This document shows, piece after piece, positions 1-64,000 of a stretch of 64,000 nucleotides of DNA. Positions within the stretch are counted from its first letter, which is position 1, and the number at the start of each line of letters is the position of its first letter. The position numbers and the translations under genes are program-made. Source of the stretch: an uncultured Bacteroidales bacterium (lineage in GTDB: Bacteria; Bacteroidota; Bacteroidia; Bacteroidales; UBA3663); assembly GCA_905235375.1 (NCBI GenBank), contig CAJOLH010000004.1:71141-135140 (forward strand), in the 5' to 3' direction. The notes under the pieces were generated by a model that was not told the origin of the DNA, ran no database searches, and saw only the letters and a program-made list of their open reading frames with translations.

Positions 1-1641
1 CTCCACCATCTTAGGATCGACAAGCACAATCTTGAGCTGCGAAGGATGTTTCTTGTAGAGCAACGAGGTAATGATAGCATTCAGACCTACCGACTTGCCC
101 TGACCTGTTGCACCAGCCACAAGGAGGTGCGGAGCCTTGGTCAGGTCGAAGGTGAACACTTCGTTCATAATCGTCTTGCCAAGGGCGATGGGCAGATCGT
201 ACTTCGACTCCTGGAAGGCCCGTGAAGCAATACAGTCGCGCATCGACACGGTCTGTGGATCGTTGTTGGGCACCTCGATACCGATGGCCGACTTGCCAGG
301 AATCGGCGCAATGATACGAATACCCGACTTCGAGGCTATCGACATGGCTATCTCATCGCTCAGGTTCTTCACGCGGCTGATCTTGGTACCGCTCTCCAGC
401 ACTATCTCAAAAAGCGTAATCGTAGGGCCTACGGTGGCAGAGATCGACTGTATCTCGATGCCATAGTCCGACAGTGTCTGACGTATCTTCTCCTTGTTTG
501 ACGTCTGTTCGTCCATGTCAATGGGCGAATGGTTCGGATAGGATTTCAGCAGGTCGAAAGTCGGGAACTTGTAGTGACTAAGATCAGCTGTGGGGTCATA
601 ATCAGTCTTGGGGAGGTCATTGGTTGATTCTGCGACGGGAGCCTTCACTGTGTCAGTCTTGCCCGTCTTGACCACAAAAACCGGGTCATCGGCGTCATTA
701 TCCTTTTCCTTCGGCTTGGAATTGTCAGCTTCCTTCGATTCATTGCCGAAAGCAATAGCCACCTGACCTGTCTCGTCCTCGGTGGTCGGAATGGGTTCAT
801 CGGGTTCGATGCTATCAGTAGTGGGGTCATCTATCGGGAGGACCGGGGCGACGACCTCCTCATCAGGCACGTCATCATTCAGTTGAGCCACACGTTCAGC
901 CTCCAGTTGCGCCTGTCGTTCCGCTTTGCGTGCAGCTTTCTCCTCCTTGCGCTTATCCAATCGATTCTGGAGCCAAGGGATCAGACCAAACATCGTGCGG
1001 GTCTTTTCGATGGTGCTGTCAAACAAGAAGGTGGACAATATCAGTCCCGACACAACGAGCAACAGCGTCAGTCCGGGCACATGCAGGTTGGCGATGAGCA
1101 GCTGCGTAAGCTCATAGCCATGCTTACCGCCCAAATAGATGAAATTCGACTGCAGGCTGGTGCCGAACATCGTGTCGAGGATATAACTCATTGCACTAAA
1201 AAACAGCGACAGCCAGATCACCATGAAAGATGTGCGCACAAACGAGCCCAGCAGATGAGGCATCGGGTTCGATGACATCAGTCCCTGTCCGAAACGGAAT
1301 AACAGAACGATGAAGAGCAGGACGGGTAGGCCGAGCCAGCGATTGACACACCATTCCGCTGAGAAGGCACCAAACGTTCCTACCCAATTATGTATTTCGT
1401 TGTTCGGCGAGAATATCTCATACCAGGTCAGATTCTCCAATATGGCCTGATCGTCTTTTCCCGTGACGATGAACGACAAGAAGCCGATGCCCAGCAGTGC
1501 TGCGAACAACATAATAAGTAAACCTGCGACGAACCTGGTCTGTTCGCCGCGCATGAAGGCCATGAAGCGCGATGGCTGCTTCGGCCCCTTTCCCTTTGCA
1601 TTTTTCTCCTTGGGAGCAGTAGTGTTCTTTTCTTTGCCCAT
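1..1641 (-). CDS. ftsK: DNA translocase FtsK/SpoIIIE, N-terminal 547 codons (gene runs off the left edge)
   Basis: Absent from the ORF track because it is open at position 1. Reverse translation of 1-120 gives VAGATGQGKSVGLNAIITSLLYKKHPSQLKIVLVDPKMVE (FtsK Walker A block). The same frame stays open back to the ATG at 1639-1641 (MGKEKNTTAPKEK...), followed by hydrophobic segments and an acidic/Pro-rich linker. Confidence 0.88.
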   Translation of the reverse strand, partial: MGKEKNTTAPKEKNAKGKGPKQPSRFMAFMRGEQTRFVAGLLIMLFAALLGIGFLSFIVTGKDDQAILENLTWYEIFSPNNEIHNWVGTFGAFSAEWCVNRWLGLPVLLFIVLLFRFGQGLMSSNPMPHLLGSFVRTSFMVIWLSLFFSAMSYILDTMFGTSLQSNFIYLGGKHGYELTQLLIANLHVPGLTLLLVVSGLILSTFLFDSTIEKTRTMFGLIPWLQNRLDKRKEEKAARKAERQAQLEAERVAQLNDDVPDEEVVAPVLPIDDPTTDSIEPDEPIPTTEDETGQVAIAFGNESKEADNSKPKEKDNDADDPVFVVKTGKTDTVKAPVAESTNDLPKTDYDPTADLSHYKFPTFDLLKSYPNHSPIDMDEQTSNKEKIRQTLSDYGIEIQSISATVGPTITLFEIVLESGTKISRVKNLSDEIAMSIASKSGIRIIAPIPGKSAIGIEVPNNDPQTVSMRDCIASRAFQESKYDLPIALGKTIMNEVFTFDLTKAPHLLVAGATGQGKSVGLNAIITSLLYKKHPSQLKIVLVDPKMVE

Positions 1642-1648
1642 TACATTA

Positions 1649-3160
1649 TTATTTTTTCCAAAACATTGGTGTGAAGATTACCATGACAGTGAATATCTCA
1701 AGACGTCCCACCAGCATCATGAAGCTGAGGTACCATTTTGCCCCTGCAGGCAGCCATGCCCATGTAAATGCCGGACCCGTGTCTCCAAGTGCCGGACCCG
1801 TGTTGCCCAAGGCTGAGACGGCTGTACCGATAGAGGTTTCGAAATTGAGGCCAAAGCATTGCAGGATGAAGATCGAAATCACCAGCAGCATCAGGTAAAT
1901 CGACAGCATGGCGAGTATCTTGAAGACGGCATCGTTCGACAGAGGATGTCCATTGAGCCTCACATTGCTATAGGAACGCGGGAGCAGGGCGTGCAGGAAC
2001 TGGTTGCGCCCGTTCTTGATCAAGACCACGAATCGGACTACCTTCAGACCTCCGGCAGTACTCGAAGAGCACCCGCCCATCACCATCATCAGCAGTGTAG
2101 GGAGCCAGAAGATCGTGCCCCAAAGGTTGTAGTCGAAATACTCGGCTTGATAACCCGCACTCGAGATGATGCTCAGCGTATGGAACATCGAAGCACGCAA
2201 CGTACATTCCAACGAGCCGTCGCCCAGCGCTGCCAACTCTTCGGCAGGCATCTGTCCGTTCAGGCGTGTCAGGGTATTGAGCACCATGAAGAGCACCGTG
2301 AACCCGATTACCGCCCCAGTAAACCATCGCAGTTCCTCGTTCTTCCAGATCATGCCTATATGTCCTTTCGTGAGCATATAGAACAGATTGAAGTTGACCG
2401 ATGTAAGGAAGAGGAACACAATGCAGACATATTCGATATAGGCCGAATGAAAATGGCCGATGGAGTCGGAATGGGTCGAGAATCCACCCGATGCCAAGGT
2501 CGAGAACGAATGGCAGATGGCATCGAACCAATCCATGTCGCCCAGGCCATAGAGCACGGCACAAGCCGTGGTCATCAGCACGTAGATTCCCCAAAGGCGA
2601 CGTGCCGTTTCGTCTATCTTCGGGCGCAGTTTATCCACTGCGAGTCCATTTGTCTCGGCACCAAAGACCTGCGTGGCACCCGCACCAATCAGAGGCATCA
2701 ATGCCAAACTGAAGACCACAATGCCGAGACCGCCCATCCACTGCATCAGATGACGCCAGAACAAGATGCCATGCGGCTGCGATTCGAGGTCGAGGATGGT
2801 CGTACATCCTGTTGTCGTGAATCCCGACATAGCCTCAAGGAAGGCACTCGAGATGTCGCCACATGCACCCGACAACCGTAGGGGAATCATGCTGAAGAAG
2901 CAGAAGAACAACCAGGACAGCGAAACGACCAGGAAACCCTCTCGTGTAGTGATTCTGTTGGAGTGTTCACGACTGCTATACCACGTCCCGAATCCTGCAG
3001 CAGCTGTCACCAATGTGCCCAACAGCAGCGTCCACCAGTCGCTCTCGCCCGCAGTGGAGCGATAATAAAGGGCAACCACAGTGCTCAAGCCCATGAAGCC
3101 TGCCTCCATGAGCATCAGGACACCGAAGATGTAACGGATCAGCCGCCAGTTGATTTTCAT
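1649..3160 (-). CDS. trkH: Trk-type potassium uptake protein TrkH
   Basis: 503-aa polytopic membrane ORF with TrkH-like sequence (EAMSGFTTTGCTTILDLE). Lies directly downstream of trkA on the same strand. ATG start verified. Confidence 0.88.
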   Translation of the reverse strand: MKINWRLIRYIFGVLMLMEAGFMGLSTVVALYYRSTAGESDWWTLLLGTLVTAAAGFGTWYSSREHSNRITTREGFLVVSLSWLFFCFFSMIPLRLSGACGDISSAFLEAMSGFTTTGCTTILDLESQPHGILFWRHLMQWMGGLGIVVFSLALMPLIGAGATQVFGAETNGLAVDKLRPKIDETARRLWGIYVLMTTACAVLYGLGDMDWFDAICHSFSTLASGGFSTHSDSIGHFHSAYIEYVCIVFLFLTSVNFNLFYMLTKGHIGMIWKNEELRWFTGAVIGFTVLFMVLNTLTRLNGQMPAEELAALGDGSLECTLRASMFHTLSIISSAGYQAEYFDYNLWGTIFWLPTLLMMVMGGCSSSTAGGLKVVRFVVLIKNGRNQFLHALLPRSYSNVRLNGHPLSNDAVFKILAMLSIYLMLLVISIFILQCFGLNFETSIGTAVSALGNTGPALGDTGPAFTWAWLPAGAKWYLSFMMLVGRLEIFTVMVIFTPMFWKK

Positions 3161-3217
3161 TGTTCTCTTTTATCTCAATAGTTACTATAGCGGATATAGT
3201 TACTATACTGTGCCCAT

Positions 3218-4555
3218 TCACCTGGTGAAAAGCTCCTGTACGGCAGCTATGCTCTCATTGGGACAGATTACCACCACCTGGTCACCAGGTTGGATTTGAG
3301 TCTGTCCTGTGACCGTCTGTCCCACGCCGTTGCGTACCAGGCCTCCCAAAGTTACTCCCTTGGGCAGACGCAACTCCATCACAGGTTTCAGCGTGATGGA
3401 AGCATTGTTTTGGGCGGTAAGATCGACCACCTCGGCATCTATCAGGCTAAAGCACTTCGCGTTTGTCTTGTCCGAATCGAGCAGAATCTGATAGATCGAA
3501 GCAGCCGTAAGCGACTTCTTGTTGACCGTCGATCCGATGTTGAGGTTTTGCGCCATGGTGACCTGCTCCACATCGCTAACCTCAACGATGCTCTTGCCTA
3601 CGCCCATCTTCTTGGCAGTCAGACAAGCCAGGATGTTCGAGTCGGAGTCGGGGCCGACAGCTACAAAGGCATCGTGTTCGCTGATACTGAGGTCCTGCAG
3701 CGTCTCAATATAGTGCTTCATGCCCTTGATGACCTTAGCCTGGGGCACATTGTCCATCACATGATTGGCATTGTGCTCGTCATCCTCGATGAAGACGATA
3801 TCATATTTCTTCTTCAGGTAGTAGCAGAGCTGAATGCCCAAACGGGTACCACCTAACACAATGATTCGCCTCAGGTCACGGTTCTTCTTGCCGCAGGAGA
3901 AACGCACGACATCAGCCTTGTTGGGCAAGGTGACGAAATAGACCAGGTCTTCGTTCTGCACCACATCGTTGCCTCGGGGGATAATCAGATCTTCATCGCG
4001 CTTGATGGCAGCAACGTGAAACGCCTCGTGATGCATCCTTCCAATGTCCATGAGCTTTTGTCCAACAATCGGTGCGCCATTGCGTACCTTCACGGCAAGG
4101 AGCAGCAGGTTGCCATCACACAACGACACGCTCTGACGAGCCCACGGCCGGGAGATGGCAGCAGCGATGAACTGACCGCCCAACATTTCCGAATAAACCA
4201 GATCGCTTATGCCGATATGCTTGTAGAACTCTGCCGAATCGGCCTTCTGCATCTCGTAGTTATCCACACGAGCCATCGTCCTGCGAGCGCCCAAGTTGGC
4301 GGCAAGGATGCAAGCGTGGATGTTGGTACTCTCGTCGGGCGTGACCGCAATGAAAAGATTACAATCTGGCACACCAGCCTCTTTCAGCGAATTGATGCTG
4401 GTGGGCTTGCCGACCAAGGTCATCAGATTCATGAATGTCAGCTGACTGATGAGGTTCGCATCCGAATCCATCAGTACGACATCATGATTCTCCTTGGCCA
4501 ACAGTTTGGCAAGATGTGTGCCCACTTCTCGGGCGCCAGCGATAACGATTTTCAT
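3218..4555 (-). CDS. trkA: Trk system NAD-binding component TrkA
   Basis: 445 aa with two Rossmann repeats (MKIVIAGAREVGTHLAKLL; RIIVLGGTRLGIQL). Adjacent to trkH. Confidence 0.9.
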   Translation of the reverse strand: MKIVIAGAREVGTHLAKLLAKENHDVVLMDSDANLISQLTFMNLMTLVGKPTSINSLKEAGVPDCNLFIAVTPDESTNIHACILAANLGARRTMARVDNYEMQKADSAEFYKHIGISDLVYSEMLGGQFIAAAISRPWARQSVSLCDGNLLLLAVKVRNGAPIVGQKLMDIGRMHHEAFHVAAIKRDEDLIIPRGNDVVQNEDLVYFVTLPNKADVVRFSCGKKNRDLRRIIVLGGTRLGIQLCYYLKKKYDIVFIEDDEHNANHVMDNVPQAKVIKGMKHYIETLQDLSISEHDAFVAVGPDSDSNILACLTAKKMGVGKSIVEVSDVEQVTMAQNLNIGSTVNKKSLTAASIYQILLDSDKTNAKCFSLIDAEVVDLTAQNNASITLKPVMELRLPKGVTLGGLVRNGVGQTVTGQTQIQPGDQVVVICPNESIAAVQELFTR

Positions 4556-4572
4556 TGTCTTACTATCGATTA

Positions 4573-6594
4573 TCAGATTTTCTCGAAGGGAACGGAATTC
4601 CCGCAGGACTCGGATTTCCCTGAAGGCCCTAAGTCCTTTACCAATGCCTTGGCGATGCTCAAGACATCAATCCCGCATATCTGGTGCAGTTCGCTCACTG
4701 CACCCTGGGTGATGAACTCGTCAGGAATGCCCAAGCAATGAATCTTGCCCTCGTAGCCCTGACGATTGGCCTCTTCGAGCACGGCGCTACCGAAACCTCC
4801 GGCCAAAGCGCCATCCTCGATGGTGATAATACGCGCGTACCTTTTAAATATATACGCGAGGAGCTCCACATCGAGCGGCTTGCAGAACACCATGTCGTAG
4901 TGCGCCACGCCCCTCTTGGTCACCGTTCGGCCATCCTCCAGGTCCAAGCCTGCCTCAACCCTATCGATAGCCTTCTCAGCTTCGATACCTATCGGGCCGA
5001 ACGAGAGGATGGCTGTGTCGCCGCTACCCTCCCGCAGGCAGTAACCTCGACCTATCTCTACTGCTTCGAGCTCATTCTTCCAGTTTGGATTGCCCTCGGC
5101 ATCGGTACCGCCGATACTGCCACGCCCGCGCGGATAACGTATCATGAAGGGGCCATCGGCAACTTCTACTGCTGTCACCATCAGCTTGCGCAACCAATGC
5201 TCATCGATGGGCGAACAAACCGTCATGCCCGGAATGGCACGGAAATAGGGAATGTCGAGCACACCGTGATGCGTCGGGCCATCGGAACCAACCAGCCCCG
5301 CACGATCCAGACAGAACACCACGTGCAGATGTTGCAACGCAACGTCATTCACCACCTGGTCGATGGCACGCTGCATGAAGGTTGAATAGATGTTGCAGAA
5401 GGGCAGCATACCCTCCTTGGCCAAACCTCCGCTGAAAGTCACTGCATGTTCCTCGGCAATACCCACGTCGAAGGTGCGATCGGGGAATCGATCCATCATA
5501 TAGGTCATCGAACAACCCGTCGGCATGGCTGGAGTCACGCCCACTATCCGTTGATTCTTCTCTGCAAGCTCCACCAACGTCTTGCCAAAGACATCCTGGA
5601 ACTTGGGCGCCAGTCCTTCGGTCTGTTCCTTGATGCGCACACCGGTTACGGGATCGAACTTGCCGGGGGCGTGCCAGATGGTGGCCTGTTCCTCAGCCTG
5701 CTGGAATCCCTTGCCCTTGATGGTGCAGACGTGCAGCATCTTTGGTCCGCCAAGGTCCTTGATTTTGCGCAACGTCCTAACAAGCGATATCACGTTGTGG
5801 CCATCTACGGGACCGAAGTAGCGAATGTCGAGACCTTCGAAGATATTCTGCCGATGCGAGAAGAGCGACTTCACACTGTTGGTGAATCGTATCAGCGCGC
5901 GACGCAGACTATCGCTGATCAGTCCGTGACGCTTCAGCGCATTGTATGCCTTGTAGCGCAACAGGTTGTAGCGCTGGCTGGTGGTGATGCGCGTCAGGTA
6001 ATGATAGAGTGCGCCGACGTTCTGGTCGATGGCCATCTGATTGTCGTTGAGCAGGATGAGCAGATCGTTCGGATGCGACGATGCATTGTTCAAGCCTTCG
6101 AAGGCCATGCCTCCACTGATTGAAGCATCGCCGATGACAGCCACCACCTTCCGTTTGTTGCCCTCCAGATTGTTTGCCACTGCCATACCCAATGCCGCCG
6201 AAATGCTGTTCGAAGCATGACCCGTCGAGAACGTATCATACTCGCTCTCCCGTGGATTGGGGAATCCGCTCAAACCTCCCAGCTGGCGCAGGGTGGGAAA
6301 CGTGTCGCGTCGGCCTGTCAGTATCTTATGGGCGTATGCCTGATGACCCACATCCCACACCAGACGGTCTTCGGGCGTGTCATAGACATAGTGCAAGGCC
6401 ACGATTATCTCGATGGCTCCCAAGCTCGAAGCGAAGTGCCCGGGGTGGACACTCACCTGCTCGATGATGAACTGTCGAAGAGCCTGACAGACATCCGGCA
6501 ACTGCTCGATGGGCAGTTTTCTGAGGTCGGCAGGACTATCGATGCAGTCCAATATGTTTTTATATTTTTCTTCCAAAGTTGTTTTCTTATTCAA
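4573..6594 (-). CDS. dxs: 1-deoxy-D-xylulose-5-phosphate synthase
   Basis: 673 aa with DXS/TPP motifs ([30 protein letters not shown]). The track start at 6594 is a TTG and there is no nearby in-frame ATG, so the exact start is uncertain. Confidence 0.92.
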
Positions 6595-6617
6595 TAGAAT
6601 CTATATAGCTATAGCAT

Positions 6618-7256
6618 CTATATCCTTGTGCCCTTCATATTCTCAAGCACGAGCACGGCTTCAGGCCCCATATTGAAAAGGAGATCCAGAATACTCACGT
6701 CCGGCATGAAGGGTTGACGGCCTTCGACACCTGCCACCTGGTAATAGGTAGGCACCTTCCCTAACGGGAGCAAAAGGCGTTCGGGAAGGAAGGCTCCATT
6801 CGAAGCCACACATTCCAGCGGCCCCATCCATTGTTCCGAATAGCGAACTTTCGGCTCGAATCCTATCTCTCGGCAGATGTGCTTTCGCAGGGCTTCGTTC
6901 ATTCCGAAGAGTGTGCCATCGTGACCATGGAGAAACGTCTCACGCAGGTCGTCGATGTAATATTCGTAGAAAGGCGAATTTCCGTAGTAGGTTGCCCACG
7001 AATAGAGGTGTTGGCGTTGCCAATCGCCATGACTGCTCAAACGCACCTCACGGATGGGCATCTTCAGCTTGTTCCCCTTCTCAACATTCACCGAGAGTGT
7101 CTGCTGACCTTGGTCGGTGGCTATGGTGCAGCGGGTGCGAAGTGTCTGTTTCGCGTAGTGCTCGTGCGCCTCAATCACCACTTCGTCCGCTGCATAGAGC
7201 ACAGCATAGTACGAGACGGGAGCCAGATAGGCCGTAGGAAGTACGAGCTGCGACAT
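6618..7256 (-). CDS. WbqC family protein
   Basis: LPTAYLAPVSYYAVL...HYAKQTLRTRCTIATDQG...SPFYEYY matches the WbqC-like family pattern. I shortened the track ORF (start 7376) to the ATG at 7254-7256, which overlaps the lepB stop (TGATG coupling). Confidence 0.75.
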   Translation of the reverse strand: MSQLVLPTAYLAPVSYYAVLYAADEVVIEAHEHYAKQTLRTRCTIATDQGQQTLSVNVEKGNKLKMPIREVRLSSHGDWQRQHLYSWATYYGNSPFYEYYIDDLRETFLHGHDGTLFGMNEALRKHICREIGFEPKVRYSEQWMGPLECVASNGAFLPERLLLPLGKVPTYYQVAGVEGRQPFMPDVSILDLLFNMGPEAVLVLENMKGTRI

Positions 7257-8737
7257 CAGAGACCCTTCACTTTCTTCAGCCAACGGTCCTTGCGCCATTC
7301 GCCTGTCTCCTGGTTGATCGAGAACCAGACGAAGAGTGGAGTGCCCACGATGTGGTCTTCGGGAACAAAGCCCCAAAAGCGCGAGTCGAGCGAATTGTCA
7401 CGGTTGTCACCCATCATCCAGTAGTAGTCGTAGCCGAAAGTGAACTCGGCGACCTCCTTGCCGTTCAGCTGGTACTTGTCCTTGCCGAGGCGGATCAGTT
7501 CGTTGCCCTGTCCGTTGCCTGTAGCCTGGTTGGGCTCATACACTCTGATGCAGCGACCATAGAGCTTCACGTTCTCATCGGTCAGCCGTATGCTCTTGCC
7601 TTTCTGGGGAATCCAAAGCGGGCCGAAGTCCGAACCTGTCCAATCCGACAGTTCATCCTGCGGATACACCACGCCGGGAGCCTCTTGGTAAGGTGTGTCC
7701 TTCACCCATTCCACCTTGCCTGACTTTTCGAGCTGCTCCACCATCTCTCGGGTCAGATTCGCCAGATAGAGAGGTGCATAACGCCCTGTGATGCTGTCGG
7801 GACGGATGTCATAGTATTGGTAGAAAGACACATCCTGAATCATCGTAACGTCGGCACCCACCGTACCGTCTTTGCTTCCCTTGGTATATACACCCAGCTT
7901 CTTCCATTCCCGCTCGGTGATGAGGCCACCCTTGGTCAGCACGATGTACTTGTGCTGCAGGTACTGCGGATCCTTCAGCTCCTTGCCGTCGATGAGCACC
8001 TTGCGGTCGATGATCTGCAGCGTCTCGCCTGGCAAACCGATGAGTCGCTTCACGTAGTTCTCACGACGATCCACAGGGCGGGCTATCACTTCGCCGAAGG
8101 TCTTCTGGTCGCTCCATACCTTGTCGCGTCCATACATCTTGCAAAGCGTGTAGTAGTCAGGGTTCTCGCATTTCACGCAGACGGTGTCTCCGTTCGGGTA
8201 GTTGAAGACCACGATGTCGTAGCGCTCCATCTTTGTCAGGCCCGGCATACGCTTGTAGTTCACCTGCGGATGGGTGATGTAGCTCTTGCCTAAGCGTGTC
8301 GAGCCTATCGAAACCGTGTGCTGGAACAACGGCAGTGACAGAGGGGTCATCGGCACGCGCGGGCCGTAATGATATTTCGAAACGAGCAGGTAGTCTCCTG
8401 CCAACATAGTCTTTTCGAGCGATGTGGTGGGAATCTGGAAGTTCTGGAAAAAGAAGTTCTGCAGCACCCAAACTGCAGCCAGTGCGAACACGATGGCATC
8501 CACCCACGACATCACTCCGCGCAGGAAGCCGTTCTTGATGCTCTTCCACCAATCCCATTTGATGAATCGGGTCCAATACACATCGACCACAAACGGAAGG
8601 ACGAGGAATGGAACGAAAGAACTCATCCAAAGGGCGAACAGCACTATCACCACAATCCAGATGACCAGCCAGACCTTGTCGCTGTTGGTCATCTTGCGGC
8701 CAAAGCCGCGTATTTCTTTATCTTTATATTCTGCCAT
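7256..8737 (-). CDS. lepB: signal peptidase I
   Basis: 493 aa with an N-terminal TM segment, the catalytic Ser region (SLEKTMLAGDYLL) and the box GDNRDNSLDSRFWGFVPEDHIVG. Confidence 0.9.
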   Translation of the reverse strand: MAEYKDKEIRGFGRKMTNSDKVWLVIWIVVIVLFALWMSSFVPFLVLPFVVDVYWTRFIKWDWWKSIKNGFLRGVMSWVDAIVFALAAVWVLQNFFFQNFQIPTTSLEKTMLAGDYLLVSKYHYGPRVPMTPLSLPLFQHTVSIGSTRLGKSYITHPQVNYKRMPGLTKMERYDIVVFNYPNGDTVCVKCENPDYYTLCKMYGRDKVWSDQKTFGEVIARPVDRRENYVKRLIGLPGETLQIIDRKVLIDGKELKDPQYLQHKYIVLTKGGLITEREWKKLGVYTKGSKDGTVGADVTMIQDVSFYQYYDIRPDSITGRYAPLYLANLTREMVEQLEKSGKVEWVKDTPYQEAPGVVYPQDELSDWTGSDFGPLWIPQKGKSIRLTDENVKLYGRCIRVYEPNQATGNGQGNELIRLGKDKYQLNGKEVAEFTFGYDYYWMMGDNRDNSLDSRFWGFVPEDHIVGTPLFVWFSINQETGEWRKDRWLKKVKGL

Positions 8738-8773
8738 TTTATTTATTTTATCACGAGCTGGGGAATTAAAGGA

Positions 8774-9568
8774 TTAATTGCCAAATCGCATCATATCTTC
8801 CATTGTGAACACACCCTTTTTACCATCGTTCATCCACTCGGCAGCGACCACGGCACCAAGGGCAAAGCCACGGCGCGACTTGGCGGAATGTGTCATCGTG
8901 ATTGTATCCACGTCGCTGTCGTAGGTAACCGTATGGATGCCCGGCACCTCGCCGCGACGGAAAGCCACGACCTCCAGTTCATCATCGCGGTGCGAACTGA
9001 ATGTCGTGCCCACCTCTGCATTGCGAGGCACATCGACGCTTCCATCCTCATGTTGCCAGATGGCAGCTGTCTCTTTCCACGTCTGCTTGCGATCGAGGTT
9101 ACCAGTGATGGCACCAGCAATGGTGATGGCGGTGCCGCTTGGAGAGTCGAGCTTGTGAATGTGATGCGTCTCGCTCAGCATCACATCATACTGCGGATAG
9201 TTGTTCATAATCCGGGCCACATACTTCTGCATGGCTACGAAAATATTCACGCCGATCGAGAAATTTGAAGCCCAGAAGAGTGCACCATCGGCTTCTTTCA
9301 CCTCCTGCTCAACCTTCGGCAATTCGCTGTACCAACCCGTTGATCCCACCACGACGGTCACACCTCTTTCGAGGCACTTGCGGATGTTGCCGATGCAAGT
9401 CTTCGGGGTAGTGAACTCGATGGCTACGTCGGCTGTGCGGAAAGCCTCGCTGTCGAAGTCCTCCTGGTTCTGGATGTCGATGGCACAGACCACTTCGTGT
9501 CCGCGACTCTTGGCTATCTCTTCGATGATATGACCCATCTTGCCATATCCTATCAATGCTATCTTCAT
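8774..9568 (-). CDS. dapB: 4-hydroxy-tetrahydrodipicolinate reductase
   Basis: MKIALIGYGKMGHII Rossmann start and the ETHHIHKLDSPSGTA signature. The start was moved to the ATG at 9566-9568, downstream of the -7 box at 9643-9650. Confidence 0.9.
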   Translation of the reverse strand: MKIALIGYGKMGHIIEEIAKSRGHEVVCAIDIQNQEDFDSEAFRTADVAIEFTTPKTCIGNIRKCLERGVTVVVGSTGWYSELPKVEQEVKEADGALFWASNFSIGVNIFVAMQKYVARIMNNYPQYDVMLSETHHIHKLDSPSGTAITIAGAITGNLDRKQTWKETAAIWQHEDGSVDVPRNAEVGTTFSSHRDDELEVVAFRRGEVPGIHTVTYDSDVDTITMTHSAKSRRGFALGAVVAAEWMNDGKKGVFTMEDMMRFGN

Positions 9569-9642
9569 ATTGTTTCCTTGTTCTGACCGGCATTGAAGTC
9601 TTTTATTGTCTGTCATCAATGGAACGGTCCAATATATCGGGG

Positions 9643-9650
9643 CAAATATA
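9643..9650 (-). promoter_or_regulatory. -7 box TATATTTG (dapB operon)
   Basis: TAnnTTTG match 75 nt upstream of the dapB ATG. Confidence 0.55.
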
Positions 9651-9745
9651 CGCATTTTTTCTGACATAATGGAAATAATTGCCGAAAATTATCATTATTT
9701 TGAAGATTTTTGCTATTTTTATGTGTCCATATAACAGAAAATTAT

Positions 9746-9753
9746 TATATTTG
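9746..9753 (+). promoter_or_regulatory. -7 box TATATTTG (DUF2851 gene)
   Basis: TAnnTTTG match 43 nt upstream of the ATG at 9796. Confidence 0.6.
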
Positions 9754-9795
9754 CGCCATACAATTTGCATTATCAGTTCACGAAACGAATAGAAT

Positions 9796-11064
9796 ATGCC
9801 TATGGAGGAACTCATGTATTTTGTGTGGCAGCAGCGCCTCTTCCTCAATATCGAGACGACCGATCACCAACCGCTCGACATACTTCACCCGGGGCTCCGC
9901 AACTACGATGCAGGTCCCGACTTCTTCAATGCCAAGGTCAAGGAGGACGGCATCGTCTGGGCTGGCAACGTGGAAATGCACGTCAAGGCTTCCGACTGGT
10001 ACCACCATCATCACCAGGACGATCCTGCCTACGACTCGGTGATCCTCCACGTTGTCATCGATCCCGACGTAGAAGTGCGGATGCGCAATGGCAAGGCGGT
10101 CAAGACCGTGGTGATGCACATCCCTGACGACCTGATGAACCGCTACCGTCAGCTGTGCAGCGGCAGGGCAGCTCCGCTCCTGCCCGGCCAAGTGCCGAGC
10201 TACTCGTCCATCTCCTGCTCCAGCCGATTGAACCAGGTGCCACGCGTCGTGTTGCACGATTGGATCACTGCCCTGTGTACCCAGCGGATGATTGAGAAGC
10301 TCGGACGTGTGCGCGACCTTGTGGAAAGCCAGCTCAAGGCATGGCCCGAAGCGTTTTATGTGGTGCTCACCCGAAGCCTCGGCACGGGAGTCAACAGCGA
10401 CATGATGGAGCGGCTGGCACGCAGTCTTCCCTACAGCTGCCTGCTGCACCACAAGGACAACCTGCTGCAGTTGCAATCCCTTCTGCTGGGTCAGGCAGGG
10501 CTGCTGCAAATGCAGGATGCCACGTCGAAGGAAGCCGACGAGCAGGAGGAATGGCGGCTGATGCAGCGGGAATACGCTTTCCTGCGGCAGAAGTTCAGCC
10601 TCACCCCTCTCGATGGAAACTATTGGAAAACCGGACGTGTACGTCCGCCCGCTCAACCCGAGGCACGCCTGCGCACCTTGGCGAAACTAATCTATACGCA
10701 CCAGGACCTCTTCGACGAAGTCCTTGAAGCCCGGAACCTCGAACAGATGGAAAAGATTCTTGGCGTGAAAGGGCTTGGACAGCAGACCATACGCAGCCTC
10801 ATCATCAATGCCGTTGTCCCCCTACTGCTCGCATACGCCCAGTGGCAGGGCGATGACGAACGTTGCGAAAAGGCGCTTGATCTGCTCGAAGAGATGTCTC
10901 CCGAGAATAACCGATACATCAACCAATGGACAGAGGCGGGCATTGCCTCGAAGTCCGCCATGGACACCCAGGCCCTGCTCCACCTCTTCAAGAATTATTG
11001 CCAGCCCCACAAATGCCTGCGTTGCCGCATCGGCTGCTGGCTGCTGAAGAATTTTAGTGTGTGA
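9796..11064 (+). CDS. DUF2851 family protein
   Basis: 422 aa. PDFFNAKV...GNVEMHVKASDWYHHHH and a C-terminal CxxC (CLRCRIGC) are typical of Bacteroidota DUF2851. A -7 box lies 43 nt upstream. Confidence 0.7.
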   Translation: MPMEELMYFVWQQRLFLNIETTDHQPLDILHPGLRNYDAGPDFFNAKVKEDGIVWAGNVEMHVKASDWYHHHHQDDPAYDSVILHVVIDPDVEVRMRNGKAVKTVVMHIPDDLMNRYRQLCSGRAAPLLPGQVPSYSSISCSSRLNQVPRVVLHDWITALCTQRMIEKLGRVRDLVESQLKAWPEAFYVVLTRSLGTGVNSDMMERLARSLPYSCLLHHKDNLLQLQSLLLGQAGLLQMQDATSKEADEQEEWRLMQREYAFLRQKFSLTPLDGNYWKTGRVRPPAQPEARLRTLAKLIYTHQDLFDEVLEARNLEQMEKILGVKGLGQQTIRSLIINAVVPLLLAYAQWQGDDERCEKALDLLEEMSPENNRYINQWTEAGIASKSAMDTQALLHLFKNYCQPHKCLRCRIGCWLLKNFSV

Positions 11065-11073
11065 TAGGATTAA

Positions 11074-12507
11074 TCAGAAATGGCCCGTGTAGAAATCGGT
11101 GATGCGGCGGATGGCGCGGGCACAGACGGGACAAAAGTCCTGCACTTCGTTGATCTTCATGCGACATTCCTGGGCAGGGCGATAGCAGCCCTTGCTCTGG
11201 TAGCCTGCACCTTCGAATACACCCACCACCTGCGTGGCGGCATTCAGTTTCGCCAGGGCATCGGGGTTCTCGCGCGCCGTGCGATAGTCAGGTACGTTGG
11301 GGTCGAGAGGTGTGGGGATGGGCTGTCGTTTGGGCATCATGTCGGCCCACTTGCTGCCGAAGTTCTTCAATGTGGTCACGTTGGGTTCCCAAGGCTCCAC
11401 GTCGGCAGGGTACCATTCGGTGTCCATGTCGTCGTACGCATATTCGTCGGCAAGTCCTCCATACGAGTGGCCGAACTCATGCACGAAGACCTCTCGGAAC
11501 GTAGGATGGTCGCTTGTGGCGAAGGTAATCTGATTATAGATGCCTCCCCCACCATAGGTATCAGAGTTCACAAGCACCATGATGTGCTCGAAGGGAACAC
11601 CCGACAGGAGGTCGTAGATGGTGTGCATGTCCTGCGAAGTCAGATAGCGCTGGCTGTAGAAGGTGTCGTAGTGGGTGCGCACTGCCGTCTGTTTCCACAC
11701 GCCGCGATGCGGCACCGAAGGTCCTGCCTCGGGGCTTGGAGCAGCCACAGCCACCACATTGAAGCGATCCTTCAGGCTGGCAAAGGGTTCCCAGGCGAAG
11801 AGTGCATCCACGGCACGCTGGCAGTCGGAGTAGAACTTACCCATCTGCTGCTCAGTGTAGCCCTCGGCAAGGATGGCGAAATCGATGCAGTCGGCGACGT
11901 TCACATCCTCGAAGGGGTCGTACGGCGTAGCTTCGTAGTTACGCGAAGCCCGCGACTTCTCAGGCTTCCCTTCCTTGCACCCACCCTTCCACACATAGTG
12001 GAACGGGATGCCGTTGTCGCCAATGGGACGGATGAGAATGTCGGCAGGATCGACCGTGTGCGTGAGTGAGGCAATGACCTGCTGGTGATGGTTGGTCAGC
12101 GTGACCGAAACATCGACCTTCGCCTTCGGATAAGGGATGTTGTAGCTCGTTTCGAATGCACGGCTCAAGGTCTTCGCCTCGTCCTCGAGCAGCCACTCCT
12201 GAAAGAGGGTCGAGAACGTCCACACATAAATCACCTCCTGCGTCACATGGTCGCGCACAGTGAGCTGTCCGTTACCGTTCAGGAACTTCTCCGCGAGGCG
12301 GTTCCGTCGTCCTGCCCAGCGAGGCTGCTTGTAAAGTTGCTCCAAGTAGATGTGCTGCTCGCTGCTGTTGCCCGCAAACACATAGTCGAGGCGTAGTGTG
12401 TTGTCCTCAAAATATTGGTCGAACGACTGCGCGCGCACCTCTGTGAAGAGGCACGACATAAGGAATGACATCACGAAAAGCAGCAGAAATGGGCAGTTTT
12501 GTTTCAT
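11074..12507 (-). CDS. M64 family (IgA-peptidase-like) zinc metallopeptidase, secreted
   Basis: HEFGHSYGGLADEY zinc motif and signal peptide MKQNCPFLLLFVMSFLMSCLF. The track start at 12531 is a TTG lying inside the TATCTTTG -7 box, so I moved the start to the ATG at 12507. Confidence 0.8.
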   Translation of the reverse strand: MKQNCPFLLLFVMSFLMSCLFTEVRAQSFDQYFEDNTLRLDYVFAGNSSEQHIYLEQLYKQPRWAGRRNRLAEKFLNGNGQLTVRDHVTQEVIYVWTFSTLFQEWLLEDEAKTLSRAFETSYNIPYPKAKVDVSVTLTNHHQQVIASLTHTVDPADILIRPIGDNGIPFHYVWKGGCKEGKPEKSRASRNYEATPYDPFEDVNVADCIDFAILAEGYTEQQMGKFYSDCQRAVDALFAWEPFASLKDRFNVVAVAAPSPEAGPSVPHRGVWKQTAVRTHYDTFYSQRYLTSQDMHTIYDLLSGVPFEHIMVLVNSDTYGGGGIYNQITFATSDHPTFREVFVHEFGHSYGGLADEYAYDDMDTEWYPADVEPWEPNVTTLKNFGSKWADMMPKRQPIPTPLDPNVPDYRTARENPDALAKLNAATQVVGVFEGAGYQSKGCYRPAQECRMKINEVQDFCPVCARAIRRITDFYTGHF

Positions 12508-12528
12508 TTTTTGTGGTAATTTTGTGTG

Positions 12529-12536
12529 CAAAGATA
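12529..12536 (-). promoter_or_regulatory. -7 box TATCTTTG (M64 peptidase)
   Basis: Exact TATCTTTG 22 nt upstream of the ATG at 12507. Confidence 0.6.
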
Positions 12537-12691
12537 GGTTTTTTGCTGCGATAATCCAAATATATTTGAGCCATTTTCTGCAAGATTTACATCAAAAACG
12601 AGCCGTTTTTTATCGTAAAATATTAAAATCCAATATCCTATTTTAGTACAATTATTGATTATCAGCGCATTACGAATTATTATAACAAATA

Positions 12692-12746
12692 AAAATGAAA
12701 AAATGAAAAAACAAATTTACAAAAAAACAAAAAAACAAATTTACAA
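12692..12746. repeat. A-rich composite repeat (AAAATGAAAAAATGAAAAAACAAATTTACAAAAAAACAAAAAAACAAATTTACAA), left partner of an inverted pair
   Basis: Its reverse complement recurs at 15199-15253, sharing identical blocks of 24 and 26 nt offset by one CAAAAAAA unit. Confidence 0.85.
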
Positions 12747-12760
12747 TTTTTCCATCCTTC

Positions 12761-12975
12761 TCACTTCGTCAACTCCTGATACATCTCGAAGAGGCGGGCG
12801 ACGCAATCGGATTCGGTGAAACCTTTGACGGGGAAGCCGTAGGCGGCCATGACAGCGCGGTCGTTGTCCTGATGGGCTCGACGCAGTTCGGGGGGCATGG
12901 TCACTTCGTCATAGAGGTCAGCCAATGAACTGTCGGGATAGAGGGCGCGGGCGTCGAGGATGGCGCAAAGATACT
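12761..12975 (-). pseudogene. C-terminal stump of an MmeI-like (type IIG/IIL) restriction-modification DNA methyltransferase
   Basis: Reverse translation gives ILDARALYPDSSLADLYDEVTMPPELRRAHQDNDRAVMAAYGFPVKGFTESDCVARLFEMYQELTK followed by a stop. This is the characteristic C-terminus of class I SAM-dependent type IIG enzymes. There is no start codon, and similarity ends abruptly at about 12975 where AT-rich DNA begins. Confidence 0.75.
12966..12973 (-). promoter_or_regulatory. -7-like box TATCTTTG at the cassette / RM-stump junction, reading out into the C-terminal stump
   Basis: Exact TATCTTTG preceded by AT-rich DNA. May be fortuitous. Confidence 0.35.
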
Positions 12976-13030
12976 TCTTTTTTAATAATTCTCCTTTTTT
13001 ATGTTCTGTTTCTTAGGATGTAGAAGAAAG

Positions 13031-13087
13031 GCAAAATATTTTACTTGTTTTAACACTTTACAAGCTTTATCACTTGCAAAGTGTTAA
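13031..13087. repeat. direct repeat copy 1 with 10-bp palindrome arms TTAACACTTT / AAAGTGTTAA
   Basis: GCAAAATATTTTACTTGTTTTAACACTTTACAAGCTTTATCACTTGCAAAGTGTTAA, just 3' of the DUF3307 gene. Matches 14619-14663 and shares an identical 17-nt core TTAACACTTTACAAGCT. Confidence 0.85.
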
Positions 13088-13103
13088 ATACATATACCGC
13101 TCG

Positions 13104-13919
13104 TTACACAAGGAATGCTGCCAAGTCTATCTTCAGGACAAGAATCCCTAATGACAAGGCAATTGCCAGAGACAACAATGTTCCCGCCAAAACATATTCG
13201 GATTTTTCTCCTTCGGTAACTTGGCTAAAGCGTAAAATGGATTTTGCAGCAACAAGAAATCCGAGGGCTTCATATTGTGATATGATTACAAAAGCAAGCA
13301 TAAGTGCGCGTTCCACACAACCGATAAGGGCACCAGAGTGGAAATTACCATGCTCATCTTGATTATAATGGCTGCCTCCATCGCCATTCTCAGTTACTTC
13401 GCCTTTAATTGACGGATCTAGAGTCGTCGAAGGAACATTCACCTTGCATGCCTTCAAAATAAGTACCAATAGGATATTAGCTGGGCGTAATGCCAACAAC
13501 ATTGCAAGGCCTGTTTTCACCCACAACGGGTGATTGGTGCACAAATCTGTCACCCAAGGAAACTGCATCCAACAACCATTAACTGAAAACCAAAGATTAG
13601 CGACTACAATGATTACAGTGGAATGTAGGATTTGGTCACCCAAAAAAAGTACAATTTTGGAAATACAACACTTATTTTCCAAATAAGATTTGACCCCATC
13701 AATTACGAAATGGGATATGGCGATGATAAGAGCAAGCCACCAGGCACATCGACTCCATACTGCCAAAAAAGACAAGACAAGTATTATTAGGAAATGCAGA
13801 TATAATAATTTGCTCTTGAAATGTCGCAACATCTTATCCTTGCACATGCTGTCCCATTGCAAGTAAAAGTCCCCCAATATGTGGGCTACAATGAGGTTCA
13901 AAATCAATGGATTGATCAT
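13104..13919 (-). CDS. DUF3307 domain-containing polytopic membrane protein
   Basis: 271 aa with the three DUF3307 motifs (AHILGDFYLQ, SHFVIDGVK, LGDQILH), multiple hydrophobic segments, and a hydrophilic insert (DPSIKGEVTENGDGGSHYNQDEHGNFH). The ATG overlaps the upstream stop (ATGA). Confidence 0.8.
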   Translation of the reverse strand: MINPLILNLIVAHILGDFYLQWDSMCKDKMLRHFKSKLLYLHFLIILVLSFLAVWSRCAWWLALIIAISHFVIDGVKSYLENKCCISKIVLFLGDQILHSTVIIVVANLWFSVNGCWMQFPWVTDLCTNHPLWVKTGLAMLLALRPANILLVLILKACKVNVPSTTLDPSIKGEVTENGDGGSHYNQDEHGNFHSGALIGCVERALMLAFVIISQYEALGFLVAAKSILRFSQVTEGEKSEYVLAGTLLSLAIALSLGILVLKIDLAAFLV

Positions 13920-14569
13920 AAAAGTCTTGTTATTTTACGATAATACATAATAGCCTGTTCAATCGCATTCCAGCCAAGTGCATTTAGGGATTGATTGACC
14001 GCCGATACGGTAATTCCCATTTCTTCAGCTGTCTTTTTAGAATCCCCAGCCAAGATTCTTTTATACAGTGTCTTGCATTTGCTTGGAGTTGAATTATTCA
14101 AAAGAGAATTGACCAATGCAAGAATTATGTTTAATGGTTGCCTCACCTCATTATTTTTCATAGATATGGTCAAATAATATTTCTCATGCCCAACGAGGTT
14201 GTTCAATCCATGTCCGGAACGATATATAGCTTCACCATCCATGATATCCAATTCTTTATTGATCGTTTTCATTTCGCCTATGCCTATAGCGATTCTTAGA
14301 CCATACCTCTGGAAACGTTCCTCAATAATATTATCCTTGGGTTCAAAAGCCTTGGTCCATGCTTTTAATATCAGAGCCACCTCAAAAGCATCTTCCGGAT
14401 TCTCAAGGATGCATTCGATAGAGTCTCCTCTAACAATCCTTCCCCAGAACCCTTGGTATTTATTATCAAGTTGTAACAGGCATTTCTTTAGACCGATGTT
14501 ATATTCTACCATCGACTCACTTGATAGAGATCTGGAAGAAACTACATCAGCTGATATTGCAGCATACAT
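13916..14569 (-). CDS. SatD family protein (cyclase-like N-domain plus C-terminal helix-turn-helix)
   Basis: 217 aa. MYAAISADVVSSRSL...RIVRGDSIECIL...GIGIGEM resembles SatD (PF16264). The C-terminal TAEEMGITVSAVNQSLNALG looks like an HTH. ATG verified. AT-rich codon usage differs from the neighbours. Confidence 0.75.
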   Translation of the reverse strand: MYAAISADVVSSRSLSSESMVEYNIGLKKCLLQLDNKYQGFWGRIVRGDSIECILENPEDAFEVALILKAWTKAFEPKDNIIEERFQRYGLRIAIGIGEMKTINKELDIMDGEAIYRSGHGLNNLVGHEKYYLTISMKNNEVRQPLNIILALVNSLLNNSTPSKCKTLYKRILAGDSKKTAEEMGITVSAVNQSLNALGWNAIEQAIMYYRKITRLL

Positions 14570-14618
14570 ACTCTATATTCAATTTAGAAGTAAATTAAAA
14601 TTATTCGTTCAGATGCAA

Positions 14619-14667
14619 GCAAAATACTTGTATTAACACTTTACAAGCTCTAGCGCTTGCAAAAATA
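14619..14667. repeat. direct repeat copy 2 (overlaps the putative promoter/operator of the SatD operon)
   Basis: GCAAAATACTTGTATTAACACTTTACAAGCTCTAGCGCTTGCAAAAATA. Contains the CAAGC/GCTTG palindrome and ends in the minus-strand -7 box TATTTTTG. Confidence 0.85.
14660..14667 (-). promoter_or_regulatory. -7 promoter box TATTTTTG for the SatD/DUF3307 operon
   Basis: Matches the Bacteroides TAnnTTTG consensus, 91 nt upstream of the SatD ATG. A palindrome, CAAGCGCTAGAGCTTG on the transcribed strand, follows immediately. Confidence 0.55.
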
Positions 14668-14789
14668 TAAAATTTATTTATATTTTGAATAAAATCAATA
14701 CAATATTTAACAATATTTCACCGAAATTATATATAAATATATATTCTTTAACCATTGTGCTTCCGTTTCTCTCACTCCTTCACCAGGAA

Positions 14790-14978
14790 CAACAGTTCGG
14801 CTTGAGCAACAATATCCTTGCAGATCTATTCGATGAGCACCTTGGTGGGATGATATAGGCATCGATGAACGAAGATTGCGTAAGAGCTGCACCTGGTTCT
14901 CGAAAGTGAGGACGTCGAAGGGATTTTCCACTTCTCAGCGAACGCCTTTGCCGCTATCTTCTGCTTACTATCTTGCAT
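14790..14978 (-). pseudogene. N-terminal stump of the same MmeI-like RM methyltransferase (frameshifted, internal stop, internal deletion)
   Basis: Reverse strand from the ATG at 14976-14978 reads MQDSKQKIAAKAFAEKWK. After a frame change it reads ENPFDVLTFENQVQL, then SFIDAYII..KVLIE followed by a stop. These are the conserved N-terminal blocks of MmeI-family enzymes, scattered over three frames. Track ORF 14707..14931 is one fragment of it. Confidence 0.65.
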
Positions 14979-15002
14979 AATGGTATGATTTAATTAACGC
15001 CG

Positions 15003-15010
15003 CAAAGATA
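15003..15010 (-). promoter_or_regulatory. -7 box TATCTTTG (former promoter of the RM gene)
   Basis: Exact TATCTTTG 25 nt upstream of the pseudogene ATG at 14978. Confidence 0.55.
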
Positions 15011-15198
15011 CGAAATTTCAGCAACAACACCAAATAAACGAAACAAATTCTTCAGTAATTAGTGCATTTTTCGATTTCTTATTAGAGATTGAGCAAATAA
15101 TCGCAGCGTTGCAACTACATAAGGTCTATATAGTCTAAGTGTATGTAATAAAGCTATTTAACAATTAAGTAAAGACAGTTTCATCCATAAGGGCCAGC

Positions 15199-15253
15199 CT
15201 GTTTTTTTGTTTTTTTGTAAATTTGTTTTTTTGTTTTTTCATTTTTTCATTTT
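15199..15253. repeat. T-rich composite repeat, right partner of the inverted pair (reverse complement of 12692-12746)
   Basis: CTGTTTTTTTGTTTTTTTGTAAATTTGTTTTTTTGTTTTTTCATTTTTTCATTTT. Confidence 0.85.
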
Positions 15254-15360
15254 GGGGGGCAAATTAGTCTTAGGGGGGGTGCGTTTTAATGCAATAAATT
15301 TTAAATATTAAATATAATATATAAATTTTATATATTAAATATCGCGCGCGATGGCGAAAA

Positions 15361-15416
15361 CAAGAAAACAAAAAAACAAAAAAACAAAAAAACAAAAAAA
15401 CAAAAAAACAAATTTT
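15361..15416. repeat. (CAAAAAAA)n tandem octamer, about 6 units
   Basis: CAAGAAAACAAAAAAACAAAAAAACAAAAAAACAAAAAAACAAAAAAACAAATTTTTT. It is inverted relative to 15199-15253 across an AT-rich, partly palindromic core of about 105 nt. Confidence 0.9.
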
Positions 15417-15573
15417 TTGGGCAATATATAGTAATATGTGGGTCGTGGGAATGAGAGGCAGGGATATCGTGATATGGGCAAAACGAGGGGTGTTTTAGCA
15501 ACATATTGTCACAACTTTTGTTAAAATGAACGATTTTGGGGGGTATTTTGGCGAATATGCCACGGATAGTGCG

Positions 15574-15581
15574 TAACTTTG
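15574..15581 (+). promoter_or_regulatory. -7 box TAACTTTG, the only canonical box upstream of clpB
   Basis: TAnnTTTG match 703 nt upstream of the clpB ATG. Array A lies between the box and the ATG, and I found no other match in 15582-16283. Confidence 0.45.
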
Positions 15582-15729
15582 CACTGCGATTTCGGAGAAA
15601 CACGAATTATCACGAATGAACACGAATTGATTCTGCAAAGGCGCCTGCAGAATGATTAATAAAACCAAAGAAACTATGCATACAATTATCTTCCACGATC
15701 ACCAGGCTCAACAATGCAAAGGGGAGCAC

Positions 15730-16200
15730 TCTTCCGACAGACAAAGCTCCTCTTCCTTTTGCGGGAACATTGTGACAGCCGACAGAATACTTCCGCGAAA
15801 GGATGAAGAACTCTCACGCCCGACAGAGTACCCGATGCTACGGGATAGAATACTCCATCGCCCGACAGCGTACCCGATGCTACGGAATGACGTACTCCAT
15901 CGCCCGACATAGTACCTGCTTCAACTGCGGAAATACGCTAACGCCCGACATGGTACTTCCGCAATTCGCGCAAATATCGCGACAGCCGACAGAATACCCG
16001 ATGCTACGGAATGGTGTACTCCATCGCCCGACAGAGTACACGATGCTATCGGATGGAGTACCCTCACGCCCGACAGAGTACATGCCACAACTGCGGAAAC
16101 ATTCCGATGGCCGACAGAATACTTCCTCAGTTTGCGCAAGCATCGTAACAGCCGACAGCGTATTTGGTCCAATTTGTCACACACGACGGACAAAATGGCA
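15730..16200. repeat. tandem array A: about 11 units of 41-42 nt, each starting sCCGACAGnGTAC
   Basis: CCGACA(G/T) recurs at 15734, 15778, 15819, 15861, 15903, 15944, 15985, 16027, 16069, 16110 and 16151. Several units carry the internal inverted repeat GAGTAC...GTACTC. Confidence 0.9.
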
Positions 16201-16283
16201 GAAGAAGGGCTGTGGCACATGAATTGCTTTTAGATGGGTGTGAATGGAATGTTGAAAATAATAATCATTAAATATATACAACT

Positions 16284-18428
16284 ATGGCAACAAACATGAA
16301 TTACCCAAACACCCAGCAGCAGGGTGAAAAGGCGCTGGACAAGTATGCCCAGAACCTGTGCGAGCTTGCACGAAAGGGAAAGCTCGACCCCGTGATTGGT
16401 CGTGACGAGGAAATCCGACGTGTGCTGCAGATCCTGAGTCGAAGGACCAAGAACAACCCCGTACTGATCGGCCAGCCTGGCACAGGCAAGACCGCCATTG
16501 CGGAAGGCCTGGCACAGCGTATCGTACGCGGTGACGTGCCCGAGAACCTGAAGAAGAAGCAGATCTATTCGCTCGACATGGGCGCACTGGTGGCAGGTGC
16601 AATGTATAAGGGCGAGTTCGAGGACCGATTGAAGAGCGTCATCAAGGAGGTGCAGGAAGCCAACAGCGACGATGCCACCGGCAACGACATCATCCTCTTC
16701 ATCGACGAGATCCACACCCTGGTGGGCGCCGGCGGCGGTCAAGGCTCGATGGATGCCGCCAACATCCTGAAGCCTGCCCTGGCACGTGGCGAACTGCGTT
16801 GCGTGGGTGCCACCACCCTCGACGAATACCAGAAGTACTTCGAGACCGACAAGGCCCTGGAGCGCCGATTCCAGAAGGTGATGGTCGATGAGCCCGACGA
16901 GACGGCTGCCATTGCCATCCTGCGTGGTCTGAAGGAGCGCTACGAGAACCACCACCACATCCGTATCAAGGACGAGGCCGTGATCCAGGCCGTGCGCCTC
17001 TCGACGCGCTACATCACCGACCGCTACCTGCCCGACAAGGCCATCGACCTGATTGACGAGGCTTCGGCCAAACTGCGTATGGAGCGCGATTCCGAGCCAC
17101 AGGCTTTGGACGAAATCCATCGTCAGATCATGCAGCTCCAGATCGAGCGCGAGGCCATCAAGTGGGAGAAGGACAAGGCCAAGATTGATGACATCGACGA
17201 GAAAATCAAGGCTTTGCAGGCCGAAGAGAAGAAACTCAACGACCAGTGGAAGAAGGAGAAGCAGCTCATCGAAGTCATCCAACGCAACAAGGAACAGATG
17301 GAGCAACTGCGCTTCGAGGCTGAACAAGCCAAGCAGCAAGGCGACTACGGCAAGGTGGCAAAAATCCAGTACGAGACCATCCCGGGACTGGAGAAGCAGA
17401 ACGAGCAGATCTCGAACGACCTGCACCAGCAGGTGGGCGAAGGCAATGCCCTGATTCGCGAAGAGGTCACTGCCGAGGACATCGCCGAAGTGGTAAGCCA
17501 CTGGACGGGCATCCCCGTGAACAAGATGATGACCTCGGAACGCGACAAGCTGCTCCAACTCGAGACCGAACTGCACAAGCGCGTAGTAGGTCAGGATGCT
17601 GCCATCGAGGCAGTGTCGAACGCCATCCGTCGCAACCGAGCAGGCCTCTCCGACCCCAACCGCCCCATCGGCTCATTCCTCTTCCTGGGTCAGACGGGCG
17701 TGGGCAAGACCGAGCTTGCAAAGGCCCTGGCAGAGTTCCTCTTCGACGACGAAAGGATGATGACACGCATCGACATGTCGGAGTACCAGGAGAAGTTCGC
17801 CGTAACCCGTCTGTTCGGTGCGCCTCCAGGATACGTGGGCTACGAGGAGGGTGGACAGCTCACCGAGGCAGTGCGCCGCAAGCCCTATCAGGTGGTGCTC
17901 TTCGACGAAATCGAGAAGGCTCACCCCGACGTATTCAACACGCTGCTGCAAGTGCTCGACGAGGGTCACATGACCGATGGCAAGGGACGCAACGTCAACT
18001 TCAAGAACACCATCATCATCATGACCTCGAACCTCACCGAAGAACAGCTCTACGGCAAGCAGGCCATCCTAACGGCTGAAGGTCGCCCGATGCAGCCCAT
18101 CCGTCGCGAGTTCCTCAACCGCATTGACGAGATCGTGAACTTCAGTGCCCTCACCGAAGATGACATTCGCCGCGTGGTGGATATCCAGCTGGAGCGTTGC
18201 TACCACCAGCTGAAGCAGAGCGACATCGAACTGCGTGTGACCGACGATGCGCGCCGCTTCCTTGCCAAGGAGGGCTACGACCCCGAGTTCGGCGCACGTC
18301 CCGTGAAGCGTGCCATCCAGCACCTGGTGCTCAACGAACTGTCGAAGACGCTCATCGGTGGCAAGGTCAATCGCCAGCAGCCCATCATCGTGGATGTGGC
18401 CGACGGCGCAATCACGTTCAGAAACTAA
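16284..18428 (+). CDS. clpB: ATP-dependent chaperone ClpB lacking the N-terminal domain
   Basis: 714 aa with both AAA+ modules ([18 protein letters not shown]), the coiled-coil middle domain, and [10 protein letters not shown] near the C-terminus. The protein starts at the position equivalent to about residue 150 of E. coli ClpB ([30 protein letters not shown]). Confidence 0.93.
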
Positions 18429-18430
18429 TG

Positions 18431-18468
18431 AAAATCGGGCGCCACACAGAATGGGGCGCCCGATTTTG
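18431..18468 (+). terminator. rho-independent terminator of clpB
   Basis: ATCGGGCGCC acacagaatgg GGCGCCCGAT followed by TTTTG, 3 nt after the clpB stop. Confidence 0.8.
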
Positions 18469-18470
18469 TG

Positions 18471-18603
18471 ATTTTAAGGGATATTTAGGGATTATAAGGG
18501 ATTATAAGGGACGATACCTTCACTTTATTGGTAATGGGACCCAAGAAACATTCGTCCCTTCATATCCTTTAAAATCCCTAAGAATCCCTTAATATCCCTA
18601 ATT
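18471..18603. repeat. oligomer-armed long hairpin (TAAGGGA-type arms, GGGAC...GTCCC core)
   Basis: The left arm has 4 TAAGGGA-like units. The core at 18508-18558 reads GGGACGATACCTTCACTTTATTGGTAATGGGACCCAAGAAACATTCGTCCC. The right arm has 5 TCCCTTA-like units. Confidence 0.85.
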
Positions 18604-19884
18604 TTAATACGCGAACAGCGGATAGTTTGCCATTTCGGCATTGACCTCAGCGCGAACCTTGGCGATGACTGCCTCGTTCTCGGGATCGTTGAGCACCTCC
18701 TCAATCCAGGCGGCAACTTTGACCATGAGGTCTTCTTTGGCACCACGGGTAGTGATGGCGGGAGTGCCGAGACGGATGCCGGAAGTCTGGAATGCCGAAC
18801 GGGAATCGTAGGGCACCATGTTCTTGTTGGCAGTGATGTCGGCAGCAACAAGCGCCTTCTCAGCCACCTTACCAGTGAGTTCGGGATACTTGGTGCGGAG
18901 ATCGACGAGCATCGAGTGGTTGTCGGTGCCGCCGGAGATGATCTTGAAGCCACGCTTCACAAGTTCTTCGGCCAGCACAGCAGCATTCTTCTTGACCTGC
19001 TGAGCATACACCTTCCACTCGGGACGGAGAATCTCGCCGAAGGCAACGGCCTTTGCTGCAATGACGTGCTCCAGAGGACCGCCCTGGGTACCTGGGAATA
19101 CGGAGCTGTCGAGACAAGCCGACATCATCTTCACGACGCCCTTGGGAGTGGTGAGACCCTTGGGATTGGGGAAGTCCTCACCCATCATGATGACGCCGCC
19201 ACGAGGACCACGGAGCGACTTGTGGGTAGTGGTGGTCACGATGTGAGCATACTTGACAGGATTATCGAGCAGACCTGCGGCAATGAGTCCTGCGGGATGA
19301 GCCATGTCGATCATCAGAATGGCACCCACCTCATCGGCAATCTTACGCATACGGGCATAGTCCCATTCGCGGCTATATGCCGAACCGCCACCGATGATGA
19401 GCTTGGGCTTGTGTTCGAGGGCAAGACGCTCCATCTCATCGTAATCGACACGGCCTGTATCTTCGCGCACATTGTAGGCAACGGGCTTATAGAGCAGACC
19501 CGAGCTGTTGACAGCCGAGCCATGAGAGAGGTGACCGCCGTGGGCAAGATTGAGGCCCATGAAGGTATCGCCGGGATTGAGCACTGCGGCGAGTACAGCC
19601 TGGTTGGCCTGAGCTCCCGAGTGGGGCTGCACGTTGGCCCAACATGCTCCAAAGATCTCCTTCAGGCGATCGATAGCGAGCTGCTCCACCTTATCGACAA
19701 CCTCACAACCTCCATAATAACGCTTGCCTGGCAGACCTTCGGCATACTTGTTGGTAAGCACCGAGCCCATAGCCTCCAGCACCTCGTCGCTGACGATGTT
19801 TTCGGAAGCAATCAGTTCAATACCCTTCATCTGACGCTGACGCTCCTCGGCTATCAGGTCAAAGATCACATTGTCTCTTTTCAT
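18604..19884 (-). CDS. glyA: serine hydroxymethyltransferase
   Basis: 426 aa with the PLP-lysine motif [14 protein letters not shown]. Confidence 0.95.
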
Positions 19885-19954
19885 AAGTTCGTAGTTTTAT
19901 TTGAATTAAGTATATAATTACTCAGATTGTTGATAATAAAACGATGTTTGGGGT

Positions 19955-20090
19955 CGCTTCGCTCAAAATTATAAGAAAATTAATTTTAAAAATTATCAAA
20001 AAGAAGATGGTCCAAAATAGCCGTGACCAATTTCGACTCGTTTTTCTTATAATTTTTTGATTTGATTTTTTTATAATTTTGAGTTCTACG
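19955..20090. repeat. oligomer-armed long hairpin (ATAATTTT-type arms)
   Basis: CTCAAAATTATAAGAAAA on the left pairs with TTTTCTTATAATTTT...TTATAATTTTGAG on the right, including a 13-nt perfect inverted repeat. Confidence 0.8.
19964..19971 (-). promoter_or_regulatory. -7 box TAATTTTG (glyA)
   Basis: TAnnTTTG match 80 nt upstream of the glyA ATG. It lies in the left arm of the 19955-20090 hairpin. Confidence 0.45.
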
Positions 20091-20234
20091 ACCATTGACG
20101 CGATATGACGTTACACAAATAATTCATGTAAATTCATGATAATTCGTGTTAAGAAAAGCCACATATAATTATCGTTAATTTTGGTTGCTTACTTATCTAA
20201 GTAGTCAATCATATTTATTGGGAGTTAAAGAGCA

Positions 20235-21155
20235 TTACAACCTGACGTAATGCACTTCAAACTTCACCGTACCATCAGGTTGAGGCACCTCCTCGACAAC
20301 GACTTCATAACGAGGTGCCTGTTCGGCAGAGGCTTCGACAGCAGGTTCGCCAACAGGCTCGACGGGCTTTTCAGCGACAGGCTCGACGGGCTTCACAGCG
20401 ACAGGCTCGACGGGCTTGACAACAGGAGCATCCACCGTTTCGGCGACTACGGAAACGGCAGGAACCGCTTCGAGCGCCTCAATCAGATCCTTCTCAGGGT
20501 CGATGTCCAATTCGCCATCCACGACCTTCGGCTTACGCTTTTTCTGAGAAGTCTGCGCCAGTCTTTCGGGTCGCACATCGCCCGTAGTCCAATAGGGAAG
20601 ATCGGGACGCTGGGCATTGCTGGCGATAAGTTGAGCAACACCTTCCTCGGGACCGATGATGACGGGCATACCCACTGTCACACGCTGCTCAAGTGCCTCA
20701 AGGTTGCCATTTTCAAGACGGATACAACCTTCGGTGGCACGGGTGCCGATGCTGGCGGGATCGTGCGTGCCATGTATTCCGATGCCCTGAAACCCCGTCA
20801 GCAGACGCAGGAAATAATGTCCGTAGGCATGCTTGATGAAACCCTTGCCATCGTGGAAATCGTGCCCCCAGTTGGAAGAATCGTGTATCTTCTCGAGCTT
20901 GAAGTAACCTTCGGGAGTCTTGTGGTCGCCCGCTACACTCTTCTGTCCGCGATTCACTCCACAAGCCATCGGATAGGTAACGACAACTTTGCCCTGGCTG
21001 TTCACTAAGGTCAATGTCATATCCACCTTGCTGATGAAAATGAATCCGTTGCTCATGTCGGGCTTGTAAAACCTCATGACAGACTGCAAGTCCTCGGCTG
21101 CAACCGACCACGAAAGAGCAAAGGCAAGAGCCATGCACAATATCTTATTATACAT
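20235..21155 (-). CDS. L,D-transpeptidase (YkuD) family protein with a C-terminal Pro/Val/Glu repeat tail
   Basis: YkuD catalytic block HGTHDPASIGTRATEGCIRL and signal peptide MYNKILCMALAFALSWSVAA. The tail contains VKPVEPVAVKPVEPVAEKPVEPV. The start is uncertain: a TATCTTTG box lies only 5 nt upstream of the ATG at 21155, so the mRNA may be leaderless or the start may be at 21134. Confidence 0.8.
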   Translation of the reverse strand: MYNKILCMALAFALSWSVAAEDLQSVMRFYKPDMSNGFIFISKVDMTLTLVNSQGKVVVTYPMACGVNRGQKSVAGDHKTPEGYFKLEKIHDSSNWGHDFHDGKGFIKHAYGHYFLRLLTGFQGIGIHGTHDPASIGTRATEGCIRLENGNLEALEQRVTVGMPVIIGPEEGVAQLIASNAQRPDLPYWTTGDVRPERLAQTSQKKRKPKVVDGELDIDPEKDLIEALEAVPAVSVVAETVDAPVVKPVEPVAVKPVEPVAEKPVEPVGEPAVEASAEQAPRYEVVVEEVPQPDGTVKFEVHYVRL

Positions 21156-21159
21156 GCTG

Positions 21160-21167
21160 CAAAGATA
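21160..21167 (-). promoter_or_regulatory. -7 box TATCTTTG (L,D-transpeptidase)
   Basis: Exact match 5 nt upstream of the ATG at 21155. Confidence 0.5.
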
Positions 21168-21230
21168 GGGCATTTTTCGTTTCAAAGCATTATTTTATAT
21201 CAAAAATTTTGAATTTTGTCGAAATATCGC

Positions 21231-21238
21231 TATCTTTG
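21231..21238 (+). promoter_or_regulatory. -7 box TATCTTTG (DEAD-box helicase 21277)
   Basis: Exact match 39 nt upstream of the ATG. Confidence 0.65.
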
Positions 21239-21276
21239 CAGCCGATTCATCACATTTAAATGCTAAAAAGCGTGCA

Positions 21277-22635
21277 ATGACAGGAAATAGAGACATACGC
21301 GAACTTGCCCTTCAGTCGCTGGGTTTCGATTCGCTCAACGCGATGCAGGACGATACGCTGCGCCTCTTCCCCGAGGGCCACGACATCCTGCTGCTTGCGC
21401 CCACCGGCAGTGGCAAGACCCTTGCCTACCTGCTGCCCCTCTGGCAGGCGGGAGGCAGGACGCTCATCATTGCCCCAAGCCGTGAGCTGGTGCAGCAGAT
21501 TGCCGAAGTATGGCAGCGACTGCATACCGAAATGCGTTGCGTAGCCTGCTACGGTGGGCATGACACGCGCGTGGAGCAGCAAAAGCTGCAAGGACTCTTC
21601 GACCCGCAGGCAGTCGGCGAGAATGTCCTTGTGGTGGGGACACCAGGCAGACTGAAAGACCATATCGAACGCGGGAACATCAGGCCCGAAACATTTACCT
21701 ATCTCGTAATCGATGAGTTTGACAAATCTCTGGAACTGGGCTTCGAGGAAGAGATGCACGCCATCATCAACACCCTGAGCGGCATCCGTCAGCGCATCTT
21801 CACTTCGGCCACCCATGCCGTGCCCATCGCGCCCTGGACGGGTTTCCACGATTATGTGCAGCTCGACTTCGGCAGCGACCAGAAGGAGCCCGAGCGACTG
21901 AAGATGTACCAGGTGAAATCGCCCATTCCCGACAAGCTCGAAACCCTCGACGAACTGCTGCTCTGCCTGCTTGGACCGCAGAAGGAGGGATCGGCGGAGC
22001 AAGCCATCGTATTTGCAAACTATCGGGAGGCTGCCGAGCGAATTGCGCACCATCTGACTGCCCAAGGCATCGAGAACGCGCTCTATCACGGCGGTCTCGA
22101 CCAGGAGATGCGCGACAAGTCGATCATCCGTCTGCGCGGAGGCTCCATCAGCGTACTCATCAGCACCGATCTGGCGAGTCGCGGATTGGATTTGCCCGAC
22201 GTGGCGCACATCATCCACTACCACTTCCCGCAAAGCCAGGAAGCCTATACCCATCGGAATGGACGAACGGCGCGAGCAGGCGCATCAGGCACGGCCTACG
22301 TCATCGTAGGGCCTGAAGAAACCCTGCCCGAGTTTTTCCCCACGAAGTTGCCGTTCTATTCAATTAAAAAACACCCCGAAAAGATTGGGCCCGCACCGAT
22401 GGTAACCGTCTATATCGGACGCGGCAAGAAGGAAAAGATTTCGAGAGGCGACGTGGTGGGATTCTTCACCAAAAACGGCGGATTGGCGGGCGCTGACCTG
22501 GGGCGCATCGACATCATGGATCACTGCTCGTATGTGGCTATTCGACGCGACAAGGCAGAGGCTGCGTTGGCAAAAGTGAAAGGTCTCAAGATAAAGGGAG
22601 AAAAGACCCATTATCTGATTGTGACGGGCAGTTGA
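21277..22635 (+). CDS. DEAD/DEAH-box RNA helicase with DbpA-type C-terminal RNA-binding domain (motif II is DEFD)
   Basis: APTGSGKT, VIDEFD, TSAT, HRNGRTARAG, and a C-terminal VYIGRGKKEKISRGDVVGF DbpA-like domain. Confidence 0.88.
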   Translation: MTGNRDIRELALQSLGFDSLNAMQDDTLRLFPEGHDILLLAPTGSGKTLAYLLPLWQAGGRTLIIAPSRELVQQIAEVWQRLHTEMRCVACYGGHDTRVEQQKLQGLFDPQAVGENVLVVGTPGRLKDHIERGNIRPETFTYLVIDEFDKSLELGFEEEMHAIINTLSGIRQRIFTSATHAVPIAPWTGFHDYVQLDFGSDQKEPERLKMYQVKSPIPDKLETLDELLLCLLGPQKEGSAEQAIVFANYREAAERIAHHLTAQGIENALYHGGLDQEMRDKSIIRLRGGSISVLISTDLASRGLDLPDVAHIIHYHFPQSQEAYTHRNGRTARAGASGTAYVIVGPEETLPEFFPTKLPFYSIKKHPEKIGPAPMVTVYIGRGKKEKISRGDVVGFFTKNGGLAGADLGRIDIMDHCSYVAIRRDKAEAALAKVKGLKIKGEKTHYLIVTGS

Positions 22636-22813
22636 CGGCATTTTTCGGCAAACGAATACAATAATTTGACGTTTCGCACGTTTATTTATCTAACGCGAAT
22701 TACCATTAATTTACACGAATTTCTATTGAATTCGAAATACAATAAATAATTTATGGTAAATTGACGATAATTCGTGTAAAAAAAATATAATCATCAATAA
22801 TTTTTGTTATAGT

Positions 22814-24088
22814 ATGGAAAAACTTGTAGAACGATTCATCAAATACGTGAAGGTATTCACGACGAGTAACGAAGAAAGCGGGGTGACACCAAGCACTCCT
22901 GGTCAGATGGTCTTTGCCAAGCAGTTGCGCGACGAACTCGTGGAACTGGGCTTCGAGGACGTGGTGCTTGATGCCAACGGCTACCTCTATGCCACGCTGC
23001 CCTCCAACCTCGATGGCAAGACAGTGCCCACCATTGGCTTTATCGCTCACATGGACACGGCTCCCGATGCAAGCGGAGAGAATGTGAAGCCCCGCATCAT
23101 CGAGAAGTACGACGGCAAGGACATCGTCCTCAATGAGGCTTCGGGCATCGTAATGAAGACCAGCGTCTTCCCCGAATTGCTCAACCACGTGGGCGAAGAC
23201 CTGATTGTGACCGACGGCACCACTCTGCTCGGCGCTGACGACAAGGCTGGCATTGCCGAAATCATCACCGCCATGATGTACCTGCGCCAGCATCCCGAAA
23301 TCAAGCATGGCAAGGTGCGCATCGCCTTCAACCCCGACGAGGAGATTGGTCTGGGTGCCCACAAGTTCGACGTGCCCCTCTTCGGCTGTGACTTTGCCTA
23401 CACGATGGATGGTGGCGAAGTGGGCGAACTGGAGTTCGAGAACTTCAACGCTGCTTCGGCAAAAATCACGTTCAAAGGTTCGAACGTACATCCCGGCACC
23501 GCCAAGGACAAGATGATCAACGCCTCGCTGCTTGCCATGGAGTTCCTGGAGCAGTTGCCCGAAGATGAACGCCCCGAACACACCGAGGGCTACGAGGGAT
23601 TCTATCATCTCATTGCCATGTCGGGCACTGTGGAAGAAGCCAACCTCGCGTTCATCATCCGCGACCACAACCGCGAACTTTTCGAGGCACGCAAGGAGAA
23701 CATCCAGCGCATCGTCGATAATATCAACGCCCAGTACCCCGGCACCTGCTCAGCCGTGGTGAAGGATCAGTATTACAACATGCTGGAGAAGGTGCAGGAG
23801 GCCGACGCTGTGCTTTCGGCTGGTGGACGCACCTTGCCCAACGGCCAGCCTTACAGCATCACAGAGATTGCCAAGCAGGCCATCCTCGATGCTGGTGTCG
23901 CACCTGTGGTACAGCCCATCCGTGGCGGCACAGACGGCGCACAGCTTTCGTTCAAGGGTCTGCCCTGCCCCAACATCTTCGCTGGAGGCATGAATATGCA
24001 TGGCAAGTTTGAATATGTGCCTATCCAGTCGATGGAGAAGGCGATGATGACGGTGGTCAACATCTGCCGGATTGTGGCGGAAGCATAG
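22814..24088 (+). CDS. pepT: peptidase T (tripeptide aminopeptidase)
   Basis: 424 aa with M20B motifs [11 protein letters not shown] and [13 protein letters not shown]. Confidence 0.92.
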
Positions 24089-24090
24089 GG

Positions 24091-24211
24091 AAGGTTTGAA
24101 GGGTTTGAAAGGTTTGAAAGGTTTGAAGGGGTTGAAGGGTTTGAAGGGTTTGAAGGGTTTGAAGGGTTCGAAAGGTTTGAAAGGTTTGAAGGGTTTGAAG
24201 GGTTCGAAAGG
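24091..24211. repeat. (GGTTTGAAG)n 9-mer tandem repeat, about 14 units
   Basis: Fills the whole pepT-aroA intergenic space, with variants GGTTTGAAA, GGGTTGAAG and GGTTCGAAA. Confidence 0.95.
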
Positions 24212-24212
24212 T

Positions 24213-25538
24213 ATGCGATATTTAGTTACGGCACCGGATAGGCTCACACAACCACTTTGTATTGGACTTCCAGCATCGAAGAGCCTCAGCAACAGGGCGC
24301 TCATCATGCAGGGACTGTGCCGTGACCATTGCAGACTCACGAACATCAGCGACTGCGACGACACGCGGGTTATGCTGGCGGCTTTTGAAAATGACGGGGC
24401 ACGCATTGTGGACATCGGAGCCGCAGGGACCTCGATGCGTTTCCTTACTGCATTTTTTGCAAGCCGGGAAGGTGAAGAGGTCGTAATGACCGGTTCGGAG
24501 CGTATGAAGCAGCGTCCTATCGCCTTGCTCGTCGATGCATTGCGCACGCTGGGTGCTCGGATAGATTATGTCGAGGCAGAAGGTTTCCCTCCCCTGCGTA
24601 TCCATGGCCGAAAGTTGAAGGGAGGTGCTTTGAGCATCGACGGCAGCATTTCGAGCCAATACATCTCAGCCCTGCTGATGATTGCCCCCACGCTAAGCGA
24701 AGGACTTCGACTGAAACTGGAGGGCAACATCACTTCGACGCCCTACATCGAAATGACCCTGGGGATGCTCAAGCAATTTGGCATCACTTCGACATGGGAC
24801 CATTCCGCACAAGTGATCAGCATTGCTCCACAGCCTTACAAGGCGCTCCACTACCACGTTGAAAGCGACTGGAGTGCGGCCAGTTACTGGTACGAAATTG
24901 CTGCTTTGGCTGCCCGAGTCGGCAATCACGAAGCAATAGCCTTGGATGGACTGCACGCATCCAGTCTTCAAGGCGATGCTGCCATAGCAAGCCATTTTGA
25001 GACCATCGGCGTAAAGACTGACTTCAAAAGCGAAACTGTGACATTGAACGCCCAGGAATCGACTGAGGGCACATCCCTTCTTGAACTCGATTTGAGCGCA
25101 CAGCCTGACCTCGCACAGACGTTGATTGTGACGTGCTGCGCCTTGAATGTTCCTTTCCGTTTCACGGGTCTGCATACCCTTCGCATCAAGGAGACTGACC
25201 GCGTGGCAGCACTCGAAACCGAGTTGAAGAAACTTGGTTATGTCGTCACTGACCGTCTGGTAAAGAAGCACCTTGCGGAAAGCACTTCGAACAGTACGAA
25301 CCCTAACGACACAACAATCGAGATGTGCTGGGACGGCACCCGTTGCGAAGCCGAAACCAATCCCGTCATCGCCACCTACAAGGATCATCGCATGGCTATG
25401 GCTTTTGCACCTATGTCACTTGTCCTGCCTTCGCGCAGCATCCTCATCGATGACCCCGGCGTTGTTTCGAAGTCCTATCCCAACTATTGGGATGACCTTC
25501 AAAAGGCAGGTTTCAGCATCAAGGAGTTTTTATTTTAA
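24213..25538 (+). CDS. aroA: 3-phosphoshikimate 1-carboxyvinyltransferase (EPSP synthase)
   Basis: LPASKSLSNRALIMQ motif. I moved the start to the ATG at 24213. The track ORF start at 24072 only adds translation of the 9-mer repeat ((GLK)n) and overlaps pepT. Confidence 0.9.
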   Translation: MRYLVTAPDRLTQPLCIGLPASKSLSNRALIMQGLCRDHCRLTNISDCDDTRVMLAAFENDGARIVDIGAAGTSMRFLTAFFASREGEEVVMTGSERMKQRPIALLVDALRTLGARIDYVEAEGFPPLRIHGRKLKGGALSIDGSISSQYISALLMIAPTLSEGLRLKLEGNITSTPYIEMTLGMLKQFGITSTWDHSAQVISIAPQPYKALHYHVESDWSAASYWYEIAALAARVGNHEAIALDGLHASSLQGDAAIASHFETIGVKTDFKSETVTLNAQESTEGTSLLELDLSAQPDLAQTLIVTCCALNVPFRFTGLHTLRIKETDRVAALETELKKLGYVVTDRLVKKHLAESTSNSTNPNDTTIEMCWDGTRCEAETNPVIATYKDHRMAMAFAPMSLVLPSRSILIDDPGVVSKSYPNYWDDLQKAGFSIKEFLF

Positions 25539-25579
25539 CCACCCCTCAACCTCCTCAAACGCTCAAACTCCTCAAACCC
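25539..25579. repeat. (CCTCAAAC)-type oligomer run, complement-sense of the GGTTTGAG family
   Basis: CCACCCCTCAACCTCCTCAAACGCTCAAACTCCTCAAACCC, between aroA and the small gene. Confidence 0.85.
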
Positions 25580-25584
25580 AAAAT

Positions 25585-26070
25585 ATGATTTATCTCATTT
25601 CCGCTCTCGTCATACTTGTGCTCATCGTGGCCATCCCTGCTTTCATTGGCGACAAACGCTACAAGAAACGCGTGGCTGAGGGCACCGCAAAACCCGACGA
25701 GACATCTCCTCTTGAAGTCACCAAGGACGTACCCCAGGAATGTTGCGGACAACACGCCACCTGTGAGCGTGATTCGCTGCTTGCAGCCGTTTCGAACGAA
25801 ATCATCTACTACGACGACGAGGAACTCGACCAATACAAGGGTCGCAACGCCGAGGACTACTCCGATGAAGAAGCCGAAGAGTTTGCCAACGTCTTCTATG
25901 AACTCAAGGAGATAGAAGTGGCAGGTTGGGTGCGTTCCCTCCAACTCCGACAGGTCGCTTTGCCCCTGCAACTCATGGACGAAGTCCTTCTGGTGGTTCG
26001 CGAACGTCGATTCCAATCGGTTGCTGCCGATGGCGTTGACCATAGCAATGAGAAGGTTAAGAGGGGGTAA
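25585..26070 (+). CDS. hypothetical membrane-anchored protein with a CCGxHxxCE motif and acidic C-terminal half
   Basis: The first ATG after the aroA stop gives an N-terminal TM helix (MIYLISALVILVLIVAIPAFIG). Then ECCGQHATCERD and YYDDEELDQY. No family assigned. Confidence 0.6.
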   Translation: MIYLISALVILVLIVAIPAFIGDKRYKKRVAEGTAKPDETSPLEVTKDVPQECCGQHATCERDSLLAAVSNEIIYYDDEELDQYKGRNAEDYSDEEAEEFANVFYELKEIEVAGWVRSLQLRQVALPLQLMDEVLLVVRERRFQSVAADGVDHSNEKVKRG

Positions 26071-26149
26071 GAGAGGTTTGAGAGGTTCGAGGGGTTTGAG
26101 AGGGTTCAAGGGGTTTAAGAGGTTCGAGAGGTTCGAGAGGGGTGTGAGG
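26071..26149. repeat. (GAGAGGTTTGAG / GAGGTTCGAG)n oligomer run
   Basis: GAGAGGTTTGAGAGGTTCGAGGGGTTTGAGAGGGTTCAAGGGGTTTAAGAGGTTCGAGAGGTTCGAGAGG. Inverted relative to 25539-25579. Confidence 0.9.
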
Positions 26150-26270
26150 TTCCGTTAGTTTTCGTTATGACGAAATCCCGATATAACGAAATCCCGTAAT
26201 CACGGAATATCGTTATTCCGTTATTCCGAAATTCCATCATTCCGAAATTCCGTAATTCCGAAATTCCGCC
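26150..26270. repeat. oligomer-armed hairpin (ACGAAATCCCG / ATTCCGAAA-type units)
   Basis: The centre ATAACGAAATCCCGTAATCACGGAATATCGTTAT is palindromic. The right arm is (TTCCGAAAT / TTCCGTAAT)n. The same unit recurs at 44441-44509. Confidence 0.8.
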
Positions 26271-26293
26271 CCCCAAAAAAGGATAAAAAAACA

Positions 26294-29200
26294 TTGAAAA
26301 CCCAACGTCATCATCCACTACATTTGATTGTCACGGCGTGCATCGCGGTGCTGCTTGTTGTATGCCTTAGCGCATGCAAGAGCAACACCAAGCTGAACCG
26401 TGGCATGAAGGCGATGACGACAAAGTACAATATCTACTTCAACGGCAACGAGGCGTTCAAGGAAGGGCTCACCGCGATGGAGAACAAGCATGACGAGGAA
26501 TTTGGACAGCGCATCCAGCTCCACCCCGTCTATAAGCTGACCGATGCCAAGGAGCCACCCGCCAATGCCCAGTTCGACCGCACCATCGAGAAATGCAAGA
26601 TTGCCGTGCAGCGAAGGAGTATATCCAACAAGCCCAAACGTCGCGGCAAGAATACTCCCGAATACAAACTCTGGCTCACCCACGGGGAATTCAACCCGTT
26701 CCTGCACAATGCCTGGATGCTGTCGGGCAAGGCACAGTTCTACAAAGGCGATTTCAATGCAGCAGCAGCAACCTTCACCTACACCGCACGTCGCTTCTGG
26801 TGGCGCAAATACACCGTGGCCGAGTGCCACATTTGGGCTGCGCGTGTCTATGCCGTGCAGGGCTTCAATTTCGATGCCGAAGCTGAACTTGGCCTGGTCA
26901 TCCCCCAAAAGCAATACAACAACCAGAAGGAACTGAGTGCCCTGCCTGCCTATAAGGATCTGCCTCGTTCCCTTCAGAAAGCTTTCTCACTGGCACAAGC
27001 CGAGATTCTGCTTTGTAAACCCGAAACTTCGCTCGAAGCCATCGACTACCTGCGCAAGGGACGCAATGCCTCTCATTCGAATGCCCAAAAAATACGCTGC
27101 AACTACCTCCTTGCCCAATTGCTCGAGGAACGTGGCGACTACCAGGAGGCTTACAAGATCTTCGGGCGATTGGGTCACAGCGGCGACAACTACAAGACAC
27201 AATTCAATGCCAAACTTGCACAGACCAACGTCCTTTCGAAAATGGGTGGAACTTCCCCAAAGAACCTCGCCAAGATCGAAAAGAAGTTCAACCGTATGCG
27301 CCATCAGTTCCGCAACGAAGAGTATCTTGACCAAATCTACTACGGACTTGGCAACGTGGCGCTGCTGCAACAGGATACCGCCAAAGCCATCAGACAATTC
27401 GAGACCGCTCTCGAAAAGAGCACTCGCAACGGCATCGACAAGGCCATTGCCGCACTCCGACTGGGCGAAATCACGTTCATTCAGGAAGACTACGTCAAGG
27501 CCCAGAAAGCCTACAGCACAGCTATGGGCATCATCGACAAGGAATTCAAGGGCTACAAGGAGATACAGCGCCTGAGCGGTGTACTCGATGAACTGCAGAC
27601 CCATGCCGAGACAGTCCAGCTGCAGGACAGCCTGCTCAAACTTGCTGAACTGCCCAGGGAGGAACTCGACAAGGTCATCGCCCGAATCATCAAGGACCTC
27701 ATCAAGGCCGAAAAGGAAGCCGAGGACCAGGAACGCCTTGCAGAATATGAGGCCAACAAGTCGTCAAATGCCGACCCGTTGGCAAGCAATGACGAACAGC
27801 CCACCGTGGGCAAGCAGGACAAGTCGTGGTACTTCTACAACCCTGCACAAGTGGCAAAAGGAAAGACATCGTTCCAGCGCACATGGGGTGCCCGTAAACC
27901 CGAGGATGACTGGCGTCGAAAGAACAAGACCGAAACAGTATTCTTCGACAACGACCAGGACGATGGCGATTCTGAATCGAAAGACCAGCTTGCCGAAGAA
28001 ATGCCTGCCGACAGCCTTGTCACCGATGCCCCGGATGGAGCTCCTTCGACCGGAGAAGAAGCAGCCGAGAACGAGGATGTCAACGATCCACACAAACCGG
28101 ATTACTACCTGGCACAGATTCCATTCACCGACGAGCAGAAACAAACTGCCAACGAGCTCATCGAGGAGGGGCTCTACAACGAAGGCGTCATCATCAATGA
28201 GAAGCTGGAGAACTTCCCGCTTTCCATCAAGACATTCCGACAGCTCGAGACGCGCTATCCCGAGAGCCAGCATCGTCCCGACATGTACTATGCCATCTAT
28301 CTGATGTATATGCGCATGGCCGACATGGCTCAACGCAAGGGCGAGACGACCCGTCAGAACAAGATGCTTGCCGAAGCCGAACTTTGGCGTCGCAAACTGA
28401 TGGATTCCTATCCCGAGAGTGCTTACGGCGTGGCTGTCAGCGATCCCAATTACATCGAGACGCTTCGGGAAATGGCCAAGGGTCAGGATTCGCTCTATAT
28501 CCACACCTACGAGGAATATCTGGCAGGCAATACCAAACTCGTGCATGACAACTACAACTTCGTCCATGAGAAGTGGCCGCTCTCGAAGCTTATGCCGAAG
28601 TTCCTCTTCCTCCATGCACTCAGTTACGTGCAGGATGGCGAGAGCCAAAAGTTCAAGGAGGCACTCGAACAACTCACTGCCACCTATCCCGAGAGCGATG
28701 TGTCGCCACTCGCCAGCCTGATGATCAAGGGCTATCGCGAAGGTCGCGAACTGCAACTTGGCTCAAAGGTACGCAGCATGATGTGGGGTACTTCCCTCAA
28801 GCGTGGCGATGGCGACGAGGCAGGAGTCGATGAGTCGATGCAGTTCCTCGACGATGACAACGTGCCGCACGTCCTGCTCCTCGCCTTCAAGACCGACAGT
28901 TTGTCCAACATTCAGAACAACCTGCTGTTCGAGATAGCCAAATTCAACTTTGAAAACTATCTCGTCAAGGACTTCGACCTTGAGATCATCGACACAGGAG
29001 GTGGTCTGTCGGTGCTCGTCATCAGCGGATTTGACGACCTCGACGAACTGCTCGATTATCACGACCGCATGGATGCCAGCGACACCTTCGAGCTTCCCGA
29101 CGGCATCACCCAAATCGACATCAGCGACCCGAACTTCCGTCTGTTGCTCCGTGGCAAGACCTTCGAAGAATACTTCGACTGGGTACAGGCCACCTACGGA

Positions 29201-29419
29201 GGCGATGAGATTGAAGCCTGGAGTGCGGGTGATGAAGGCGAAGAAGGCATGACCACCATCGAAGTACCCGCCATAGACCCTGGAAACTCCGAGCCTTCCG
29301 AGAACTCCGAAAGCTCCGAGCCTTCCGAGAACACCGAAAGCTCCGAAAATTCCGAGAACTCCGAGCCTTCCGAAAACCCCGCCCCCACCCCCGAATCCTC
29401 CGAGCAAGAAAATGAATAA
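26294..29419 (+). CDS. large TPR-repeat lipoprotein with a Ser/Glu/Pro/Asn low-complexity tail
   Basis: 1041 aa with a lipoprotein signal (LLVVCLSACKSN) and repeated TPR-like helices. The start is a TTG at 26294, the only start that preserves the signal peptide. The stop overlaps the next gene's start. Confidence 0.8.
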   Translation: MKTQRHHPLHLIVTACIAVLLVVCLSACKSNTKLNRGMKAMTTKYNIYFNGNEAFKEGLTAMENKHDEEFGQRIQLHPVYKLTDAKEPPANAQFDRTIEKCKIAVQRRSISNKPKRRGKNTPEYKLWLTHGEFNPFLHNAWMLSGKAQFYKGDFNAAAATFTYTARRFWWRKYTVAECHIWAARVYAVQGFNFDAEAELGLVIPQKQYNNQKELSALPAYKDLPRSLQKAFSLAQAEILLCKPETSLEAIDYLRKGRNASHSNAQKIRCNYLLAQLLEERGDYQEAYKIFGRLGHSGDNYKTQFNAKLAQTNVLSKMGGTSPKNLAKIEKKFNRMRHQFRNEEYLDQIYYGLGNVALLQQDTAKAIRQFETALEKSTRNGIDKAIAALRLGEITFIQEDYVKAQKAYSTAMGIIDKEFKGYKEIQRLSGVLDELQTHAETVQLQDSLLKLAELPREELDKVIARIIKDLIKAEKEAEDQERLAEYEANKSSNADPLASNDEQPTVGKQDKSWYFYNPAQVAKGKTSFQRTWGARKPEDDWRRKNKTETVFFDNDQDDGDSESKDQLAEEMPADSLVTDAPDGAPSTGEEAAENEDVNDPHKPDYYLAQIPFTDEQKQTANELIEEGLYNEGVIINEKLENFPLSIKTFRQLETRYPESQHRPDMYYAIYLMYMRMADMAQRKGETTRQNKMLAEAELWRRKLMDSYPESAYGVAVSDPNYIETLREMAKGQDSLYIHTYEEYLAGNTKLVHDNYNFVHEKWPLSKLMPKFLFLHALSYVQDGESQKFKEALEQLTATYPESDVSPLASLMIKGYREGRELQLGSKVRSMMWGTSLKRGDGDEAGVDESMQFLDDDNVPHVLLLAFKTDSLSNIQNNLLFEIAKFNFENYLVKDFDLEIIDTGGGLSVLVISGFDDLDELLDYHDRMDASDTFELPDGITQIDISDPNFRLLLRGKTFEEYFDWVQATYGGDEIEAWSAGDEGEEGMTTIEVPAIDPGNSEPSENSESSEPSENTESSENSENSEPSENPAPTPESSEQENE

Positions 29420-31022
29420 TCCACAGATACTCTGGGCCGACGACGAGATAGATCTCCTCAAGCCCCACATCATGTTCCTTCAAAAGAAGGGCTACGACGT
29501 CATCACAGTCACCAACGGGCAGGATGCACTCGATTATGCGCGTGAGCATCCCGTGGATCTTGTCTTTCTCGACGAGAATATGCCAGGCATCTCAGGCCTC
29601 GAAACCCTTAGCCTGCTCAAAGAGAGCCATCCATCGCTTCCCATCATCATGATCACCAAGAGCGAGGAAGAGGACATCATGGACCAAGCCATCGGTTCGA
29701 AGATTGCCGATTACCTCATCAAGCCCGTGCTTCCCAATCAGATGCTGATGAGCATCAAGAAGAACCTCCATGCCCGCGAAATCACGCAGCAACAGCAGAC
29801 ATCGGGCTACCAGCAGGAGTTCGGCAAACTCTCGATGGCCATCAGCGATGCCCACACGTTCAACGAATGGGTGGACGTCTATAAGCGACTCGTGTTTTGG
29901 GAAAACGAATTCAGTGCCAACTCCGACCCTCAGCTCAACTCCATGCTGCAGATGCAGAAGGAAGAGGCCAACGCCGCTTTCTACAAGTTTGTGAAGCGCA
30001 ACTACCACGACTGGGTGAAGGGGCTTATCAAGAAAGCCTCTCCCTCCAACACGGGAACTTTGTCCTACACGAAGAATGAAACCAACGACGATGCGCCCCT
30101 GATGTCGCCCTCTCTCTTCAAGGAACGTATCTTCCCACTGCTCGATGCTGGCGAGAAACTTTTCCTCATTGTCATCGACAACTTCCGTCTCGACCAATGG
30201 AGGGCTGTGCAGCCGCTGCTCTCTCCTTATTATAATATACAGGAGGATGTCTATTGTGCCATGCTGCCCACTGCCACTCAATATGCCCGCAATGCCATCT
30301 TCAGTGGCCTGATGCCCGATCAGATTGCACGTATGTTCCCCGACCTCTGGGTCGATGAAGACGAGGAGGAAGGCAAGAACCTCAACGAGGCACCCCTCAT
30401 CCAGACGCAGCTCGATCGTTTCCGCAAACATTACGAATTTTCGTATCACAAGATCAACGAGAACAGCTATGGCGAAAAGATTGTCGCAGGGCTGAAAGGC
30501 CTCAAGCGCTATCCGCTCAACGTCATCGTCATCAACTTCATCGATATGCTGAGCCATGCCCGCACCGAAATCAAGACCGTGCGCGAACTGGCTCACGACG
30601 AAGCCGCCTACCGCGCTTTGACCCGCACCTGGATGGAACATTCCTCGACCCTTGAACTTTTCCGTTCGATAGCCGAGATGGGCTACAAGGTGATTCTGAC
30701 CACCGACCACGGATCGATTCGCTGCGACAATGCCATCAAGATCATAGGCGACAAGAATGTCAACACCAACCTTCGCTACAAGCTCGGCAAGAACCTCAAT
30801 TCGCAGTCGAAGAACATCTTCTGGATTGAGCGACCACAGGATTACGGCCTGCCCATCCTGAATGTCAGCACACAATATGCCTTCTGTGGAGGCCACGACT
30901 TCTTTGCCTACCCCAACAACTACAACTACTACGTCCAGTACTACAAGGACACCTTCCAGCACGGAGGCATCTCGCTCGAAGAGATGCTCATTCCGCTAGT
31001 TCTGCTCACACCAAAAGCGTGA
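29412..31022 (+). CDS. PorX-like response regulator with PglZ / alkaline-phosphatase-superfamily output domain
   Basis: Receiver domain (ILWADDEIDLL...DLVFLDENMPGISG...KP) followed by a roughly 400-aa PglZ-type domain (VIDNFRLDQW, TTDHGS). Confidence 0.8.
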   Translation: MNNPQILWADDEIDLLKPHIMFLQKKGYDVITVTNGQDALDYAREHPVDLVFLDENMPGISGLETLSLLKESHPSLPIIMITKSEEEDIMDQAIGSKIADYLIKPVLPNQMLMSIKKNLHAREITQQQQTSGYQQEFGKLSMAISDAHTFNEWVDVYKRLVFWENEFSANSDPQLNSMLQMQKEEANAAFYKFVKRNYHDWVKGLIKKASPSNTGTLSYTKNETNDDAPLMSPSLFKERIFPLLDAGEKLFLIVIDNFRLDQWRAVQPLLSPYYNIQEDVYCAMLPTATQYARNAIFSGLMPDQIARMFPDLWVDEDEEEGKNLNEAPLIQTQLDRFRKHYEFSYHKINENSYGEKIVAGLKGLKRYPLNVIVINFIDMLSHARTEIKTVRELAHDEAAYRALTRTWMEHSSTLELFRSIAEMGYKVILTTDHGSIRCDNAIKIIGDKNVNTNLRYKLGKNLNSQSKNIFWIERPQDYGLPILNVSTQYAFCGGHDFFAYPNNYNYYVQYYKDTFQHGGISLEEMLIPLVLLTPKA

Positions 31023-31055
31023 GCAGAGGTTTGAGAAGTATGAAAGGTTAAGAGA

Positions 31056-33395
31056 ATGCTATACGCAGACATAATACTACCGGTTCCTTTGAACCAGACA
31101 TTCACCTACATCATCCCCGACGAGTTGGAAAAGATGGTGCAGATAGGTCAGCGCGTATTGGCACCTTTTGGCCGAAATCACACCTACACCGGCATCATCG
31201 TAGGCCTCAACCCTCACCGACCCGAGACAGGCTACGAACTGAAGCCCATCCAACAGGTTCTCGATGAGGGTCCCATCATCCGTCATCCGCAATACCCGCT
31301 CTGGCAATGGATTGCCAGTTATTACATCTGCCCCATTGGCGACGTGATGAAGGCTGCCTTGCCCAGTGAACTCAAGCCCGAAGAAGGAAAAGAAGGAATC
31401 GTCCGCGAGGACTTCCAGCCCAAGATGCGCACCATGGTGCAAATCGCCCTGCCCTGCATCGAAGACACTTCATCTCCGATTACTCCGACCATTCCGACCA
31501 CTCCGACCGCCCCCAGCACCCCTCTCGAAAGAGCCTTCAAAGCCCTACAGCGCTCCCCGCAGCAGCAAGCGCTCTTCATGAAACTGCTCGACATGAGTCA
31601 TGCGCTACAGAAGTCCAAGGCCGACCCCGTGCCCAAGGACGTGCTTCTCAAATCGTCCGGAGTCAGCACCGCCATTTTCAACGAAGTGCATAAGAAAGGC
31701 TTGCTGACCACCTTCGAAGAACCCGTCTCACGCCTCGACACGCGCGACGATCCCTATTTGGAGCAAAAGTGCGAACCAATGCATCCGCTCACCGAGATGC
31801 AGACAGTTGCCTATCGACAGATTTGCCATTCGCTGCGCGATCACCAGGTCTGCCTGCTGCAAGGCGTCACTTCAAGCGGAAAGACCGAGATCTACATGCA
31901 CCTCATTCAGGAAGTGATTGACCAAGGTCGGCAAGCCCTGCTCATGGTGCCCGAAATAGCACTCACCACACAGCTATGCCAACGTCTGCGCCGCGTCTTC
32001 GGCAAACAGATGCTCGTCTATCATTCCAAACTTTCCGACACCGAACGTGTGGAGATTTGGAAAGCCATGCTCGACGACTCGAAAGGTGCCGTTCAAAGTT
32101 CTCGCCTCATCGTCGGTGTGCGTTCCAGCATCTTCCTTCCCTTCCGACAACTTGGACTCGTCATCGTCGATGAGGAACACGAGCCAAGCTACAAGCAGCA
32201 GGATCCCGCACCTCGTTATCACGGACGCGACACGGCCATCATCCTTGCCATGCGCCATGGTGCCAAAGTGCTGCTGGGCAGTGCCACGCCAAGCCTCGAA
32301 AGCTTCTATCTTGCCAAGCAGGGAAAGTACGGATTGGTGCGACTCACCGAACGTCATGCCGGTGTTTCCTTGCCCAAAATCACGCTGGTGCCTACCAAGG
32401 ATGTATTTTCGCCCGAACTCATCAAGAAAATCGGACATACGCTCCAGCAAGGCCAGCAGGCCATTCTTTTCCAAAACCGCCGAGGCTACTCATCGCAGAT
32501 CGAGTGCGTACAATGCGGCTGGACTCCCCACTGCCCGCGTTGCGATGTCACGCTCACCTACCACAAGCGCTCGCGTGCCCTCGAATGTCATTACTGCGGC
32601 TATCGGATGCCCTGGCCACAAATCTGTCCGCAATGCGAAGGCCGTCAACTCGAGACCCAGGGCTATGGCACGGAGCGCATTGAAGAAGGCCTGCAGCGGC
32701 TCCTCCCCATCGCACGTCCCATCCGCATGGACACCGATTCGACAGGAACCCGAAAGAGCTACGAGCGCATCATCCAGGACTTTGAGCAAAAGAAAAGCAA
32801 TGTGCTCATCGGCACACAAATGGTCACCAAGGGATTGGATTTCAGTTCGGTGCAGACTGTTGGCATCCTCAGTGCCGACGGACTGATGAACTTCCCCGAC
32901 TTCCGAGCCCACGAACGCGCATTCCAGCTCATGGAACAGGTGGCAGGACGTGCAGGCCGACGTGAAGGTCAGCAAGGCGAAGTCATCATCCAGTGCCGTG
33001 ACCCCAAGAACCCGCTCCTTCAGCAAGTGGTCAGTCATGACTATCTCGCCATGGCCGAAGCCCAGCTCGAAGATCGCCGTCGCTATGGATATCCTCCCTT
33101 CACACGTCTCATCATCATCTATATGAAAGGGCGATATGATGACCGCCTGGATGCCTTGGCAGCACAGTATGTCCAGCAACTGCGCTTTACCTTCGGCGAA
33201 CGTGTACTCGGTCCGGAAGCTCCTCCCATCGGCCGCGTCAAGAATATGTTCATCCGTCAGATCCTGCTCAAAGTGGAACGCGAGGCTTCGACCAGCGAGA
33301 TACGCCGCCTGCTGGGCATCATCCAAAGCAAACTCTCGCAGGACATTCAGGAGTTTTCCCGCATCGTCTTCTACTACGACGTGGATCCCATGTGA
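31056..33395 (+). CDS. priA: primosomal replication-restart helicase PriA
   Basis: GVTSSGKTEIY, VIVDEEHE, and Cys4 zinc clusters (CVQCGWTPHCPRC...CHYCGY...CPQCE). Contains a Thr/Pro insert (SSPITPTIPTTPTAPSTP). Confidence 0.93.
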   Translation: MLYADIILPVPLNQTFTYIIPDELEKMVQIGQRVLAPFGRNHTYTGIIVGLNPHRPETGYELKPIQQVLDEGPIIRHPQYPLWQWIASYYICPIGDVMKAALPSELKPEEGKEGIVREDFQPKMRTMVQIALPCIEDTSSPITPTIPTTPTAPSTPLERAFKALQRSPQQQALFMKLLDMSHALQKSKADPVPKDVLLKSSGVSTAIFNEVHKKGLLTTFEEPVSRLDTRDDPYLEQKCEPMHPLTEMQTVAYRQICHSLRDHQVCLLQGVTSSGKTEIYMHLIQEVIDQGRQALLMVPEIALTTQLCQRLRRVFGKQMLVYHSKLSDTERVEIWKAMLDDSKGAVQSSRLIVGVRSSIFLPFRQLGLVIVDEEHEPSYKQQDPAPRYHGRDTAIILAMRHGAKVLLGSATPSLESFYLAKQGKYGLVRLTERHAGVSLPKITLVPTKDVFSPELIKKIGHTLQQGQQAILFQNRRGYSSQIECVQCGWTPHCPRCDVTLTYHKRSRALECHYCGYRMPWPQICPQCEGRQLETQGYGTERIEEGLQRLLPIARPIRMDTDSTGTRKSYERIIQDFEQKKSNVLIGTQMVTKGLDFSSVQTVGILSADGLMNFPDFRAHERAFQLMEQVAGRAGRREGQQGEVIIQCRDPKNPLLQQVVSHDYLAMAEAQLEDRRRYGYPPFTRLIIIYMKGRYDDRLDALAAQYVQQLRFTFGERVLGPEAPPIGRVKNMFIRQILLKVEREASTSEIRRLLGIIQSKLSQDIQEFSRIVFYYDVDPM

Positions 33396-33477
33396 CCAAA
33401 TGGTTCGTGGCTCTTGGTTCATGATTCATAGTTCGAGTCCCGCAATAATTGTTAATTTATAAATTATTCTTTGTTCA

Positions 33478-34302
33478 TTGAAAAAGATAGCAATCATCAA
33501 CGACATCTCAGGCTATGGACGTTGCAGCATCTCTGTCATCCAGCCGATTGTCAGTCATCTGGGTGTGCAGGGTTGCCCCTTGCCCACTGCCATCTTCTCC
33601 AATCACACAGGCTTCCCCTCGTTCTATCGCGAGGATTTCACCCGTCGTATGCCTGCGTATATCGAAGAATGGAAGAAACTCGACCTGCAGTTCGACGGCA
33701 TCATGACCGGCTTCCTCGGTTCGGCACGACAGATTAGCATCGTGGAGCAGTTCATCAAGGATTTCCGTCGTCCTTCGACCATCGTCCTCGTCGATCCGGT
33801 GATGGGCGACAATGGCCATATCTACCCCACCTATACCCGCAAGATGTGCCGCGAGATGAAACGACTCATCCAATATGCCGACATCATCACGCCCAATCTG
33901 ACCGAAGCCTGTTTCCTCACCGACACGCCCTACAAACCCAGCGGTTGGCGTCATACCGAACTTGTGGTCATGGCGCGCGAGCTGATGGCAATGGGAGCCA
34001 AACGTCTCGTCATCACGGGCATCATGATGGGCGAAAACTTCATCGGCAATGTTGTGGGCGAACAGAATGGCGACGTGGAGTTCCAACGCCAGATGATTGT
34101 CGAGGAAACCCGCTCGGGCACAGGTGATGTCTTTGCTTCCGTCCTTGGTGCCGATGCTGTCAATGGTGTACCTTTTGCCCAATCGTCCAAACGAGCATCC
34201 CACTTCGTGCGCCAATGCCTCATCGAAACACTCCGCACCCCCGGCCCCGCCAACATCGGCATCGACTTCGAATCCTGCCTCTGGCAGCTCCGCAAGATCT
34301 GA
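33478..34302 (+). CDS. pyridoxal/pyridoxamine kinase family protein
   Basis: 274 aa. KKIAIINDISGYGRCSISV...DPVMGD...GTGDVFAS is the ribokinase-fold PdxK/PdxY pattern. The start codon is a TTG. Confidence 0.8.
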   Translation: MKKIAIINDISGYGRCSISVIQPIVSHLGVQGCPLPTAIFSNHTGFPSFYREDFTRRMPAYIEEWKKLDLQFDGIMTGFLGSARQISIVEQFIKDFRRPSTIVLVDPVMGDNGHIYPTYTRKMCREMKRLIQYADIITPNLTEACFLTDTPYKPSGWRHTELVVMARELMAMGAKRLVITGIMMGENFIGNVVGEQNGDVEFQRQMIVEETRSGTGDVFASVLGADAVNGVPFAQSSKRASHFVRQCLIETLRTPGPANIGIDFESCLWQLRKI

Positions 34303-34396
34303 CCCCGCGTCATCACCACCCTCCCCACGTCTTTTGTGTTAATGCGGCTGCCATCCATGGCTGCCCAAAGAAATATCAACCCAACAACAACCCAAA

Positions 34397-36400
34397 ATGG
34401 AACAAAACAAACCCACCCAAGGTCTCCCCGAAAACGCCATGCGTCCACTCAATCCCGGCGAGGAGTACCATCCCCTAATGCCTGCCAAGGCCAATCCTCG
34501 CGAAGTGACCACCTGGTCGCTCGTGTGGGGTCTTCTCATGGCTGTCATCTTCAGTGCTGCCACCGCCTATCTCGGCCTTAAGGTCGGACAGGTCTTCGAG
34601 GCAGCTATCCCCATCACCATCATCGCCGTCGGACTTGCTTCAGCCACCAAGCGCCGCGACCCCCTTGGCGAGAACGTCATCATCCAGTCCATCGGTGCCT
34701 GTTCGGGCATGATTGTGGCAGGTGCCATCTTCACCCTGCCTGCCCTCTACATCCTCGACTCGAAGTTCCCCGATGCCAACATCAGCGTCAGCTTCCTTGA
34801 GGTCTTCCTCGCTTCGCTGTTGGGCGGTGTCATCGGCATCCTCTTCCTCATTCCTTTCCGCAAGTACTTCGTGAGCGACATGCACGGCAAGTATCCTTTC
34901 CCCGAAGCCACTGCATCGACCCAGGTGCTCATCTCGGGCGAAGGCGAGAGTTCATCAGCCAAACCGCTCATCATCGCCTCAGTTCTGGGTGGTATCTACG
35001 ACTTCCTTGTGGCTACTTTCGGCACATGGGCTGAGAACTTCACCAGCACATTCTGCTCCTTGGGCACCACGATTGCTGCCAAGGGCAAGATCTTCCTGAG
35101 CTGCAACACCTCTGCAGCCCTGCTCGGCATGGGATATATCGTAGGTCTGAAATATGCCACCATCATGTGTGCCGGTTCGATACTTATCTGGTGGATTGCC
35201 GTTCCTGCCATCGCCTTCATCTGGCCTGACCTCGAAGTCGGCACTGGCATTCTGGCAGGTGATGCCATGCCCCAGCAGATCTTCCAGTATGCCAAGAGCA
35301 TCGGTATCGGCGGCATTGCCATGGCTGGTATCATCGGTGTCTGGAATAGCCGCAACGTCATCATGGGCAGCTTCTCGCTCATCCAGCAAGCCTTCGGCGG
35401 AAAGAGCGCCGAAGCCACTGCTGCCAATGTAGCAGTTCCGCGCACACAGCGCGATCTCAGCATGAAGACCATTGTCCTTGCCCTCATCATCGCCCTGCTT
35501 ACCACTACCCTCTTCTTCTACCTTGACGTGATGCATGGCTCGCTGCTCTTCACCATCGTAGCCCTCATCATCGTCTTCGTCATTGCCTTCCTCTTCACTA
35601 CCGTGGCAGCAAACGCCATTGCCATCGTAGGCAGCAACCCCGTGTCGGGCATGACGCTGATGACGCTTATCCTTGCTTCGCTCATCATGGCTGCTGTTGG
35701 CTTGAAGGGCACTGAAGGCATGGTGGCTGCGCTCATCATGGGTGGCGTGGTCTGCACGGCGCTCGCCAGCGCCGGAGCCTTCGTCACCGACCTCAAGATT
35801 GGCTATTGGCTTGGCACCACCCCAGCCAAACAGGAGGGATTCAAGTTCATCGGCATCCTCGTCAGCGCTGCCACAGCAGCAGGTGTCATCATGATCCTCA
35901 ACCAGGCCTACGGCTTCACTCCCGACAACTCCGACGTGATGGCAGCTCCACAGGCCCGTGCCATGGCTGCTGTCATCGAGCCATTGATGATGGGACAGGG
36001 CGCACCCTGGCTGCTCTACGGCATCGGTGCCATCATCGCCCTCATCGTCAATGCTTGCGGCATCTCTGCCCTCGCCTTCGCCCTCGGTATGTTCATCCCG
36101 CTCCAGCTCAACCTTCCGCTCATGGTCGGTGGCGCTGTCAACTGGTATGTCACCTCACGCAGCAAGGATCCGCAGGTTAATGCTGCTCGCGGTGAACGCG
36201 GCACGCTCCTCGCCTCGGGCTTCATCGCTGGTGGTGCTCTGATGGGTGTAGTCAGCGCAGGTCTCGTCTTCGCTGGTGCCGACTGGCAGATTGCAGGCGG
36301 CGAATGGGCCACCAGCTTCGGCGGTCAGCTCCTCAGCCTCGTGATGTACATCGCACTGATCGTCTTCCTCGCCAAGGCTTGTTTGAACACCAAGAAGTAA
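34397..36400 (+). CDS. OPT family oligopeptide transporter
   Basis: 667 aa, highly hydrophobic throughout, with an N-terminal PLNPGEEYHPLMP...REVT segment typical of bacterial OPT proteins. Confidence 0.8.
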   Translation: MEQNKPTQGLPENAMRPLNPGEEYHPLMPAKANPREVTTWSLVWGLLMAVIFSAATAYLGLKVGQVFEAAIPITIIAVGLASATKRRDPLGENVIIQSIGACSGMIVAGAIFTLPALYILDSKFPDANISVSFLEVFLASLLGGVIGILFLIPFRKYFVSDMHGKYPFPEATASTQVLISGEGESSSAKPLIIASVLGGIYDFLVATFGTWAENFTSTFCSLGTTIAAKGKIFLSCNTSAALLGMGYIVGLKYATIMCAGSILIWWIAVPAIAFIWPDLEVGTGILAGDAMPQQIFQYAKSIGIGGIAMAGIIGVWNSRNVIMGSFSLIQQAFGGKSAEATAANVAVPRTQRDLSMKTIVLALIIALLTTTLFFYLDVMHGSLLFTIVALIIVFVIAFLFTTVAANAIAIVGSNPVSGMTLMTLILASLIMAAVGLKGTEGMVAALIMGGVVCTALASAGAFVTDLKIGYWLGTTPAKQEGFKFIGILVSAATAAGVIMILNQAYGFTPDNSDVMAAPQARAMAAVIEPLMMGQGAPWLLYGIGAIIALIVNACGISALAFALGMFIPLQLNLPLMVGGAVNWYVTSRSKDPQVNAARGERGTLLASGFIAGGALMGVVSAGLVFAGADWQIAGGEWATSFGGQLLSLVMYIALIVFLAKACLNTKK

Positions 36401-36422
36401 GGATTATTAGATCTCAGGTTAT

Positions 36423-36480
36423 AAAAAAAGGGTTATGGATGTTGCCTGCGTTTGGCACTTCCATAACTCTTATTATTGTT
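36423..36480. terminator. bidirectional terminator hairpin between the convergent OPT and AlkZ-related genes
   Basis: AAAAAAAG GGTTATGGA tgttgcctgcgtttggcact TCCATAAC TCTTATTATTGTTT: an 8-bp stem with an A-run on one side and a T-rich run on the other. Confidence 0.65.
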
Positions 36481-36485
36481 TCCTA

Positions 36486-37187
36486 TCATTTCAGCAATCT
36501 CAAAACCTGTTTCTCGGTTGCCATTGGTAACATCTTCAAAAGTTGTTCGACAAGCCGTTGTCGCGACTCCTCAGGCGAACGCTGGCCAATGACCGAGCGT
36601 ACAAAGTCTTCGCCATACATCACCTCAGGCGTGGAGTATCGTGCCAATCCCCAGCCATAGCGATTGCCGTGCTGGTCAATGTTGTATTCAAAGTCTGAGA
36701 TACAGGCCCACAGTCCCATCTGGAGTTGTGCAATATAGCGTTCGAAAGTCGATTTGAGCTTCATGCCGAAGAGTCCTACCTCGCGCTTCAAGTCACGCGA
36801 AAGCACATCACGGTCGAGACATAGCACTTCGTAAATGAGACGTTCGGGAGCCTGCGAGTCTTCTGGTGGCAAAGGATAGGCAGCACGTCGCAAGTTGACA
36901 AGATCAGGCAGCCATTCCAAAGATACCCAACCCGCCTTGCGATTGAAGAACTTCCCGTAGGCGGTATGTCCCAACTGGATGATGGGTCCTTTCCATTCCC
37001 ACGGGCCGTCCTGCTCGTCGCTGAACCACAACTCCGCCGGTGTATGTTCGGCCACACTGAAGCCCGGGATGTCATTTTCGAAGAATGGCAGCATCCCGAC
37101 TTCCAGCACCGCCTGCTCAATCTCTGCAGGATGCCAGAACTTTATATGAGATTCTAACGGATTACTCATAACCATAATAGCAAACAT
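36486..37187 (-). CDS. AlkZ-related / YcaQ-like protein (tentative)
   Basis: GMLPFFENDIPGFSVAEHTP..WFSDEQDGPWEWKGP...YGKFFNRKAGWVSLEW resembles the short AlkZ-related family of Bacteroidota. The start was set to the ATG at 37187, 18 nt downstream of the TATCTTTG box. Confidence 0.55.
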   Translation of the reverse strand: MFAIMVMSNPLESHIKFWHPAEIEQAVLEVGMLPFFENDIPGFSVAEHTPAELWFSDEQDGPWEWKGPIIQLGHTAYGKFFNRKAGWVSLEWLPDLVNLRRAAYPLPPEDSQAPERLIYEVLCLDRDVLSRDLKREVGLFGMKLKSTFERYIAQLQMGLWACISDFEYNIDQHGNRYGWGLARYSTPEVMYGEDFVRSVIGQRSPEESRQRLVEQLLKMLPMATEKQVLRLLK

Positions 37188-37204
37188 GCTGTATTTTTCG
37201 GGCA

Positions 37205-37212
37205 CAAAGATA
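37205..37212 (-). promoter_or_regulatory. -7 box TATCTTTG (AlkZ-related gene)
   Basis: Exact match. It lies inside the track ORF's N-terminal extension, which argues for the downstream ATG. Confidence 0.6.
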
Positions 37213-37275
37213 AACAAATAATACATTTCTCCCAAATTATTCACCCAAATTCTTGCTTTCTTCATCAAAACACCT

Positions 37276-37283
37276 TATATTTG
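37276..37283 (+). promoter_or_regulatory. -7 box TATATTTG (Nudix gene)
   Basis: 38 nt upstream of the ATG at 37321. Confidence 0.6.
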
Positions 37284-37320
37284 CAGCGAGCATTAAGAAC
37301 AATTTGAAAACAAATATACT

Positions 37321-38133
37321 ATGAACGAGGCATTGGGCAAACTACTCGGTTCGTACATGACCGAAAACATCCCGTTGATGACCAGCATTGCCATCCGTCT
37401 CGGATTGGCACAACATCGTCTGGCCCGCTATTATGTCTCCGAACTCCGCGTCCATGAGGGCGGCATCATCCTCCTGTCGCGTCACGGAGAAAAAATGAAC
37501 AAGGCGTACCGTTGGAACGAGATACGCCGTGTGTGGTTCGAACGCTTCGAGACCGCCAAGGATGGCAAAGGTGAGTTCAGCTTCCGCATCGACATCATCG
37601 CCCCCAACCTCGATGTCATCTTCAGCATGAGCCAAAACGGATGCACCCCCGACACAAAAGACTATCAGCTCATGTCGCAGATCTACGAACGCTGGCACAA
37701 GGCAACATGGCGTCACTATGACGTTGTGGCAGCCATCATCCATGTGGTCAAACCCGGTGAACCCAATGTCCTGTCGAATGACACCCGTTTCCTCTGTATG
37801 CAAAAGGACCAGACGCGCCACCATTACACCAGCTTCCATTGGGAGTTCCCTGGCGGCAAGGTGGAGGATGGTGAGAGCGAAGAGGATGCACTGGTACGCG
37901 AACTGGAGGAAGAGATGGATTACGAGGTAACCATCGACCGCCATTTCATCACCGTCAATCACGACTATCCCGACTTCTCCCTCACTCTCTCGTGCTACCT
38001 CTGCACAGGCAAGGACGAGCAATTCACACGTCGCGAACATCGCGACCACCGCTGGCTCACCCCCGAAGAAATGAAGAGCCTCGAATGGTGCGAAGCCGAT
38101 GCCGAGGTGATTGAGAAGCTGAATCAGTTATAA
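37321..38133 (+). CDS. Nudix hydrolase (MutT-like) with a roughly 130-aa N-terminal extension of unknown function
   Basis: Nudix box GGKVEDGESEEDALVRELEEEMDY in the C-terminal half. I do not recognise any family in the N-terminal half. Confidence 0.8.
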   Translation: MNEALGKLLGSYMTENIPLMTSIAIRLGLAQHRLARYYVSELRVHEGGIILLSRHGEKMNKAYRWNEIRRVWFERFETAKDGKGEFSFRIDIIAPNLDVIFSMSQNGCTPDTKDYQLMSQIYERWHKATWRHYDVVAAIIHVVKPGEPNVLSNDTRFLCMQKDQTRHHYTSFHWEFPGGKVEDGESEEDALVRELEEEMDYEVTIDRHFITVNHDYPDFSLTLSCYLCTGKDEQFTRREHRDHRWLTPEEMKSLEWCEADAEVIEKLNQL

Positions 38134-38313
38134 AGGGATATTAAAGGGGAGTAAAAGAGTAGTAAAAGGGTAGTAAAAGGGACAATACCTCCGTCTAATC
38201 AAAACGGGTCCCAATAAACATTCGTCCCTTTTACTACCCTTTTACTCCCTTTTTACTACTCTTTTACTACCCTTCCCCTTTCACTACCCTTTTACTACTC
38301 TTTTACTCCCCTT
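38134..38313. repeat. oligomer-armed long hairpin (AGTAAAAGGG-type arms) with the same core family as 18508-18558
   Basis: The core at 38179-38228 reads GGGACAATACCTCCGTCTAATCAAAACGGGTCCCAATAAACATTCGTCCC. The left arm is (GTAGTAAAAGG)n and the right arm is (CCCTTTTACTAC)n, about 8 units. Confidence 0.9.
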
Positions 38314-39480
38314 TTACTCCCCTTCTATTCCCTTTTTATCCCTATATTTCTCCCACACCGGCGAAGCGAAGAAGGTGACGAAGAATTTGGTCAGTCCTGT
38401 TCCGACGCCCTTGCTTCCTTGAATCACTACTTCAGGCAAGTTCTTCATCGAATCCACCACGGCCTGACGCTTCACATTGCGTCGGGCCGTGCTGTCGTGC
38501 ATGGCAACGGCACCCTCCATAAGGAATGTGCGAGCTACATAACCGATACGCAGCGTCATCAGTGCATTCACCGCGCCGTCGATAGCAGGACCAGCGATGA
38601 TGCCTGGAATCTTGAAGTTACGCAGGATAGCTCCCAATGAGAATCCCGACTCTGCCTCCGGGTCGATGTCGCTTGCATCTACCACTACGTCTGACCCATC
38701 GACAGCCACATCGGCACCATCTACAGTGACCTCTGTGCCATCAGCGACCTCTCCCACATTCATATCAGCACCATCCACACCACCCGCAAAGAGCGAGAAC
38801 GGACGGATGTCGCCCACTCCATGCAAAGCCTCCGATACGCACCACGAAAGCACGGCCGTAACGAGGATGCGCCAATAGAGGCGAATCAGCTGCGAATACG
38901 TAGGACGGTAACCGGTAGCCAGTATCAGCTCCTTCACCATCGTATAGTCGAGCACAAGGCACGAGAGCGTATCGACCTTGCTGCTCGGCGAAACAGCTGT
39001 TACCATAAAGACCGTCTGTGCCCATTGCCTCACCAGCGGATCGATGCCGCGCACACCGAGTGCTGCATCGCCATGCAATCGCAGCTGCACCTCGCGGTCG
39101 ATAACCACACGCAGGTTCTGTTCGTCGTGCCATTGCTGCACGTCGCTGCGCAGCTGCAGCTGATGATCCACGCGCATCTTTTCGTCCGCAATATAGTTGC
39201 AGTTCTCGGCCAGGCGCGCGCCAAATTTCTTCAGCTCCACTACGTTGTTCAATCCCTCATGATGCAGGCTCGGCAATTCGGGAGTGCGATGCAGCTTGAC
39301 GATGGGCCTTATCACCAGCCAAACGAAGGCAGCAAGGATGAGTGCATAAAACGCATATTCCATCCACCATAGGTGCGTCACCCTTGCCAGCTTCTCGCCG
39401 ATGGTGATCACGTCACCGATGAACATCAGCACGATGATGCCCAAGAAGATTGCCAATGTGATGATGATGTTTCGTTTCAT
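38314..39480 (-). CDS. YcjF-like DUF697 membrane protein with an acidic VDGxDV repeat insert
   Basis: Two N-terminal TM helices. The central DTLSCLVLDYTMVKELILATGYRPTYSQLIRLYWRILV and C-terminal GPAIDGAVNALMTLRIGYVARTF match the YcjF/DUF697 pattern. The insert reads GGVDGADMNVGEVADGTEVTVDGADVAVDGSDVVVDASD. Confidence 0.65.
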   Translation of the reverse strand: MKRNIIITLAIFLGIIVLMFIGDVITIGEKLARVTHLWWMEYAFYALILAAFVWLVIRPIVKLHRTPELPSLHHEGLNNVVELKKFGARLAENCNYIADEKMRVDHQLQLRSDVQQWHDEQNLRVVIDREVQLRLHGDAALGVRGIDPLVRQWAQTVFMVTAVSPSSKVDTLSCLVLDYTMVKELILATGYRPTYSQLIRLYWRILVTAVLSWCVSEALHGVGDIRPFSLFAGGVDGADMNVGEVADGTEVTVDGADVAVDGSDVVVDASDIDPEAESGFSLGAILRNFKIPGIIAGPAIDGAVNALMTLRIGYVARTFLMEGAVAMHDSTARRNVKRQAVVDSMKNLPEVVIQGSKGVGTGLTKFFVTFFASPVWEKYRDKKGIEGE

Positions 39481-39664
39481 AATTTTTCATTTAAAGATTC
39501 TAAGGGATTCTAAGGGATTTTTAGGGACATTATCGTTGCCTAAAGAATTCTGTTCGAGCTGACAATTGTTAATTGTTAATTATTAATTGTTAATTGTTAA
39601 TTATTAATTGTTATTTAACTATCGTCCCTTAATATCCCCAAATATCTCTAATTATTCCTTAATA
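39481..39664. repeat. composite oligomer repeat (TAAGGGATTC arms, (TTAATTGTTAA)n centre, GGGAC...GTCCC ends)
   Basis: TCTAAGGGATTCTAAGGGATTTTTAGGGACATTATCG ... (AATTGTTAATTGTTAATTATT)x2 ... AACTATCGTCCCTTAATATCCCC. Confidence 0.85.
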
Positions 39665-41578
39665 TTACGTAAACCTGATTCCTTCCAACCTCGTCTTGAG
39701 CGTCTTGAGCGCAGTGATGCGGGCCTCCAGCTGGTCGAAGTCTGGGATGATGCCGGCGAGCAGTTCGGCACGTTTCTCTTCAAGCAGCTTCGAATAAGCC
39801 TCGCTGCGCCTTCGGATGAAGTGCTGCAGATACTGTTCCACCTCCTGCTGCACACCGGGAAGGATGGTTGTCTGCAGACAGCCACCGATATAGGTGCCGG
39901 AAGCAGCTGGCTGCGACATACCGATAAGGGCACACCTGGCATTATTCATCATGCGGTGCATACTCTCATAATTATATCGGTCGATGAGGAAAGTGTCGCT
40001 AATCTTCTGCTCCACGTCGTAAGCATCCTTGACGGCTCCCAAGTCAATGGGCTTCGGTTCCTCGTCATTGAAGTCTGTTAATGGCTTGAATTGCATACCG
40101 CCCACACGGTCCAGCGCATTTCGAATCTCCAGATAGCGGCTCTCGGTCATCGCATCGATCTTGGCCAAATAGTCCGACATCGACACGTGGCTATCGACGT
40201 ATTTTCGGATGGTCTGCTCAAACAGCTCCAACATCGATGTGACAATGCCACGGGCAGTTGCTCCATTATATTTGGTGCCCAAGGTCAGTTGCTGGCTCAT
40301 GGACACATTAGCGATTCCATCGAGGCTGCTCGCAAGGTCGTCGGCTGCAAAATGCAGGGGGAAGGCTGCTCGCGAATAGACGAGCTGCCGATCTTCACGG
40401 ATGGCATCGAGTTCTTGCTCGGCGTTATGGTATCTTTCACGAGCGACTTCTGACTTTGCCAGTTGCTCATCAATCAGCTTGCAGAGCGACTCCTTCTCGT
40501 AACGGATACGACCCAGGCAGTTATTCAGTCGGGTAGTATGCTGGCTGCGGATGACGTGCTGATAGAGTTCTTTTTCAATCTCGCTGAAGGAAGCTGTCGC
40601 CGCCTCCAGTTCGGAACGATAATCAGGAACGACCTCCTTGCCGTACGCCTCATCGCGGTTGTCGGCAACCTTGCCTAAATTGATTGAGAAACAGTTGGCA
40701 TCAGGCAGATTGAATCCGCGCTGACGGATGATCTCCTTCGCCTTCTCCATCTGCCCACGGATGGCGCGCTGCTGTTCTTCCTTTGTGCGCCAATAGGCAG
40801 ACTCGAAATAGTTGTGAATCAGGCAGACGGGAGCCGAACCATTGCCAGCACGGAGGATGTCGAAGAAGTCGCTCGAAATCTTCGAGATGGCAGAATTGGA
40901 ACTTTGGATGAAGATGACGAGGTCGGCACGATGCGTGATGATTGGATAAGCCTTGTCGTCGAGGTTGGCATTCAAGCCGTCGAAACCCGGCATATCCACA
41001 AGGAAGATGTCACGCCCCAGAAAATCGCCACCCGGGGCTGTGATAGATGTCAACACATTGTCGGTAGCAACGCGCACCACCTTCTGATCGATGGGCTGTT
41101 CGACGTATTCGGTGAGGTTTTCCTCATTGAGGGGATAATGCTGCACCTCAAGTCCCGATAGGTTGGCATAGCTCAGACCCTTGATGTAGTCGATGATGGA
41201 CTCCACGTGTTCGGCTTTCGAAACTTCGGGGTCGAGCTCGGTCAAACGGAATGTTGTGATGCGGCACTCCTCTCCCGTCTTGCATTGTGAAATGACCGAA
41301 GGACGAACCGTACACTCCAGAAAATGTGTAGGGCTGACGTGGGCATGAGCCAGTGCATTGACGAAGGTGGATTTTCCGGACTTCACGGGTCCCACCACAA
41401 TCACCACAAAAGCTTTGCTATTCACCTCCTCTGCACGATTCAGCAGCAGGTGCATCTGGGCATCGAGCTCCTGATTCCATTTCAGATCCGTATCTTGCGC
41501 TATCGTCTTGAGTCGATCGCTTACCCTTGCTGCCGTCTTTTCGAGCAGTTCCAGGTTTGTGCTTGAGGTATTTGCCAT
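39665..41578 (-). CDS. bacterial dynamin-like GTPase
   Basis: 637 aa from the ATG at 41578 (the track's 41635 start is a TTG). P-loop VVGPVKSGKSTFVNAL and G3 FLVDMPGFDG, followed by a long helical C-terminal region. Confidence 0.8.
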   Translation of the reverse strand: MANTSSTNLELLEKTAARVSDRLKTIAQDTDLKWNQELDAQMHLLLNRAEEVNSKAFVVIVVGPVKSGKSTFVNALAHAHVSPTHFLECTVRPSVISQCKTGEECRITTFRLTELDPEVSKAEHVESIIDYIKGLSYANLSGLEVQHYPLNEENLTEYVEQPIDQKVVRVATDNVLTSITAPGGDFLGRDIFLVDMPGFDGLNANLDDKAYPIITHRADLVIFIQSSNSAISKISSDFFDILRAGNGSAPVCLIHNYFESAYWRTKEEQQRAIRGQMEKAKEIIRQRGFNLPDANCFSINLGKVADNRDEAYGKEVVPDYRSELEAATASFSEIEKELYQHVIRSQHTTRLNNCLGRIRYEKESLCKLIDEQLAKSEVARERYHNAEQELDAIREDRQLVYSRAAFPLHFAADDLASSLDGIANVSMSQQLTLGTKYNGATARGIVTSMLELFEQTIRKYVDSHVSMSDYLAKIDAMTESRYLEIRNALDRVGGMQFKPLTDFNDEEPKPIDLGAVKDAYDVEQKISDTFLIDRYNYESMHRMMNNARCALIGMSQPAASGTYIGGCLQTTILPGVQQEVEQYLQHFIRRRSEAYSKLLEEKRAELLAGIIPDFDQLEARITALKTLKTRLEGIRFT

Positions 41579-41724
41579 TGTTCTGTAAGTAACGTAAATT
41601 TCGCAAGTGAGTTGAACATATATATTTCTGCGCAATAACAGTGCCAGGAGTCTTACATAACTCGCGAGGAATTATTGTCCGAAAAAGGGCACACAGATTC
41701 GCACTGATTCACACAGATCTTTGC

Positions 41725-42270
41725 TTGCGCACGTCAGAATGCTTTATCCTAAAGCAGAAAGCATTATGTCGCGCGTCAGAGTGCTTCATCACAAGCAGGA
41801 AGCATCATGTCGCGCATCAGAGTGCTTCATCCCGCAGCAGCAAGCATCATGTCGCGCGTCAGAGTGCTTCATCACGCAGCAGTAAGCATCTCGTCGCGCG
41901 TCAGAGTGCTTCATCACGCAGTAGCAAGCATTACGTCGCGCGTCAGAGTGCTTCATCACGCAGCAGAAAGCATCATGTCGCGCGTCAGAGTACTTCATTC
42001 CGCAGCAGCAAGCATTACGTCGCGCGTCAAAGTGCTTCATCACGCAGAAGAAAGCATCACGTCGCGCGTCAGAGTGCTTCATCACGCAGCAGTAAGCATC
42101 ACATCGCGCGTCAGAGTGCTTCATCACGCAGCTGTAAGCATCACATCGCGCGTCAGAGTGCTTCATCCCGCAGCAGCAAGCATCATGTTGCGCGTCAGAG
42201 TGCTTCATTCCGCAGAAGAAGCATCATGTCGAGCGTCAGAGTGCTTCATCCCGCAGAAGCAAGCGTAGAG
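41725..42270. repeat. tandem array B: about 13 units of 42 nt, consensus GTCGCGCGTCAGAGTGCTTCATCACGCAGCAGNAAGCATCAT
   Basis: Units start at 41768 and recur every 42 nt (41810, 41852 ... 42188, 42229), plus one degenerate leading unit. Only a few positions vary between units. Confidence 0.95.
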
Positions 42271-42449
42271 ACAAGCAATGACTTCCCAAAGCGGTGTGGC
42301 CGACTCAGGAAATATGGACACCCTTCTGTTATCAACTTGAAGACAAGTTCCGTCTTGTCGATGTACAAGTATCCATCCTTACGAAGCTTTTGAAACTCTG
42401 TATGCAACAGGGTACTTTCTCTTCTTTATTGTTGGGCCAAGGAACACTT

Positions 42450-43472
42450 TTATTCTTCAAACTTCACCAGTATGCGGAAGACCTTTCCGGGAGCTTCGGC
42501 CCAGGCTTCGAGCGCCTGCTGTGCCTCTTCGGGCTGGATGATGCCGCTAATGAAGGGCTCCATTTGCATCTGTGTGTGGTGCATATAATTCAGGACGGCG
42601 CGGAAATCGTCGGGTGTGGCGTTGCGCGAACCACGGATATCGAGCTCCTTCTGCACAAAGAACTTCGTCTGGAACGATACGTCGCTCTTGGCATAACCAA
42701 TGCAGACCACGCGACCTGTGAACGACACGGCATCGATGGCAGAAACGTAGGTAATCGGCGAACCGACAGCCTCAATCACCACGTCGGCACCCATGCCGTC
42801 GGTGTATTCCATCACCTTGGTGAGGATGTCCTCCTTTGTGGAGTTGATGCCATAGGCAGCACCTGCCTTCATCGCTAGATCGAGCTTCTCCTGACTCAAA
42901 TCCACAGCGATGACGGTGGCACCACGCTGCACACTGCGGATGATGGCACCCAGGCCGACCATGCCACAGCCAAGCACCAGCACTGTGTCGATGTCCGACA
43001 CCTGGCCACGGCTCACTGCATGGAATCCTACCGACATAGGCTCGATAAGTGCAGCATCACGCGGAGTGACTCCCTTCACAGGGATAATCTTCTGCCAAGG
43101 AAGGGCAATATATTCGCGCATCGCGCCATCGCGCTGCACACCGAGCGTCTCGTTGTTCTGGCAGGCATTGTAGCGACCGTTGCGACACGAAGCGCAATGT
43201 CCGCAGTTGGTATAGGGATTGACGGTGACCACCTGACCCACATGAAGATCGGCGGGACAACCCTCTCCAAGTGCCTCAATCACGGCACCAATCTCATGAC
43301 CGGGAATGACGTTGGGTTTGGCCATGGTATTGCGGCCCAGGAATGTATTGAGGTCACTGCCACAGAATCCGACATATTTGAGCTTGAGCAGCACTTCACC
43401 TGCTCCTGCCACTGGCTTTGGGAGGTCAACGACCTCAATCTTCTGTAATGAAGGTATGCGTAAAGTTTTCAT
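42450..43472 (-). CDS. zinc-dependent alcohol dehydrogenase family, L-galactonate 5-dehydrogenase-like
   Basis: GHEIGAVIEALGEG zinc signature, a structural-zinc Cys cluster (CGHCASCRNGRYNAC) and GCGMVGLG. Confidence 0.75.
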   Translation of the reverse strand: MKTLRIPSLQKIEVVDLPKPVAGAGEVLLKLKYVGFCGSDLNTFLGRNTMAKPNVIPGHEIGAVIEALGEGCPADLHVGQVVTVNPYTNCGHCASCRNGRYNACQNNETLGVQRDGAMREYIALPWQKIIPVKGVTPRDAALIEPMSVGFHAVSRGQVSDIDTVLVLGCGMVGLGAIIRSVQRGATVIAVDLSQEKLDLAMKAGAAYGINSTKEDILTKVMEYTDGMGADVVIEAVGSPITYVSAIDAVSFTGRVVCIGYAKSDVSFQTKFFVQKELDIRGSRNATPDDFRAVLNYMHHTQMQMEPFISGIIQPEEAQQALEAWAEAPGKVFRILVKFEE

Positions 43473-43489
43473 TTTATTAAAGGGAAAAA

Positions 43490-44440
43490 CTATTCTGACA
43501 TATTCTTAATGTACGGCAGCTCGGGTATCTTGTTGAAGCCGTAAAGTTTCTGCGCATTGAGGCCGAGGAACTTCTGCTTCTCCTCCTCAGTGAGCAAATG
43601 CTCGGGGTCTTTGAGCACAAAGTCGTACGACATCTTATAGGTGATGGCAGTGATGGTGCGCGGATAGTCCGAGCCCCACATCAACTTGTCGGCTCCCACC
43701 AGATCGATGGCCTCGCGGATGGCACGCACAGCGCCACGGAATGGATAGAACTCAGAATTGAAGAGCCACGTGATACCACCACTTTCCACATAGACGTTCT
43801 TATATCGAGCCAATTTAATCTGCTCCTGCCATCCCGCACGGGTTACCATACCGAAATGTCCGATGACGACCTTCAGTCGAGGACAAGCCTGTATGATCTC
43901 CTCCATTTGCTTCACGTGATATTCGCCATCGTAAAGACAAATCGAGAGATAGCCCTTGTTGTCCTGCAGATAATGAAAGACATCCATCATCTCGGGACTG
44001 TTAATCTCCAGTTCCCCGGGTGCAAACAGACGATGTCCAGGCAATGCAATGCCACGGAAACCGTTCTCGAAAAGCTGTTTGGTCTGCGTCAGTGGATCCA
44101 TAAGGCCCCGCGCACGCCGCTGCGCAGGCCGAAGCTCTGGCATTCCGTAGCAGAAGAAACGATTGGGATAGCGCTGCAGCACCTCAAGCAGGTAGTCGTT
44201 CTGCATACCGTCAATGATCTCCTGCACCACCACGGCACCGCCCACCCGCGCATAATCCATGTTGCTGAGGAAGATCTCGGCACTGTTCTGTCCGTCAATC
44301 ATGAACGGAGGAAGCATCTGCACCTCTTCGCCAAAGAATGTGCTGCGCGAGCCATTGGGCGAAAGGGTGCGTATGGGCTGGCCATCAACGATCGTGTTCT
44401 GGCGCATCCACAGGTGGCTATGTGCATCAATAATTACCAT
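43490..44440 (-). CDS. amidohydrolase-superfamily lactonase (L-galactono-/fucono-lactonase-like)
   Basis: 316 aa. MVIIDAHSHLW metal-binding HxH start, GHFGM and WGSDYP motifs of the COG3618-type amidohydrolases. Confidence 0.7.
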   Translation of the reverse strand: MVIIDAHSHLWMRQNTIVDGQPIRTLSPNGSRSTFFGEEVQMLPPFMIDGQNSAEIFLSNMDYARVGGAVVVQEIIDGMQNDYLLEVLQRYPNRFFCYGMPELRPAQRRARGLMDPLTQTKQLFENGFRGIALPGHRLFAPGELEINSPEMMDVFHYLQDNKGYLSICLYDGEYHVKQMEEIIQACPRLKVVIGHFGMVTRAGWQEQIKLARYKNVYVESGGITWLFNSEFYPFRGAVRAIREAIDLVGADKLMWGSDYPRTITAITYKMSYDFVLKDPEHLLTEEEKQKFLGLNAQKLYGFNKIPELPYIKNMSE

Positions 44441-44509
44441 GTCTTATTATTTAAGCCGTTATTCCGTAATTCCGGTATTCCGAAATACCGAAACAACGAA
44501 AAGAAATCA

Positions 44510-45457
44510 TCAACTGTTCTTCCAACGCACGCGCATCTGATTACCGATAATCTTCTGCACCTCGCCAACCAGTTCCCAGTCAATGGGTTCGAGGGCATAA
44601 TGCCAGTTCTTCTCGACATTGGCAGGATTGGCCGACGAGAAGAGCGTCGTGGCAATTCGGGGTGAAGAGATGGCATACTGGATGGCCAGCTTCTCAATCG
44701 GATAACCCTTGTCATTGCAATGGGCCACCGCCTTCTGGCAAGCCTCGACAAGTGCCTTAGGAGCGGGATGCCAGTCGGGCACGCCTCGTGTGCTCAGCAG
44801 TCCCATCGAAAGCGGAGATGCATTGATTATGCCCACATTGTGCTGCTCGAAGAAGTCGAAATATTCGTTCAGAAGCTCATCGTTGAGCGAATAGTGGCAG
44901 AAGCAGAGCGTAGCCTCCACCGTTCCGGCAGGCACGTGCCCGATGACCCATCGGATATTCTCGGGCTGCAGGTCGGTGATGCCCACATGACTTACGACGC
45001 CCTCGTCACGCAATTCGCAGAGTGCAGGCAGGGTCTCGTCGCAAACCTTCTGCAGTCCGCCTGGCAGCCCGGCCTGGAATTCGATGTCGTGCACATTGAT
45101 GAGGTCGATGTGATCGACATTGAGACGCTCCATCGACTCATAGACGCTCTCCTTGGCACGCTTGGCGGAATAGTCCCACGTGTTGACACCATCCTTGCCA
45201 TAGCGTCCCACCTTGGTCGAAAGGTAATACTTGCCGCGAGGTATCTCCTTGAGTGCTTTGCCAAGCACGGTCTCAGCCTTATAGTGGCCGTAATAGGGAC
45301 TCACGTCGATGAAGTTCATGCCCAATTCGACAGCCATAAAAACTGCCTCAAGGGCATCCGCCTCCTTGACACTATGGAACACACCACCGAGCGACGAAGC
45401 GCCAAAACTGAGTTGCGAGACCTTCATGCCGGTCTTGCCGATTTCGTTGTAGTTCAT
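44510..45457 (-). CDS. aldo/keto reductase (L-galactose/L-fucose dehydrogenase-like)
   Basis: 315 aa. AKR pattern GASSLGGVF...DVSPYYG...STKVGRY. Confidence 0.75.
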   Translation of the reverse strand: MNYNEIGKTGMKVSQLSFGASSLGGVFHSVKEADALEAVFMAVELGMNFIDVSPYYGHYKAETVLGKALKEIPRGKYYLSTKVGRYGKDGVNTWDYSAKRAKESVYESMERLNVDHIDLINVHDIEFQAGLPGGLQKVCDETLPALCELRDEGVVSHVGITDLQPENIRWVIGHVPAGTVEATLCFCHYSLNDELLNEYFDFFEQHNVGIINASPLSMGLLSTRGVPDWHPAPKALVEACQKAVAHCNDKGYPIEKLAIQYAISSPRIATTLFSSANPANVEKNWHYALEPIDWELVGEVQKIIGNQMRVRWKNS

Positions 45458-45459
45458 AT

Positions 45460-46308
45460 TTATCTCTTATGAGTGATTGGACTGTAACCTTCCACAGCGG
45501 GCGACTTCATGCCGCGCCAAATGAGCCAAATGCCCAGCAGGACAAACGGGATGGAAAGGAGCTGACCCATGTCGAGCAGCATATTCTCTTCGAATGCCTC
45601 CTGCACATTCTTCAGATACTCGATGAAGAATCGCGACCCGAAGATGCCCAGCAGGAACGTGCCGAAGATGACACCGCGATGCTTGCCTGCATCGGTGAAC
45701 TTGTACTGATACCAGCAGATGAAGAAGACAGCGAGATAGGCCAATGCCTCGTAGATCTGCGTAGGATGCGAGGGGTTGCAGAAGATTGGCTCCGCACCAC
45801 GCTCCCACTGCGGGATGTTCTGGATGAACCGGAAGCCCCAAGGCAGGGCAGTCTCGTGTCCATAGATCTCGTGATTGAAAAGATTGCCCATACGAATCAG
45901 ACACGCTACAGGAGCCACTGCAATCGACAGGCGATCGAGCAGCCACAGTTTCGACAGTCGGTCCTTGTAGGCATAATACAGCACACACAGGATAACGCCG
46001 ATGGTGCCGCCGTGCGAGGCAAGACCGCCTTTCCAAGTCTTGAAGATCTCCATCGGATGAGCCAGATAATAATCGGGATCGTAGAAGAAGCAGTGCCCCA
46101 GTCGTGCACCTACTATCGTACCAATGAAGGTGGCAAGAAAAAGGTAATAGACTCGCTCGGGATCAAGACCCTCACGCCGATAAATCCATTCCATGATCTT
46201 GATGCCGATGAAGAAACCAATGATGAACATCAAGGCATACCAGCGCAAGGAAAACCAGCCGATATGAAAGATGACTGGATGAGCAGTCCAAGTAATTTCT
46301 GATAACAT
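45460..46308 (-). CDS. lgt: prolipoprotein diacylglyceryl transferase
   Basis: HIGWFSLRWYALMFIIGF and GGLASHGG motifs. The start was set to the ATG at 46308, 31 nt downstream of the TATCTTTG box. Confidence 0.9.
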   Translation of the reverse strand: MLSEITWTAHPVIFHIGWFSLRWYALMFIIGFFIGIKIMEWIYRREGLDPERVYYLFLATFIGTIVGARLGHCFFYDPDYYLAHPMEIFKTWKGGLASHGGTIGVILCVLYYAYKDRLSKLWLLDRLSIAVAPVACLIRMGNLFNHEIYGHETALPWGFRFIQNIPQWERGAEPIFCNPSHPTQIYEALAYLAVFFICWYQYKFTDAGKHRGVIFGTFLLGIFGSRFFIEYLKNVQEAFEENMLLDMGQLLSIPFVLLGIWLIWRGMKSPAVEGYSPITHKR

Positions 46309-46338
46309 TTCTCTATTTGTTTTTCTTAAATTTTGGGG

Positions 46339-46346
46339 CAAAGATA
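46339..46346 (-). promoter_or_regulatory. -7 box TATCTTTG (lgt)
   Basis: 31 nt upstream of the ATG at 46308. Confidence 0.6.
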
Positions 46347-46409
46347 CAGAAATTTTCAGTAATTGCAAAACTTTTGAACAAAATATTTGGCAGAACAAAA
46401 AAAATCCAC

Positions 46410-46417
46410 TAACTTTG
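46410..46417 (+). promoter_or_regulatory. -7 box TAACTTTG (cytidylate kinase-like gene)
   Basis: 38 nt upstream of the ATG at 46455. Confidence 0.6.
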
Positions 46418-46454
46418 CCACACTTAATCCAAATTTTAAGGTTTCATCTTTACC

Positions 46455-47069
46455 ATGCTCGAAAAAAAAGTAATCATCAGCCTGGGTCGCCAGTTCGGAA
46501 GCGGTGGCCAACAGACAGGCAAACGACTGGCCGAGATCCTTGGAATCGAATACTACGACCGTGAACTCATCGACGAAATAGCGCGCGCCAACGGACTCGA
46601 CCCCGAATATGTAGCCCAGCATGACGAGAAGGCACCGGGCTTCTTCGATTATGCCTTGGCAGGACGAATAGGTTCACCCCACCTCTTCGGCTCTTCACAA
46701 AGTTTTGTGATGCTCAGCGACACCCTGAAGCAGTTGGCTGCCGAGAAGTCGTGCCTCATCGTCGGTCGCACCGCCGACTACATCCTTCGCGAGGAGCCCA
46801 ACCTCATCAAGCTCTTTATCCATGCTCCCTACAAATACCGCATCCGTTTCCTCTGCAAGGAACGTGGCATCACCGCTGACGAAGCCGACAGCCTGATTGT
46901 CAAAAACGACCGCGAGCGTTCGCGATTCTACGACTTCTTCACCGACAAGACGTGGGGCCAGGCCGACTCGTACGATCTCTGCGTTGATGTGACCAAACTG
47001 GGCGGCGAGGAGAACACGGCCCAGTTCCTTGCCGACTACGTCCGCAGGCGCATGGAGCGTTTCGAATAA
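46455..47069 (+). CDS. cytidylate kinase-like family protein
   Basis: 204 aa. The start VIISLGRQFGSGGQQTGKRLAEILGIEYYDRELI is typical of this Bacteroidota family. Confidence 0.75.
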   Translation: MLEKKVIISLGRQFGSGGQQTGKRLAEILGIEYYDRELIDEIARANGLDPEYVAQHDEKAPGFFDYALAGRIGSPHLFGSSQSFVMLSDTLKQLAAEKSCLIVGRTADYILREEPNLIKLFIHAPYKYRIRFLCKERGITADEADSLIVKNDRERSRFYDFFTDKTWGQADSYDLCVDVTKLGGEENTAQFLADYVRRRMERFE

Positions 47070-47078
47070 TCACCGTCA

Positions 47079-48407
47079 ATGGCTTTACGAGCAACAAAGG
47101 AGCAATCGGGAGAGAAAGACCCGTTGTCGCTTCACGAACTCACCCGCCGCATTGCTGCCGTGGTGAATACGAGCTTCGCCGATCCCATCTGGGTCGTTGC
47201 GGAGCTTTCCGACGTGCGGGTGGCTGCCAATGGGCATTGCTACATGACCCTCATCGAGAAGGAACCCCGGCGCGGCACCACGCTGGCTTCGGTGCGTGGA
47301 ATGATCTGGTCCAACCGCTGGTGGCTCCTGCGCGACAGCTTCGCGGAGCAGACAGGGCAACCCTTTGCTACGGGCCTTAAGGTTATGATTCTCGTGCAGG
47401 TCACGATGCACGAACAGTATGGTCTCAGCCTCAACATCCTCGACGTCGATCCCACCTACACCCTTGGCGAGATGGCGCGTCGTCGCATGGAGATAATCCG
47501 TCAGCTCAAGGAGGACGGCATCATCGACATGAACCGCGAACTTCCCTTCCCCGTCCTCCCGCAGCGCATTGCCATCATCAGCGCCGAAAGTGCAGCAGGC
47601 TATGGTGACTTTGTGAAGCAGCTCACCCACAATGCCTACGGACTGAAGTTCTACGCCCACCTCTTCCCTGCCACAATGCAAGGTCAGCAGACCGAGCCGT
47701 CGGTCATCTCCGCCCTCGACCGCATCAACGAGGTGCAGGAGCTTTTCGATGTCGTCGTCATCATTCGTGGAGGCGGTGCCACCGTCGAACTGGCATCGTT
47801 CGACAGCTATCTGCTTGCTTCCTATGTCGCGCAATTTCCCCTCCCCGTCATCGTGGGCATAGGCCACGACCGCGACGAGACAGTGCTCGACCACGTGGCG
47901 CACACTTCGGTCAAGACTCCCACAGCCGCCGCTGCCCTGCTCATCGACACCTTGCTCGCCGAGATGCAGAAAGTCCTCGACTTCCAGACCGAGATCAAGG
48001 ACCATCTGCAGCAAAAGGTTGACCTTGAGCGCCAGCGTCTGCAACGTTACGGCAACGCTGTCCGCAATACGCACGTGATGCTGACGCGGCAGATCAGCCG
48101 TCTGGACATAATCGGACAAAAGGTTCAAAGTGCCAGCAGGCAGTTCCTTGCCAACGGGAACAATACCCTTGAGACCCTGCAACAAGCCATCCGTTTGCTG
48201 TCCCGCCAACGCCTACAGCGCGAAAAGGACAAGTTGGAGTTCATCGGCAACACCATCCGTCTGGCCCAACCCGACAACATCCTCAAGCGCGGCTTTTCCA
48301 TCACCCGCCTCGATGGTCATGCCGTCAAGTCGGCCGCCTCAGTGCCTCCAAGCTCCACCCTGACAATCCAAACCGCCGACGGCGAGCTCACCGCACAAAC
48401 AAAATAG
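47079..48407 (+). CDS. xseA: exodeoxyribonuclease VII large subunit
   Basis: 442 aa with an OB-fold N-terminus (VVAELSDVRVAANGHCYMTLIEK), IIRGGGATVELASFD, and a coiled-coil C-terminus. Confidence 0.9.
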   Translation: MALRATKEQSGEKDPLSLHELTRRIAAVVNTSFADPIWVVAELSDVRVAANGHCYMTLIEKEPRRGTTLASVRGMIWSNRWWLLRDSFAEQTGQPFATGLKVMILVQVTMHEQYGLSLNILDVDPTYTLGEMARRRMEIIRQLKEDGIIDMNRELPFPVLPQRIAIISAESAAGYGDFVKQLTHNAYGLKFYAHLFPATMQGQQTEPSVISALDRINEVQELFDVVVIIRGGGATVELASFDSYLLASYVAQFPLPVIVGIGHDRDETVLDHVAHTSVKTPTAAAALLIDTLLAEMQKVLDFQTEIKDHLQQKVDLERQRLQRYGNAVRNTHVMLTRQISRLDIIGQKVQSASRQFLANGNNTLETLQQAIRLLSRQRLQREKDKLEFIGNTIRLAQPDNILKRGFSITRLDGHAVKSAASVPPSSTLTIQTADGELTAQTK

Positions 48408-48465
48408 GCAGCCAAAGATGGCCGCCTGTTTATGTCCATGCAACAGCCATGTTCGGCTGCCCTAA

Positions 48466-50367
48466 TCACCGTTTTCCCCGCTTCCGTCCCTTCTCTCCAC
48501 GGAACTTCTCGAAAGGCAGGTGCTCGGCTTCGTCAAGACGCTGGGCACGTTTCTTTTTCGAGGGCTTTTCCTCGTCGTGATGCTCCTCATTCGCCGGGCT
48601 CACCACCACCTTGCGTCCGTGCCAATCCGCACCATTCATATCCTTGATGACAAAACGTGCATCCTGCTCCGGCACCTCGAAGTACGAGAAGTTGGTGAGC
48701 AGGTCGATACGTCCCATCTCGATGCGGTGATGCACGTTGGCATTCATCAGCCCGATGAGCTGCTTGGGGAAGATGCCGTCGCGCTTGCCCAGATTGATGA
48801 ACAGCCTTGCATAGCCCGGTTCGGCCTGTGTATTGACTCCATTATAGATACGCGCATACGAGGCATTGCGTGCGCCTTCGCCGGTGTGTGCTGCCGCCTT
48901 CTTCTCGCGCTTTGGCTTCTCTTCGGGTATATCAAGATTCTCCGACCCCTTGTAGAATTCAAGCATTCGATTGAACTCCAGCGAAACGATGCGCTTCACC
49001 AGATCCTCGGCCGAAAGCCATCCGAGCTTCTTGAGCACAGGGTCGAGGTACTTCTCAACCTCCTCTTCGTTCACCACCACCTTCTCCAGTCGGTCGGCCA
49101 GTCCGAAGAGCTGCTTTTCGATGATGCGTTCGGTGGTGGGCATCATTCCTTTCTCGAACGTCTTGCCGAGCATACGCTCGATGTCATTCAGACGACGGCG
49201 TTCCTTGATGTGAACGATGCAGATCGATGTTCCCTTCTTGCCGGCACGGCCCGTGCGTCCTGAACGATGGGTATAGACCTCGTTGTCGTCGGGCAAACCA
49301 TAGTTGATGACGTGCGTCAAGTCATCGACATCCAAACCGCGTGCTGCCACGTCGGTGGCGACAAGCAGCTGCAGGTGGCGGGTGCGGAACTTGCGCATCA
49401 CCAGGTCACGCTGCTCCTGCGACAGGTCGCCGTGCAGCGCGTCGCAGTTGTAGCCCTCGTCCATCAGGTTCTTGGCTATCTCCTGTGTCTCCAGCTTGGT
49501 GCGGCAGAAGATGATGCCATAGATGCTCGGGTAGAAATCCACGATGCGCTTCAGAGCAGCATACTTGTCCTTGGCATGGACGAGGTAATAGACGTGGTTC
49601 ACGTTGGCGGCTCCCTCATTGCGGTGTCCGATGGTGACCTCCACAGGATTGTGCATATAGTTCTTCGCAATCTCTGCGATGGCCTTGGGCATGGTGGCGC
49701 TGAAGAGCATGGTGCGATGCTGCTTGGGCAGGTTCGAAAGGATGGTCTCGATATCCTCCTGGAAGCCCATCGAAAGCATTTCGTCCGCCTCGTCAAGCAC
49801 CAGCGTCTTCACCTCACTCAGGCGCACTGCCCCTCGGTTCACGAGGTCTATCAGTCTGCCTGGGGTAGCCACCACCACATGCACTCCGCGCTTCAAGGCA
49901 CCAATCTGGCTACCTATCGACGAACCGCCATACACGGGCAGGATGGCAATGCCGCGCAGGTATTTCGAATAGTCCTGCAGGTCAGAAGCAATCTGTAGGC
50001 AAAGCTCACGCGTAGGAGCCAGCACCAGCGCCTGTGGCTGGGGCGCATCCTCAGGGTCAATCCATTTGCCGGTCTTGAAATCCTTCTTGATCTGGAAATC
50101 GCTGTAAACGGGAACAATGTCCACACTCTGTAGCAGGGGCAGGCCGAAGGCAGCGGTCTTGCCCGTACCCGTCTGTGCCAGGCCCACCACGTCGCGGCCT
50201 TCTTCGCTCAGGATGACGGGAATAATCTGCTCTTGGATAGGCATGGGGCGTTCGTAGCCAAGCTCCTCGATGGCACGAAGCAGCGGGAACTGGATGCCGA
50301 GTTCTTCAAACGATGCGAATCGGCCCGTTACTTCATCAGTCGTTGTTGTGTTCTGTAATTCTTCCAT
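48466..50367 (-). CDS. DEAD-box ATP-dependent RNA helicase (DeaD/CsdA-like) with DbpA domain and basic tail
   Basis: AQTGTGKT, VLDEADEML, SAT, HRSGRTGRAG, a DbpA-type domain (LFINLGKRDGIFPKQLIGL), and a Lys/Arg-rich C-terminus. Confidence 0.92.
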   Translation of the reverse strand: MEELQNTTTTDEVTGRFASFEELGIQFPLLRAIEELGYERPMPIQEQIIPVILSEEGRDVVGLAQTGTGKTAAFGLPLLQSVDIVPVYSDFQIKKDFKTGKWIDPEDAPQPQALVLAPTRELCLQIASDLQDYSKYLRGIAILPVYGGSSIGSQIGALKRGVHVVVATPGRLIDLVNRGAVRLSEVKTLVLDEADEMLSMGFQEDIETILSNLPKQHRTMLFSATMPKAIAEIAKNYMHNPVEVTIGHRNEGAANVNHVYYLVHAKDKYAALKRIVDFYPSIYGIIFCRTKLETQEIAKNLMDEGYNCDALHGDLSQEQRDLVMRKFRTRHLQLLVATDVAARGLDVDDLTHVINYGLPDDNEVYTHRSGRTGRAGKKGTSICIVHIKERRRLNDIERMLGKTFEKGMMPTTERIIEKQLFGLADRLEKVVVNEEEVEKYLDPVLKKLGWLSAEDLVKRIVSLEFNRMLEFYKGSENLDIPEEKPKREKKAAAHTGEGARNASYARIYNGVNTQAEPGYARLFINLGKRDGIFPKQLIGLMNANVHHRIEMGRIDLLTNFSYFEVPEQDARFVIKDMNGADWHGRKVVVSPANEEHHDEEKPSKKKRAQRLDEAEHLPFEKFRGEKGRKRGKR

Positions 50368-50374
50368 ATTTCTA

Positions 50375-50408
50375 CAAAAAAGAGTCTGGACTATAGCTGT
50401 CCAGACTC
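50375..50408 (-). terminator. rho-independent terminator after the orphan 5S rRNA
   Basis: The minus strand reads GAGTCTGGAC agctata GTCCAGACTC TTTTTTG: a 10-bp perfect stem plus a T-run, located between the 5S gene and the DEAD-box helicase start. Confidence 0.85.
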
Positions 50409-50412
50409 CTGT

Positions 50413-50523
50413 AAGGTGGCGGCTTCCTACTCTCCCACTTTCGTAGTACCATCGGCGTTACAAGGTTTAACTTCTCTGTTCGGAATGGTAAGAGGTGGAG
50501 CCCTTGTGCTATAACCGCCTTAT
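50413..50523 (-). rRNA. rrf: 5S ribosomal RNA, orphan copy (no 23S/16S nearby)
   Basis: The reverse strand reads GGCGGTTATAGCACAAGGGCTCCACCTCTTACCATTCCGAACAGAGAAGTTAAACCTTGTAACGCCGATGGTACTACGAAAGTGGGAGAGTAGGAAGCCGCC. This contains the universal 5S blocks CCATTCCGAACAGAGAAGTTAA and GATGGTACTACGAAAGTGGGAGAGTAGG. The ends are approximate to within a few nt. Confidence 0.9.
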
Positions 50524-50566
50524 CTTCAACGTCACTCACGTGACAACTTTCTCTGTTTTAGCGGCG

Positions 50567-50574
50567 CAAATTTA
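50567..50574 (-). promoter_or_regulatory. -7 box TAAATTTG upstream of the orphan 5S rRNA
   Basis: TAnnTTTG match about 44 nt upstream of the mature 5S 5' end. Confidence 0.55.
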
Positions 50575-50678
50575 GTGCAATTTCTCGAACTGTCCAAATT
50601 GAGAGCCTACATTTTTCGGGAACGGTACAATTTTCCAAACGCTCCATCGTCATTTGTCATTCGCAGATGGCATCTAAA

Positions 50679-51224
50679 TCAGTCCAAACTCAGGTCTGGA
50701 GCATTCGAGGCCTGTTCCTTCAGGTATTCTGCAGTCCAGTACTGATAGTGTTGCGGCAATGGGGTGATGATGCGGTCGATGGCCTCCTGGTCGAGTTTCT
50801 TGATAAGCTTGGCAGGCACGCCACCCCACAGTTCGCCTGGTCCAATCCGTGTGCCAGCCAGCACCAGGGCTCCTGCTGCAACTACCGACCCCGAGGCGAT
50901 ATGCACGTTGTCGAGCACCGTTGCCCCCATGCCGATGAGCACATTGTCGGCAATCTTGCATCCATGCAGACAGACGTTGTGCCCCACGGTCACATCGTTG
51001 CCAATCTCAATGTAGGCATCGTCCTCGGCACAATGCAGGCACGAGCAATCCTGGATCGACACACGGTCGCCGATGCGAATCCTGTTGACGTCGCCGCGTA
51101 TCACTGCGCTGTACCATACGCTGCTCTCCCGCCCGATCACTACATCGCCGATCACCGCAGCCGTCTCTGCCACAAAGGTGCCCTCTCCAATCTGGGGCCA
51201 ATATCCATGAAGTTGCTGTATCAT
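50679..51224 (-). CDS. gamma carbonic anhydrase family (left-handed beta-helix) protein
   Basis: 181 aa with hexapeptide repeats. The start IGEGTFVAETAAVIGDVVIGRESSVWYSAVIRGD is typical of the family. Confidence 0.85.
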   Translation of the reverse strand: MIQQLHGYWPQIGEGTFVAETAAVIGDVVIGRESSVWYSAVIRGDVNRIRIGDRVSIQDCSCLHCAEDDAYIEIGNDVTVGHNVCLHGCKIADNVLIGMGATVLDNVHIASGSVVAAGALVLAGTRIGPGELWGGVPAKLIKKLDQEAIDRIITPLPQHYQYWTAEYLKEQASNAPDLSLD

Positions 51225-51266
51225 CCTTATCCTTTATTTATTTATGAACATCGGGAATGTGCGCTG

Positions 51267-51274
51267 CAAATTTA
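51267..51274 (-). promoter_or_regulatory. -7 box TAAATTTG (gamma carbonic anhydrase gene)
   Basis: 43 nt upstream of the ATG at 51224. Confidence 0.55.
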
Positions 51275-51357
51275 ACAAATAATTCGCATCGCGCCAAAAA
51301 AGGGAACCACAAAAAGTAAATTGTCCCCAATAATTTGGCAAAATGAGAAGAAATAGC

Positions 51358-51365
51358 TATCTTTG
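51358..51365 (+). promoter_or_regulatory. -7 box TATCTTTG (82-aa gene / prsW)
   Basis: 33 nt upstream of the ATG at 51398. Confidence 0.6.
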
Positions 51366-51397
51366 TCGCCAAGATATGGTTCACAACCCTCATCGCC

Positions 51398-51646
51398 ATG
51401 ATCACCAAGGAAAGTATCGAAACGACCTATTGCTTCCTGCATCAGAAGCTGCGAGTCTATCTCTATTCGGGTATGGACTGGCAAAAAGACGACATCGAAT
51501 ACGCCATTGCAAACTTTGTCGTCAGCATTCCCAAGGAACTCTACGATGAACTTTCCGAAGGCCGCCCCGACTTTCTTCTCGACCACCAGCGGTTTGCCGA
51601 CGACATGACCCTCGCCGTCAACCACCTCGAACAAATGCTTTTCTGA
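51398..51646 (+). CDS. hypothetical small protein (82 aa)
   Basis: The ATG lies 33 nt downstream of a TATCTTTG box and the composition looks like coding sequence. No family recognised. Confidence 0.5.
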   Translation: MITKESIETTYCFLHQKLRVYLYSGMDWQKDDIEYAIANFVVSIPKELYDELSEGRPDFLLDHQRFADDMTLAVNHLEQMLF

Positions 51647-51683
51647 ACCCAACAAAACCCTCAAACTCTCAAACCCCTTCCCC

Positions 51684-52454
51684 ATGCTCCTAATCATCCT
51701 TGCCGGCCTCCTGCCCGCCGCAATCCTCGTCTATCATATCTACAAGGCAGACTACCTGCAGCCCGAACCGCCCGCGCAGATCAAGCGCGCCATCATCTTC
51801 GGCATCGGTTCAATCTTCGTGTCGATGCTGTTCAGCGTGCCCTTCGAATCCTTTGGTCTCTTCTCCAACACCTACACCACGATGTCGGGAGCATTCAGGC
51901 TCGCCCTCTTCGGTGCAGGCCTTCCCGAGGAGCTCGCCAAGCTCATCATGCTCTTCCTGGTGGTGCGCAGCAACCCCTACTTCGACGAGAAGATGGACGG
52001 CATCGTCTATGCAGTATGTGTGAGCATGGGCTTCGCCGGTTTCGAGAACCTGACATACCTCGGCGCTGCAGGGACTGACTGGGTGGGCGTGAGCATCTCG
52101 CGCGCCCTCCTCGCCGTGCCTTGCCATTACTACAATGGCGTCTTCATGGGCTACTTCTTTGCCAAGTACTGGTTCGAAAGCGAGAACAAGCTCAGCAACC
52201 TCTTCTGGGCACTCGCCGCTCCCGTCATCACCCATACGCTCTACGACTTCACGCTGATGTATATGTCGGTCGAAAGTTCTCCCATCGTCTCAACGCTCCT
52301 CTTCGCCTTCCTCATCTACCTCTGTATGCAGATGCTCAAATGGTCAAGCAAAAGAATTTCCGAGCACCTCGATGAAGATGCCCGGAATCCGGATGGTTAT
52401 CAAAAGTCCGAGAAGTCTGCTCGCGACTTCTACGACCGCAGTGACCGGGTCTGA
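51684..52454 (+). CDS. PrsW family intramembrane metalloprotease
   Basis: 256 aa, polytopic, with the EELAKL and HTLYDF motifs characteristic of PrsW. Confidence 0.8.
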   Translation: MLLIILAGLLPAAILVYHIYKADYLQPEPPAQIKRAIIFGIGSIFVSMLFSVPFESFGLFSNTYTTMSGAFRLALFGAGLPEELAKLIMLFLVVRSNPYFDEKMDGIVYAVCVSMGFAGFENLTYLGAAGTDWVGVSISRALLAVPCHYYNGVFMGYFFAKYWFESENKLSNLFWALAAPVITHTLYDFTLMYMSVESSPIVSTLLFAFLIYLCMQMLKWSSKRISEHLDEDARNPDGYQKSEKSARDFYDRSDRV

Positions 52455-52456
52455 CT

Positions 52457-53377
52457 TTACGCTTCAGCCCCAATCGACTCGAATGCCCTGGCCTTGATGT
52501 AGGGAGCCAGCAGCGAAGCAATACATTCCGACACCGTGGCATTCACGGGAACGTCGGTCACCATCAAGCCTGCATCCGTTCGATTCACCACGATGCGGCA
52601 CATCTCTCCCTTATCATTCCGATAGAAGTCATTGCGCGAAATCAAGGCATTCTCCTTGCCCAGCAGCCTCTTGATGGATGTGGCGTAAGTCGTTTTGCTG
52701 TGGTTGAGCGCCTTGATGGCATATTGCCCCGCTGCAGCTGCCGTGGCAAATTGCTCTTTCTCCATCTTATGGAACTGCAGACCGCACTCCAGCGATTTCA
52801 TGGCACCTTCGTCCGTGCCGTCGGTCGGGACGAGGTAGCTGCCGTCCGGCAGGTCCAGCCATGAATGTATCGAGGCTGCCTTGCCGCGCTGGATGGTGCC
52901 GAACAGATAATCTCCGCTCGCCAGAGGGTCAGGCAGGCAAAGGAAATCCAACCAGTTCAGGAATTGGCCGCCTGTCTTCTCCTTCAGCTCTTGGCCCAAT
53001 GGACTGTCCATCTCAATTTCGGCATTCCACCGGTCTATCAGATCGACGAATTCGTAGGTGACCTCTATCTGCCGACGGATGGCACCCAGTGTCTTGTGAT
53101 GAACGGCAATGTTGGTGTTGGCCAGGCCATCGGCTGTTGCCGGCTTCTCATTCACGTCCATCAGATGGATACGCTGGTCCTTATCGACAATATCGATGCC
53201 CGAGACAACTCTCTCTCCATCGACTTCGTTCAGCACCAATTCATATTTGTTGGCCGTATTTGTACTTATCCACTGATTGCTGCTAATACGGCGAAGGCCG
53301 AACTTGGCCAATTCGGCGCGGAGTTCAGCATTGTAGTTACGTCCTTTTGCGAGGCTTAATAGGTCTTGCCCTTCCAT
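52457..53377 (-). CDS. hypothetical protein (306 aa, soluble, no recognisable family)
   Basis: Clean ORF with an ATG start and a TATTTTTG -7 box 66 nt upstream. Composition matches the surrounding core genes. No signal peptide or TM segment seen. Confidence 0.6.
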   Translation of the reverse strand: MEGQDLLSLAKGRNYNAELRAELAKFGLRRISSNQWISTNTANKYELVLNEVDGERVVSGIDIVDKDQRIHLMDVNEKPATADGLANTNIAVHHKTLGAIRRQIEVTYEFVDLIDRWNAEIEMDSPLGQELKEKTGGQFLNWLDFLCLPDPLASGDYLFGTIQRGKAASIHSWLDLPDGSYLVPTDGTDEGAMKSLECGLQFHKMEKEQFATAAAAGQYAIKALNHSKTTYATSIKRLLGKENALISRNDFYRNDKGEMCRIVVNRTDAGLMVTDVPVNATVSECIASLLAPYIKARAFESIGAEA

Positions 53378-53442
53378 TGTAATTTTAAAGAATGAATGAC
53401 GATCAGGAATCTCAATTTCCCATGGAACGTATTTAATTGCCG

Positions 53443-53450
53443 CAAAAATA
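53443..53450 (-). promoter_or_regulatory. -7 box TATTTTTG (306-aa hypothetical gene)
   Basis: 66 nt upstream of the ATG at 53377. Confidence 0.5.
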
Positions 53451-53606
53451 CAGTCTTTTTTTCATTTTTCCAAATATTAGGCATAGAAAAAATCAGTTTT
53501 GCAGTCAAAAAATGACAAATAGGGGCATTTTTGCAAATCATATAGGAGAATAAAACAAAAAAAAGACAAAATCTTCCAATAATTTGGTGGTTTTGGAAAT
53601 AATTAG

Positions 53607-53614
53607 TATCTTTG
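53607..53614 (+). promoter_or_regulatory. -7 box TATCTTTG (slyD-aroC)
   Basis: 29 nt upstream of the ATG at 53643. Confidence 0.65.
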
Positions 53615-53642
53615 CACCCGATATAAATATATGTAAGCAGTT

Positions 53643-54275
53643 ATGATCATCGAACAAGGCAAGCATGTAGCCGTATCCTATAAGCTGACGGGCTACGAAG
53701 CTCCGGACAATCCCAACGAAGCACCAGAAATTGAAGAAATCGAGGAGACCCACCCGGGTCAGCCCTTTGAGTTTATCTTTGGAGTAGGGCAATTGATTCC
53801 AGGTTTTGAGAAGAATATCGAAGGCAAGCAAAAGGGCGATAGTTTCGACTTCACCCTCACTCCTGCCGAAGCATACGGTGAATACGACGACGAAAAGGTC
53901 GTCGCTCTGCCCAAGCACCTCTTCAACGACCCCAAGACAGGCAAGTTCCTCGCCGATATGGTGCAGGAAGGTGCGCAGGTACCCCTCCAGAGCCAGAATG
54001 GCGATATCATTCCAGCCACTGTTCAGCAGATTACAGCCAAGGAAGTGATTTGCGACATCAACCATCCCCTTGCAGGCTTGTACCTTTGCTTCAAGGGAAA
54101 GGTCGAAGAAGTACGCGAAGCAACCGAACAGGACAAGATCGAATATATGCGTCAGATGACTGGCGGCTGTGGTGGTAATTGTGGAGGCTGCGGTGGTGGC
54201 TGCGAAGGCGGCAACTGTGAAGGTGGCAACTGTGAAGGTGGCAACTGCGATGCAGGTGGTTGCTGCTGCAAATAA
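53643..54275 (+). CDS. slyD: FKBP-type peptidyl-prolyl isomerase SlyD-like with a Cys/Gly-rich C-terminal tail
   Basis: [10 protein letters not shown]...[30 protein letters not shown] (FKBP fold with an IF insert). The tail reads [37 protein letters not shown]. Confidence 0.85.
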
Positions 54276-54286
54276 GGATTGATTAC

Positions 54287-55387
54287 GTGAATACTTTCGG
54301 CAACATATTCCGACTGACGACCTTCGGCGAGAGCCATGGTCCTGCTGTTGGTGGCATCATCGACGGCATGCCTGCTGGCATCCCCGTTGATATGGAGTTA
54401 TTACAAGCCGAAATGGCACGACGTCGTCCCGGACAGTCGGCCATTACAACGGCTCGCAAGGAAGCCGACCAGGTGGAAGTGCTGTCGGGAGTGTTCGAAG
54501 GCAAGACCACAGGCACCCCCATTGGATTCGAGGTGCGCAATGCCAACCAGCATTCGTCCGACTACGATGCCCTCCGCGACGTCTATCGCCCCAGTCATGC
54601 CGACTACACCTATCAGCAGAAATACGGTCTGCGTGACCATCGCGGCGGAGGTCGCAGTTCGGCACGCGAGACGCTGAGCCGCGTCGTCGGCGGTGCCTTC
54701 GCCAAGATGGCGCTTCGTACCCTCGGCATCGATATCAAGGCCTACACCAGCCAGGTGGGCAACATCTGCCTCGACAATGACTGGACAAAGTACGACCTGT
54801 CGCTCATCGAGACCAATGCCGTACGTTGCCCCGATGCAGAATGTGCAGCTCGCATGGAGCAGCTCATCCGCGAGGTCAAGGCGGACGGCGACACCATCGG
54901 CGGTGTCATCTCATGTGTCATCCAAGGCGTTCCCGCAGGGCTGGGCGAACCCGTCTTCGGCAGGCTCAATGCTGCCCTTGGTGCTGCCATGCTCAGCATC
55001 AATGCCTGCAAGGGCTTCGAATACGGCATGGGATTTGCCCAATGCGGGTGTCGCGGCAGCGAGATGATCGACACCTTCCTGCCTGCCTCCACCGGCACCG
55101 ACGCTGGCGACCCTCAGCCCCTGCTCAAGACGGAGGCAAACCATAGCGGAGGCATCCAAGGCGGCATCTCCAACGGCGCACCCATCTATTTCCGCTGCGC
55201 TTTCAAGCCCGTGGCAACCCTTCTCAAGCCTATCCCCACTGTCACCCGACAAGGCGAGGCTACCATTCTCCAGGCGCGTGGTCGTCACGACCCATGTGTC
55301 CTGCCCCGTGCCGTGCCCATCGTCGAGGCAATGGCTGCAATGACCATCCTCGACCATTATCTCCTCAACAAGACCATACATATATAA
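54287..55387 (+). CDS. aroC: chorismate synthase
   Basis: [27 protein letters not shown] chose the GTG at 54287 as the start. The track's TTG at 54260 would overlap slyD and adds non-conserved residues. Confidence 0.9.
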
Positions 55388-55393
55388 TATATA

Positions 55394-56719
55394 ATGTATC
55401 ACGCCAAGCTCCCTCTCAAACGTCTGATGGCGGGCATTCTTGCGATGCTTGCCATTGTTGCATGTTCGTCATGCCACGACAACGACGATGAAGTAGCAGA
55501 ACCCGACTACGAGAAAGTCGCCGACCACACCATCCTGATGTATATGGTGGGCGACAACAACCTCTCCTCCCTGCTCGAGAACAATGTTCGCCAGGCCCAT
55601 CGTGCCATACTTGACAGCGTGGAAGTGGGGGCACTCAATCTCGTTGTCATGAAGGACAACAAGCAGGATGGCGACGACCTGCCAAAGCTCTATTGGGTGC
55701 ATCGCAATGCTGCGCAGCAGCTCGACACCGTCATGCTGCAGTCCTGGTCCGAGGACATCGACATGGCCGACCCCGACATACTTGCATCGGTCATCAAGAC
55801 CACGTTCACCCGTTTCAACACGCCCATTAAGGGCATCGTGCTCGCCTCCCACGCCGCGGGATGGGTGCCCGTCACGACCAACCATCACTACGACGCCCCA
55901 CGCCGCAAGGCTTTCGGTTACGATCAGAACAACCAGCACGAGGTCACCGGCAGCATCGAGCTGTGGGATCTGGCCCAAGCCATGCGCCAAGGCCCCAAGC
56001 TCGACTATATCATCATGGACTGCTGTCACATGGGCAATGCCGAGGTGGCTTACGAATTGCGCGACATCGCGCGCTACCTCGTCGCCAGCTCGCTCGAAGT
56101 GCAGGGTGCCGGAATGCCCTATCGCAAGGTCTTCACCATGCTTTCGCGCTGCAAGTCACCATCCGACCTTCCCGCTGCACTCGACTATTCCATGCGTTCC
56201 TACTACGACGAGAATGCACCCTATGGCAGCTCGAAGAAAGGTGCCAGCATCTCACTCTACGACCTCACCCTCATGACCCAGCTCGCATCAAGCTATCAGC
56301 AGCTCATACGCAGCAATGCCAGCCGCCTCGCCAGCCTTTCCGAAGCCGACGGGCCAACCATCGACGACTGGCTCAACTGCTTCCAGCCTCTCGGTCGCGA
56401 ATCCAGTGGAATCCACTACAAGTACTATTACTTCGACATCCAGGATGTCATCAACTGGCTGGGCGAAACTGATGCAGCCAATGCCAATGCAGCACTGCAG
56501 GCGCTGCAGCGCGTCGTGCTCAAGGAATATCACAGTACGCAGTTCTATAGTGAAATCATCATCGACCACCACTGTGGCATGGCTGTCACCCTCCCCGAGA
56601 CACTCCACCTCGCCAACGAGCCCGGCTATCGCCAGTTCTTCAGCGCCTATGCCAGCAACGCTGCAGGTCTCCTCGCTGCCTACCACCTCACCGCTTGGGG
56701 CGGCATGATGGGATATTAA
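55394..56719 (+). CDS. clostripain-family (C11) cysteine peptidase lipoprotein
   Basis: Lipobox LAIVACSSC, ILMYMVGDNNLS, and the His/Cys dyad context LASHAAGW and IIMDCCHMGN. Confidence 0.85.
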   Translation: MYHAKLPLKRLMAGILAMLAIVACSSCHDNDDEVAEPDYEKVADHTILMYMVGDNNLSSLLENNVRQAHRAILDSVEVGALNLVVMKDNKQDGDDLPKLYWVHRNAAQQLDTVMLQSWSEDIDMADPDILASVIKTTFTRFNTPIKGIVLASHAAGWVPVTTNHHYDAPRRKAFGYDQNNQHEVTGSIELWDLAQAMRQGPKLDYIIMDCCHMGNAEVAYELRDIARYLVASSLEVQGAGMPYRKVFTMLSRCKSPSDLPAALDYSMRSYYDENAPYGSSKKGASISLYDLTLMTQLASSYQQLIRSNASRLASLSEADGPTIDDWLNCFQPLGRESSGIHYKYYYFDIQDVINWLGETDAANANAALQALQRVVLKEYHSTQFYSEIIIDHHCGMAVTLPETLHLANEPGYRQFFSAYASNAAGLLAAYHLTAWGGMMGY

Positions 56720-56956
56720 GAAAAGCATTGCTCCACATCGGGGCAATGCTTTAAAACAAAAAAAGGATGAGCTCTTCATATCGCGCCGCTACAACCTCAT
56801 GCCCTTGCTGCGGTCAAGCCCTGGGGGGATTAGAAGGAGCATGCCGTATGACACTCATCCGACTGCAAAAGTACGCACTTTTTTCGGTTCTGCCAAATTT
56901 TTAGGACAAAAAAAGCAAATTCCCACCGAAAATTTTATTTTTCACCCGTATTTTCG

Positions 56957-56964
56957 TATCTTTG
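56957..56964 (+). promoter_or_regulatory. -7 box TATCTTTG (DUF4199-GT2 operon)
   Basis: 34 nt upstream of the ATG at 56998. Confidence 0.65.
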
Positions 56965-56997
56965 CAGCGCATATTTCGACATTTCGGTAACCAAAAT

Positions 56998-57558
56998 ATG
57001 AACTCTCTTGCTTCTTTAGTCAACAATTACCTGATGAAGATGGCCGTGCCTCTCGCGGTGTGGTTCATCGTGGAATATCTGATCAGGAACGCCATGTATA
57101 GCAACGTCCTGCTCAGCATCCTCATCTTCCCGATGATGCTGGTCACTCCCTTCGCCCTGTGGTGGCTCATCCGCAAACTGCGCAGAGAAATCCTTTTCGA
57201 CGCCATTCGCGGCATCCAGGCTTGGTCGTTCGGCGTGCAGCTCATGTTCTACGCCAGCCTCATCGAGGCGCTCTTCATCTACGTCTATAATCAGTACATC
57301 AAGCCCGGCAACCTCCACGTCATCCAGCAAGCAGCCATCGAGCAGTACGAGAACGTTCGGCAGACGCTCGCGGCAACAGGCAGCTTCGAGCGATACATGC
57401 CCAAACTCGACGAGGCTATCGAGGCGTTGAAGGAGGCTCCCGTCCTCACTCCCATCGAGACGGCGATGACCACCCTCTCCAACAACCTCTTCATCTCCAT
57501 CGTCCTGATGATACCAATCGCCCTCATCGTCCGCAGGCGCCCCCAGGTTCCCTCCTAA
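56998..57558 (+). CDS. DUF4199 domain-containing membrane protein
   Basis: The ATG lies 34 nt downstream of a TATCTTTG box. Four hydrophobic segments. The conserved Bacteroidota pairing with the downstream GT2 gene is present. Confidence 0.7.
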   Translation: MNSLASLVNNYLMKMAVPLAVWFIVEYLIRNAMYSNVLLSILIFPMMLVTPFALWWLIRKLRREILFDAIRGIQAWSFGVQLMFYASLIEALFIYVYNQYIKPGNLHVIQQAAIEQYENVRQTLAATGSFERYMPKLDEAIEALKEAPVLTPIETAMTTLSNNLFISIVLMIPIALIVRRRPQVPS

Positions 57559-57637
57559 TCTCATCCTGCCCCTCCCCCCCGTTCCGACTGTTGCGATGCC
57601 ATCGCTAACCCATAAACCCTCAAAACCCTCCCCCCTA

Positions 57638-58591
57638 ATGCTCGACATATCCGTCATCATCCCCCTCTATAACGAAGACGAGTCCCTCCCCGAACTCGCC
57701 GCCTGGATTGACCGCGTAATGCAGGCCAACAATTTCTCCTACGAAGTCATCTTCTGCAACGATGGCTCCACCGACCGTTCCTGGCAGGTCATCAAGCAGC
57801 TCCATCAGCAATATCCGCAGATGCACGGAATGTCCTTCCGTACCAACCACGGCAAGTCACCAGCCCTCCATGTCGGCTTCGGCATGGCGCAGGGCGACGT
57901 AGTCATCACCATGGACGCCGACCTTCAGGATTCGCCCGACGAGATTCCAGAACTCTACCGCATGATCAAGGAGGAGGGCTACGACCTCGTCAGCGGATGG
58001 AAGAAGAAGCGCTACGACCCCCTCTCGAAGACCATCCCCACCAAGCTCTTCAATGCCACCGTGCGCGCCGTCTCGGGCATACACAACCTTCACGACTTCA
58101 ACTGCGGCCTCAAGGCCTATCGCGGCGAAGTCGTCAAGCACATCGAGCTCTACGGCGATATGCACCGGTATATCCCCTACATCGCCAAGAACGCAGGCTA
58201 TAATAAGATTGGCGAGAAGGTCGTCCAGCACCAGGCTCGCAAATACGGCAAGACCAAGTTCGGCCTCGACCGCTTCGTCAACGGTTACCTCGACCTCATC
58301 ACCCTATGGTTCCTCAACCGCTTCGGCGCAAAACCCATGCTCGTCTTCGGTCTGTGGGGCACCATCATCTTCCTCATCGGCTTCATCGCCATCCTCTACA
58401 TTGTCTGCCATAAGATCTATGTGCTCAGCACTGCTGGCACCGGTACCCTCATCACCTCCATGCCCGCCTTCTACGTGGCCCTCACCAGCATGATCATCGG
58501 TGTCCAGCTCTTTCTCGCCGGATTCCTCGGCGAACTCATCTCACGCACTTCTGCCGACCGCAACAAGTATGACATCGCTGAAACCATCTGA
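57638..58591 (+). CDS. family 2 glycosyltransferase (polyprenol-phosphate glycosyltransferase, GtrB/DPM1-like)
   Basis: MLDISVIIPLYNEDESL, DADLQDSPDE (DxD) and two C-terminal TM helices. An alternative ATG at 57596 is possible. Confidence 0.85.
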   Translation: MLDISVIIPLYNEDESLPELAAWIDRVMQANNFSYEVIFCNDGSTDRSWQVIKQLHQQYPQMHGMSFRTNHGKSPALHVGFGMAQGDVVITMDADLQDSPDEIPELYRMIKEEGYDLVSGWKKKRYDPLSKTIPTKLFNATVRAVSGIHNLHDFNCGLKAYRGEVVKHIELYGDMHRYIPYIAKNAGYNKIGEKVVQHQARKYGKTKFGLDRFVNGYLDLITLWFLNRFGAKPMLVFGLWGTIIFLIGFIAILYIVCHKIYVLSTAGTGTLITSMPAFYVALTSMIIGVQLFLAGFLGELISRTSADRNKYDIAETI

Positions 58592-59081
58592 CACGTCGTC
58601 ACGTCCACACTCCAAGGCCTTACGCCTCCTGCTGGTTGCCTGCTGCATCCAGGCTCTGCTGTGCGCCTGCGACAACGGTTGTGAACAGGTGCGCGAGGCG
58701 TACATGACCACCACGTTCACGTCCACCAGCGGCAGGTCGCTGCGTTCCATCAGCCTCATCTGTCTCTCCGACACCCTGGGCTACGCCGCCACCATTACCC
58801 AGTTCGCCGACATCGACCTACAGCTCAACCCCAAGGGCAAACACACCACCATGATCCTCGATTGCTCCTACAGCGACTACGGCGACCTCTACACCTCATC
58901 CGACACTGTCGAAATCGACTATACTGTCGAACCCCGGTTCCTCGACATGGAGTGCGGATGCACCGTCCTCTTCCACATCGACGATGTGCGTTCCACCCGT
59001 CACCTTTTCAGCAACCTCATCATCAACGACGAGAATGTCGTCGCCGATGGCAAGTCCACCAACCTCATCTTCGAATACTAA
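58569..59081 (+). CDS. hypothetical lipoprotein
   Basis: Signal and lipobox RLLLVACCIQALLCACDNG. The start overlaps the end of the GT2 gene. Confidence 0.55.
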   Translation: MTSLKPSDTSSRPHSKALRLLLVACCIQALLCACDNGCEQVREAYMTTTFTSTSGRSLRSISLICLSDTLGYAATITQFADIDLQLNPKGKHTTMILDCSYSDYGDLYTSSDTVEIDYTVEPRFLDMECGCTVLFHIDDVRSTRHLFSNLIINDENVVADGKSTNLIFEY

Positions 59082-59090
59082 TCCACGGGA

Positions 59091-59861
59091 ATGTTCCACC
59101 CTCACTACGCAATAACGCTGGCCCTCGCCACTCTCCTCGTCACCAACAGCCCCTCGCTGCTGGCTCAGGGACGTTCCATTCCCGTCACATCCGAAGTCAA
59201 GGCCGAAGAGCAGAAGGAACTGCCCGACCTCCTGCCCGAAGGACAAAAGTATCGCTATCGCTTCTTCAACGGGCTCAATGTCTCGATCGATATCCTCGAC
59301 CCCTTGCTCTACACGTTCTACTACGACCATGCCTCCTTCGAGGCACAGCTGATGGCCGACTTCCACCACAGGTACTTCCCCATGGCAGCCATCGGCATGG
59401 GCATAGCCGACGAAGACTCCGACAACGGCCTGGAGTATGGTACAGGTGCCAAGCAGGAGCTTAACTTCAAGTCCGACCTCGCACCCTTCGGAAAGATTGG
59501 CTTCGCCTACAACTTCGCCTACAACAGCCCCCGTCCTTACGACTACTACCTCGTATTCCTGCGCTACGGTCTGGCGTTCAACAAGGCCGACATCTCCAAC
59601 CTCTACTATGCCGACGAGATGTGGGGCTCCTTAGGACCCATCTCCATCACCGACCAGGAGTACACCACCCATTGGGTCGAACTGGGCGGCATGGTCAAGG
59701 TGCAGATTGTCAAGCACATCTCCCTCGGGTGGAACCTCTACCTCAAGGTCAAGCTCTCGCAGAGCGGAACCCAATACGGCAAACCATTCTTCGTGCCCGG
59801 CTACGGTTCCAACAAGTCTCATCTCGGATTCTCGTTCCGTATCTACTACGATATCTTTTAG
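59091..59861 (+). CDS. putative outer-membrane beta-barrel protein
   Basis: Signal peptide ending LLAQG, alternating aromatic/hydrophilic strands, and a C-terminal ...FSFRIYYDIF with terminal Phe. Confidence 0.6.
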   Translation: MFHPHYAITLALATLLVTNSPSLLAQGRSIPVTSEVKAEEQKELPDLLPEGQKYRYRFFNGLNVSIDILDPLLYTFYYDHASFEAQLMADFHHRYFPMAAIGMGIADEDSDNGLEYGTGAKQELNFKSDLAPFGKIGFAYNFAYNSPRPYDYYLVFLRYGLAFNKADISNLYYADEMWGSLGPISITDQEYTTHWVELGGMVKVQIVKHISLGWNLYLKVKLSQSGTQYGKPFFVPGYGSNKSHLGFSFRIYYDIF

Positions 59862-59873
59862 TCATCAAACAAT

Positions 59874-60941
59874 ATGCGCCCCCGCACCGCCAAACTCCTC
59901 ATCTACATCGTGGCAGCCATCTGTGTGCTCGGCATAGCCATGCACCGGCAGTCGGCACAGCGCGATGCAAGCAACGATCCCGGTGCCTTCATCCAGCTCG
60001 AAGGCTCGGTCTTCCACACCGTCTATCACATCCAATACGAAGGCCGCGACGACTATCACGACGACATCAAGCGGCTCTTTCGTGAGTTCGATGGCTCGCT
60101 GTCCATGTTCAACGACACCTCCATCATCTCCCGCATCAACCGTGGCGACACCTCCGTCATCGTCAACGACTACGTCCGCACCGTCATCGACAAGTCCCTT
60201 CAGGTGAGCCAGCTCACACAGGGTGCCTTCGACATCACCGTCGCTCCCCTCGTCAACCTCTGGGGCTTCGGCTTCAAGAATGCCGAGGGCGTGACGCAGC
60301 AGACCGTCGATTCCATCCTTCAGTTCGTCGGCTACGACAAGATCCATCTCACCCCCGACGGACACGTCATCAAGGACGACCCGCGCATCGTCCTCGATGC
60401 CTCATCCATCGCCAAGGGATATATGTGCGACGTGGTGGCCGACTATCTGCGCAGCCGCGATGTCAGCAACTTCATGGTCGAGATTGGCGGCGAAATCACC
60501 TGCGGAGGCAACAACGCCAGGGGAAAGCATTGGAGCGTAGGCATCAACGAGCCCATTGAGGACTCCCTGCAGACCTCCAACGTCCTGCGCGACATCATGG
60601 TCATCACCGACTGCAGCATTGCCACCTCGGGCAACTACCGCAACTTCTACTACAAGGACGGTCGCCGCTATGCCCACATCATCGACCCCCACACCGGCTA
60701 TCCCGCACAGTACGACATCCTCTCCAGCACCGTCATCGCTCCCAACTGCATCACTGCCGATGCCCTCGCCACTTCGTTCATGGTGCTCGGAAGCCAGCGT
60801 TCGCTGCGCATCCTCGAAGCCGACACCACGCTCATGGCTTACTTCATCTGCAGCGACCCCGAGGCCGACCAATACAAGGTGATCTATTCACCCAAACTCA
60901 AGAATATGCTCTCCAGCCAAAATAAATCAAACAGAAAATAG
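59874..60941 (+). CDS. apbE: FAD:protein FMN transferase (ApbE family)
   Basis: 355 aa. [32 protein letters not shown] and [10 protein letters not shown] motifs. Confidence 0.88.
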
Positions 60942-60951
60942 TGCATACACT

Positions 60952-61866
60952 ATGCAGAGAAACTTCATTTCCATCACCGATCTGAGCAAGGACGACATCC
61001 TCTCCCTGCTCCACGATGCCGCACGTTTCGAGGCCAACCCCAACCAGCGGCTCCTCGAAGGCAAGGTCGTGGCTACACTCTTCTTCGAGCCTTCCACACG
61101 CACCCGCCTATCTTTCGAGACCGCTGCCAACCGCCTCGGCGCACGTGTCATCGGATTCAGCGACCCCAACTCCTCTTCCACCTCAAAGGGTGAGACTCTC
61201 AAGGATACCATCAAGATGGTGTCCAACTATGCCGATGTCATCGTCATGCGTCACTACCTCGAAGGCGCCGCCCGCTACGCTTCCGAAGTCACCGACGTCC
61301 CCATCATCAATGCCGGCGACGGTGCCAACCAGCACCCTTCGCAGACCCTCCTCGACCTCTACTCCATCTGGAAGACGCAGGGGACCCTCGATGACCTCGA
61401 CATCACCATGGTCGGCGACCTCAAGTACGGACGCACCGTTCACTCCCTCCTCCAGGCGCTCTCGTTCTTCAATCCCCGTTTCCACTTCATCGCTCCCGAC
61501 CTCTTGCGTATGCCCAACGGCTACCGCGACTTCTGCAACCGTCACAACCTCTACTTCGACGAGAGCGAGGTCTTCGACGTCAATGCCATCGCCCACACCG
61601 ACATCCTCTACATGACGCGCATCCAGAAGGAACGCTTCAGCGACCTTCGCGAGTACGAGCAGGTCAAGAACGTCTATACCCTGCGCAATGCAATGCTCGC
61701 CGCCACCAAGCCCAACCTCCGCGTGCTCCATCCGCTGCCGCGCGTCAACGAGATTGCCTACGACGTGGACGAGAACCCCAAGGCTTATTATTTCCAGCAG
61801 GCCCAGAACGGACTCTATGCCCGCGAGGCCATCATTTGTCGAATGCTTAACATTGATCTGAAATGA
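60952..61866 (+). CDS. pyrB: aspartate carbamoyltransferase catalytic subunit
   Basis: [26 protein letters not shown]. Confidence 0.95.
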
Positions 61867-62321
61867 GCGAGAAGAAAGAATTAGAAGTCAGTGCCATCAA
61901 GAACGGCACCGTCATCGACCATATCCCTGCCAACGTGACGTTCAAGATCGTCCAGATCCTCGACCTTTACAACCACCCGGGGGCCATCACCATCGGTACC
62001 AACCTCGACTCGATCACCCTCGGTCGAAAAGGAATCATCAAGATTGCCGACCGCTACCTCACCGACGAGGAGATCGGACGTCTCAGCGTAGTCTCGCCCG
62101 ACGTCACGCTCAACATCATCAAGGATTACCAGATTGTCGAGAAGAAATACGTCAAATATCCAAAGCAGATCATCGGCGTCGTCAAGTGCACCAATCCCAA
62201 GTGCGTCACCAATCACCAGCCCATCCCCACCAAGATGGAGGTCTTTGACATGAACCAGAAGTCGCTTCGCTGCATCTATTGCGAACGCGTCATGCAGTAT
62301 GGCGAAATCGAACTGCTTTAG
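61863..62321 (+). CDS. pyrI: aspartate carbamoyltransferase regulatory subunit
   Basis: 152 aa. [12 protein letters not shown] and zinc site CTNPKC...CIYCE. The start overlaps the pyrB stop. Confidence 0.93.
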
Positions 62322-62519
62322 TCCGTCACGACCATACGGTACAGAAAAAAAGAGGGCCGTCTCACGACGACCATCTTCACTAACCTTAAATCTTATACCA
62401 TGAAAAACACATTGCAAAAGTAGCCGTTTTTTGCAAACCAGCCAAACTTTTTCGCGCTTTTTTCAGCAGATTGGTCGAAAAAATATGTTTTACAACATAA
62501 AATGACTACCATACATAAC

Positions 62520-62552
62520 AAAAAAAGGACTATTGCAACGCTGCAATAGTCC
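62520..62552 (-). terminator. rho-independent terminator of the rpmB-rpmG-DUF4295 operon
   Basis: The minus strand reads GGACTATTGCA gcgt TGCAATAGTCC TTTTTTT. Confidence 0.85.
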
Positions 62553-62574
62553 TTATATTTGGTGTTATGCAAAT

Positions 62575-62727
62575 TTACTTTGCCAGAGCGGCTTTAACCT
62601 GCTCATTGGGAACCATCTCCTCCTCGAAGACGTAAGCACCGGTCTTGGGAGACTTAACCACACGGATAACTTTGCTGTAGGTACGACCCTCACCAGTCTG
62701 GAGAGTGGCCACTGCTTTCTTTGCCAT
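62575..62727 (-). CDS. DUF4295 family small protein (50 aa)
   Basis: Below the track's size cutoff. The reverse strand gives MAKKAVATLQTGEGRTYSKVIRVVKSPKTGAYVFEEEMVPNEQVKAALAK, the small protein that follows rpmG in Bacteroidota. Confidence 0.8.
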   Translation of the reverse strand: MAKKAVATLQTGEGRTYSKVIRVVKSPKTGAYVFEEEMVPNEQVKAALAK

Positions 62728-62778
62728 AGTCTGTAAACTTTAGTTTTTACGATTAACTGATATTCTTTGTCCGTAGGA

Positions 62779-62967
62779 TTACTTGATCTCCTTATGGATG
62801 GTGTAGCGCTTGAGGAATGGGTTGTACTTCTTCAGCTCAAGACGCTCGGTTGTATTCTTGCGGTTCTTGGTGGTGATGTAACGCGACATACCGGGCACGC
62901 CACTCGACTTCTGCTCAGTGCACTCCAGGATCACCTGTACGCGATTGCCCTTAACTTTCTTTGCCAT
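62779..62967 (-). CDS. rpmG: 50S ribosomal protein L33
   Basis: [20 protein letters not shown]...[21 protein letters not shown]. Confidence 0.95.
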
Positions 62968-62987
62968 AGTATTCTTGTAGCTTTAGA

Positions 62988-63218
62988 TTATTCAATAACA
63001 TAACCTGCATCCTTCAGGGCTGCAGAAATACCCTTTTTGTTGATGGTACGGATACCAGCCGCACTAACCTTGAGATAGATATAATCATCAAGCTCAGGAA
63101 CGTAGAACTTCTTTACCTGCAGGTTGACGTTGAAGATGCGCTTCGTACGACGCTTCGAATGTGAAACGTTATTTCCACTACCTGCCTTCTTACCAGTGAT
63201 CTGACAAATCTTAGACAT
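62988..63218 (-). CDS. rpmB: 50S ribosomal protein L28
   Basis: [34 protein letters not shown]. The start was set to the ATG at 63218; the track's extension runs into the leader. Confidence 0.95.
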
Positions 63219-63396
63219 TGTTGTTCGTTTTTTTGTTTTTTTGTAAATCTTTTCCCCAACCGCCGAAAGGCGGATGGAAGCCACCTTTGCAAAAAATCGG
63301 ACTGGTTAATGGAAACCCTGACAGTCGGGCGGTCCAATTTTTAATTGGGTTGTTAAAATCGTTGCGCAATGAGTTTCACCCCTCAAAACGCGGGTG

Positions 63397-63404
63397 CAAA
63401 GATA
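63397..63404 (-). promoter_or_regulatory. -7 box TATCTTTG (rpmB operon, long leader)
   Basis: Exact match 179 nt upstream of the rpmB ATG. Confidence 0.55.
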
Positions 63405-63443
63405 CTAAATCTCACGCGTGTGAACAAATTATCAATTCCATTT

Positions 63444-63944
63444 TTATTCAATTTGCTGCAAAAGAGTGAGCAAAAGGTCTAAAGCGGCATCTGCGCTTTG
63501 CAAAATAACAGCCTCTCTACTCCCTTTGAAGTGGTACGTCGAACTCACGCACTGGTCTTTGCAGATGGCTGCAATGCACACCGTCCCTACGGGTTTTCCG
63601 GGTTCGGCACCGCCTGGCCCGGCTATGCCCGTGGTAGCAACCGCGCAGTCGCTCTGCAGCAAGCGCGCCACGCCCGTTGCCATCTGCTGGGCTGTACTCT
63701 CGCTCACTACTCCGCCGATGCTCACGTCCACGCCCAGCACTTCCTCCTTCACGCTCACCGCATAGCTCGTCACCGAGCCCTTGAAGTAAGCCGATGAGCC
63801 CGGTATCTGCGCTATCATCGACGCTATCGTGCCTCCCGTCAGCGACTCCGCCGCCGACACCGTCAATCCCTTCTCCAGCATTACCTTCTTCAGCCGACGC
63901 CCCAGCGTCGAGAACTTCCGTTCTTCCGATCTCTTGTATCTCAT
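63444..63944 (-). CDS. CinA C-terminal domain / nicotinamide-nucleotide amidohydrolase PncC family
   Basis: 166 aa. AAESLTGGTIASMI and ATTGIAGPGG motifs. Confidence 0.85.
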   Translation of the reverse strand: MRYKRSEERKFSTLGRRLKKVMLEKGLTVSAAESLTGGTIASMIAQIPGSSAYFKGSVTSYAVSVKEEVLGVDVSIGGVVSESTAQQMATGVARLLQSDCAVATTGIAGPGGAEPGKPVGTVCIAAICKDQCVSSTYHFKGSREAVILQSADAALDLLLTLLQQIE

Positions 63945-64000
63945 ATTCTAATATTTAAAACAATGTCTAAATTCCCTTCTATATAACATCATTGTTTTTG

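What the first reader, a model, noticed from the sequence alone, without database searches (positions are those of the whole stretch)
12978..14755. SatD-like (cyclase-fold + HTH) / DUF3307 membrane protein cassette inside a dead restriction locus: candidate uncharacterised signalling or defence module
Directly seen: two overlapping genes (ATGA coupling at 13916-13919), markedly AT-rich compared with every neighbour, lie exactly between the two RM stumps. The 217-aa protein has an N-terminal domain with MYAAISADVVSSRSL and RIVRGDSIECIL. These two acidic positions sit in a beta-alpha-beta context like the metal-binding Asp pair of class III nucleotidyl cyclase / GGDEF palm folds. It also has a C-terminal helix-turn-helix (TAEEMGITVSAVNQSLNALG). 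I recognise it as SatD family. The 271-aa partner carries the three His/Asp motifs of DUF3307 (AHILGDFYLQ, SHFVIDGVK, LGDQILH) in a multi-TM protein with a hydrophilic His/Asp-rich insert. Neither family has an established biochemical function. Inference: a nucleotide-cyclase-like sensor/regulator coupled to a membrane effector resembles CBASS- or Pycsar-type abortive-infection logic, and replacement of a restriction gene by another cargo is typical of defence-island turnover. No integrase or transposase accompanies it.
Basis: partly seen in the sequence, partly recalled or inferred. Interest (0 to 1): 0.78.

Follow-up and report, generated by a model that had tools for sequence, protein, structure and literature searches.

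The report
Self-regulated cyclase-fold regulator plus membrane protein
A small, horizontally mobile two-gene unit encodes a DNA-binding regulator built on a nucleotide-cyclase fold and an uncharacterised membrane protein; it appears to control itself through a regular array of palindromes, and nothing yet shows it is a phage-defence system.

Summary
Two translationally coupled genes (13916-14569 and 13104-13919, minus strand; GC 0.40 against 0.53 in the flanks) sit between remnants of one MmeI-type restriction gene. The 2.7-kb island that holds them is absent from the closest genome.

The 217-aa protein misses Pfam SatD, but its family profile reaches bona fide SatD proteins. Its AlphaFold model (pLDDT 93) matches only class III nucleotidyl cyclases. 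D8 and D49 align with their metal-binding aspartates and are conserved family-wide. The C-terminus is a sigma-70-region-4/LuxR-type helix-turn-helix. The partner is a clear DUF3307 protein with no solved structural neighbour.

New here: 69 of 80 related loci carry 2-4 YAAG-N8-CTTR palindromes at a strict 29-nt phase upstream of the regulator gene, about 120-fold above background. The half-site changes between protein clades, and a Vibrio plasmid pair has a similarly phased array.

I read the pair as an autoregulated transcription factor whose only co-transcribed output is the membrane protein. This differs from CBASS and Pycsar, where a diffusible signal activates the effector.

A defence role is unproven. 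PADLOC finds nothing in the pair, and the neighbouring genes are mixed. The pair is mobile. In Streptococcus pyogenes, satD is reported as accessory yet essential.

The parts
13916..14569 (-). 217-aa SatD-superfamily regulator. The N-terminal domain (about residues 1-136) has a class III cyclase fold, with D8 and D49 at the metal-binding positions. The C-terminal part (about residues 140-216) is a sigma-70-region-4/LuxR-type helix-turn-helix.
   Evidence: The ORF is. The AF2 model has pLDDT 93, and Foldseek PDB hits are all class III cyclases. hhalign places D8 on D256 and D49 on D300 of Rv1625c. Of 124 relatives, 33 hit Pfam SatD, 24 Sigma70_r4_2 and 18 GerE. dN/dS against L087 is 0.17.
13104..13919 (-). 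271-aa DUF3307 polytopic membrane protein, translationally coupled to the regulator by an ATGA overlap. Its invariant polar residues are H13/D17, H42, H70/D74 and D95/H99, and it has a conserved C-terminal half.
   Evidence: Pfam PF11750 scores 84 bits against a cutoff of 23. The AF2 model is all-helical with pLDDT 79 and has no PDB fold neighbour. The N-terminal domain matches phrog_2470. dN/dS is 0.22. A DUF3307 gene lies directly downstream of the regulator in 75 of 76 informative loci.
14616..14667 (-). Candidate operator array 1 and promoter. A Bacteroidetes -7 box (TATTTTTG, 14660-14667) abuts palindrome 1 (CAAG-N8-CTTG, 14644-14659). Palindrome 2 (14616-14630) has N7 spacing, a 1-nt deletion relative to L087.
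13032..13076 (-). Partial second copy of the array, downstream of DUF3307. It has one intact palindrome (13061-13076) and a degenerate one 29 nt away (13032-13047).
   Evidence: (repeat D6). It is also present in L087 and L128 but absent downstream of the pair in the other loci inspected.
13042..13080 (.). 39-nt direct repeat (90% identical to 14625-14663) that brackets the two genes.
   Evidence: family D6.
14625..14663 (.). Second copy of the 39-nt direct repeat.
   Evidence: family D6.
12761..12985 (-). C-terminal remnant (74 codons) of an MmeI-family type IIG restriction-modification gene.
   Evidence: It belongs to a very large set of short MmeI_TRD/MmeI_C remnants in Bacteroidales.
14780..14978 (-). 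Frameshifted N-terminal remnant of the same gene. The lower boundary is approximate.
   Evidence: Three-frame translations are. There is no significant HMM or phmmer match. The first 12 codons are identical to P0391, an N::C fusion. Window 14944-15011 is 91% identical to the 5' end of that mini-ORF in L128.
12691..12737 (.). Left arm of a 47-nt, 96% complementary A-rich inverted repeat that brackets the stumps and the cassette.
   Evidence: pair I2.
15200..15246 (.). Right arm of the 47-nt inverted repeat.
   Evidence: pair I2.
12611..15277 (.). Strain-specific island between the M64 peptidase gene and clpB. It is absent from the closest genome, L091, whose ClpB is 99% identical.
   Evidence: More distant relatives (L092-L095) have only about 0.2 kb between the two genes.

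Best explanation
The cassette is a horizontally mobile, self-regulated two-gene operon.

Shown:
- The first product is a divergent SatD-superfamily protein. It has a class III cyclase-homology domain that keeps the two metal-binding aspartates, joined to a sigma-70-region-4/LuxR-type helix-turn-helix.
- The second product is a translationally coupled DUF3307 polytopic membrane protein with invariant His/Asp residues on its predicted helices.
- The promoter region carries 16-bp palindromes at a fixed 28-29-nt phase. This feature is conserved across Bacteroidales and in a Vibrio plasmid, and the half-site differs between protein clades.

Inferred:
- The regulator binds these palindromes as dimers and controls its own operon. 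In the window's clade the array starts at the -7 box and covers the transcription start and leader, so binding should repress.
- The cyclase-like domain dimerises, binds a nucleotide with metal, and either senses it or turns it over. That would set DNA binding.
- The membrane protein is the only co-transcribed output. Its His/Asp cluster suggests a metal site.

I favour a conflict-type role (addiction or defence) slightly over a housekeeping envelope-stress role, but neither is shown.

In this window the unit lies inside the remains of an MmeI-type restriction gene within a 2.7-kb strain-specific island. Both genes are under purifying selection.
For: - Fold: the AF2 model has pLDDT 93 and pTM 0.91. 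The 50 best PDB matches are all class III adenylyl, guanylyl or uridylyl cyclases, with probability up to 1.00 and TM about 0.6 on the 160-aa Ma1120.
- Metal pair: hhalign against Rv1625c puts D8 on D256 and D49 on D300. The Rv1625c sequence was verified as 100% identical to 4p2m_A. D49 is invariant and D8 at least 90% conserved in 124 representatives at 24-57% identity.
- Helix-turn-helix: Sigma70_r4_2 is hit in 24 and GerE in 18 of the 124.
- Pairing: DUF3307 lies directly downstream on the same strand, usually with a 4-nt overlap, in 75 of 76 informative loci. The same pair occurs on Segatella copri and Vibrio lentus plasmids.
- Operator array: 180 YAAG-N(7-8)-CTTR sites fall in 15.8 kb of upstream DNA (11.4 per kb) against 0.092 per kb elsewhere. 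69 of 80 loci have at least one site and 64 have at least two, at positions such as -93, -64 and -35. Other half-sites keep the same phase: TAGCC, GATAA and ATCTA. The recognition-helix sequence differs between half-site groups. The -7 box abuts the first palindrome in 31 loci.
- Selection: dN/dS is 0.17 and 0.22 against a 91% identical relative.
- Mobility: pair GC stays near 0.375 while host flanks range from 0.34 to 0.57. An empty site exists in L091-L095.
- Repressor-like behaviour: S. pyogenes satD is an accessory gene (71% of genomes) yet essential in Tn-seq of three emm types (PMC11323703).
- Decay pattern: four loci have an intact regulator with a broken or missing DUF3307, and none shows the reverse.
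Against: - No binding, transcription or enzymatic data exist. The operator assignment rests on position, phasing and covariation, and the covariation is confounded by phylogeny.
- In 24 loci the array lies about 30 nt upstream of the -7 box, so the sign of regulation may differ between clades.
- By motif alignment (my inference, not a tool result), the cyclase transition-state Asn is replaced by an invariant Tyr (Y116). The Arg position (R120 in the family) is His in the window protein. Catalysis is therefore doubtful, particularly here.
- Foldseek E-values are only about 1e-3, and the hhalign probability is low (5%).
- The window's second palindrome has lost one base.
- The decay asymmetry is 4 against 0 in metagenome-assembled genomes, where frameshifts can be assembly errors.
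- I could not verify that streptococcal satD sits next to a DUF3307 gene, so the essentiality argument carries over only by family.
Confidence: 0.5

Rival explanations
1. Abortive-infection or defence module of the Pycsar/CBASS type. On infection the cyclase-like protein makes a nucleotide signal, which activates the DUF3307 membrane protein to kill or arrest the cell.
For: - The fold is class III cyclase, the fold of Pycsar PycC (8jsz is among the hits), and the metal-binding Asp pair is conserved.
- The partner is a membrane protein.
- The cassette is mobile and lies in a restriction-gene remnant.
- Some relatives sit directly upstream of the known defence gene Ppl or of defence candidates (a Fic protein matching PDC-S72 and a 728-aa protein with an HSDR_N-like domain).
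- By my count of the listed families, about 17-19 of 119 close neighbours hit PADLOC models, against about 10 of 119 genes at least five positions away.
- A stump identical at 99% sits next to GmrSD genes elsewhere.
Against: - PADLOC has no PycC, PycTM or CD-NTase match for either protein.
- DUF3307 has no cyclic-nucleotide-binding, SAVED, TIR or other sensor domain.
- The cyclase-like domain is fused to a helix-turn-helix, with phased palindromes upstream of the regulator gene. That points to transcription as the output.
- The catalytic Asn position holds a Tyr, and the Arg position is His in this copy (motif alignment is my inference).
- Many loci are embedded in housekeeping genes.
- There are no hits in phage or plasmid records for the regulator.
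- The near-versus-far PADLOC contrast is small and was counted roughly.
Confidence: 0.2
2. Addiction-type (toxin/repressor) module. The regulator's main job is to keep a harmful membrane protein repressed. This stabilises the mobile cassette once it is acquired, and no phage is involved.
For: - satD is accessory yet essential in S. pyogenes.
- The operon appears autoregulated, with the array over the transcription start in the window's clade.
- Decay is asymmetric: DUF3307 is lost while the regulator is kept in 4 loci, and the reverse is never seen.
- The cassette has a mobile, low-GC, context-free distribution, including IS-flanked plasmid copies.
- Stand-alone DUF3307 domains occur in phages as morons (PMC8504454).
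Against: - Toxicity of DUF3307 has not been tested.
- Both genes are under purifying selection, which does not by itself argue for or against addiction.
- The cassette has a single regulator gene and no obvious labile antitoxin.
- Evidence from streptococci may not transfer.
- L049 keeps the regulator alone with its array, which suggests the regulator may have other targets.
Confidence: 0.25
3. Housekeeping envelope-stress or acid-stress regulon. The pair senses a metabolic nucleotide or metal state and adjusts a membrane enzyme or transporter, as the original name (secretion and acid tolerance) implies.
For: - The family is large and old: 1343 representative clusters at E<=0.001, with pairs in Bacteroidota and Gammaproteobacteria and a possible motif-level relative on a Bacillus plasmid.
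- Many loci lie among housekeeping genes such as AhpC, HAD, MsrA, UvrA, GroEL and RumA.
- The literature links the S. mutans sat genes with acid tolerance (cited).
Against: - Distribution is patchy and the closest genome lacks the pair.
- GC is constant and foreign to the hosts.
- No conserved third gene or syntenic context exists.
- From memory, the S. mutans phenotype was attributed mainly to ffh. I could not read that paper.
Confidence: 0.25
4. Inert passenger. The cassette decays along with the dead restriction gene and has no current function.
For: - In the window copy, R120 is replaced by His and the second palindrome has lost a base.
- It sits among pseudogene fragments.
Against: - Both ORFs are intact.
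- dN/dS is 0.17 and 0.22 since the split from L087, while the flanking restriction gene has been reduced to differently sized stumps in three strains.
Confidence: 0.03

Closest known systems
SatD family (Pfam PF16264) with an adjacent DUF3307 (PF11750) gene
   Same: The architecture is the same: an alpha/beta N-terminal domain plus a C-terminal helix-turn-helix, about 215-230 aa, followed by a DUF3307 membrane protein. A profile of the window's clade reaches Pfam-positive SatD proteins at about E 1e-22.
   Different: The window protein and most of its Bacteroidales clade fall below the Pfam model and are annotated as hypothetical. Neither family has a known biochemical function. I found no description of the cyclase fold or of the phased palindromes in the searchable literature.
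Class III nucleotidyl cyclases (for example Rv1625c, Rv1264, Ma1120) and the Pycsar PycC cyclases
   Same: The fold is shared. The two metal-binding aspartates sit in the FxDIxGFT-like and GDxxM-like strands. By motif comparison (inference), the Arg of the RxGxxxG strand (R92) is conserved, and so is an Arg at the transition-state position in most relatives.
   Different: There is no Pfam Guanylate_cyc match. A Tyr stands in place of the catalytic Asn, and His in place of the Arg in this copy. No substrate-specifying pair can be identified. The domain is fused to a DNA-binding domain rather than to sensor or membrane modules. No activity has been shown.
One-component transcription factors with a LuxR/GerE or sigma-70-region-4 helix-turn-helix, and regulators of mobile conflict systems (C proteins of restriction systems, CapW, BrxR)
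   Same: It is a small dimer-type regulator. The palindromic sites lie over or next to its own promoter, and it travels with the gene it controls.
   Different: The sensor domain is a cyclase-homology domain. The sites form a strictly 28-29-nt phased array of 2-4 palindromes. The only cargo is a single membrane protein.
MmeI-family type IIG restriction-modification enzymes (context only)
   Same: The flanking stumps derive from such a gene.
   Different: Only about 65 N-terminal codons (frameshifted) and 74 C-terminal codons remain, so no enzyme can be made. The cassette has no functional link with MmeI in the 80 other loci.

Membership tests
SatD family (PF16264) | Match to the Pfam model above its gathering score (29 bits) | tested here: not met
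   The window protein gives no hit even at E<=10. The 60%-identical homolog P0077 reaches 28 bits.
SatD family (PF16264) | Homology to bona fide members by profile search | tested here: met
   The profile of alignment A1 finds P0370 and P0389 at about E 1e-22 to 1e-23. Both pass Pfam SatD. Of 124 aligned representatives, 33 hit SatD. NCBI names P0370 'SatD family protein'.
SatD family (PF16264) | Architecture (N-terminal alpha/beta domain plus C-terminal helix-turn-helix) and a DUF3307 neighbour | tested here: met
DUF3307 (PF11750) | Match to the Pfam model above its gathering score, with the His/Asp motifs | tested here: met
   84.2 bits against a cutoff of 23, E 9.6e-24. H13, D17, H70, D74, D95 and H99 are invariant in alignment A3.
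Class III nucleotidyl cyclase | Cyclase-homology-domain fold | tested here: met
   The top 50 Foldseek PDB hits are all class III cyclases. The model has pLDDT 93.
Class III nucleotidyl cyclase | Two metal-binding aspartates | tested here: met
   D8 aligns with D256 and D49 with D300 of Rv1625c. D49 is invariant and D8 at least 90% conserved.
Class III nucleotidyl cyclase | Transition-state Asn/Arg pair and substrate-specifying residues | tested here: inconclusive
   The hhalign alignment stops before this region. By motif comparison (inference), Y116 occupies the Asn position and R120 the Arg position. R120 is His in the window. No Lys/Asp or Glu/Cys specificity pair is evident.
Class III nucleotidyl cyclase | Sequence-model match (Pfam Guanylate_cyc) and PDB sequence similarity | tested here: not met
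Class III nucleotidyl cyclase | Cyclase activity | not testable with these tools
   This needs an enzyme assay or LC-MS.
Pycsar | PycC cyclase plus an effector carrying a cyclic-nucleotide-binding domain | tested here: not met
   PADLOC has no PycC or PycTM match for either protein. DUF3307 has no cNMP-binding domain in Pfam. Similarity to a uridylate cyclase (8jsz) is at fold level only.
CBASS | CD-NTase (SMODS) cyclase plus a signal-activated effector | tested here: not met
   The fold is class III cyclase and not CD-NTase. There are no PADLOC or Pfam matches.
Known defence systems in general (PADLOC 2.0) | Any model match in the pair | tested here: not met
   The only hit is a spurious Cas8a match at E 0.004.
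MmeI-type IIG restriction-modification (flanking stumps) | C-terminal domain homology | tested here: met
MmeI-type IIG restriction-modification (flanking stumps) | Intact nuclease, methyltransferase and TRD domains | tested here: not met
   Only stumps remain.
Autoregulated repressor/toxic-cargo (addiction) modules | The regulator binds its own promoter, and the cargo is toxic when derepressed | not testable with these tools
   Support is indirect: phased palindromes at the promoter and the accessory-but-essential status of S. pyogenes satD.

The most novel reading that the evidence does not exclude
SatD proteins form a previously unrecognised class of one-component regulators. In them, a class III cyclase-homology domain that binds or makes a nucleotide gates binding to a 28-29-nt phased array of palindromes. 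Together with their intramembrane His/Asp partner (DUF3307), they form a self-contained mobile conflict module, either addiction or abortive infection. This module spreads between Bacteroidales genomes and plasmids without any recombinase of its own.
Probability: 0.3. Interest if true: 0.72.

Novelty: new member of a known kind. Interest (0 to 1): 0.5.

Why it matters
SatD and DUF3307 are widespread catalogued families with no known biochemistry. One study reports satD as the only accessory gene scored essential in Streptococcus pyogenes.

This analysis gives three concrete handles on them:
- a confident cyclase-homology fold with the metal site intact;
- a DNA-binding domain with a clear candidate operator, in the form of phased palindromes conserved across phyla;
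- evidence that the pair moves as a unit.

These turn a 'function unknown' pair into a set of direct experiments: footprinting, nucleotide binding, and toxicity of the membrane partner.

The analysis also shows that the Bacteroidales branch escapes the current Pfam and NCBI models. It further shows that MmeI-type remnants are recurrent sites of gene turnover in rumen and gut Bacteroidales.

Tried and rejected
- **Direct family scans of the 217-aa protein.** Pfam, NCBIfam, PADLOC and PHROGs gave nothing meaningful.
- **Sequence search of PDB.** Profiles of both families found no relatives.
- **DUF3307 fold search in PDB.** No neighbour was found; the best E was 1.4.
- **BFVD fold search for the regulator.** It returned only weak GGDEF and sigma-factor hits.
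- **phmmer of the reconstructed N-stump against PDB.** MmeI was not retrieved. The stump was instead tied to the gene through P0391 and P0476.
- **Idea that the 882-aa protein downstream of some pairs was an intact MmeI.** Rejected: it is a PHP-ATPase matching Ppl.
- **Idea that the pair generally associates with MmeI.** Rejected: 0 of 80 loci have a stump nearby.
- **Search for further phased arrays within 10 kb, as a possible regulon.** None was found.
- **Broader locus retrieval with a distant SatD alignment or a single distant protein.** The first attempt failed and the second gave one locus.
- **tblastn of the regulator in phage and plasmid collections.** No hits.
- **Rfam on the region.** No hits.
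- **Sigma-70 promoter and terminator scan.** Uninformative for Bacteroidetes.
- **Literature.** Searches for SatD or DUF3307 with cyclase or defence terms returned nothing relevant. The original sat operon paper is not held.
Full report
**1. The observation**

ORF listing and sequence reading confirm two minus-strand genes. One encodes a 217-aa protein (13916-14569) and the other a 271-aa protein (13104-13919). GC falls to 0.37-0.40 across the pair, against 0.55-0.60 in the flanking genes. The pair averages 0.396 and its flanks 0.529.

Downstream of the pair, the ORF at 12761-12925 extends as homology to 12985. It matches Pfam MmeI_C (2.7e-14), PADLOC type IIG restriction-methyltransferase models, and residues 838-903 of the MmeI crystal structure chain (E 1.6e-12).

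Upstream, the reading frame that starts at 14978 (MQDSKQKIAAKAFAEKWK...) is broken by several frameshifts. It gives no significant match to MmeI models or to PDB. It still belongs to the same former gene. A protein from another metagenome, P0391, consists of exactly those first 12 residues joined in frame to the same MmeI_C tail. A related mini-ORF, P0476, carries a weak MmeI_N hit plus MmeI_C.

No integrase or transposase lies within 10 kb. The neighbours are clpB, glyA, an M64 peptidase, DUF2851 and dapB, among others.

**2. The island**

Using the M64 peptidase as an anchor, I fetched the same region from related genomes. In four relatives (L092-L095), clpB and the peptidase gene are divergent neighbours about 0.2 kb apart. 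In the closest genome, L091 (ClpB 99% identical), they are 1 kb apart. L091 shares the tandem repeats next to clpB but has neither the stumps nor the cassette.

Window 12611-15277 is therefore a strain-specific insertion. It is bracketed by a 47-nt, 96% complementary A-rich inverted repeat at 12691-12737 and 15200-15246.

A metagenomic relative at 91% nucleotide identity, L087, has the same stump-cassette-stump order but a larger deletion of the C-terminal stump. A third relative, L128, has the DUF3307 gene followed by the complete N12::C69 mini-ORF with its promoter. The restriction gene has thus been eroded differently in three lineages.

Over the same period the two cassette genes stayed intact. 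dN/dS between the window and L087 is 0.17 for the regulator and 0.22 for the membrane protein.

The exact order of these rearrangements is not resolved. The window carries the promoter fragment GTATCTTTGCG twice, at 15001-15011 and 12965-12975, which points to recombination between repeated promoter sequences.

**3. The 217-aa protein**

It does not match Pfam SatD, NCBIfam or PADLOC. It has 236 close homologs, nearly all unnamed and from rumen and gut Bacteroidales.

A profile built from 23 of these homologs was searched against 1.84 billion representatives. It found 1343 proteins at E<=0.001. Distant ones such as P0370 and P0389 pass the Pfam SatD threshold. Of 124 aligned representatives, 33 hit SatD, 24 hit Sigma70_r4_2 and 18 hit GerE. 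The protein is therefore a divergent SatD-superfamily member that current models miss.

The AlphaFold model built from the alignment is confident (pLDDT 93, pTM 0.91). Foldseek against PDB returns only class III nucleotidyl cyclases in the top 50, including Rv1264, Ma1120, Rv1625c, soluble guanylate cyclase and a Pycsar-type uridylate cyclase. E-values are modest (from 1e-3), but probabilities reach 1.00 and TM is about 0.6 on the 160-residue Ma1120.

I checked that the Rv1625c catalytic-domain sequence I supplied is identical to PDB 4p2m_A. A profile-sequence alignment then places D8 on D256 and D49 on D300, the two metal-binding aspartates. The statistical support is weak (E 0.007). D49 is invariant and D8 at least 90% conserved across the 124 representatives, as are R92, G98, G112, A114 and G119.

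The following points are my own motif comparison, not a tool result:
- LRIAIGIG corresponds to the cyclase (L/V)R(I/V)G(I/L)HxG strand.
- DGEAIYRSGR corresponds to GDxVNxAxR.
- The catalytic Asn position is therefore a conserved Tyr.
- The transition-state Arg is kept in the family but is His in the window copy.

The domain looks able to bind metal and nucleotide. Whether it catalyses anything is open.

**4. The 271-aa protein**

It is a clear DUF3307 member (84 bits). H13/D17, H42, H70/D74 and D95/H99 are invariant on predicted helices, and a second conserved half carries the HGNFHSG..LIG..ER and KSILRF...EKSEYVL motifs.

The model is all-helical (pLDDT 79, lower in the C-terminal half). It has no structural neighbour in PDB and no sequence relative there. 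Its N-terminal domain matches a PHROG membrane-protein family filed under morons and host takeover. A jumbo Ralstonia phage is reported to encode a 134-aa DUF3307 protein.

**5. The pair is a unit**

In 80 loci from GTDB species representatives, all Bacteroidales, a DUF3307 gene follows the regulator gene directly on the same strand, mostly with a 4-nt overlap. Allowing for contig ends and one ORF-calling miss, this holds in 75 of 76 informative loci.

The same pair occurs on a Segatella copri plasmid and on a conjugative Vibrio lentus plasmid. There the upstream 'hypothetical protein' scores 1e-47 and 5e-40 against my SatD-superfamily profile, and both copies lie near insertion sequences.

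**6. A phased palindrome array**

Reading the upstream regions showed repeated palindromes. Quantified, the pattern YAAG-N(7-8)-CTTR occurs 180 times in the 15.8 kb lying within 200 nt upstream of the regulator genes (11.4 per kb). Elsewhere in the same loci it occurs 107 times in 1.17 Mb (0.092 per kb). Of the 80 loci, 69 have at least one site and 64 at least two. Sites sit at a strict 29-nt spacing, for example -93, -64 and -35.

The window's clade uses CAAG...CTTG, and more distant clades use TAAG...CTTA. Loci without this motif have other palindromes at the same phase: GATAA-N7-TTATC and ATCTA-N8-TAGAT. The Vibrio plasmid has three TAGCC-N6-GGCTA sites 28 nt apart. The recognition-helix region of the helix-turn-helix differs between these groups.

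No second phased array exists within 10 kb in any locus. In 31 loci, including the window's clade, the Bacteroidetes -7 box (TAnnTTTG) directly abuts the first palindrome, so the array covers the transcription start and leader. In 24 loci the array ends about 30 nt upstream of the -7 box.

In the window:
- site 1 (14644-14659) is intact;
- site 2 (14616-14630) has lost one base relative to L087;
- a partial second array (13061-13076 plus a degenerate site at 13032-13047) lies downstream of DUF3307, which accounts for the 39-nt direct repeat that brackets the genes.

The simplest reading is that these palindromes are the regulator's own operators.

**7. Mobility and context**

In the window's clade the pair keeps a GC near 0.375 while host flanks range from 0.34 to 0.57. 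In 45 of 66 loci the pair is more than 5 points below its flanks.

The 119 non-redundant neighbours within two genes hit 173 different Pfam families, none in more than four proteins, so there is no third conserved gene. They include housekeeping genes, two integrases and some conflict-system genes.

Some pairs are immediately followed by defence or defence-candidate genes: a PHP-ATPase matching Ppl, a Fic protein matching PDC-S72, and a protein with an HSDR_N-like domain. Others sit among AhpC, HAD, MsrA, UvrA or GroEL genes.

At E<=1e-10, roughly 17-19 of the 119 near neighbours hit PADLOC models, against roughly 10 of 119 genes lying at least five positions away. This count is rough, made from family tables in which one protein can hit several models. 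None of the 80 loci has an MmeI stump within 10 kb.

**8. Literature**

The searchable library contains nothing on the biochemistry of SatD or DUF3307.

One Tn-seq meta-analysis reports that satD is the only accessory gene of Streptococcus pyogenes (present in 71% of genomes) that scores as essential in all three emm types tested. Repressors and antidotes of harmful neighbouring genes behave this way.

In the same direction, four loci keep an intact regulator beside a frameshifted or missing DUF3307 (L024, L049, L055, L058). One has both genes broken (L078), and none has a broken regulator beside an intact DUF3307. The numbers are small, and these are metagenome assemblies.

**9. Conclusion**

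The mechanistic analogy needs changing.

The visible logic of this pair is not that a cyclase makes a diffusible signal which activates an effector. It is a DNA-binding cyclase-homology protein that controls its own two-gene operon, with the DUF3307 membrane protein as the only co-transcribed output.

Whether the biological role is defence, addiction or stress adaptation cannot be settled with sequence data. I put a conflict-type role at roughly 0.4-0.45 in total (defence 0.2, addiction 0.25) and a housekeeping role at about 0.25.

The pair is a new, model-escaping member of two catalogued but uncharacterised families. The phased operator array and the confirmed cyclase fold are the useful new facts.

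Noticed in passing
window 12761-12985; proteins P0391-P0510: The closest homologs of the MmeI_C stump are more than 2000 short proteins (70-130 aa, MmeI_TRD tail plus MmeI_C, 74-99% identical among the 120 listed) from several Bacteroidales families, mostly on short contigs. Some are in-frame N::C mini-ORFs (P0391, P0476). One that is 99% identical sits next to two GmrSD genes. This looks like a recurrent hotspot or remnant shared by many strains.
   Followed up: partly
L128:600-1010 compared with window 12765-15011: In another strain the order is DUF3307, second palindrome array, then the promoter and N12::C69 mini-ORF. In the window and L087 the N-stump lies upstream of the cassette. The window carries GTATCTTTGCG at both 15001-15011 and 12965-12975. 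The order of the rearrangements is unresolved.
   Followed up: partly
window 15760-16167: A 41/42-nt tandem repeat array (with a 166-nt higher-order unit) lies between the island and clpB. It is also present in the closest genome, L091. It creates spurious ORFs on both strands and has no Rfam match.
   Followed up: no
window 12691-12746, 15200-15253, 15357-15412: A-rich octamer repeats (AAAACAAA and its complement) form 47-54-nt inverted repeats around and beside the island. L091 has different A/T-rich low-complexity sequence at the same place.
   Followed up: no
L008:2565-7523 (also L009, L010): A 1652-aa protein with no Pfam or PADLOC match lies directly downstream of the pair on the same strand in three species.
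   Followed up: no
L001, L002, L013 (for example L002:11514-14162): An 882-aa PHP-domain/SMC-like ATPase matching the PADLOC Ppl model (2.5e-31) lies directly downstream of the pair.
   Followed up: partly
proteins P0243, P0245, P0244, P0248, P0254: Some SatD-like domains are fused to TPR repeats. Others are fused to 250-400-aa C-terminal extensions with no Pfam match.
   Followed up: no
protein P0533 (cluster of P0300): A SatD-like protein of Bacteroides stercorirosoris, seen on 476 contigs, is named 'fumarate hydratase' in UniRef and NCBI. This is probably a mis-annotation.
   Followed up: no
L049:9968-10753: This locus keeps the SatD-like gene and its palindromes but has no DUF3307 gene within the 20-kb locus.
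   Followed up: no
L082:3028-3404 compared with window near 12434: A metagenomic contig that is 99.6% identical across the island diverges from the window just inside the start of the M64 peptidase gene. This is either strain variation or an assembly chimera.
   Followed up: no
L133:3314-5228 (Bacillus plasmid): A 359-aa DUF3307 protein is preceded by a 262-aa protein that has SatD-like motifs (FIMDVTNST, RMGDEILLV) but does not score against my profile. It may be a remote version of the pair in Bacillota. It lies next to type VII secretion toxin genes.
   Followed up: no

What the first reader, a model, noticed from the sequence alone, without database searches (positions are those of the whole stretch)
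41725..42270. Tandem array B: 13 near-identical 42-nt units, each a bulged hairpin, upstream of the dynamin-like gene
Directly seen: the consensus GTCGCGCGTCAGAGTGCTTCATCACGCAGCAGNAAGCATCAT repeats at exact 42-nt spacing from 41768 to 42229, plus one degenerate leading unit. Variation is concentrated at a few positions: ATCAC/ATCCC/ATTCC, CAGNAAG, and the last 3 nt (CAT/CAC/TAC/CTC). Each unit can fold as GA(G)TGCTT ... AAGCATC, a 7-bp stem with one bulge and a 14-nt loop, separated by a CG-rich linker (GTCGCGCGTC). The linker plus the 5' arm resembles array A (12 of 15 identities), so the two arrays look like diverged members of one family. The period of 42 is 14 codons, so three ORFs of 139-250 aa appear in the track, but they are pure repeat translations. 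There are no unique spacers, so this is not a CRISPR array. No canonical promoter box lies between the array and the dynamin-like gene, so the array is probably part of its transcript (inference). Both arrays would then sit in leaders of stress-type genes, although in opposite orientation relative to the downstream gene.
Basis: partly seen in the sequence, partly recalled or inferred. Interest (0 to 1): 0.65.

Follow-up and report, generated by a model that had tools for sequence, protein, structure and literature searches.

The report
Orphan copy of dispersed 42-bp minisatellite
The 13-unit array is real, but the evidence does not support an RNA-hairpin leader: it is one of more than 100 copies of a 41/42-bp repeat family found almost only in one group of uncultured rumen Bacteroidales, and every gene found for a small AraC-type DNA-binding protein in that group is followed by such an array.

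Summary
Array B (41726-42271) is confirmed: 12.8 copies, period 42, with two 41-nt units. It is non-coding and is not a CRISPR array.

It is a 26-28-bp pseudo-palindrome, AAGyAyTmTG-T-CGssCG-T-CAnrrTGCT, followed by a 13-14-nt variable segment.

This core defines a dispersed family of at least 108 arrays in about 10 rumen Bacteroidales MAGs (10-18 or more per genome). Array A of the window belongs to it.

In array B the unit hairpins fold no better than shuffled sequence. Across the family the arms show no covariation, and they pair slightly less well than arms swapped at random between units.

Arrays occur in every kind of intergenic setting and next to unrelated genes. Canonical promoter boxes were seen between array and downstream gene at several loci.

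One association is strong. All 24 genes for a 132-146-aa stand-alone AraC/XylS-type HTH protein found in 185,579 species genomes lie in this clade, and each is followed within about 250 nt by a family array.

Best reading: array B is an orphan array of helically phased DNA binding sites for that protein family, or at least derives from such gene-plus-array modules. Binding is inferred, not shown.

The parts
41726..42271 (.). Array B: 13 head-to-tail units of 42 nt (two of 41 nt), including a degenerate first unit (41726-41767) and a decayed last unit. The T..T form of the core reads on the + strand.
   Evidence: TRF 41728-42264, 12.8 copies; register table; 12 core matches from 41759 to 42245.
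41842..41868 (+). Example of the conserved 27-nt core, AAGCATCATG-T-CGCGCG-T-CAGAGTGCT. It is a pseudo-palindrome with two non-complementary T. The other cores start at 41759, 41800, 41884, 41926, 41968, 42010, 42052, 42094, 42136, 42178 and 42219.
   Evidence: Family position frequencies from 646 units: T11 and T18 are each 92-93% T, and CG..CG is 96-99% conserved; window coordinates.
41869..41883 (+). Example of the variable segment between cores (TCATCACGCAGCAGT). It is homogeneous within array B but differs between genomes and subfamilies.
15766..16165 (.). Array A: the second family member in the window. It is an 'A-type' array of about 400 nt with AGTAC arms, a CGGGCG/CGGCCG centre and a four-unit higher-order repeat. 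The T..T form reads on the - strand. It lies 119 nt upstream of a ClpB-type AAA+ gene (16284-18428, +).
   Evidence: TRF periods 42 and 166; core hits; Pfam; orthologous array next to the same gene in L088.
39665..41578 (-). Dynamin-like GTPase gene (637 aa). Its 5' end lies 150-180 nt from array B. It is a neighbour, not shown to be functionally linked.
   Evidence: Pfam Dynamin_N 3.7e-17; orthologues with and without an upstream array.
41617..41624 (-). Near-consensus Bacteroidetes -7 box TATATATG (consensus TAnnTTTG, one mismatch), 38 nt upstream of the dynamin-like start codon and between the array and the gene.
   Evidence: Read directly from the sequence. The strict consensus is absent from 41579-42449. 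The consensus itself is quoted from memory.
41674..41718 (.). A 45-nt stretch left of the array holding three 10-nt CACnGAT repeats. It is multicopy in the source metagenome and is a separate short-repeat family, not a shared array 'leader'.
   Evidence: Contig depth 234-314 against 17 in the flanks in run X1; no copy next to arrays in the loci held at that point, L001-L122.
42395..42413 (+). Terminator-like hairpin plus T-rich tail on the + strand, between the array and the 3' end of the alcohol dehydrogenase gene.
   Evidence: This is a consensus match only, no commoner than in shuffled sequence.
42450..43472 (-). Zinc-type alcohol dehydrogenase gene. Its stop codon lies about 180-205 nt from array B.
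   Evidence: Pfam ADH_N / ADH_zinc_N.

Best explanation
Array B is an 'orphan' locus of a clade-specific, dispersed family of 41/42-bp DNA minisatellites.

Each unit is a 26-28-bp pseudo-palindromic core (AAGyAyTmTG-T-CGssCG-T-CAnrrTGCT) followed by a 13-14-bp variable segment. The cores therefore recur every four helical turns, on one face of the duplex.

The family is tied to a family of small (132-146 aa) stand-alone AraC/XylS-type proteins with two helix-turn-helix motifs. Every such gene found is followed at once by an array ('master' modules). Most arrays, including A and B of this window, stand alone in ordinary intergenic DNA.

I infer that the cores are binding sites for these proteins and that the arrays work at the DNA level. 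They would act as phased multi-site platforms or sinks next to promoters and gene ends.

I also infer that arrays grow and shrink by slippage or unequal recombination, and that they are homogenised within a genome by conversion or by spread of modules.

Shown: the array itself, the family, its restriction to one clade, the lack of RNA-type covariation, the fixed period, and the gene-array linkage. Inferred: binding by the protein, any regulatory effect on the dynamin-like gene, and the mode of spread.
For: Family and clade:
Among the rows shown, nearly all are in about 10 rumen Bacteroidales MAGs related to the window.
- 108 arrays hold two or more cores.
- The dominant unit type is shared by arrays at several loci within a genome (clearest in RGIG8089 and RGIG7607) and differs between genomes at the orthologous dynamin locus.

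DNA-level rather than RNA-level:
- Arms pair in 77-78% of cells, against 25-48% when the partner column is slid.
- That pairing is lower than in all 500 shuffles, and compensatory changes number 17 against 41 expected (register 1) and 15 against 46 (register 2).
- G.T and A.C mismatches at pair 6/23 are equally frequent, so neither strand is favoured.
- Array B's unit hairpins fold no better than shuffles.
- Arrays occur in both orientations and in co-directional, convergent and divergent intergenic regions.

Period: of 529 spacings, 45% are 41 nt and 40% are 42 nt. The rest are multiples, and no 40- or 43-nt spacing was seen more than once. The variable segment meanwhile diverges strongly in sequence.

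Gene linkage:
- A search with the protein alignment in 185,579 species genomes gave 24 loci. 23 are in seven MAGs of this clade and one is on a contig binned as Pseudobutyrivibrio.
- 24 of 24 have an array starting -13 to +247 nt after the stop codon, with no core upstream.
- The same holds for 5 of 5 homologues sampled from metagenome assemblies.
- A 1,250-bp gene-plus-array module is duplicated at 95% identity at two loci of one assembly.

Protein:
- Pfam HTH_18 is above threshold only for distant paralogues.
- The AlphaFold2 model has pLDDT 82.9.
- The top 35 or so PDB fold matches are nearly all DNA-binding domains of AraC-family proteins, including AdpA-DNA, GadX, MarA-DNA and ToxT.

Subtype match:
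- Protein subgroup I sits next to AGCA-type arms, mostly with a CGCGCG centre (five of six loci). Array B is of this type.
- Subgroup II sits next to AGTAC / CGGCCG cores. Array A is of this type.

Source metagenome: run X1 holds several homologous gene contigs at depth 17-25, like the window's 17.
Against: - No binding experiment or transcript data exists.
- Linkage and subtype correlation would also arise if arrays merely originate from the 3' end of this gene and are inherited together with it.
- Only 1-6 genes were found per MAG against 9-18 or more arrays. RGIG8089 has 11 or more arrays, mostly with a CGCGCG centre, but only one gene was found and it belongs to another subgroup. MAG incompleteness at repeats may explain this.
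- No homologue or relic of the gene lies in the 64-kb window.
- Known AraC-type domains bind asymmetric sites of about 20 bp, whereas the core is a 26-28-bp pseudo-palindrome.
- About a third of arrays lie between convergent genes, where no promoter is available to regulate.
- In gene-linked copies the array lies between the stop codon and the first strong hairpin. It is therefore probably transcribed there, and an RNA role is not excluded.
Confidence: 0.5

Rival explanations
1. The family is a selfish or neutral palindromic minisatellite with no dedicated partner, comparable to REP/BIME or BrickBuilt elements. The units spread and homogenise through host recombination and replication slippage. 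The HTH gene is only the place where the repeat first arose, or a favoured landing site. Array B then has at most incidental effects such as spacing, curvature or transcription pausing.
For: - The family is dispersed, intergenic, restricted to one lineage and variable in copy number.
- It is present or absent at orthologous sites.
- Neighbouring genes show no functional enrichment.
- Arrays lie preferentially just after stop codons and between convergent genes, as reported for REPs (PMC3733652).
- Arms within a unit pair less well than in every shuffle, as expected if perfect palindromes are unstable.
- These genomes carry several other short-repeat and MITE-like families.
Against: - Core sequence and the 41/42-bp period are kept across genomes whose dynamin-like proteins are only 82-86% identical, while the variable segment diverges.
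- The gene-array linkage is 24/24 plus 5/5, with a fixed geometry. Protein subgroup correlates with core type.
- No transposase, RAYT or recombinase recurs beside the arrays.
- No shared leader/tail or terminal inverted repeats were found.
Confidence: 0.3
2. The array acts at the RNA level. It would be transcribed as a 5' leader of the dynamin-like gene, as a 3' UTR of the upstream gene, or as its own non-coding RNA. Its repeated stem-loops would stabilise mRNA, attenuate transcription or sequester an RNA-binding protein.
For: - Both strands of the whole array fold better than shuffles (z = -4.6 and -3.5).
- Some family arrays have strong unit hairpins (-13 to -22 kcal/mol).
- Gene-linked arrays start at or near the stop codon with no terminator in between, so they are probably in that mRNA's 3' UTR.
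- A terminator-like hairpin follows array B on the + strand.
Against: - Array B's own unit hairpins are not better than shuffles.
- No covariation appears in either register, and pairing is below the shuffled controls.
- There is no strand asymmetry of wobble pairs at the most variable arm pair.
- After gene-linked arrays are set aside by my own count, orphan arrays show little orientation preference relative to transcription.
- Promoter boxes lie between array and downstream gene at several loci.
- No Rfam family matches.
- No public RNA run holding the stretch could be listed.
Confidence: 0.12
3. The array is a set of heat-shock operators of the CIRCE type, bound by HrcA. The arms AGCACTC / GAGTGCT equal the CIRCE arms, and array A abuts a ClpB-type gene.
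For: Arm identity with CIRCE (TTAGCACTC-N9-GAGTGCTAA, quoted from memory). Array A and its orthologue lie next to a ClpB-type gene.
Against: - The arm spacing is 12 nt, not 9.
- No N9-spaced CIRCE-like site exists in the window.
- Most arrays are not near chaperone genes.
- Many units have non-CIRCE arms such as AGCATTATG or CACGATGCT.
- HrcA was not looked for.
Confidence: 0.02
4. The array is a coding repeat (a protein with a 14-residue repeat), or a CRISPR-like or type III toxin-antitoxin-like RNA array.
For: The period of 42 equals 14 codons. ORFs of 139-250 aa run through the array, and gene callers have called them in public assemblies.
Against: - Two 41-nt units lie inside array B, and family arrays mix 41- and 42-nt units, which breaks any frame.
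- The called ORFs have no Pfam hit.
- The '14-nt spacers' are near-identical within an array, so there are no unique spacers.
- No cas genes were seen among the window proteins scanned, and no nuclease-type gene recurs among the neighbours.
- There is no PADLOC match.
Confidence: 0.02

Closest known systems
BrickBuilt minisatellite/MITE of Porphyromonas gingivalis (Klein et al. 2015, PMC4596501)
   Same: - It is a Bacteroidales element of tandem units without spacers.
- It has many dispersed copies (19 in strain ATCC 33277), always intergenic.
- Copy number varies from 1 to 22.8.
- One copy lies next to clpB.
- Annotation pipelines predict hypothetical genes over some elements that proteomic data do not support.
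   Different: - The BrickBuilt unit is 23 nt, not 41/42.
- BrickBuilt has conserved 'leader' and 'tail' flanks with small terminal inverted repeats. No shared flanks or inverted ends were found here.
- No linked protein gene is described for BrickBuilt.
- There is no sequence similarity.
REP / BIME elements and REPtrons (REP plus RAYT transposase) (Di Nocera et al. 2013, PMC3733652)
   Same: - Both are imperfect palindromes of 20-40 bp, extragenic and in high copy.
- Both are lineage-specific.
- Both favour positions after genes and between convergent genes.
- Both can cluster.
- In both, a protein gene is physically flanked by the repeats while most repeats are orphans.
   Different: - The units here are strictly head-to-tail with a fixed 41/42-bp period, not inverted pairs.
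- There is no consistent GTAG or CGTC tag at one end.
- The linked gene encodes an AraC-type HTH protein, not an IS200/IS605-type tyrosine transposase.
- The array lies on one side of the gene only (3').
MarA / SoxS / Rob-type stand-alone AraC-family DNA-binding proteins and their marbox sites
   Same: The linked protein is a small stand-alone AraC-type domain with two HTH motifs. Its fold matches MarA-DNA, AdpA-DNA and GadX DNA-binding domains.
   Different: - Known members act on single asymmetric sites of about 20 bp at promoters.
- To my knowledge no genome-wide tandem arrays of sites, and no array fused to the gene's 3' end, have been described.
- Sequence similarity is marginal: HTH_18 scores 17-24 bits, below the cut-off, for the close family.
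CIRCE operator (HrcA)
   Same: Inverted arms GCACTC / GAGTGC, and one array lies next to a ClpB-type gene.
   Different: The spacer is 12 nt, not 9. The sites are tandemly repeated. They lie mostly away from chaperone genes.
CRISPR arrays
   Same: Regularly spaced, partly palindromic repeats of about 28 nt.
   Different: The intervening 13-14 nt are far too short and are near-identical within an array. No cas genes were seen among the proteins scanned. Such arrays could be miscalled by CRISPR finders.
Plasmid iteron and centromere arrays (for example parC bound by ParR)
   Same: Head-to-tail, helically phased repeats next to the gene of the DNA-binding protein that coats them. This is the working model proposed here.
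   Different: Those are single loci on plasmids with short (about 6-22 bp) units. This family is chromosomal and dispersed over tens of loci, and it has no match in the plasmid or phage collections.

Membership tests
REP/BIME (repetitive extragenic palindromes) | Imperfect palindrome of 20-40 bp, in high copy number and extragenic | tested here: met
   The 26-28-bp core pairs in 78% of cells. At least 108 arrays and 646 units were found, lying outside the long ORFs called.
REP/BIME (repetitive extragenic palindromes) | Conserved unpaired GTAG or CGTC tag at one end of the palindrome (PMC3733652) | tested here: not met
   GTAG precedes the core only in some subtypes (..CGTAGC AAGCA..), while others have GCGG, GAGC or GAAGA. 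CGTC lies inside the core, not at its end.
REP/BIME (repetitive extragenic palindromes) | Association with a RAYT (IS200/IS605-type tyrosine transposase) gene | tested here: inconclusive
   No transposase family appears among the commonest Pfam families of 92 neighbour proteins. The whole genomes were not screened.
BrickBuilt-type minisatellite within a MITE | Tandem units flanked by conserved leader and tail segments with terminal inverted repeats | tested here: not met
   The flanks of about 30 arrays, aligned by eye, share no common leader or tail. BLAST of array B's flanks against the loci then held found no copy beside another array.
BrickBuilt-type minisatellite within a MITE | Multiple dispersed intergenic copies with variable unit number | tested here: met
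CRISPR array | Unique spacers of about 26-72 nt between repeats, and cas genes nearby | tested here: not met
   The segments between cores are 13-14 nt and near-identical within an array. No Cas domain was found in the 18 window proteins scanned, most of them around the two arrays.
CIRCE / HrcA operator | TTAGCACTC-N9-GAGTGCTAA inverted repeat upstream of chaperone genes | tested here: not met
   The arms are 12 nt apart. GCACTC-N9-GAGTGC has 0 matches in the window even with one mismatch allowed. Neighbours are not enriched for chaperones.
Any described RNA family (Rfam 15) | Match to a covariance model at or near its gathering score | tested here: not met
   No family reaches its gathering score over the array. 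The permissive scan gives only three chance-level eukaryotic hits of 11-20 bits.
Conserved structured RNA (hairpin array) | Base pairs kept by compensatory changes, and stability above that of shuffled sequence | tested here: not met
   There are fewer compensatory changes than in shuffles, and array B's units have z-scores of -0.5 and +0.5.
AraC/XylS family (for the array-linked protein) | DNA-binding domain of about 100 aa with two helix-turn-helix motifs | tested here: met
   HTH_18 scores 40-42 bits for distant paralogues and 17-24 bits, below the cut-off, for the close family. The AlphaFold2 model is all-helical with pLDDT 82.9. Nearly all of the best 35 or so PDB fold matches are AraC-family DNA-binding domains, with TM 0.65-0.78 on the target.
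Type III toxin-antitoxin RNA arrays (ToxI-like) | Tandem repeats of about 36 nt directly upstream of an endoribonuclease toxin gene | tested here: not met
   Arrays lie 3' of an HTH gene or stand alone. The linked protein has no meaningful PADLOC match.

The most novel reading that the evidence does not exclude
The arrays and the small AraC-type proteins together form a kind of system not yet described. Each protein paralogue would have a cognate, genome-wide set of helically phased 41/42-bp binding-site arrays, about 10 sites per array at tens of loci. The system would spread as a 1.2-kb gene-plus-array module. It could act as a chromosome-structuring, insulating or global regulatory layer in an uncultured rumen Bacteroidales lineage.
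Probability: 0.3. Interest if true: 0.8.

Novelty: new variant of a known kind. Interest (0 to 1): 0.6.

Why it matters
If the linkage reflects binding, this is a simple protein-DNA pair that can be tested directly. The protein is 132-146 aa and the site is 27 bp. The pair would organise tens of intergenic loci per genome in an abundant but uncultured rumen lineage. It would also be an example of a transcription-factor-type protein, rather than a transposase, tied to a dispersed repeat family.

There are practical consequences:
- These arrays break short-read assemblies. Many contigs carrying the HTH gene are only 0.5-2 kb long.
- They generate spurious ORFs that are already called in public assemblies.
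- They could be miscalled as CRISPR arrays.
- They could serve as strain markers, given their variable copy number.

For the window itself, the result removes the idea that the dynamin-like and ClpB-type genes share an RNA-hairpin leader.

Tried and rejected
- **Exact 19-mer of the B unit in GTDB species genomes:** 0 hits. In JGI metagenomes there were only 23 single hits, consistent with chance (my estimate), and no arrays. The B subtype is specific to the window's strain or species.
- **RNA evidence:** no public RNA run holding the stretch could be listed. Run X4 is of unknown type and is kept only as contigs, so transcription could not be tested.
- **Copy-number polymorphism at this locus:** the two other assemblies carrying the same dynamin protein have the identical array. 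Logan contigs break inside the array.
- **Shared leader or tail, i.e. a MITE test:** none found. The multicopy 41674-41718 stretch is a different short-repeat family.
- **Relic of the HTH gene beside arrays A or B:** a tblastn hit next to array A (E = 0.04) was not backed by a profile search (4 bits or less) and was rejected.
- **Strand bias relative to GC skew:** 56 against 33, weak, and the loci are not independent.
- **CIRCE, Rfam, phage, plasmid, PADLOC and PHROGs links:** none.
- **Serine-invertase-type site (12 + 2 + 12 bp) as an explanation for whole-array inversion relative to a conserved linker (L015/L121 against L056/L094):** considered, but left untested.
It was redone with database proteins only.
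It was redone on L244.
Full report
**1. The observation**

Tandem Repeats Finder reports one array at 41728-42264: period 42, 12.8 copies, 88% matches. The repeat finder shows copies in register at 42-nt steps.

Variation is concentrated at unit positions 22-23, 29, 32 and 39-42. Two units are 41 nt long, not 42 (core starts 41774 to 41815 and 42193 to 42234).

The core CGWCAGAGTRC occurs 23 times in the window against 3.6 expected. All but two of these lie in array B and in array A (15780-16122). The two arrays are therefore related.

Two other public assemblies carry the same locus with the identical 13-unit array.

**2. Setting**

The window comes from an uncultured Bacteroidales organism. 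It holds a Bacteroidales small SRP RNA and a FopS sRNA. The closest relatives of its proteins are rumen and omasum MAGs.

Both flanking genes are on the minus strand:
- a zinc-type alcohol dehydrogenase gene (42450-43472) ends about 180-205 nt to the right of the array;
- a dynamin-like GTPase gene (39665-41578) starts 150-180 nt to its left.

No strict Bacteroidetes -7 box (TAnnTTTG, consensus from memory) lies in the 871-nt intergenic region. A one-mismatch box, TATATATG, sits at 41617-41624 (-), between the array and the gene (sequence).

**3. What is conserved**

Orthologous dynamin loci were fetched from eight MAGs. Three of them (L005, L006, L007) have a 41/42-nt array upstream of the gene. 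The five closest relatives have none.

It is the two 'arms' together with the CG-rich 'linker': AAGCAyTaTG-T-CGCGCG-T-CAgAGTGCT.

From 646 units (427 distinct), the consensus is AAGyAyTmTG-T-CGssCG-T-CAnrrTrCT. Two non-complementary T flank the centre, each 92-93% conserved. These give the unit a polarity, which I call T..T on one strand and A..A on the other.

By this mark, array B reads T..T on the + strand and array A reads T..T on the - strand. Both therefore show A..A on the sense strand of the adjacent gene.

**4. A dispersed family**

A pattern for three successive cores, and then a pattern for one full core, were scanned against one genome for each of 185,579 species. Among the rows shown, all but one are in the same clade of about 10 rumen Bacteroidales MAGs. 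The exception is a contig binned as Pseudobutyrivibrio, which I suspect is a binning error.

I count 108 arrays with at least two cores. That is 9-18 or more per well-sampled genome.

The source metagenome also shows B-type units joined to other flanks at 3-16 times the local depth.

Spacing between cores is 41 nt (45%) or 42 nt (40%), and otherwise multiples of these. No 40- or 43-nt spacing was seen more than once.

Many 'A-type' arrays are about 400 nt long with a four-unit higher-order repeat.

The dominant unit type is shared by arrays at several loci within a genome, most clearly in RGIG8089 and RGIG7607. It differs between genomes at the orthologous dynamin locus. This indicates homogenisation within each genome, although short-read assembly of repeats could exaggerate it.

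**5. Not a conserved RNA hairpin, not coding**

The alternative hairpin across the linker folds at -6.5 kcal/mol (z = -0.5). On the minus strand neither is formed well.

Other family arrays do have strong hairpins, from -13 to -22 kcal/mol. Palindromy is therefore a family trait that has decayed in array B.

I tested both registers on 106 distinct units:
- the arms pair in 77-78% of cells, far above the slid controls (25-48%);
- that pairing is below all 500 column shuffles;
- compensatory changes are fewer than expected, 17 against 41 and 15 against 46.

At the most variable arm pair, G.T and A.C mismatches are equally common, so neither strand is favoured. Rfam gives nothing.

The mix of 41- and 42-nt units rules out a conserved reading frame.

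**6. Genomic context**

Viewed in the T..T orientation, the arrays sit as follows:
- 31 between co-directional genes (21 in one orientation, 10 in the other);
- 19 between convergent genes;
- 9 between divergent genes.

In the co-directional cases arrays usually lie closer to the stop codon of the gene before them (0-150 nt in most) than to the next start (about 100-590 nt). Canonical -7 boxes lie between array and downstream gene in L005-L007, L048, L075 and L117.

The 92 non-redundant neighbour proteins hit 171 Pfam families, none more than twice. No transposase or recombinase family appears among the commonest.

The 'stress-gene leader' idea is therefore not general.

**7. The linked gene**

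Clustering the neighbour proteins exposed one recurrent family of about 132-146 aa.
- It is a divergent stand-alone AraC/XylS-type DNA-binding domain. HTH_18 scores 17-24 bits for close members and 40-42 bits for distant paralogues.
- It gives weak sequence hits to the DNA-binding domains of GadX and AdpA.
- The AlphaFold2 model has pLDDT 82.9. Its best PDB fold matches are almost all AraC-family DNA-binding domains.
- The protein database holds 113 clusters of it, nearly all unnamed. Many sit on very short contigs.

I then searched from the gene side, independently of the repeat.
- 24 loci were found in the species genomes. 23 are in seven MAGs of this clade and one is on the Pseudobutyrivibrio-binned contig.
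- All 24 have a family array beginning -13 to +247 nt after the stop codon. None has a core upstream.
- In 22 of the 24, most units read A..A on the gene's sense strand. The other two are ties.
- Five further homologues taken from metagenome assemblies show the same layout.
- In some, the stop codon lies inside the first unit.
- Two loci of one assembly share a 1,250-bp module at 95% identity. It comprises 200 nt of upstream sequence, the gene, a 220-nt spacer and an array of about 400 nt, and it ends at the array's edge.

Protein subgroups go with core types.
- Subgroup I (..KDLRAAWHMLTGTK..SERVMSHVFERY..) goes with AGCA arms, mostly with a CGCGCG centre. Array B is of this type.
- Subgroup II (..RDLRSAWFMLTGTR..SEVVMSHVFKRF..) goes with AGTAC arms and a CGGCCG centre. 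Array A is of this type.

The window holds no such gene and no relic of one. The metagenome run that carries the window does hold several homologous contigs at matching depth.

**8. Interpretation**

Well supported: array B is a non-coding orphan member of a clade-specific dispersed minisatellite family whose 'master' copies are fused to the 3' end of a small AraC-type gene.

Inferred: the cores are binding sites for these proteins. The 41/42-bp period, about four helical turns, would place them on one face of the DNA. The arrays would then act at the DNA level.

The main rival is that the repeat is simply selfish or neutral and began at this gene. An RNA role is disfavoured by the covariation tests, the lack of orientation preference and the folding results. 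It is not excluded, because gene-linked arrays are probably transcribed as 3' UTR: no terminator separates the stop codon from the array, and in L265 the first strong hairpin follows the array.

**9. Comparison with known elements**

The nearest published analogues are BrickBuilt of P. gingivalis (PMC4596501) and REP/BIME elements with their RAYT genes (PMC3733652).

This family differs from both in unit length and fixed period, in its head-to-tail order, in lacking leader/tail or GTAG/CGTC tags, and in being linked to an HTH protein rather than a transposase.

CIRCE shares the arm sequence but not the spacing or the context. There is no match in the phage or plasmid collections and no meaningful match in the defence-system models. 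Four full-text searches aimed at such repeats found no description of this family.

**10. Caveats**
- All relatives are short-read MAGs, so copy numbers and apparent homogenisation may be distorted.
- My ORF calls for context are crude (greedy longest ORFs).
- Loci from different MAGs are partly orthologous, so the counts are not independent.
- There are no expression or binding data.

Noticed in passing
window 50414-50522 (-), with 48466-50367 (-): A lone 5S rRNA gene (Rfam 71.6 bits) with no 16S or 23S in the window. It lies 47 nt upstream of, and on the same strand as, a DEAD-box/DbpA-type RNA helicase gene. A TAAATTTG -7 box sits just upstream at 50567-50574 (-). It could be an orphan 5S gene or a 5S-like leader of a helicase that binds rRNA.
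   Followed up: no
window 38143-38336; 18470-18601; 39496-39613; 26071-26268: Intergenic regions are packed with 7-11-nt tandem repeats that occur as facing inverted blocks. One example is AAAGGGTAGTA x3.5 opposite CCCTTTTACTA x10 between convergent genes. These blocks can form very long hairpins. Similar repeats occur in L001-L008, several of them around the dynamin-like / DUF697 gene pair.
   Followed up: partly
window 41674-41718; also 15601-15627, 20132-20148 (-), 22704-22720: Triplets of 10-nt repeats (CACnGAT / CACGAAT). The copy next to array B is multicopy in the source metagenome (depth 234-314 against 17). In another copy it directly follows a TAACTTTG promoter box.
   Followed up: partly
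L015 1-118; L056 864-1197; L094 1922-2337: A second, unrelated 42-nt minisatellite family in the related MAGs. It carries an ACGTWCGT palindrome, which from memory resembles the inverted-repeat consensus of Bacteroides invertible regions. A conserved linker of about 100 nt joins it to arrays of the main family. The main-family array occurs in either orientation relative to that linker.
   Followed up: partly
L007 about 5400-5600; L236 and L237 about 2800-3000: A MITE-like element of about 150 nt with terminal inverted repeats (GACGAAAAATGGAGGGAATTGAATGG...). In one MAG it is inserted between the array and the dynamin gene. Elsewhere it lies upstream of the HTH gene.
   Followed up: no
L010, L041, L054, L077, L080, L113: Tandem arrays with 41-43-nt periods but unrelated sequences turn up in other Bacteroidota, including Parabacteroides, Arcicella and Prevotella micans. 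The roughly four-turn period may be a wider habit of the phylum. The search pattern itself selected for this period.
   Followed up: no
L188 4959-5288, L179 6412-6732, L184 5091-5420, L178 3381-3710: A more distant paralogue group of the small AraC-type protein (27-30% identity, HTH_18 above threshold). In three of the four loci a short two-core array lies about 250-290 nt downstream, apparently in the opposite (T..T) orientation.
   Followed up: partly
window 24093-24212; 29283-29381: 9-nt tandem repeats (GGTTTGAAG x13; CTCCGAGAC-type x5-10) at the ends of long ORFs. They may be coding repeats.
   Followed up: no
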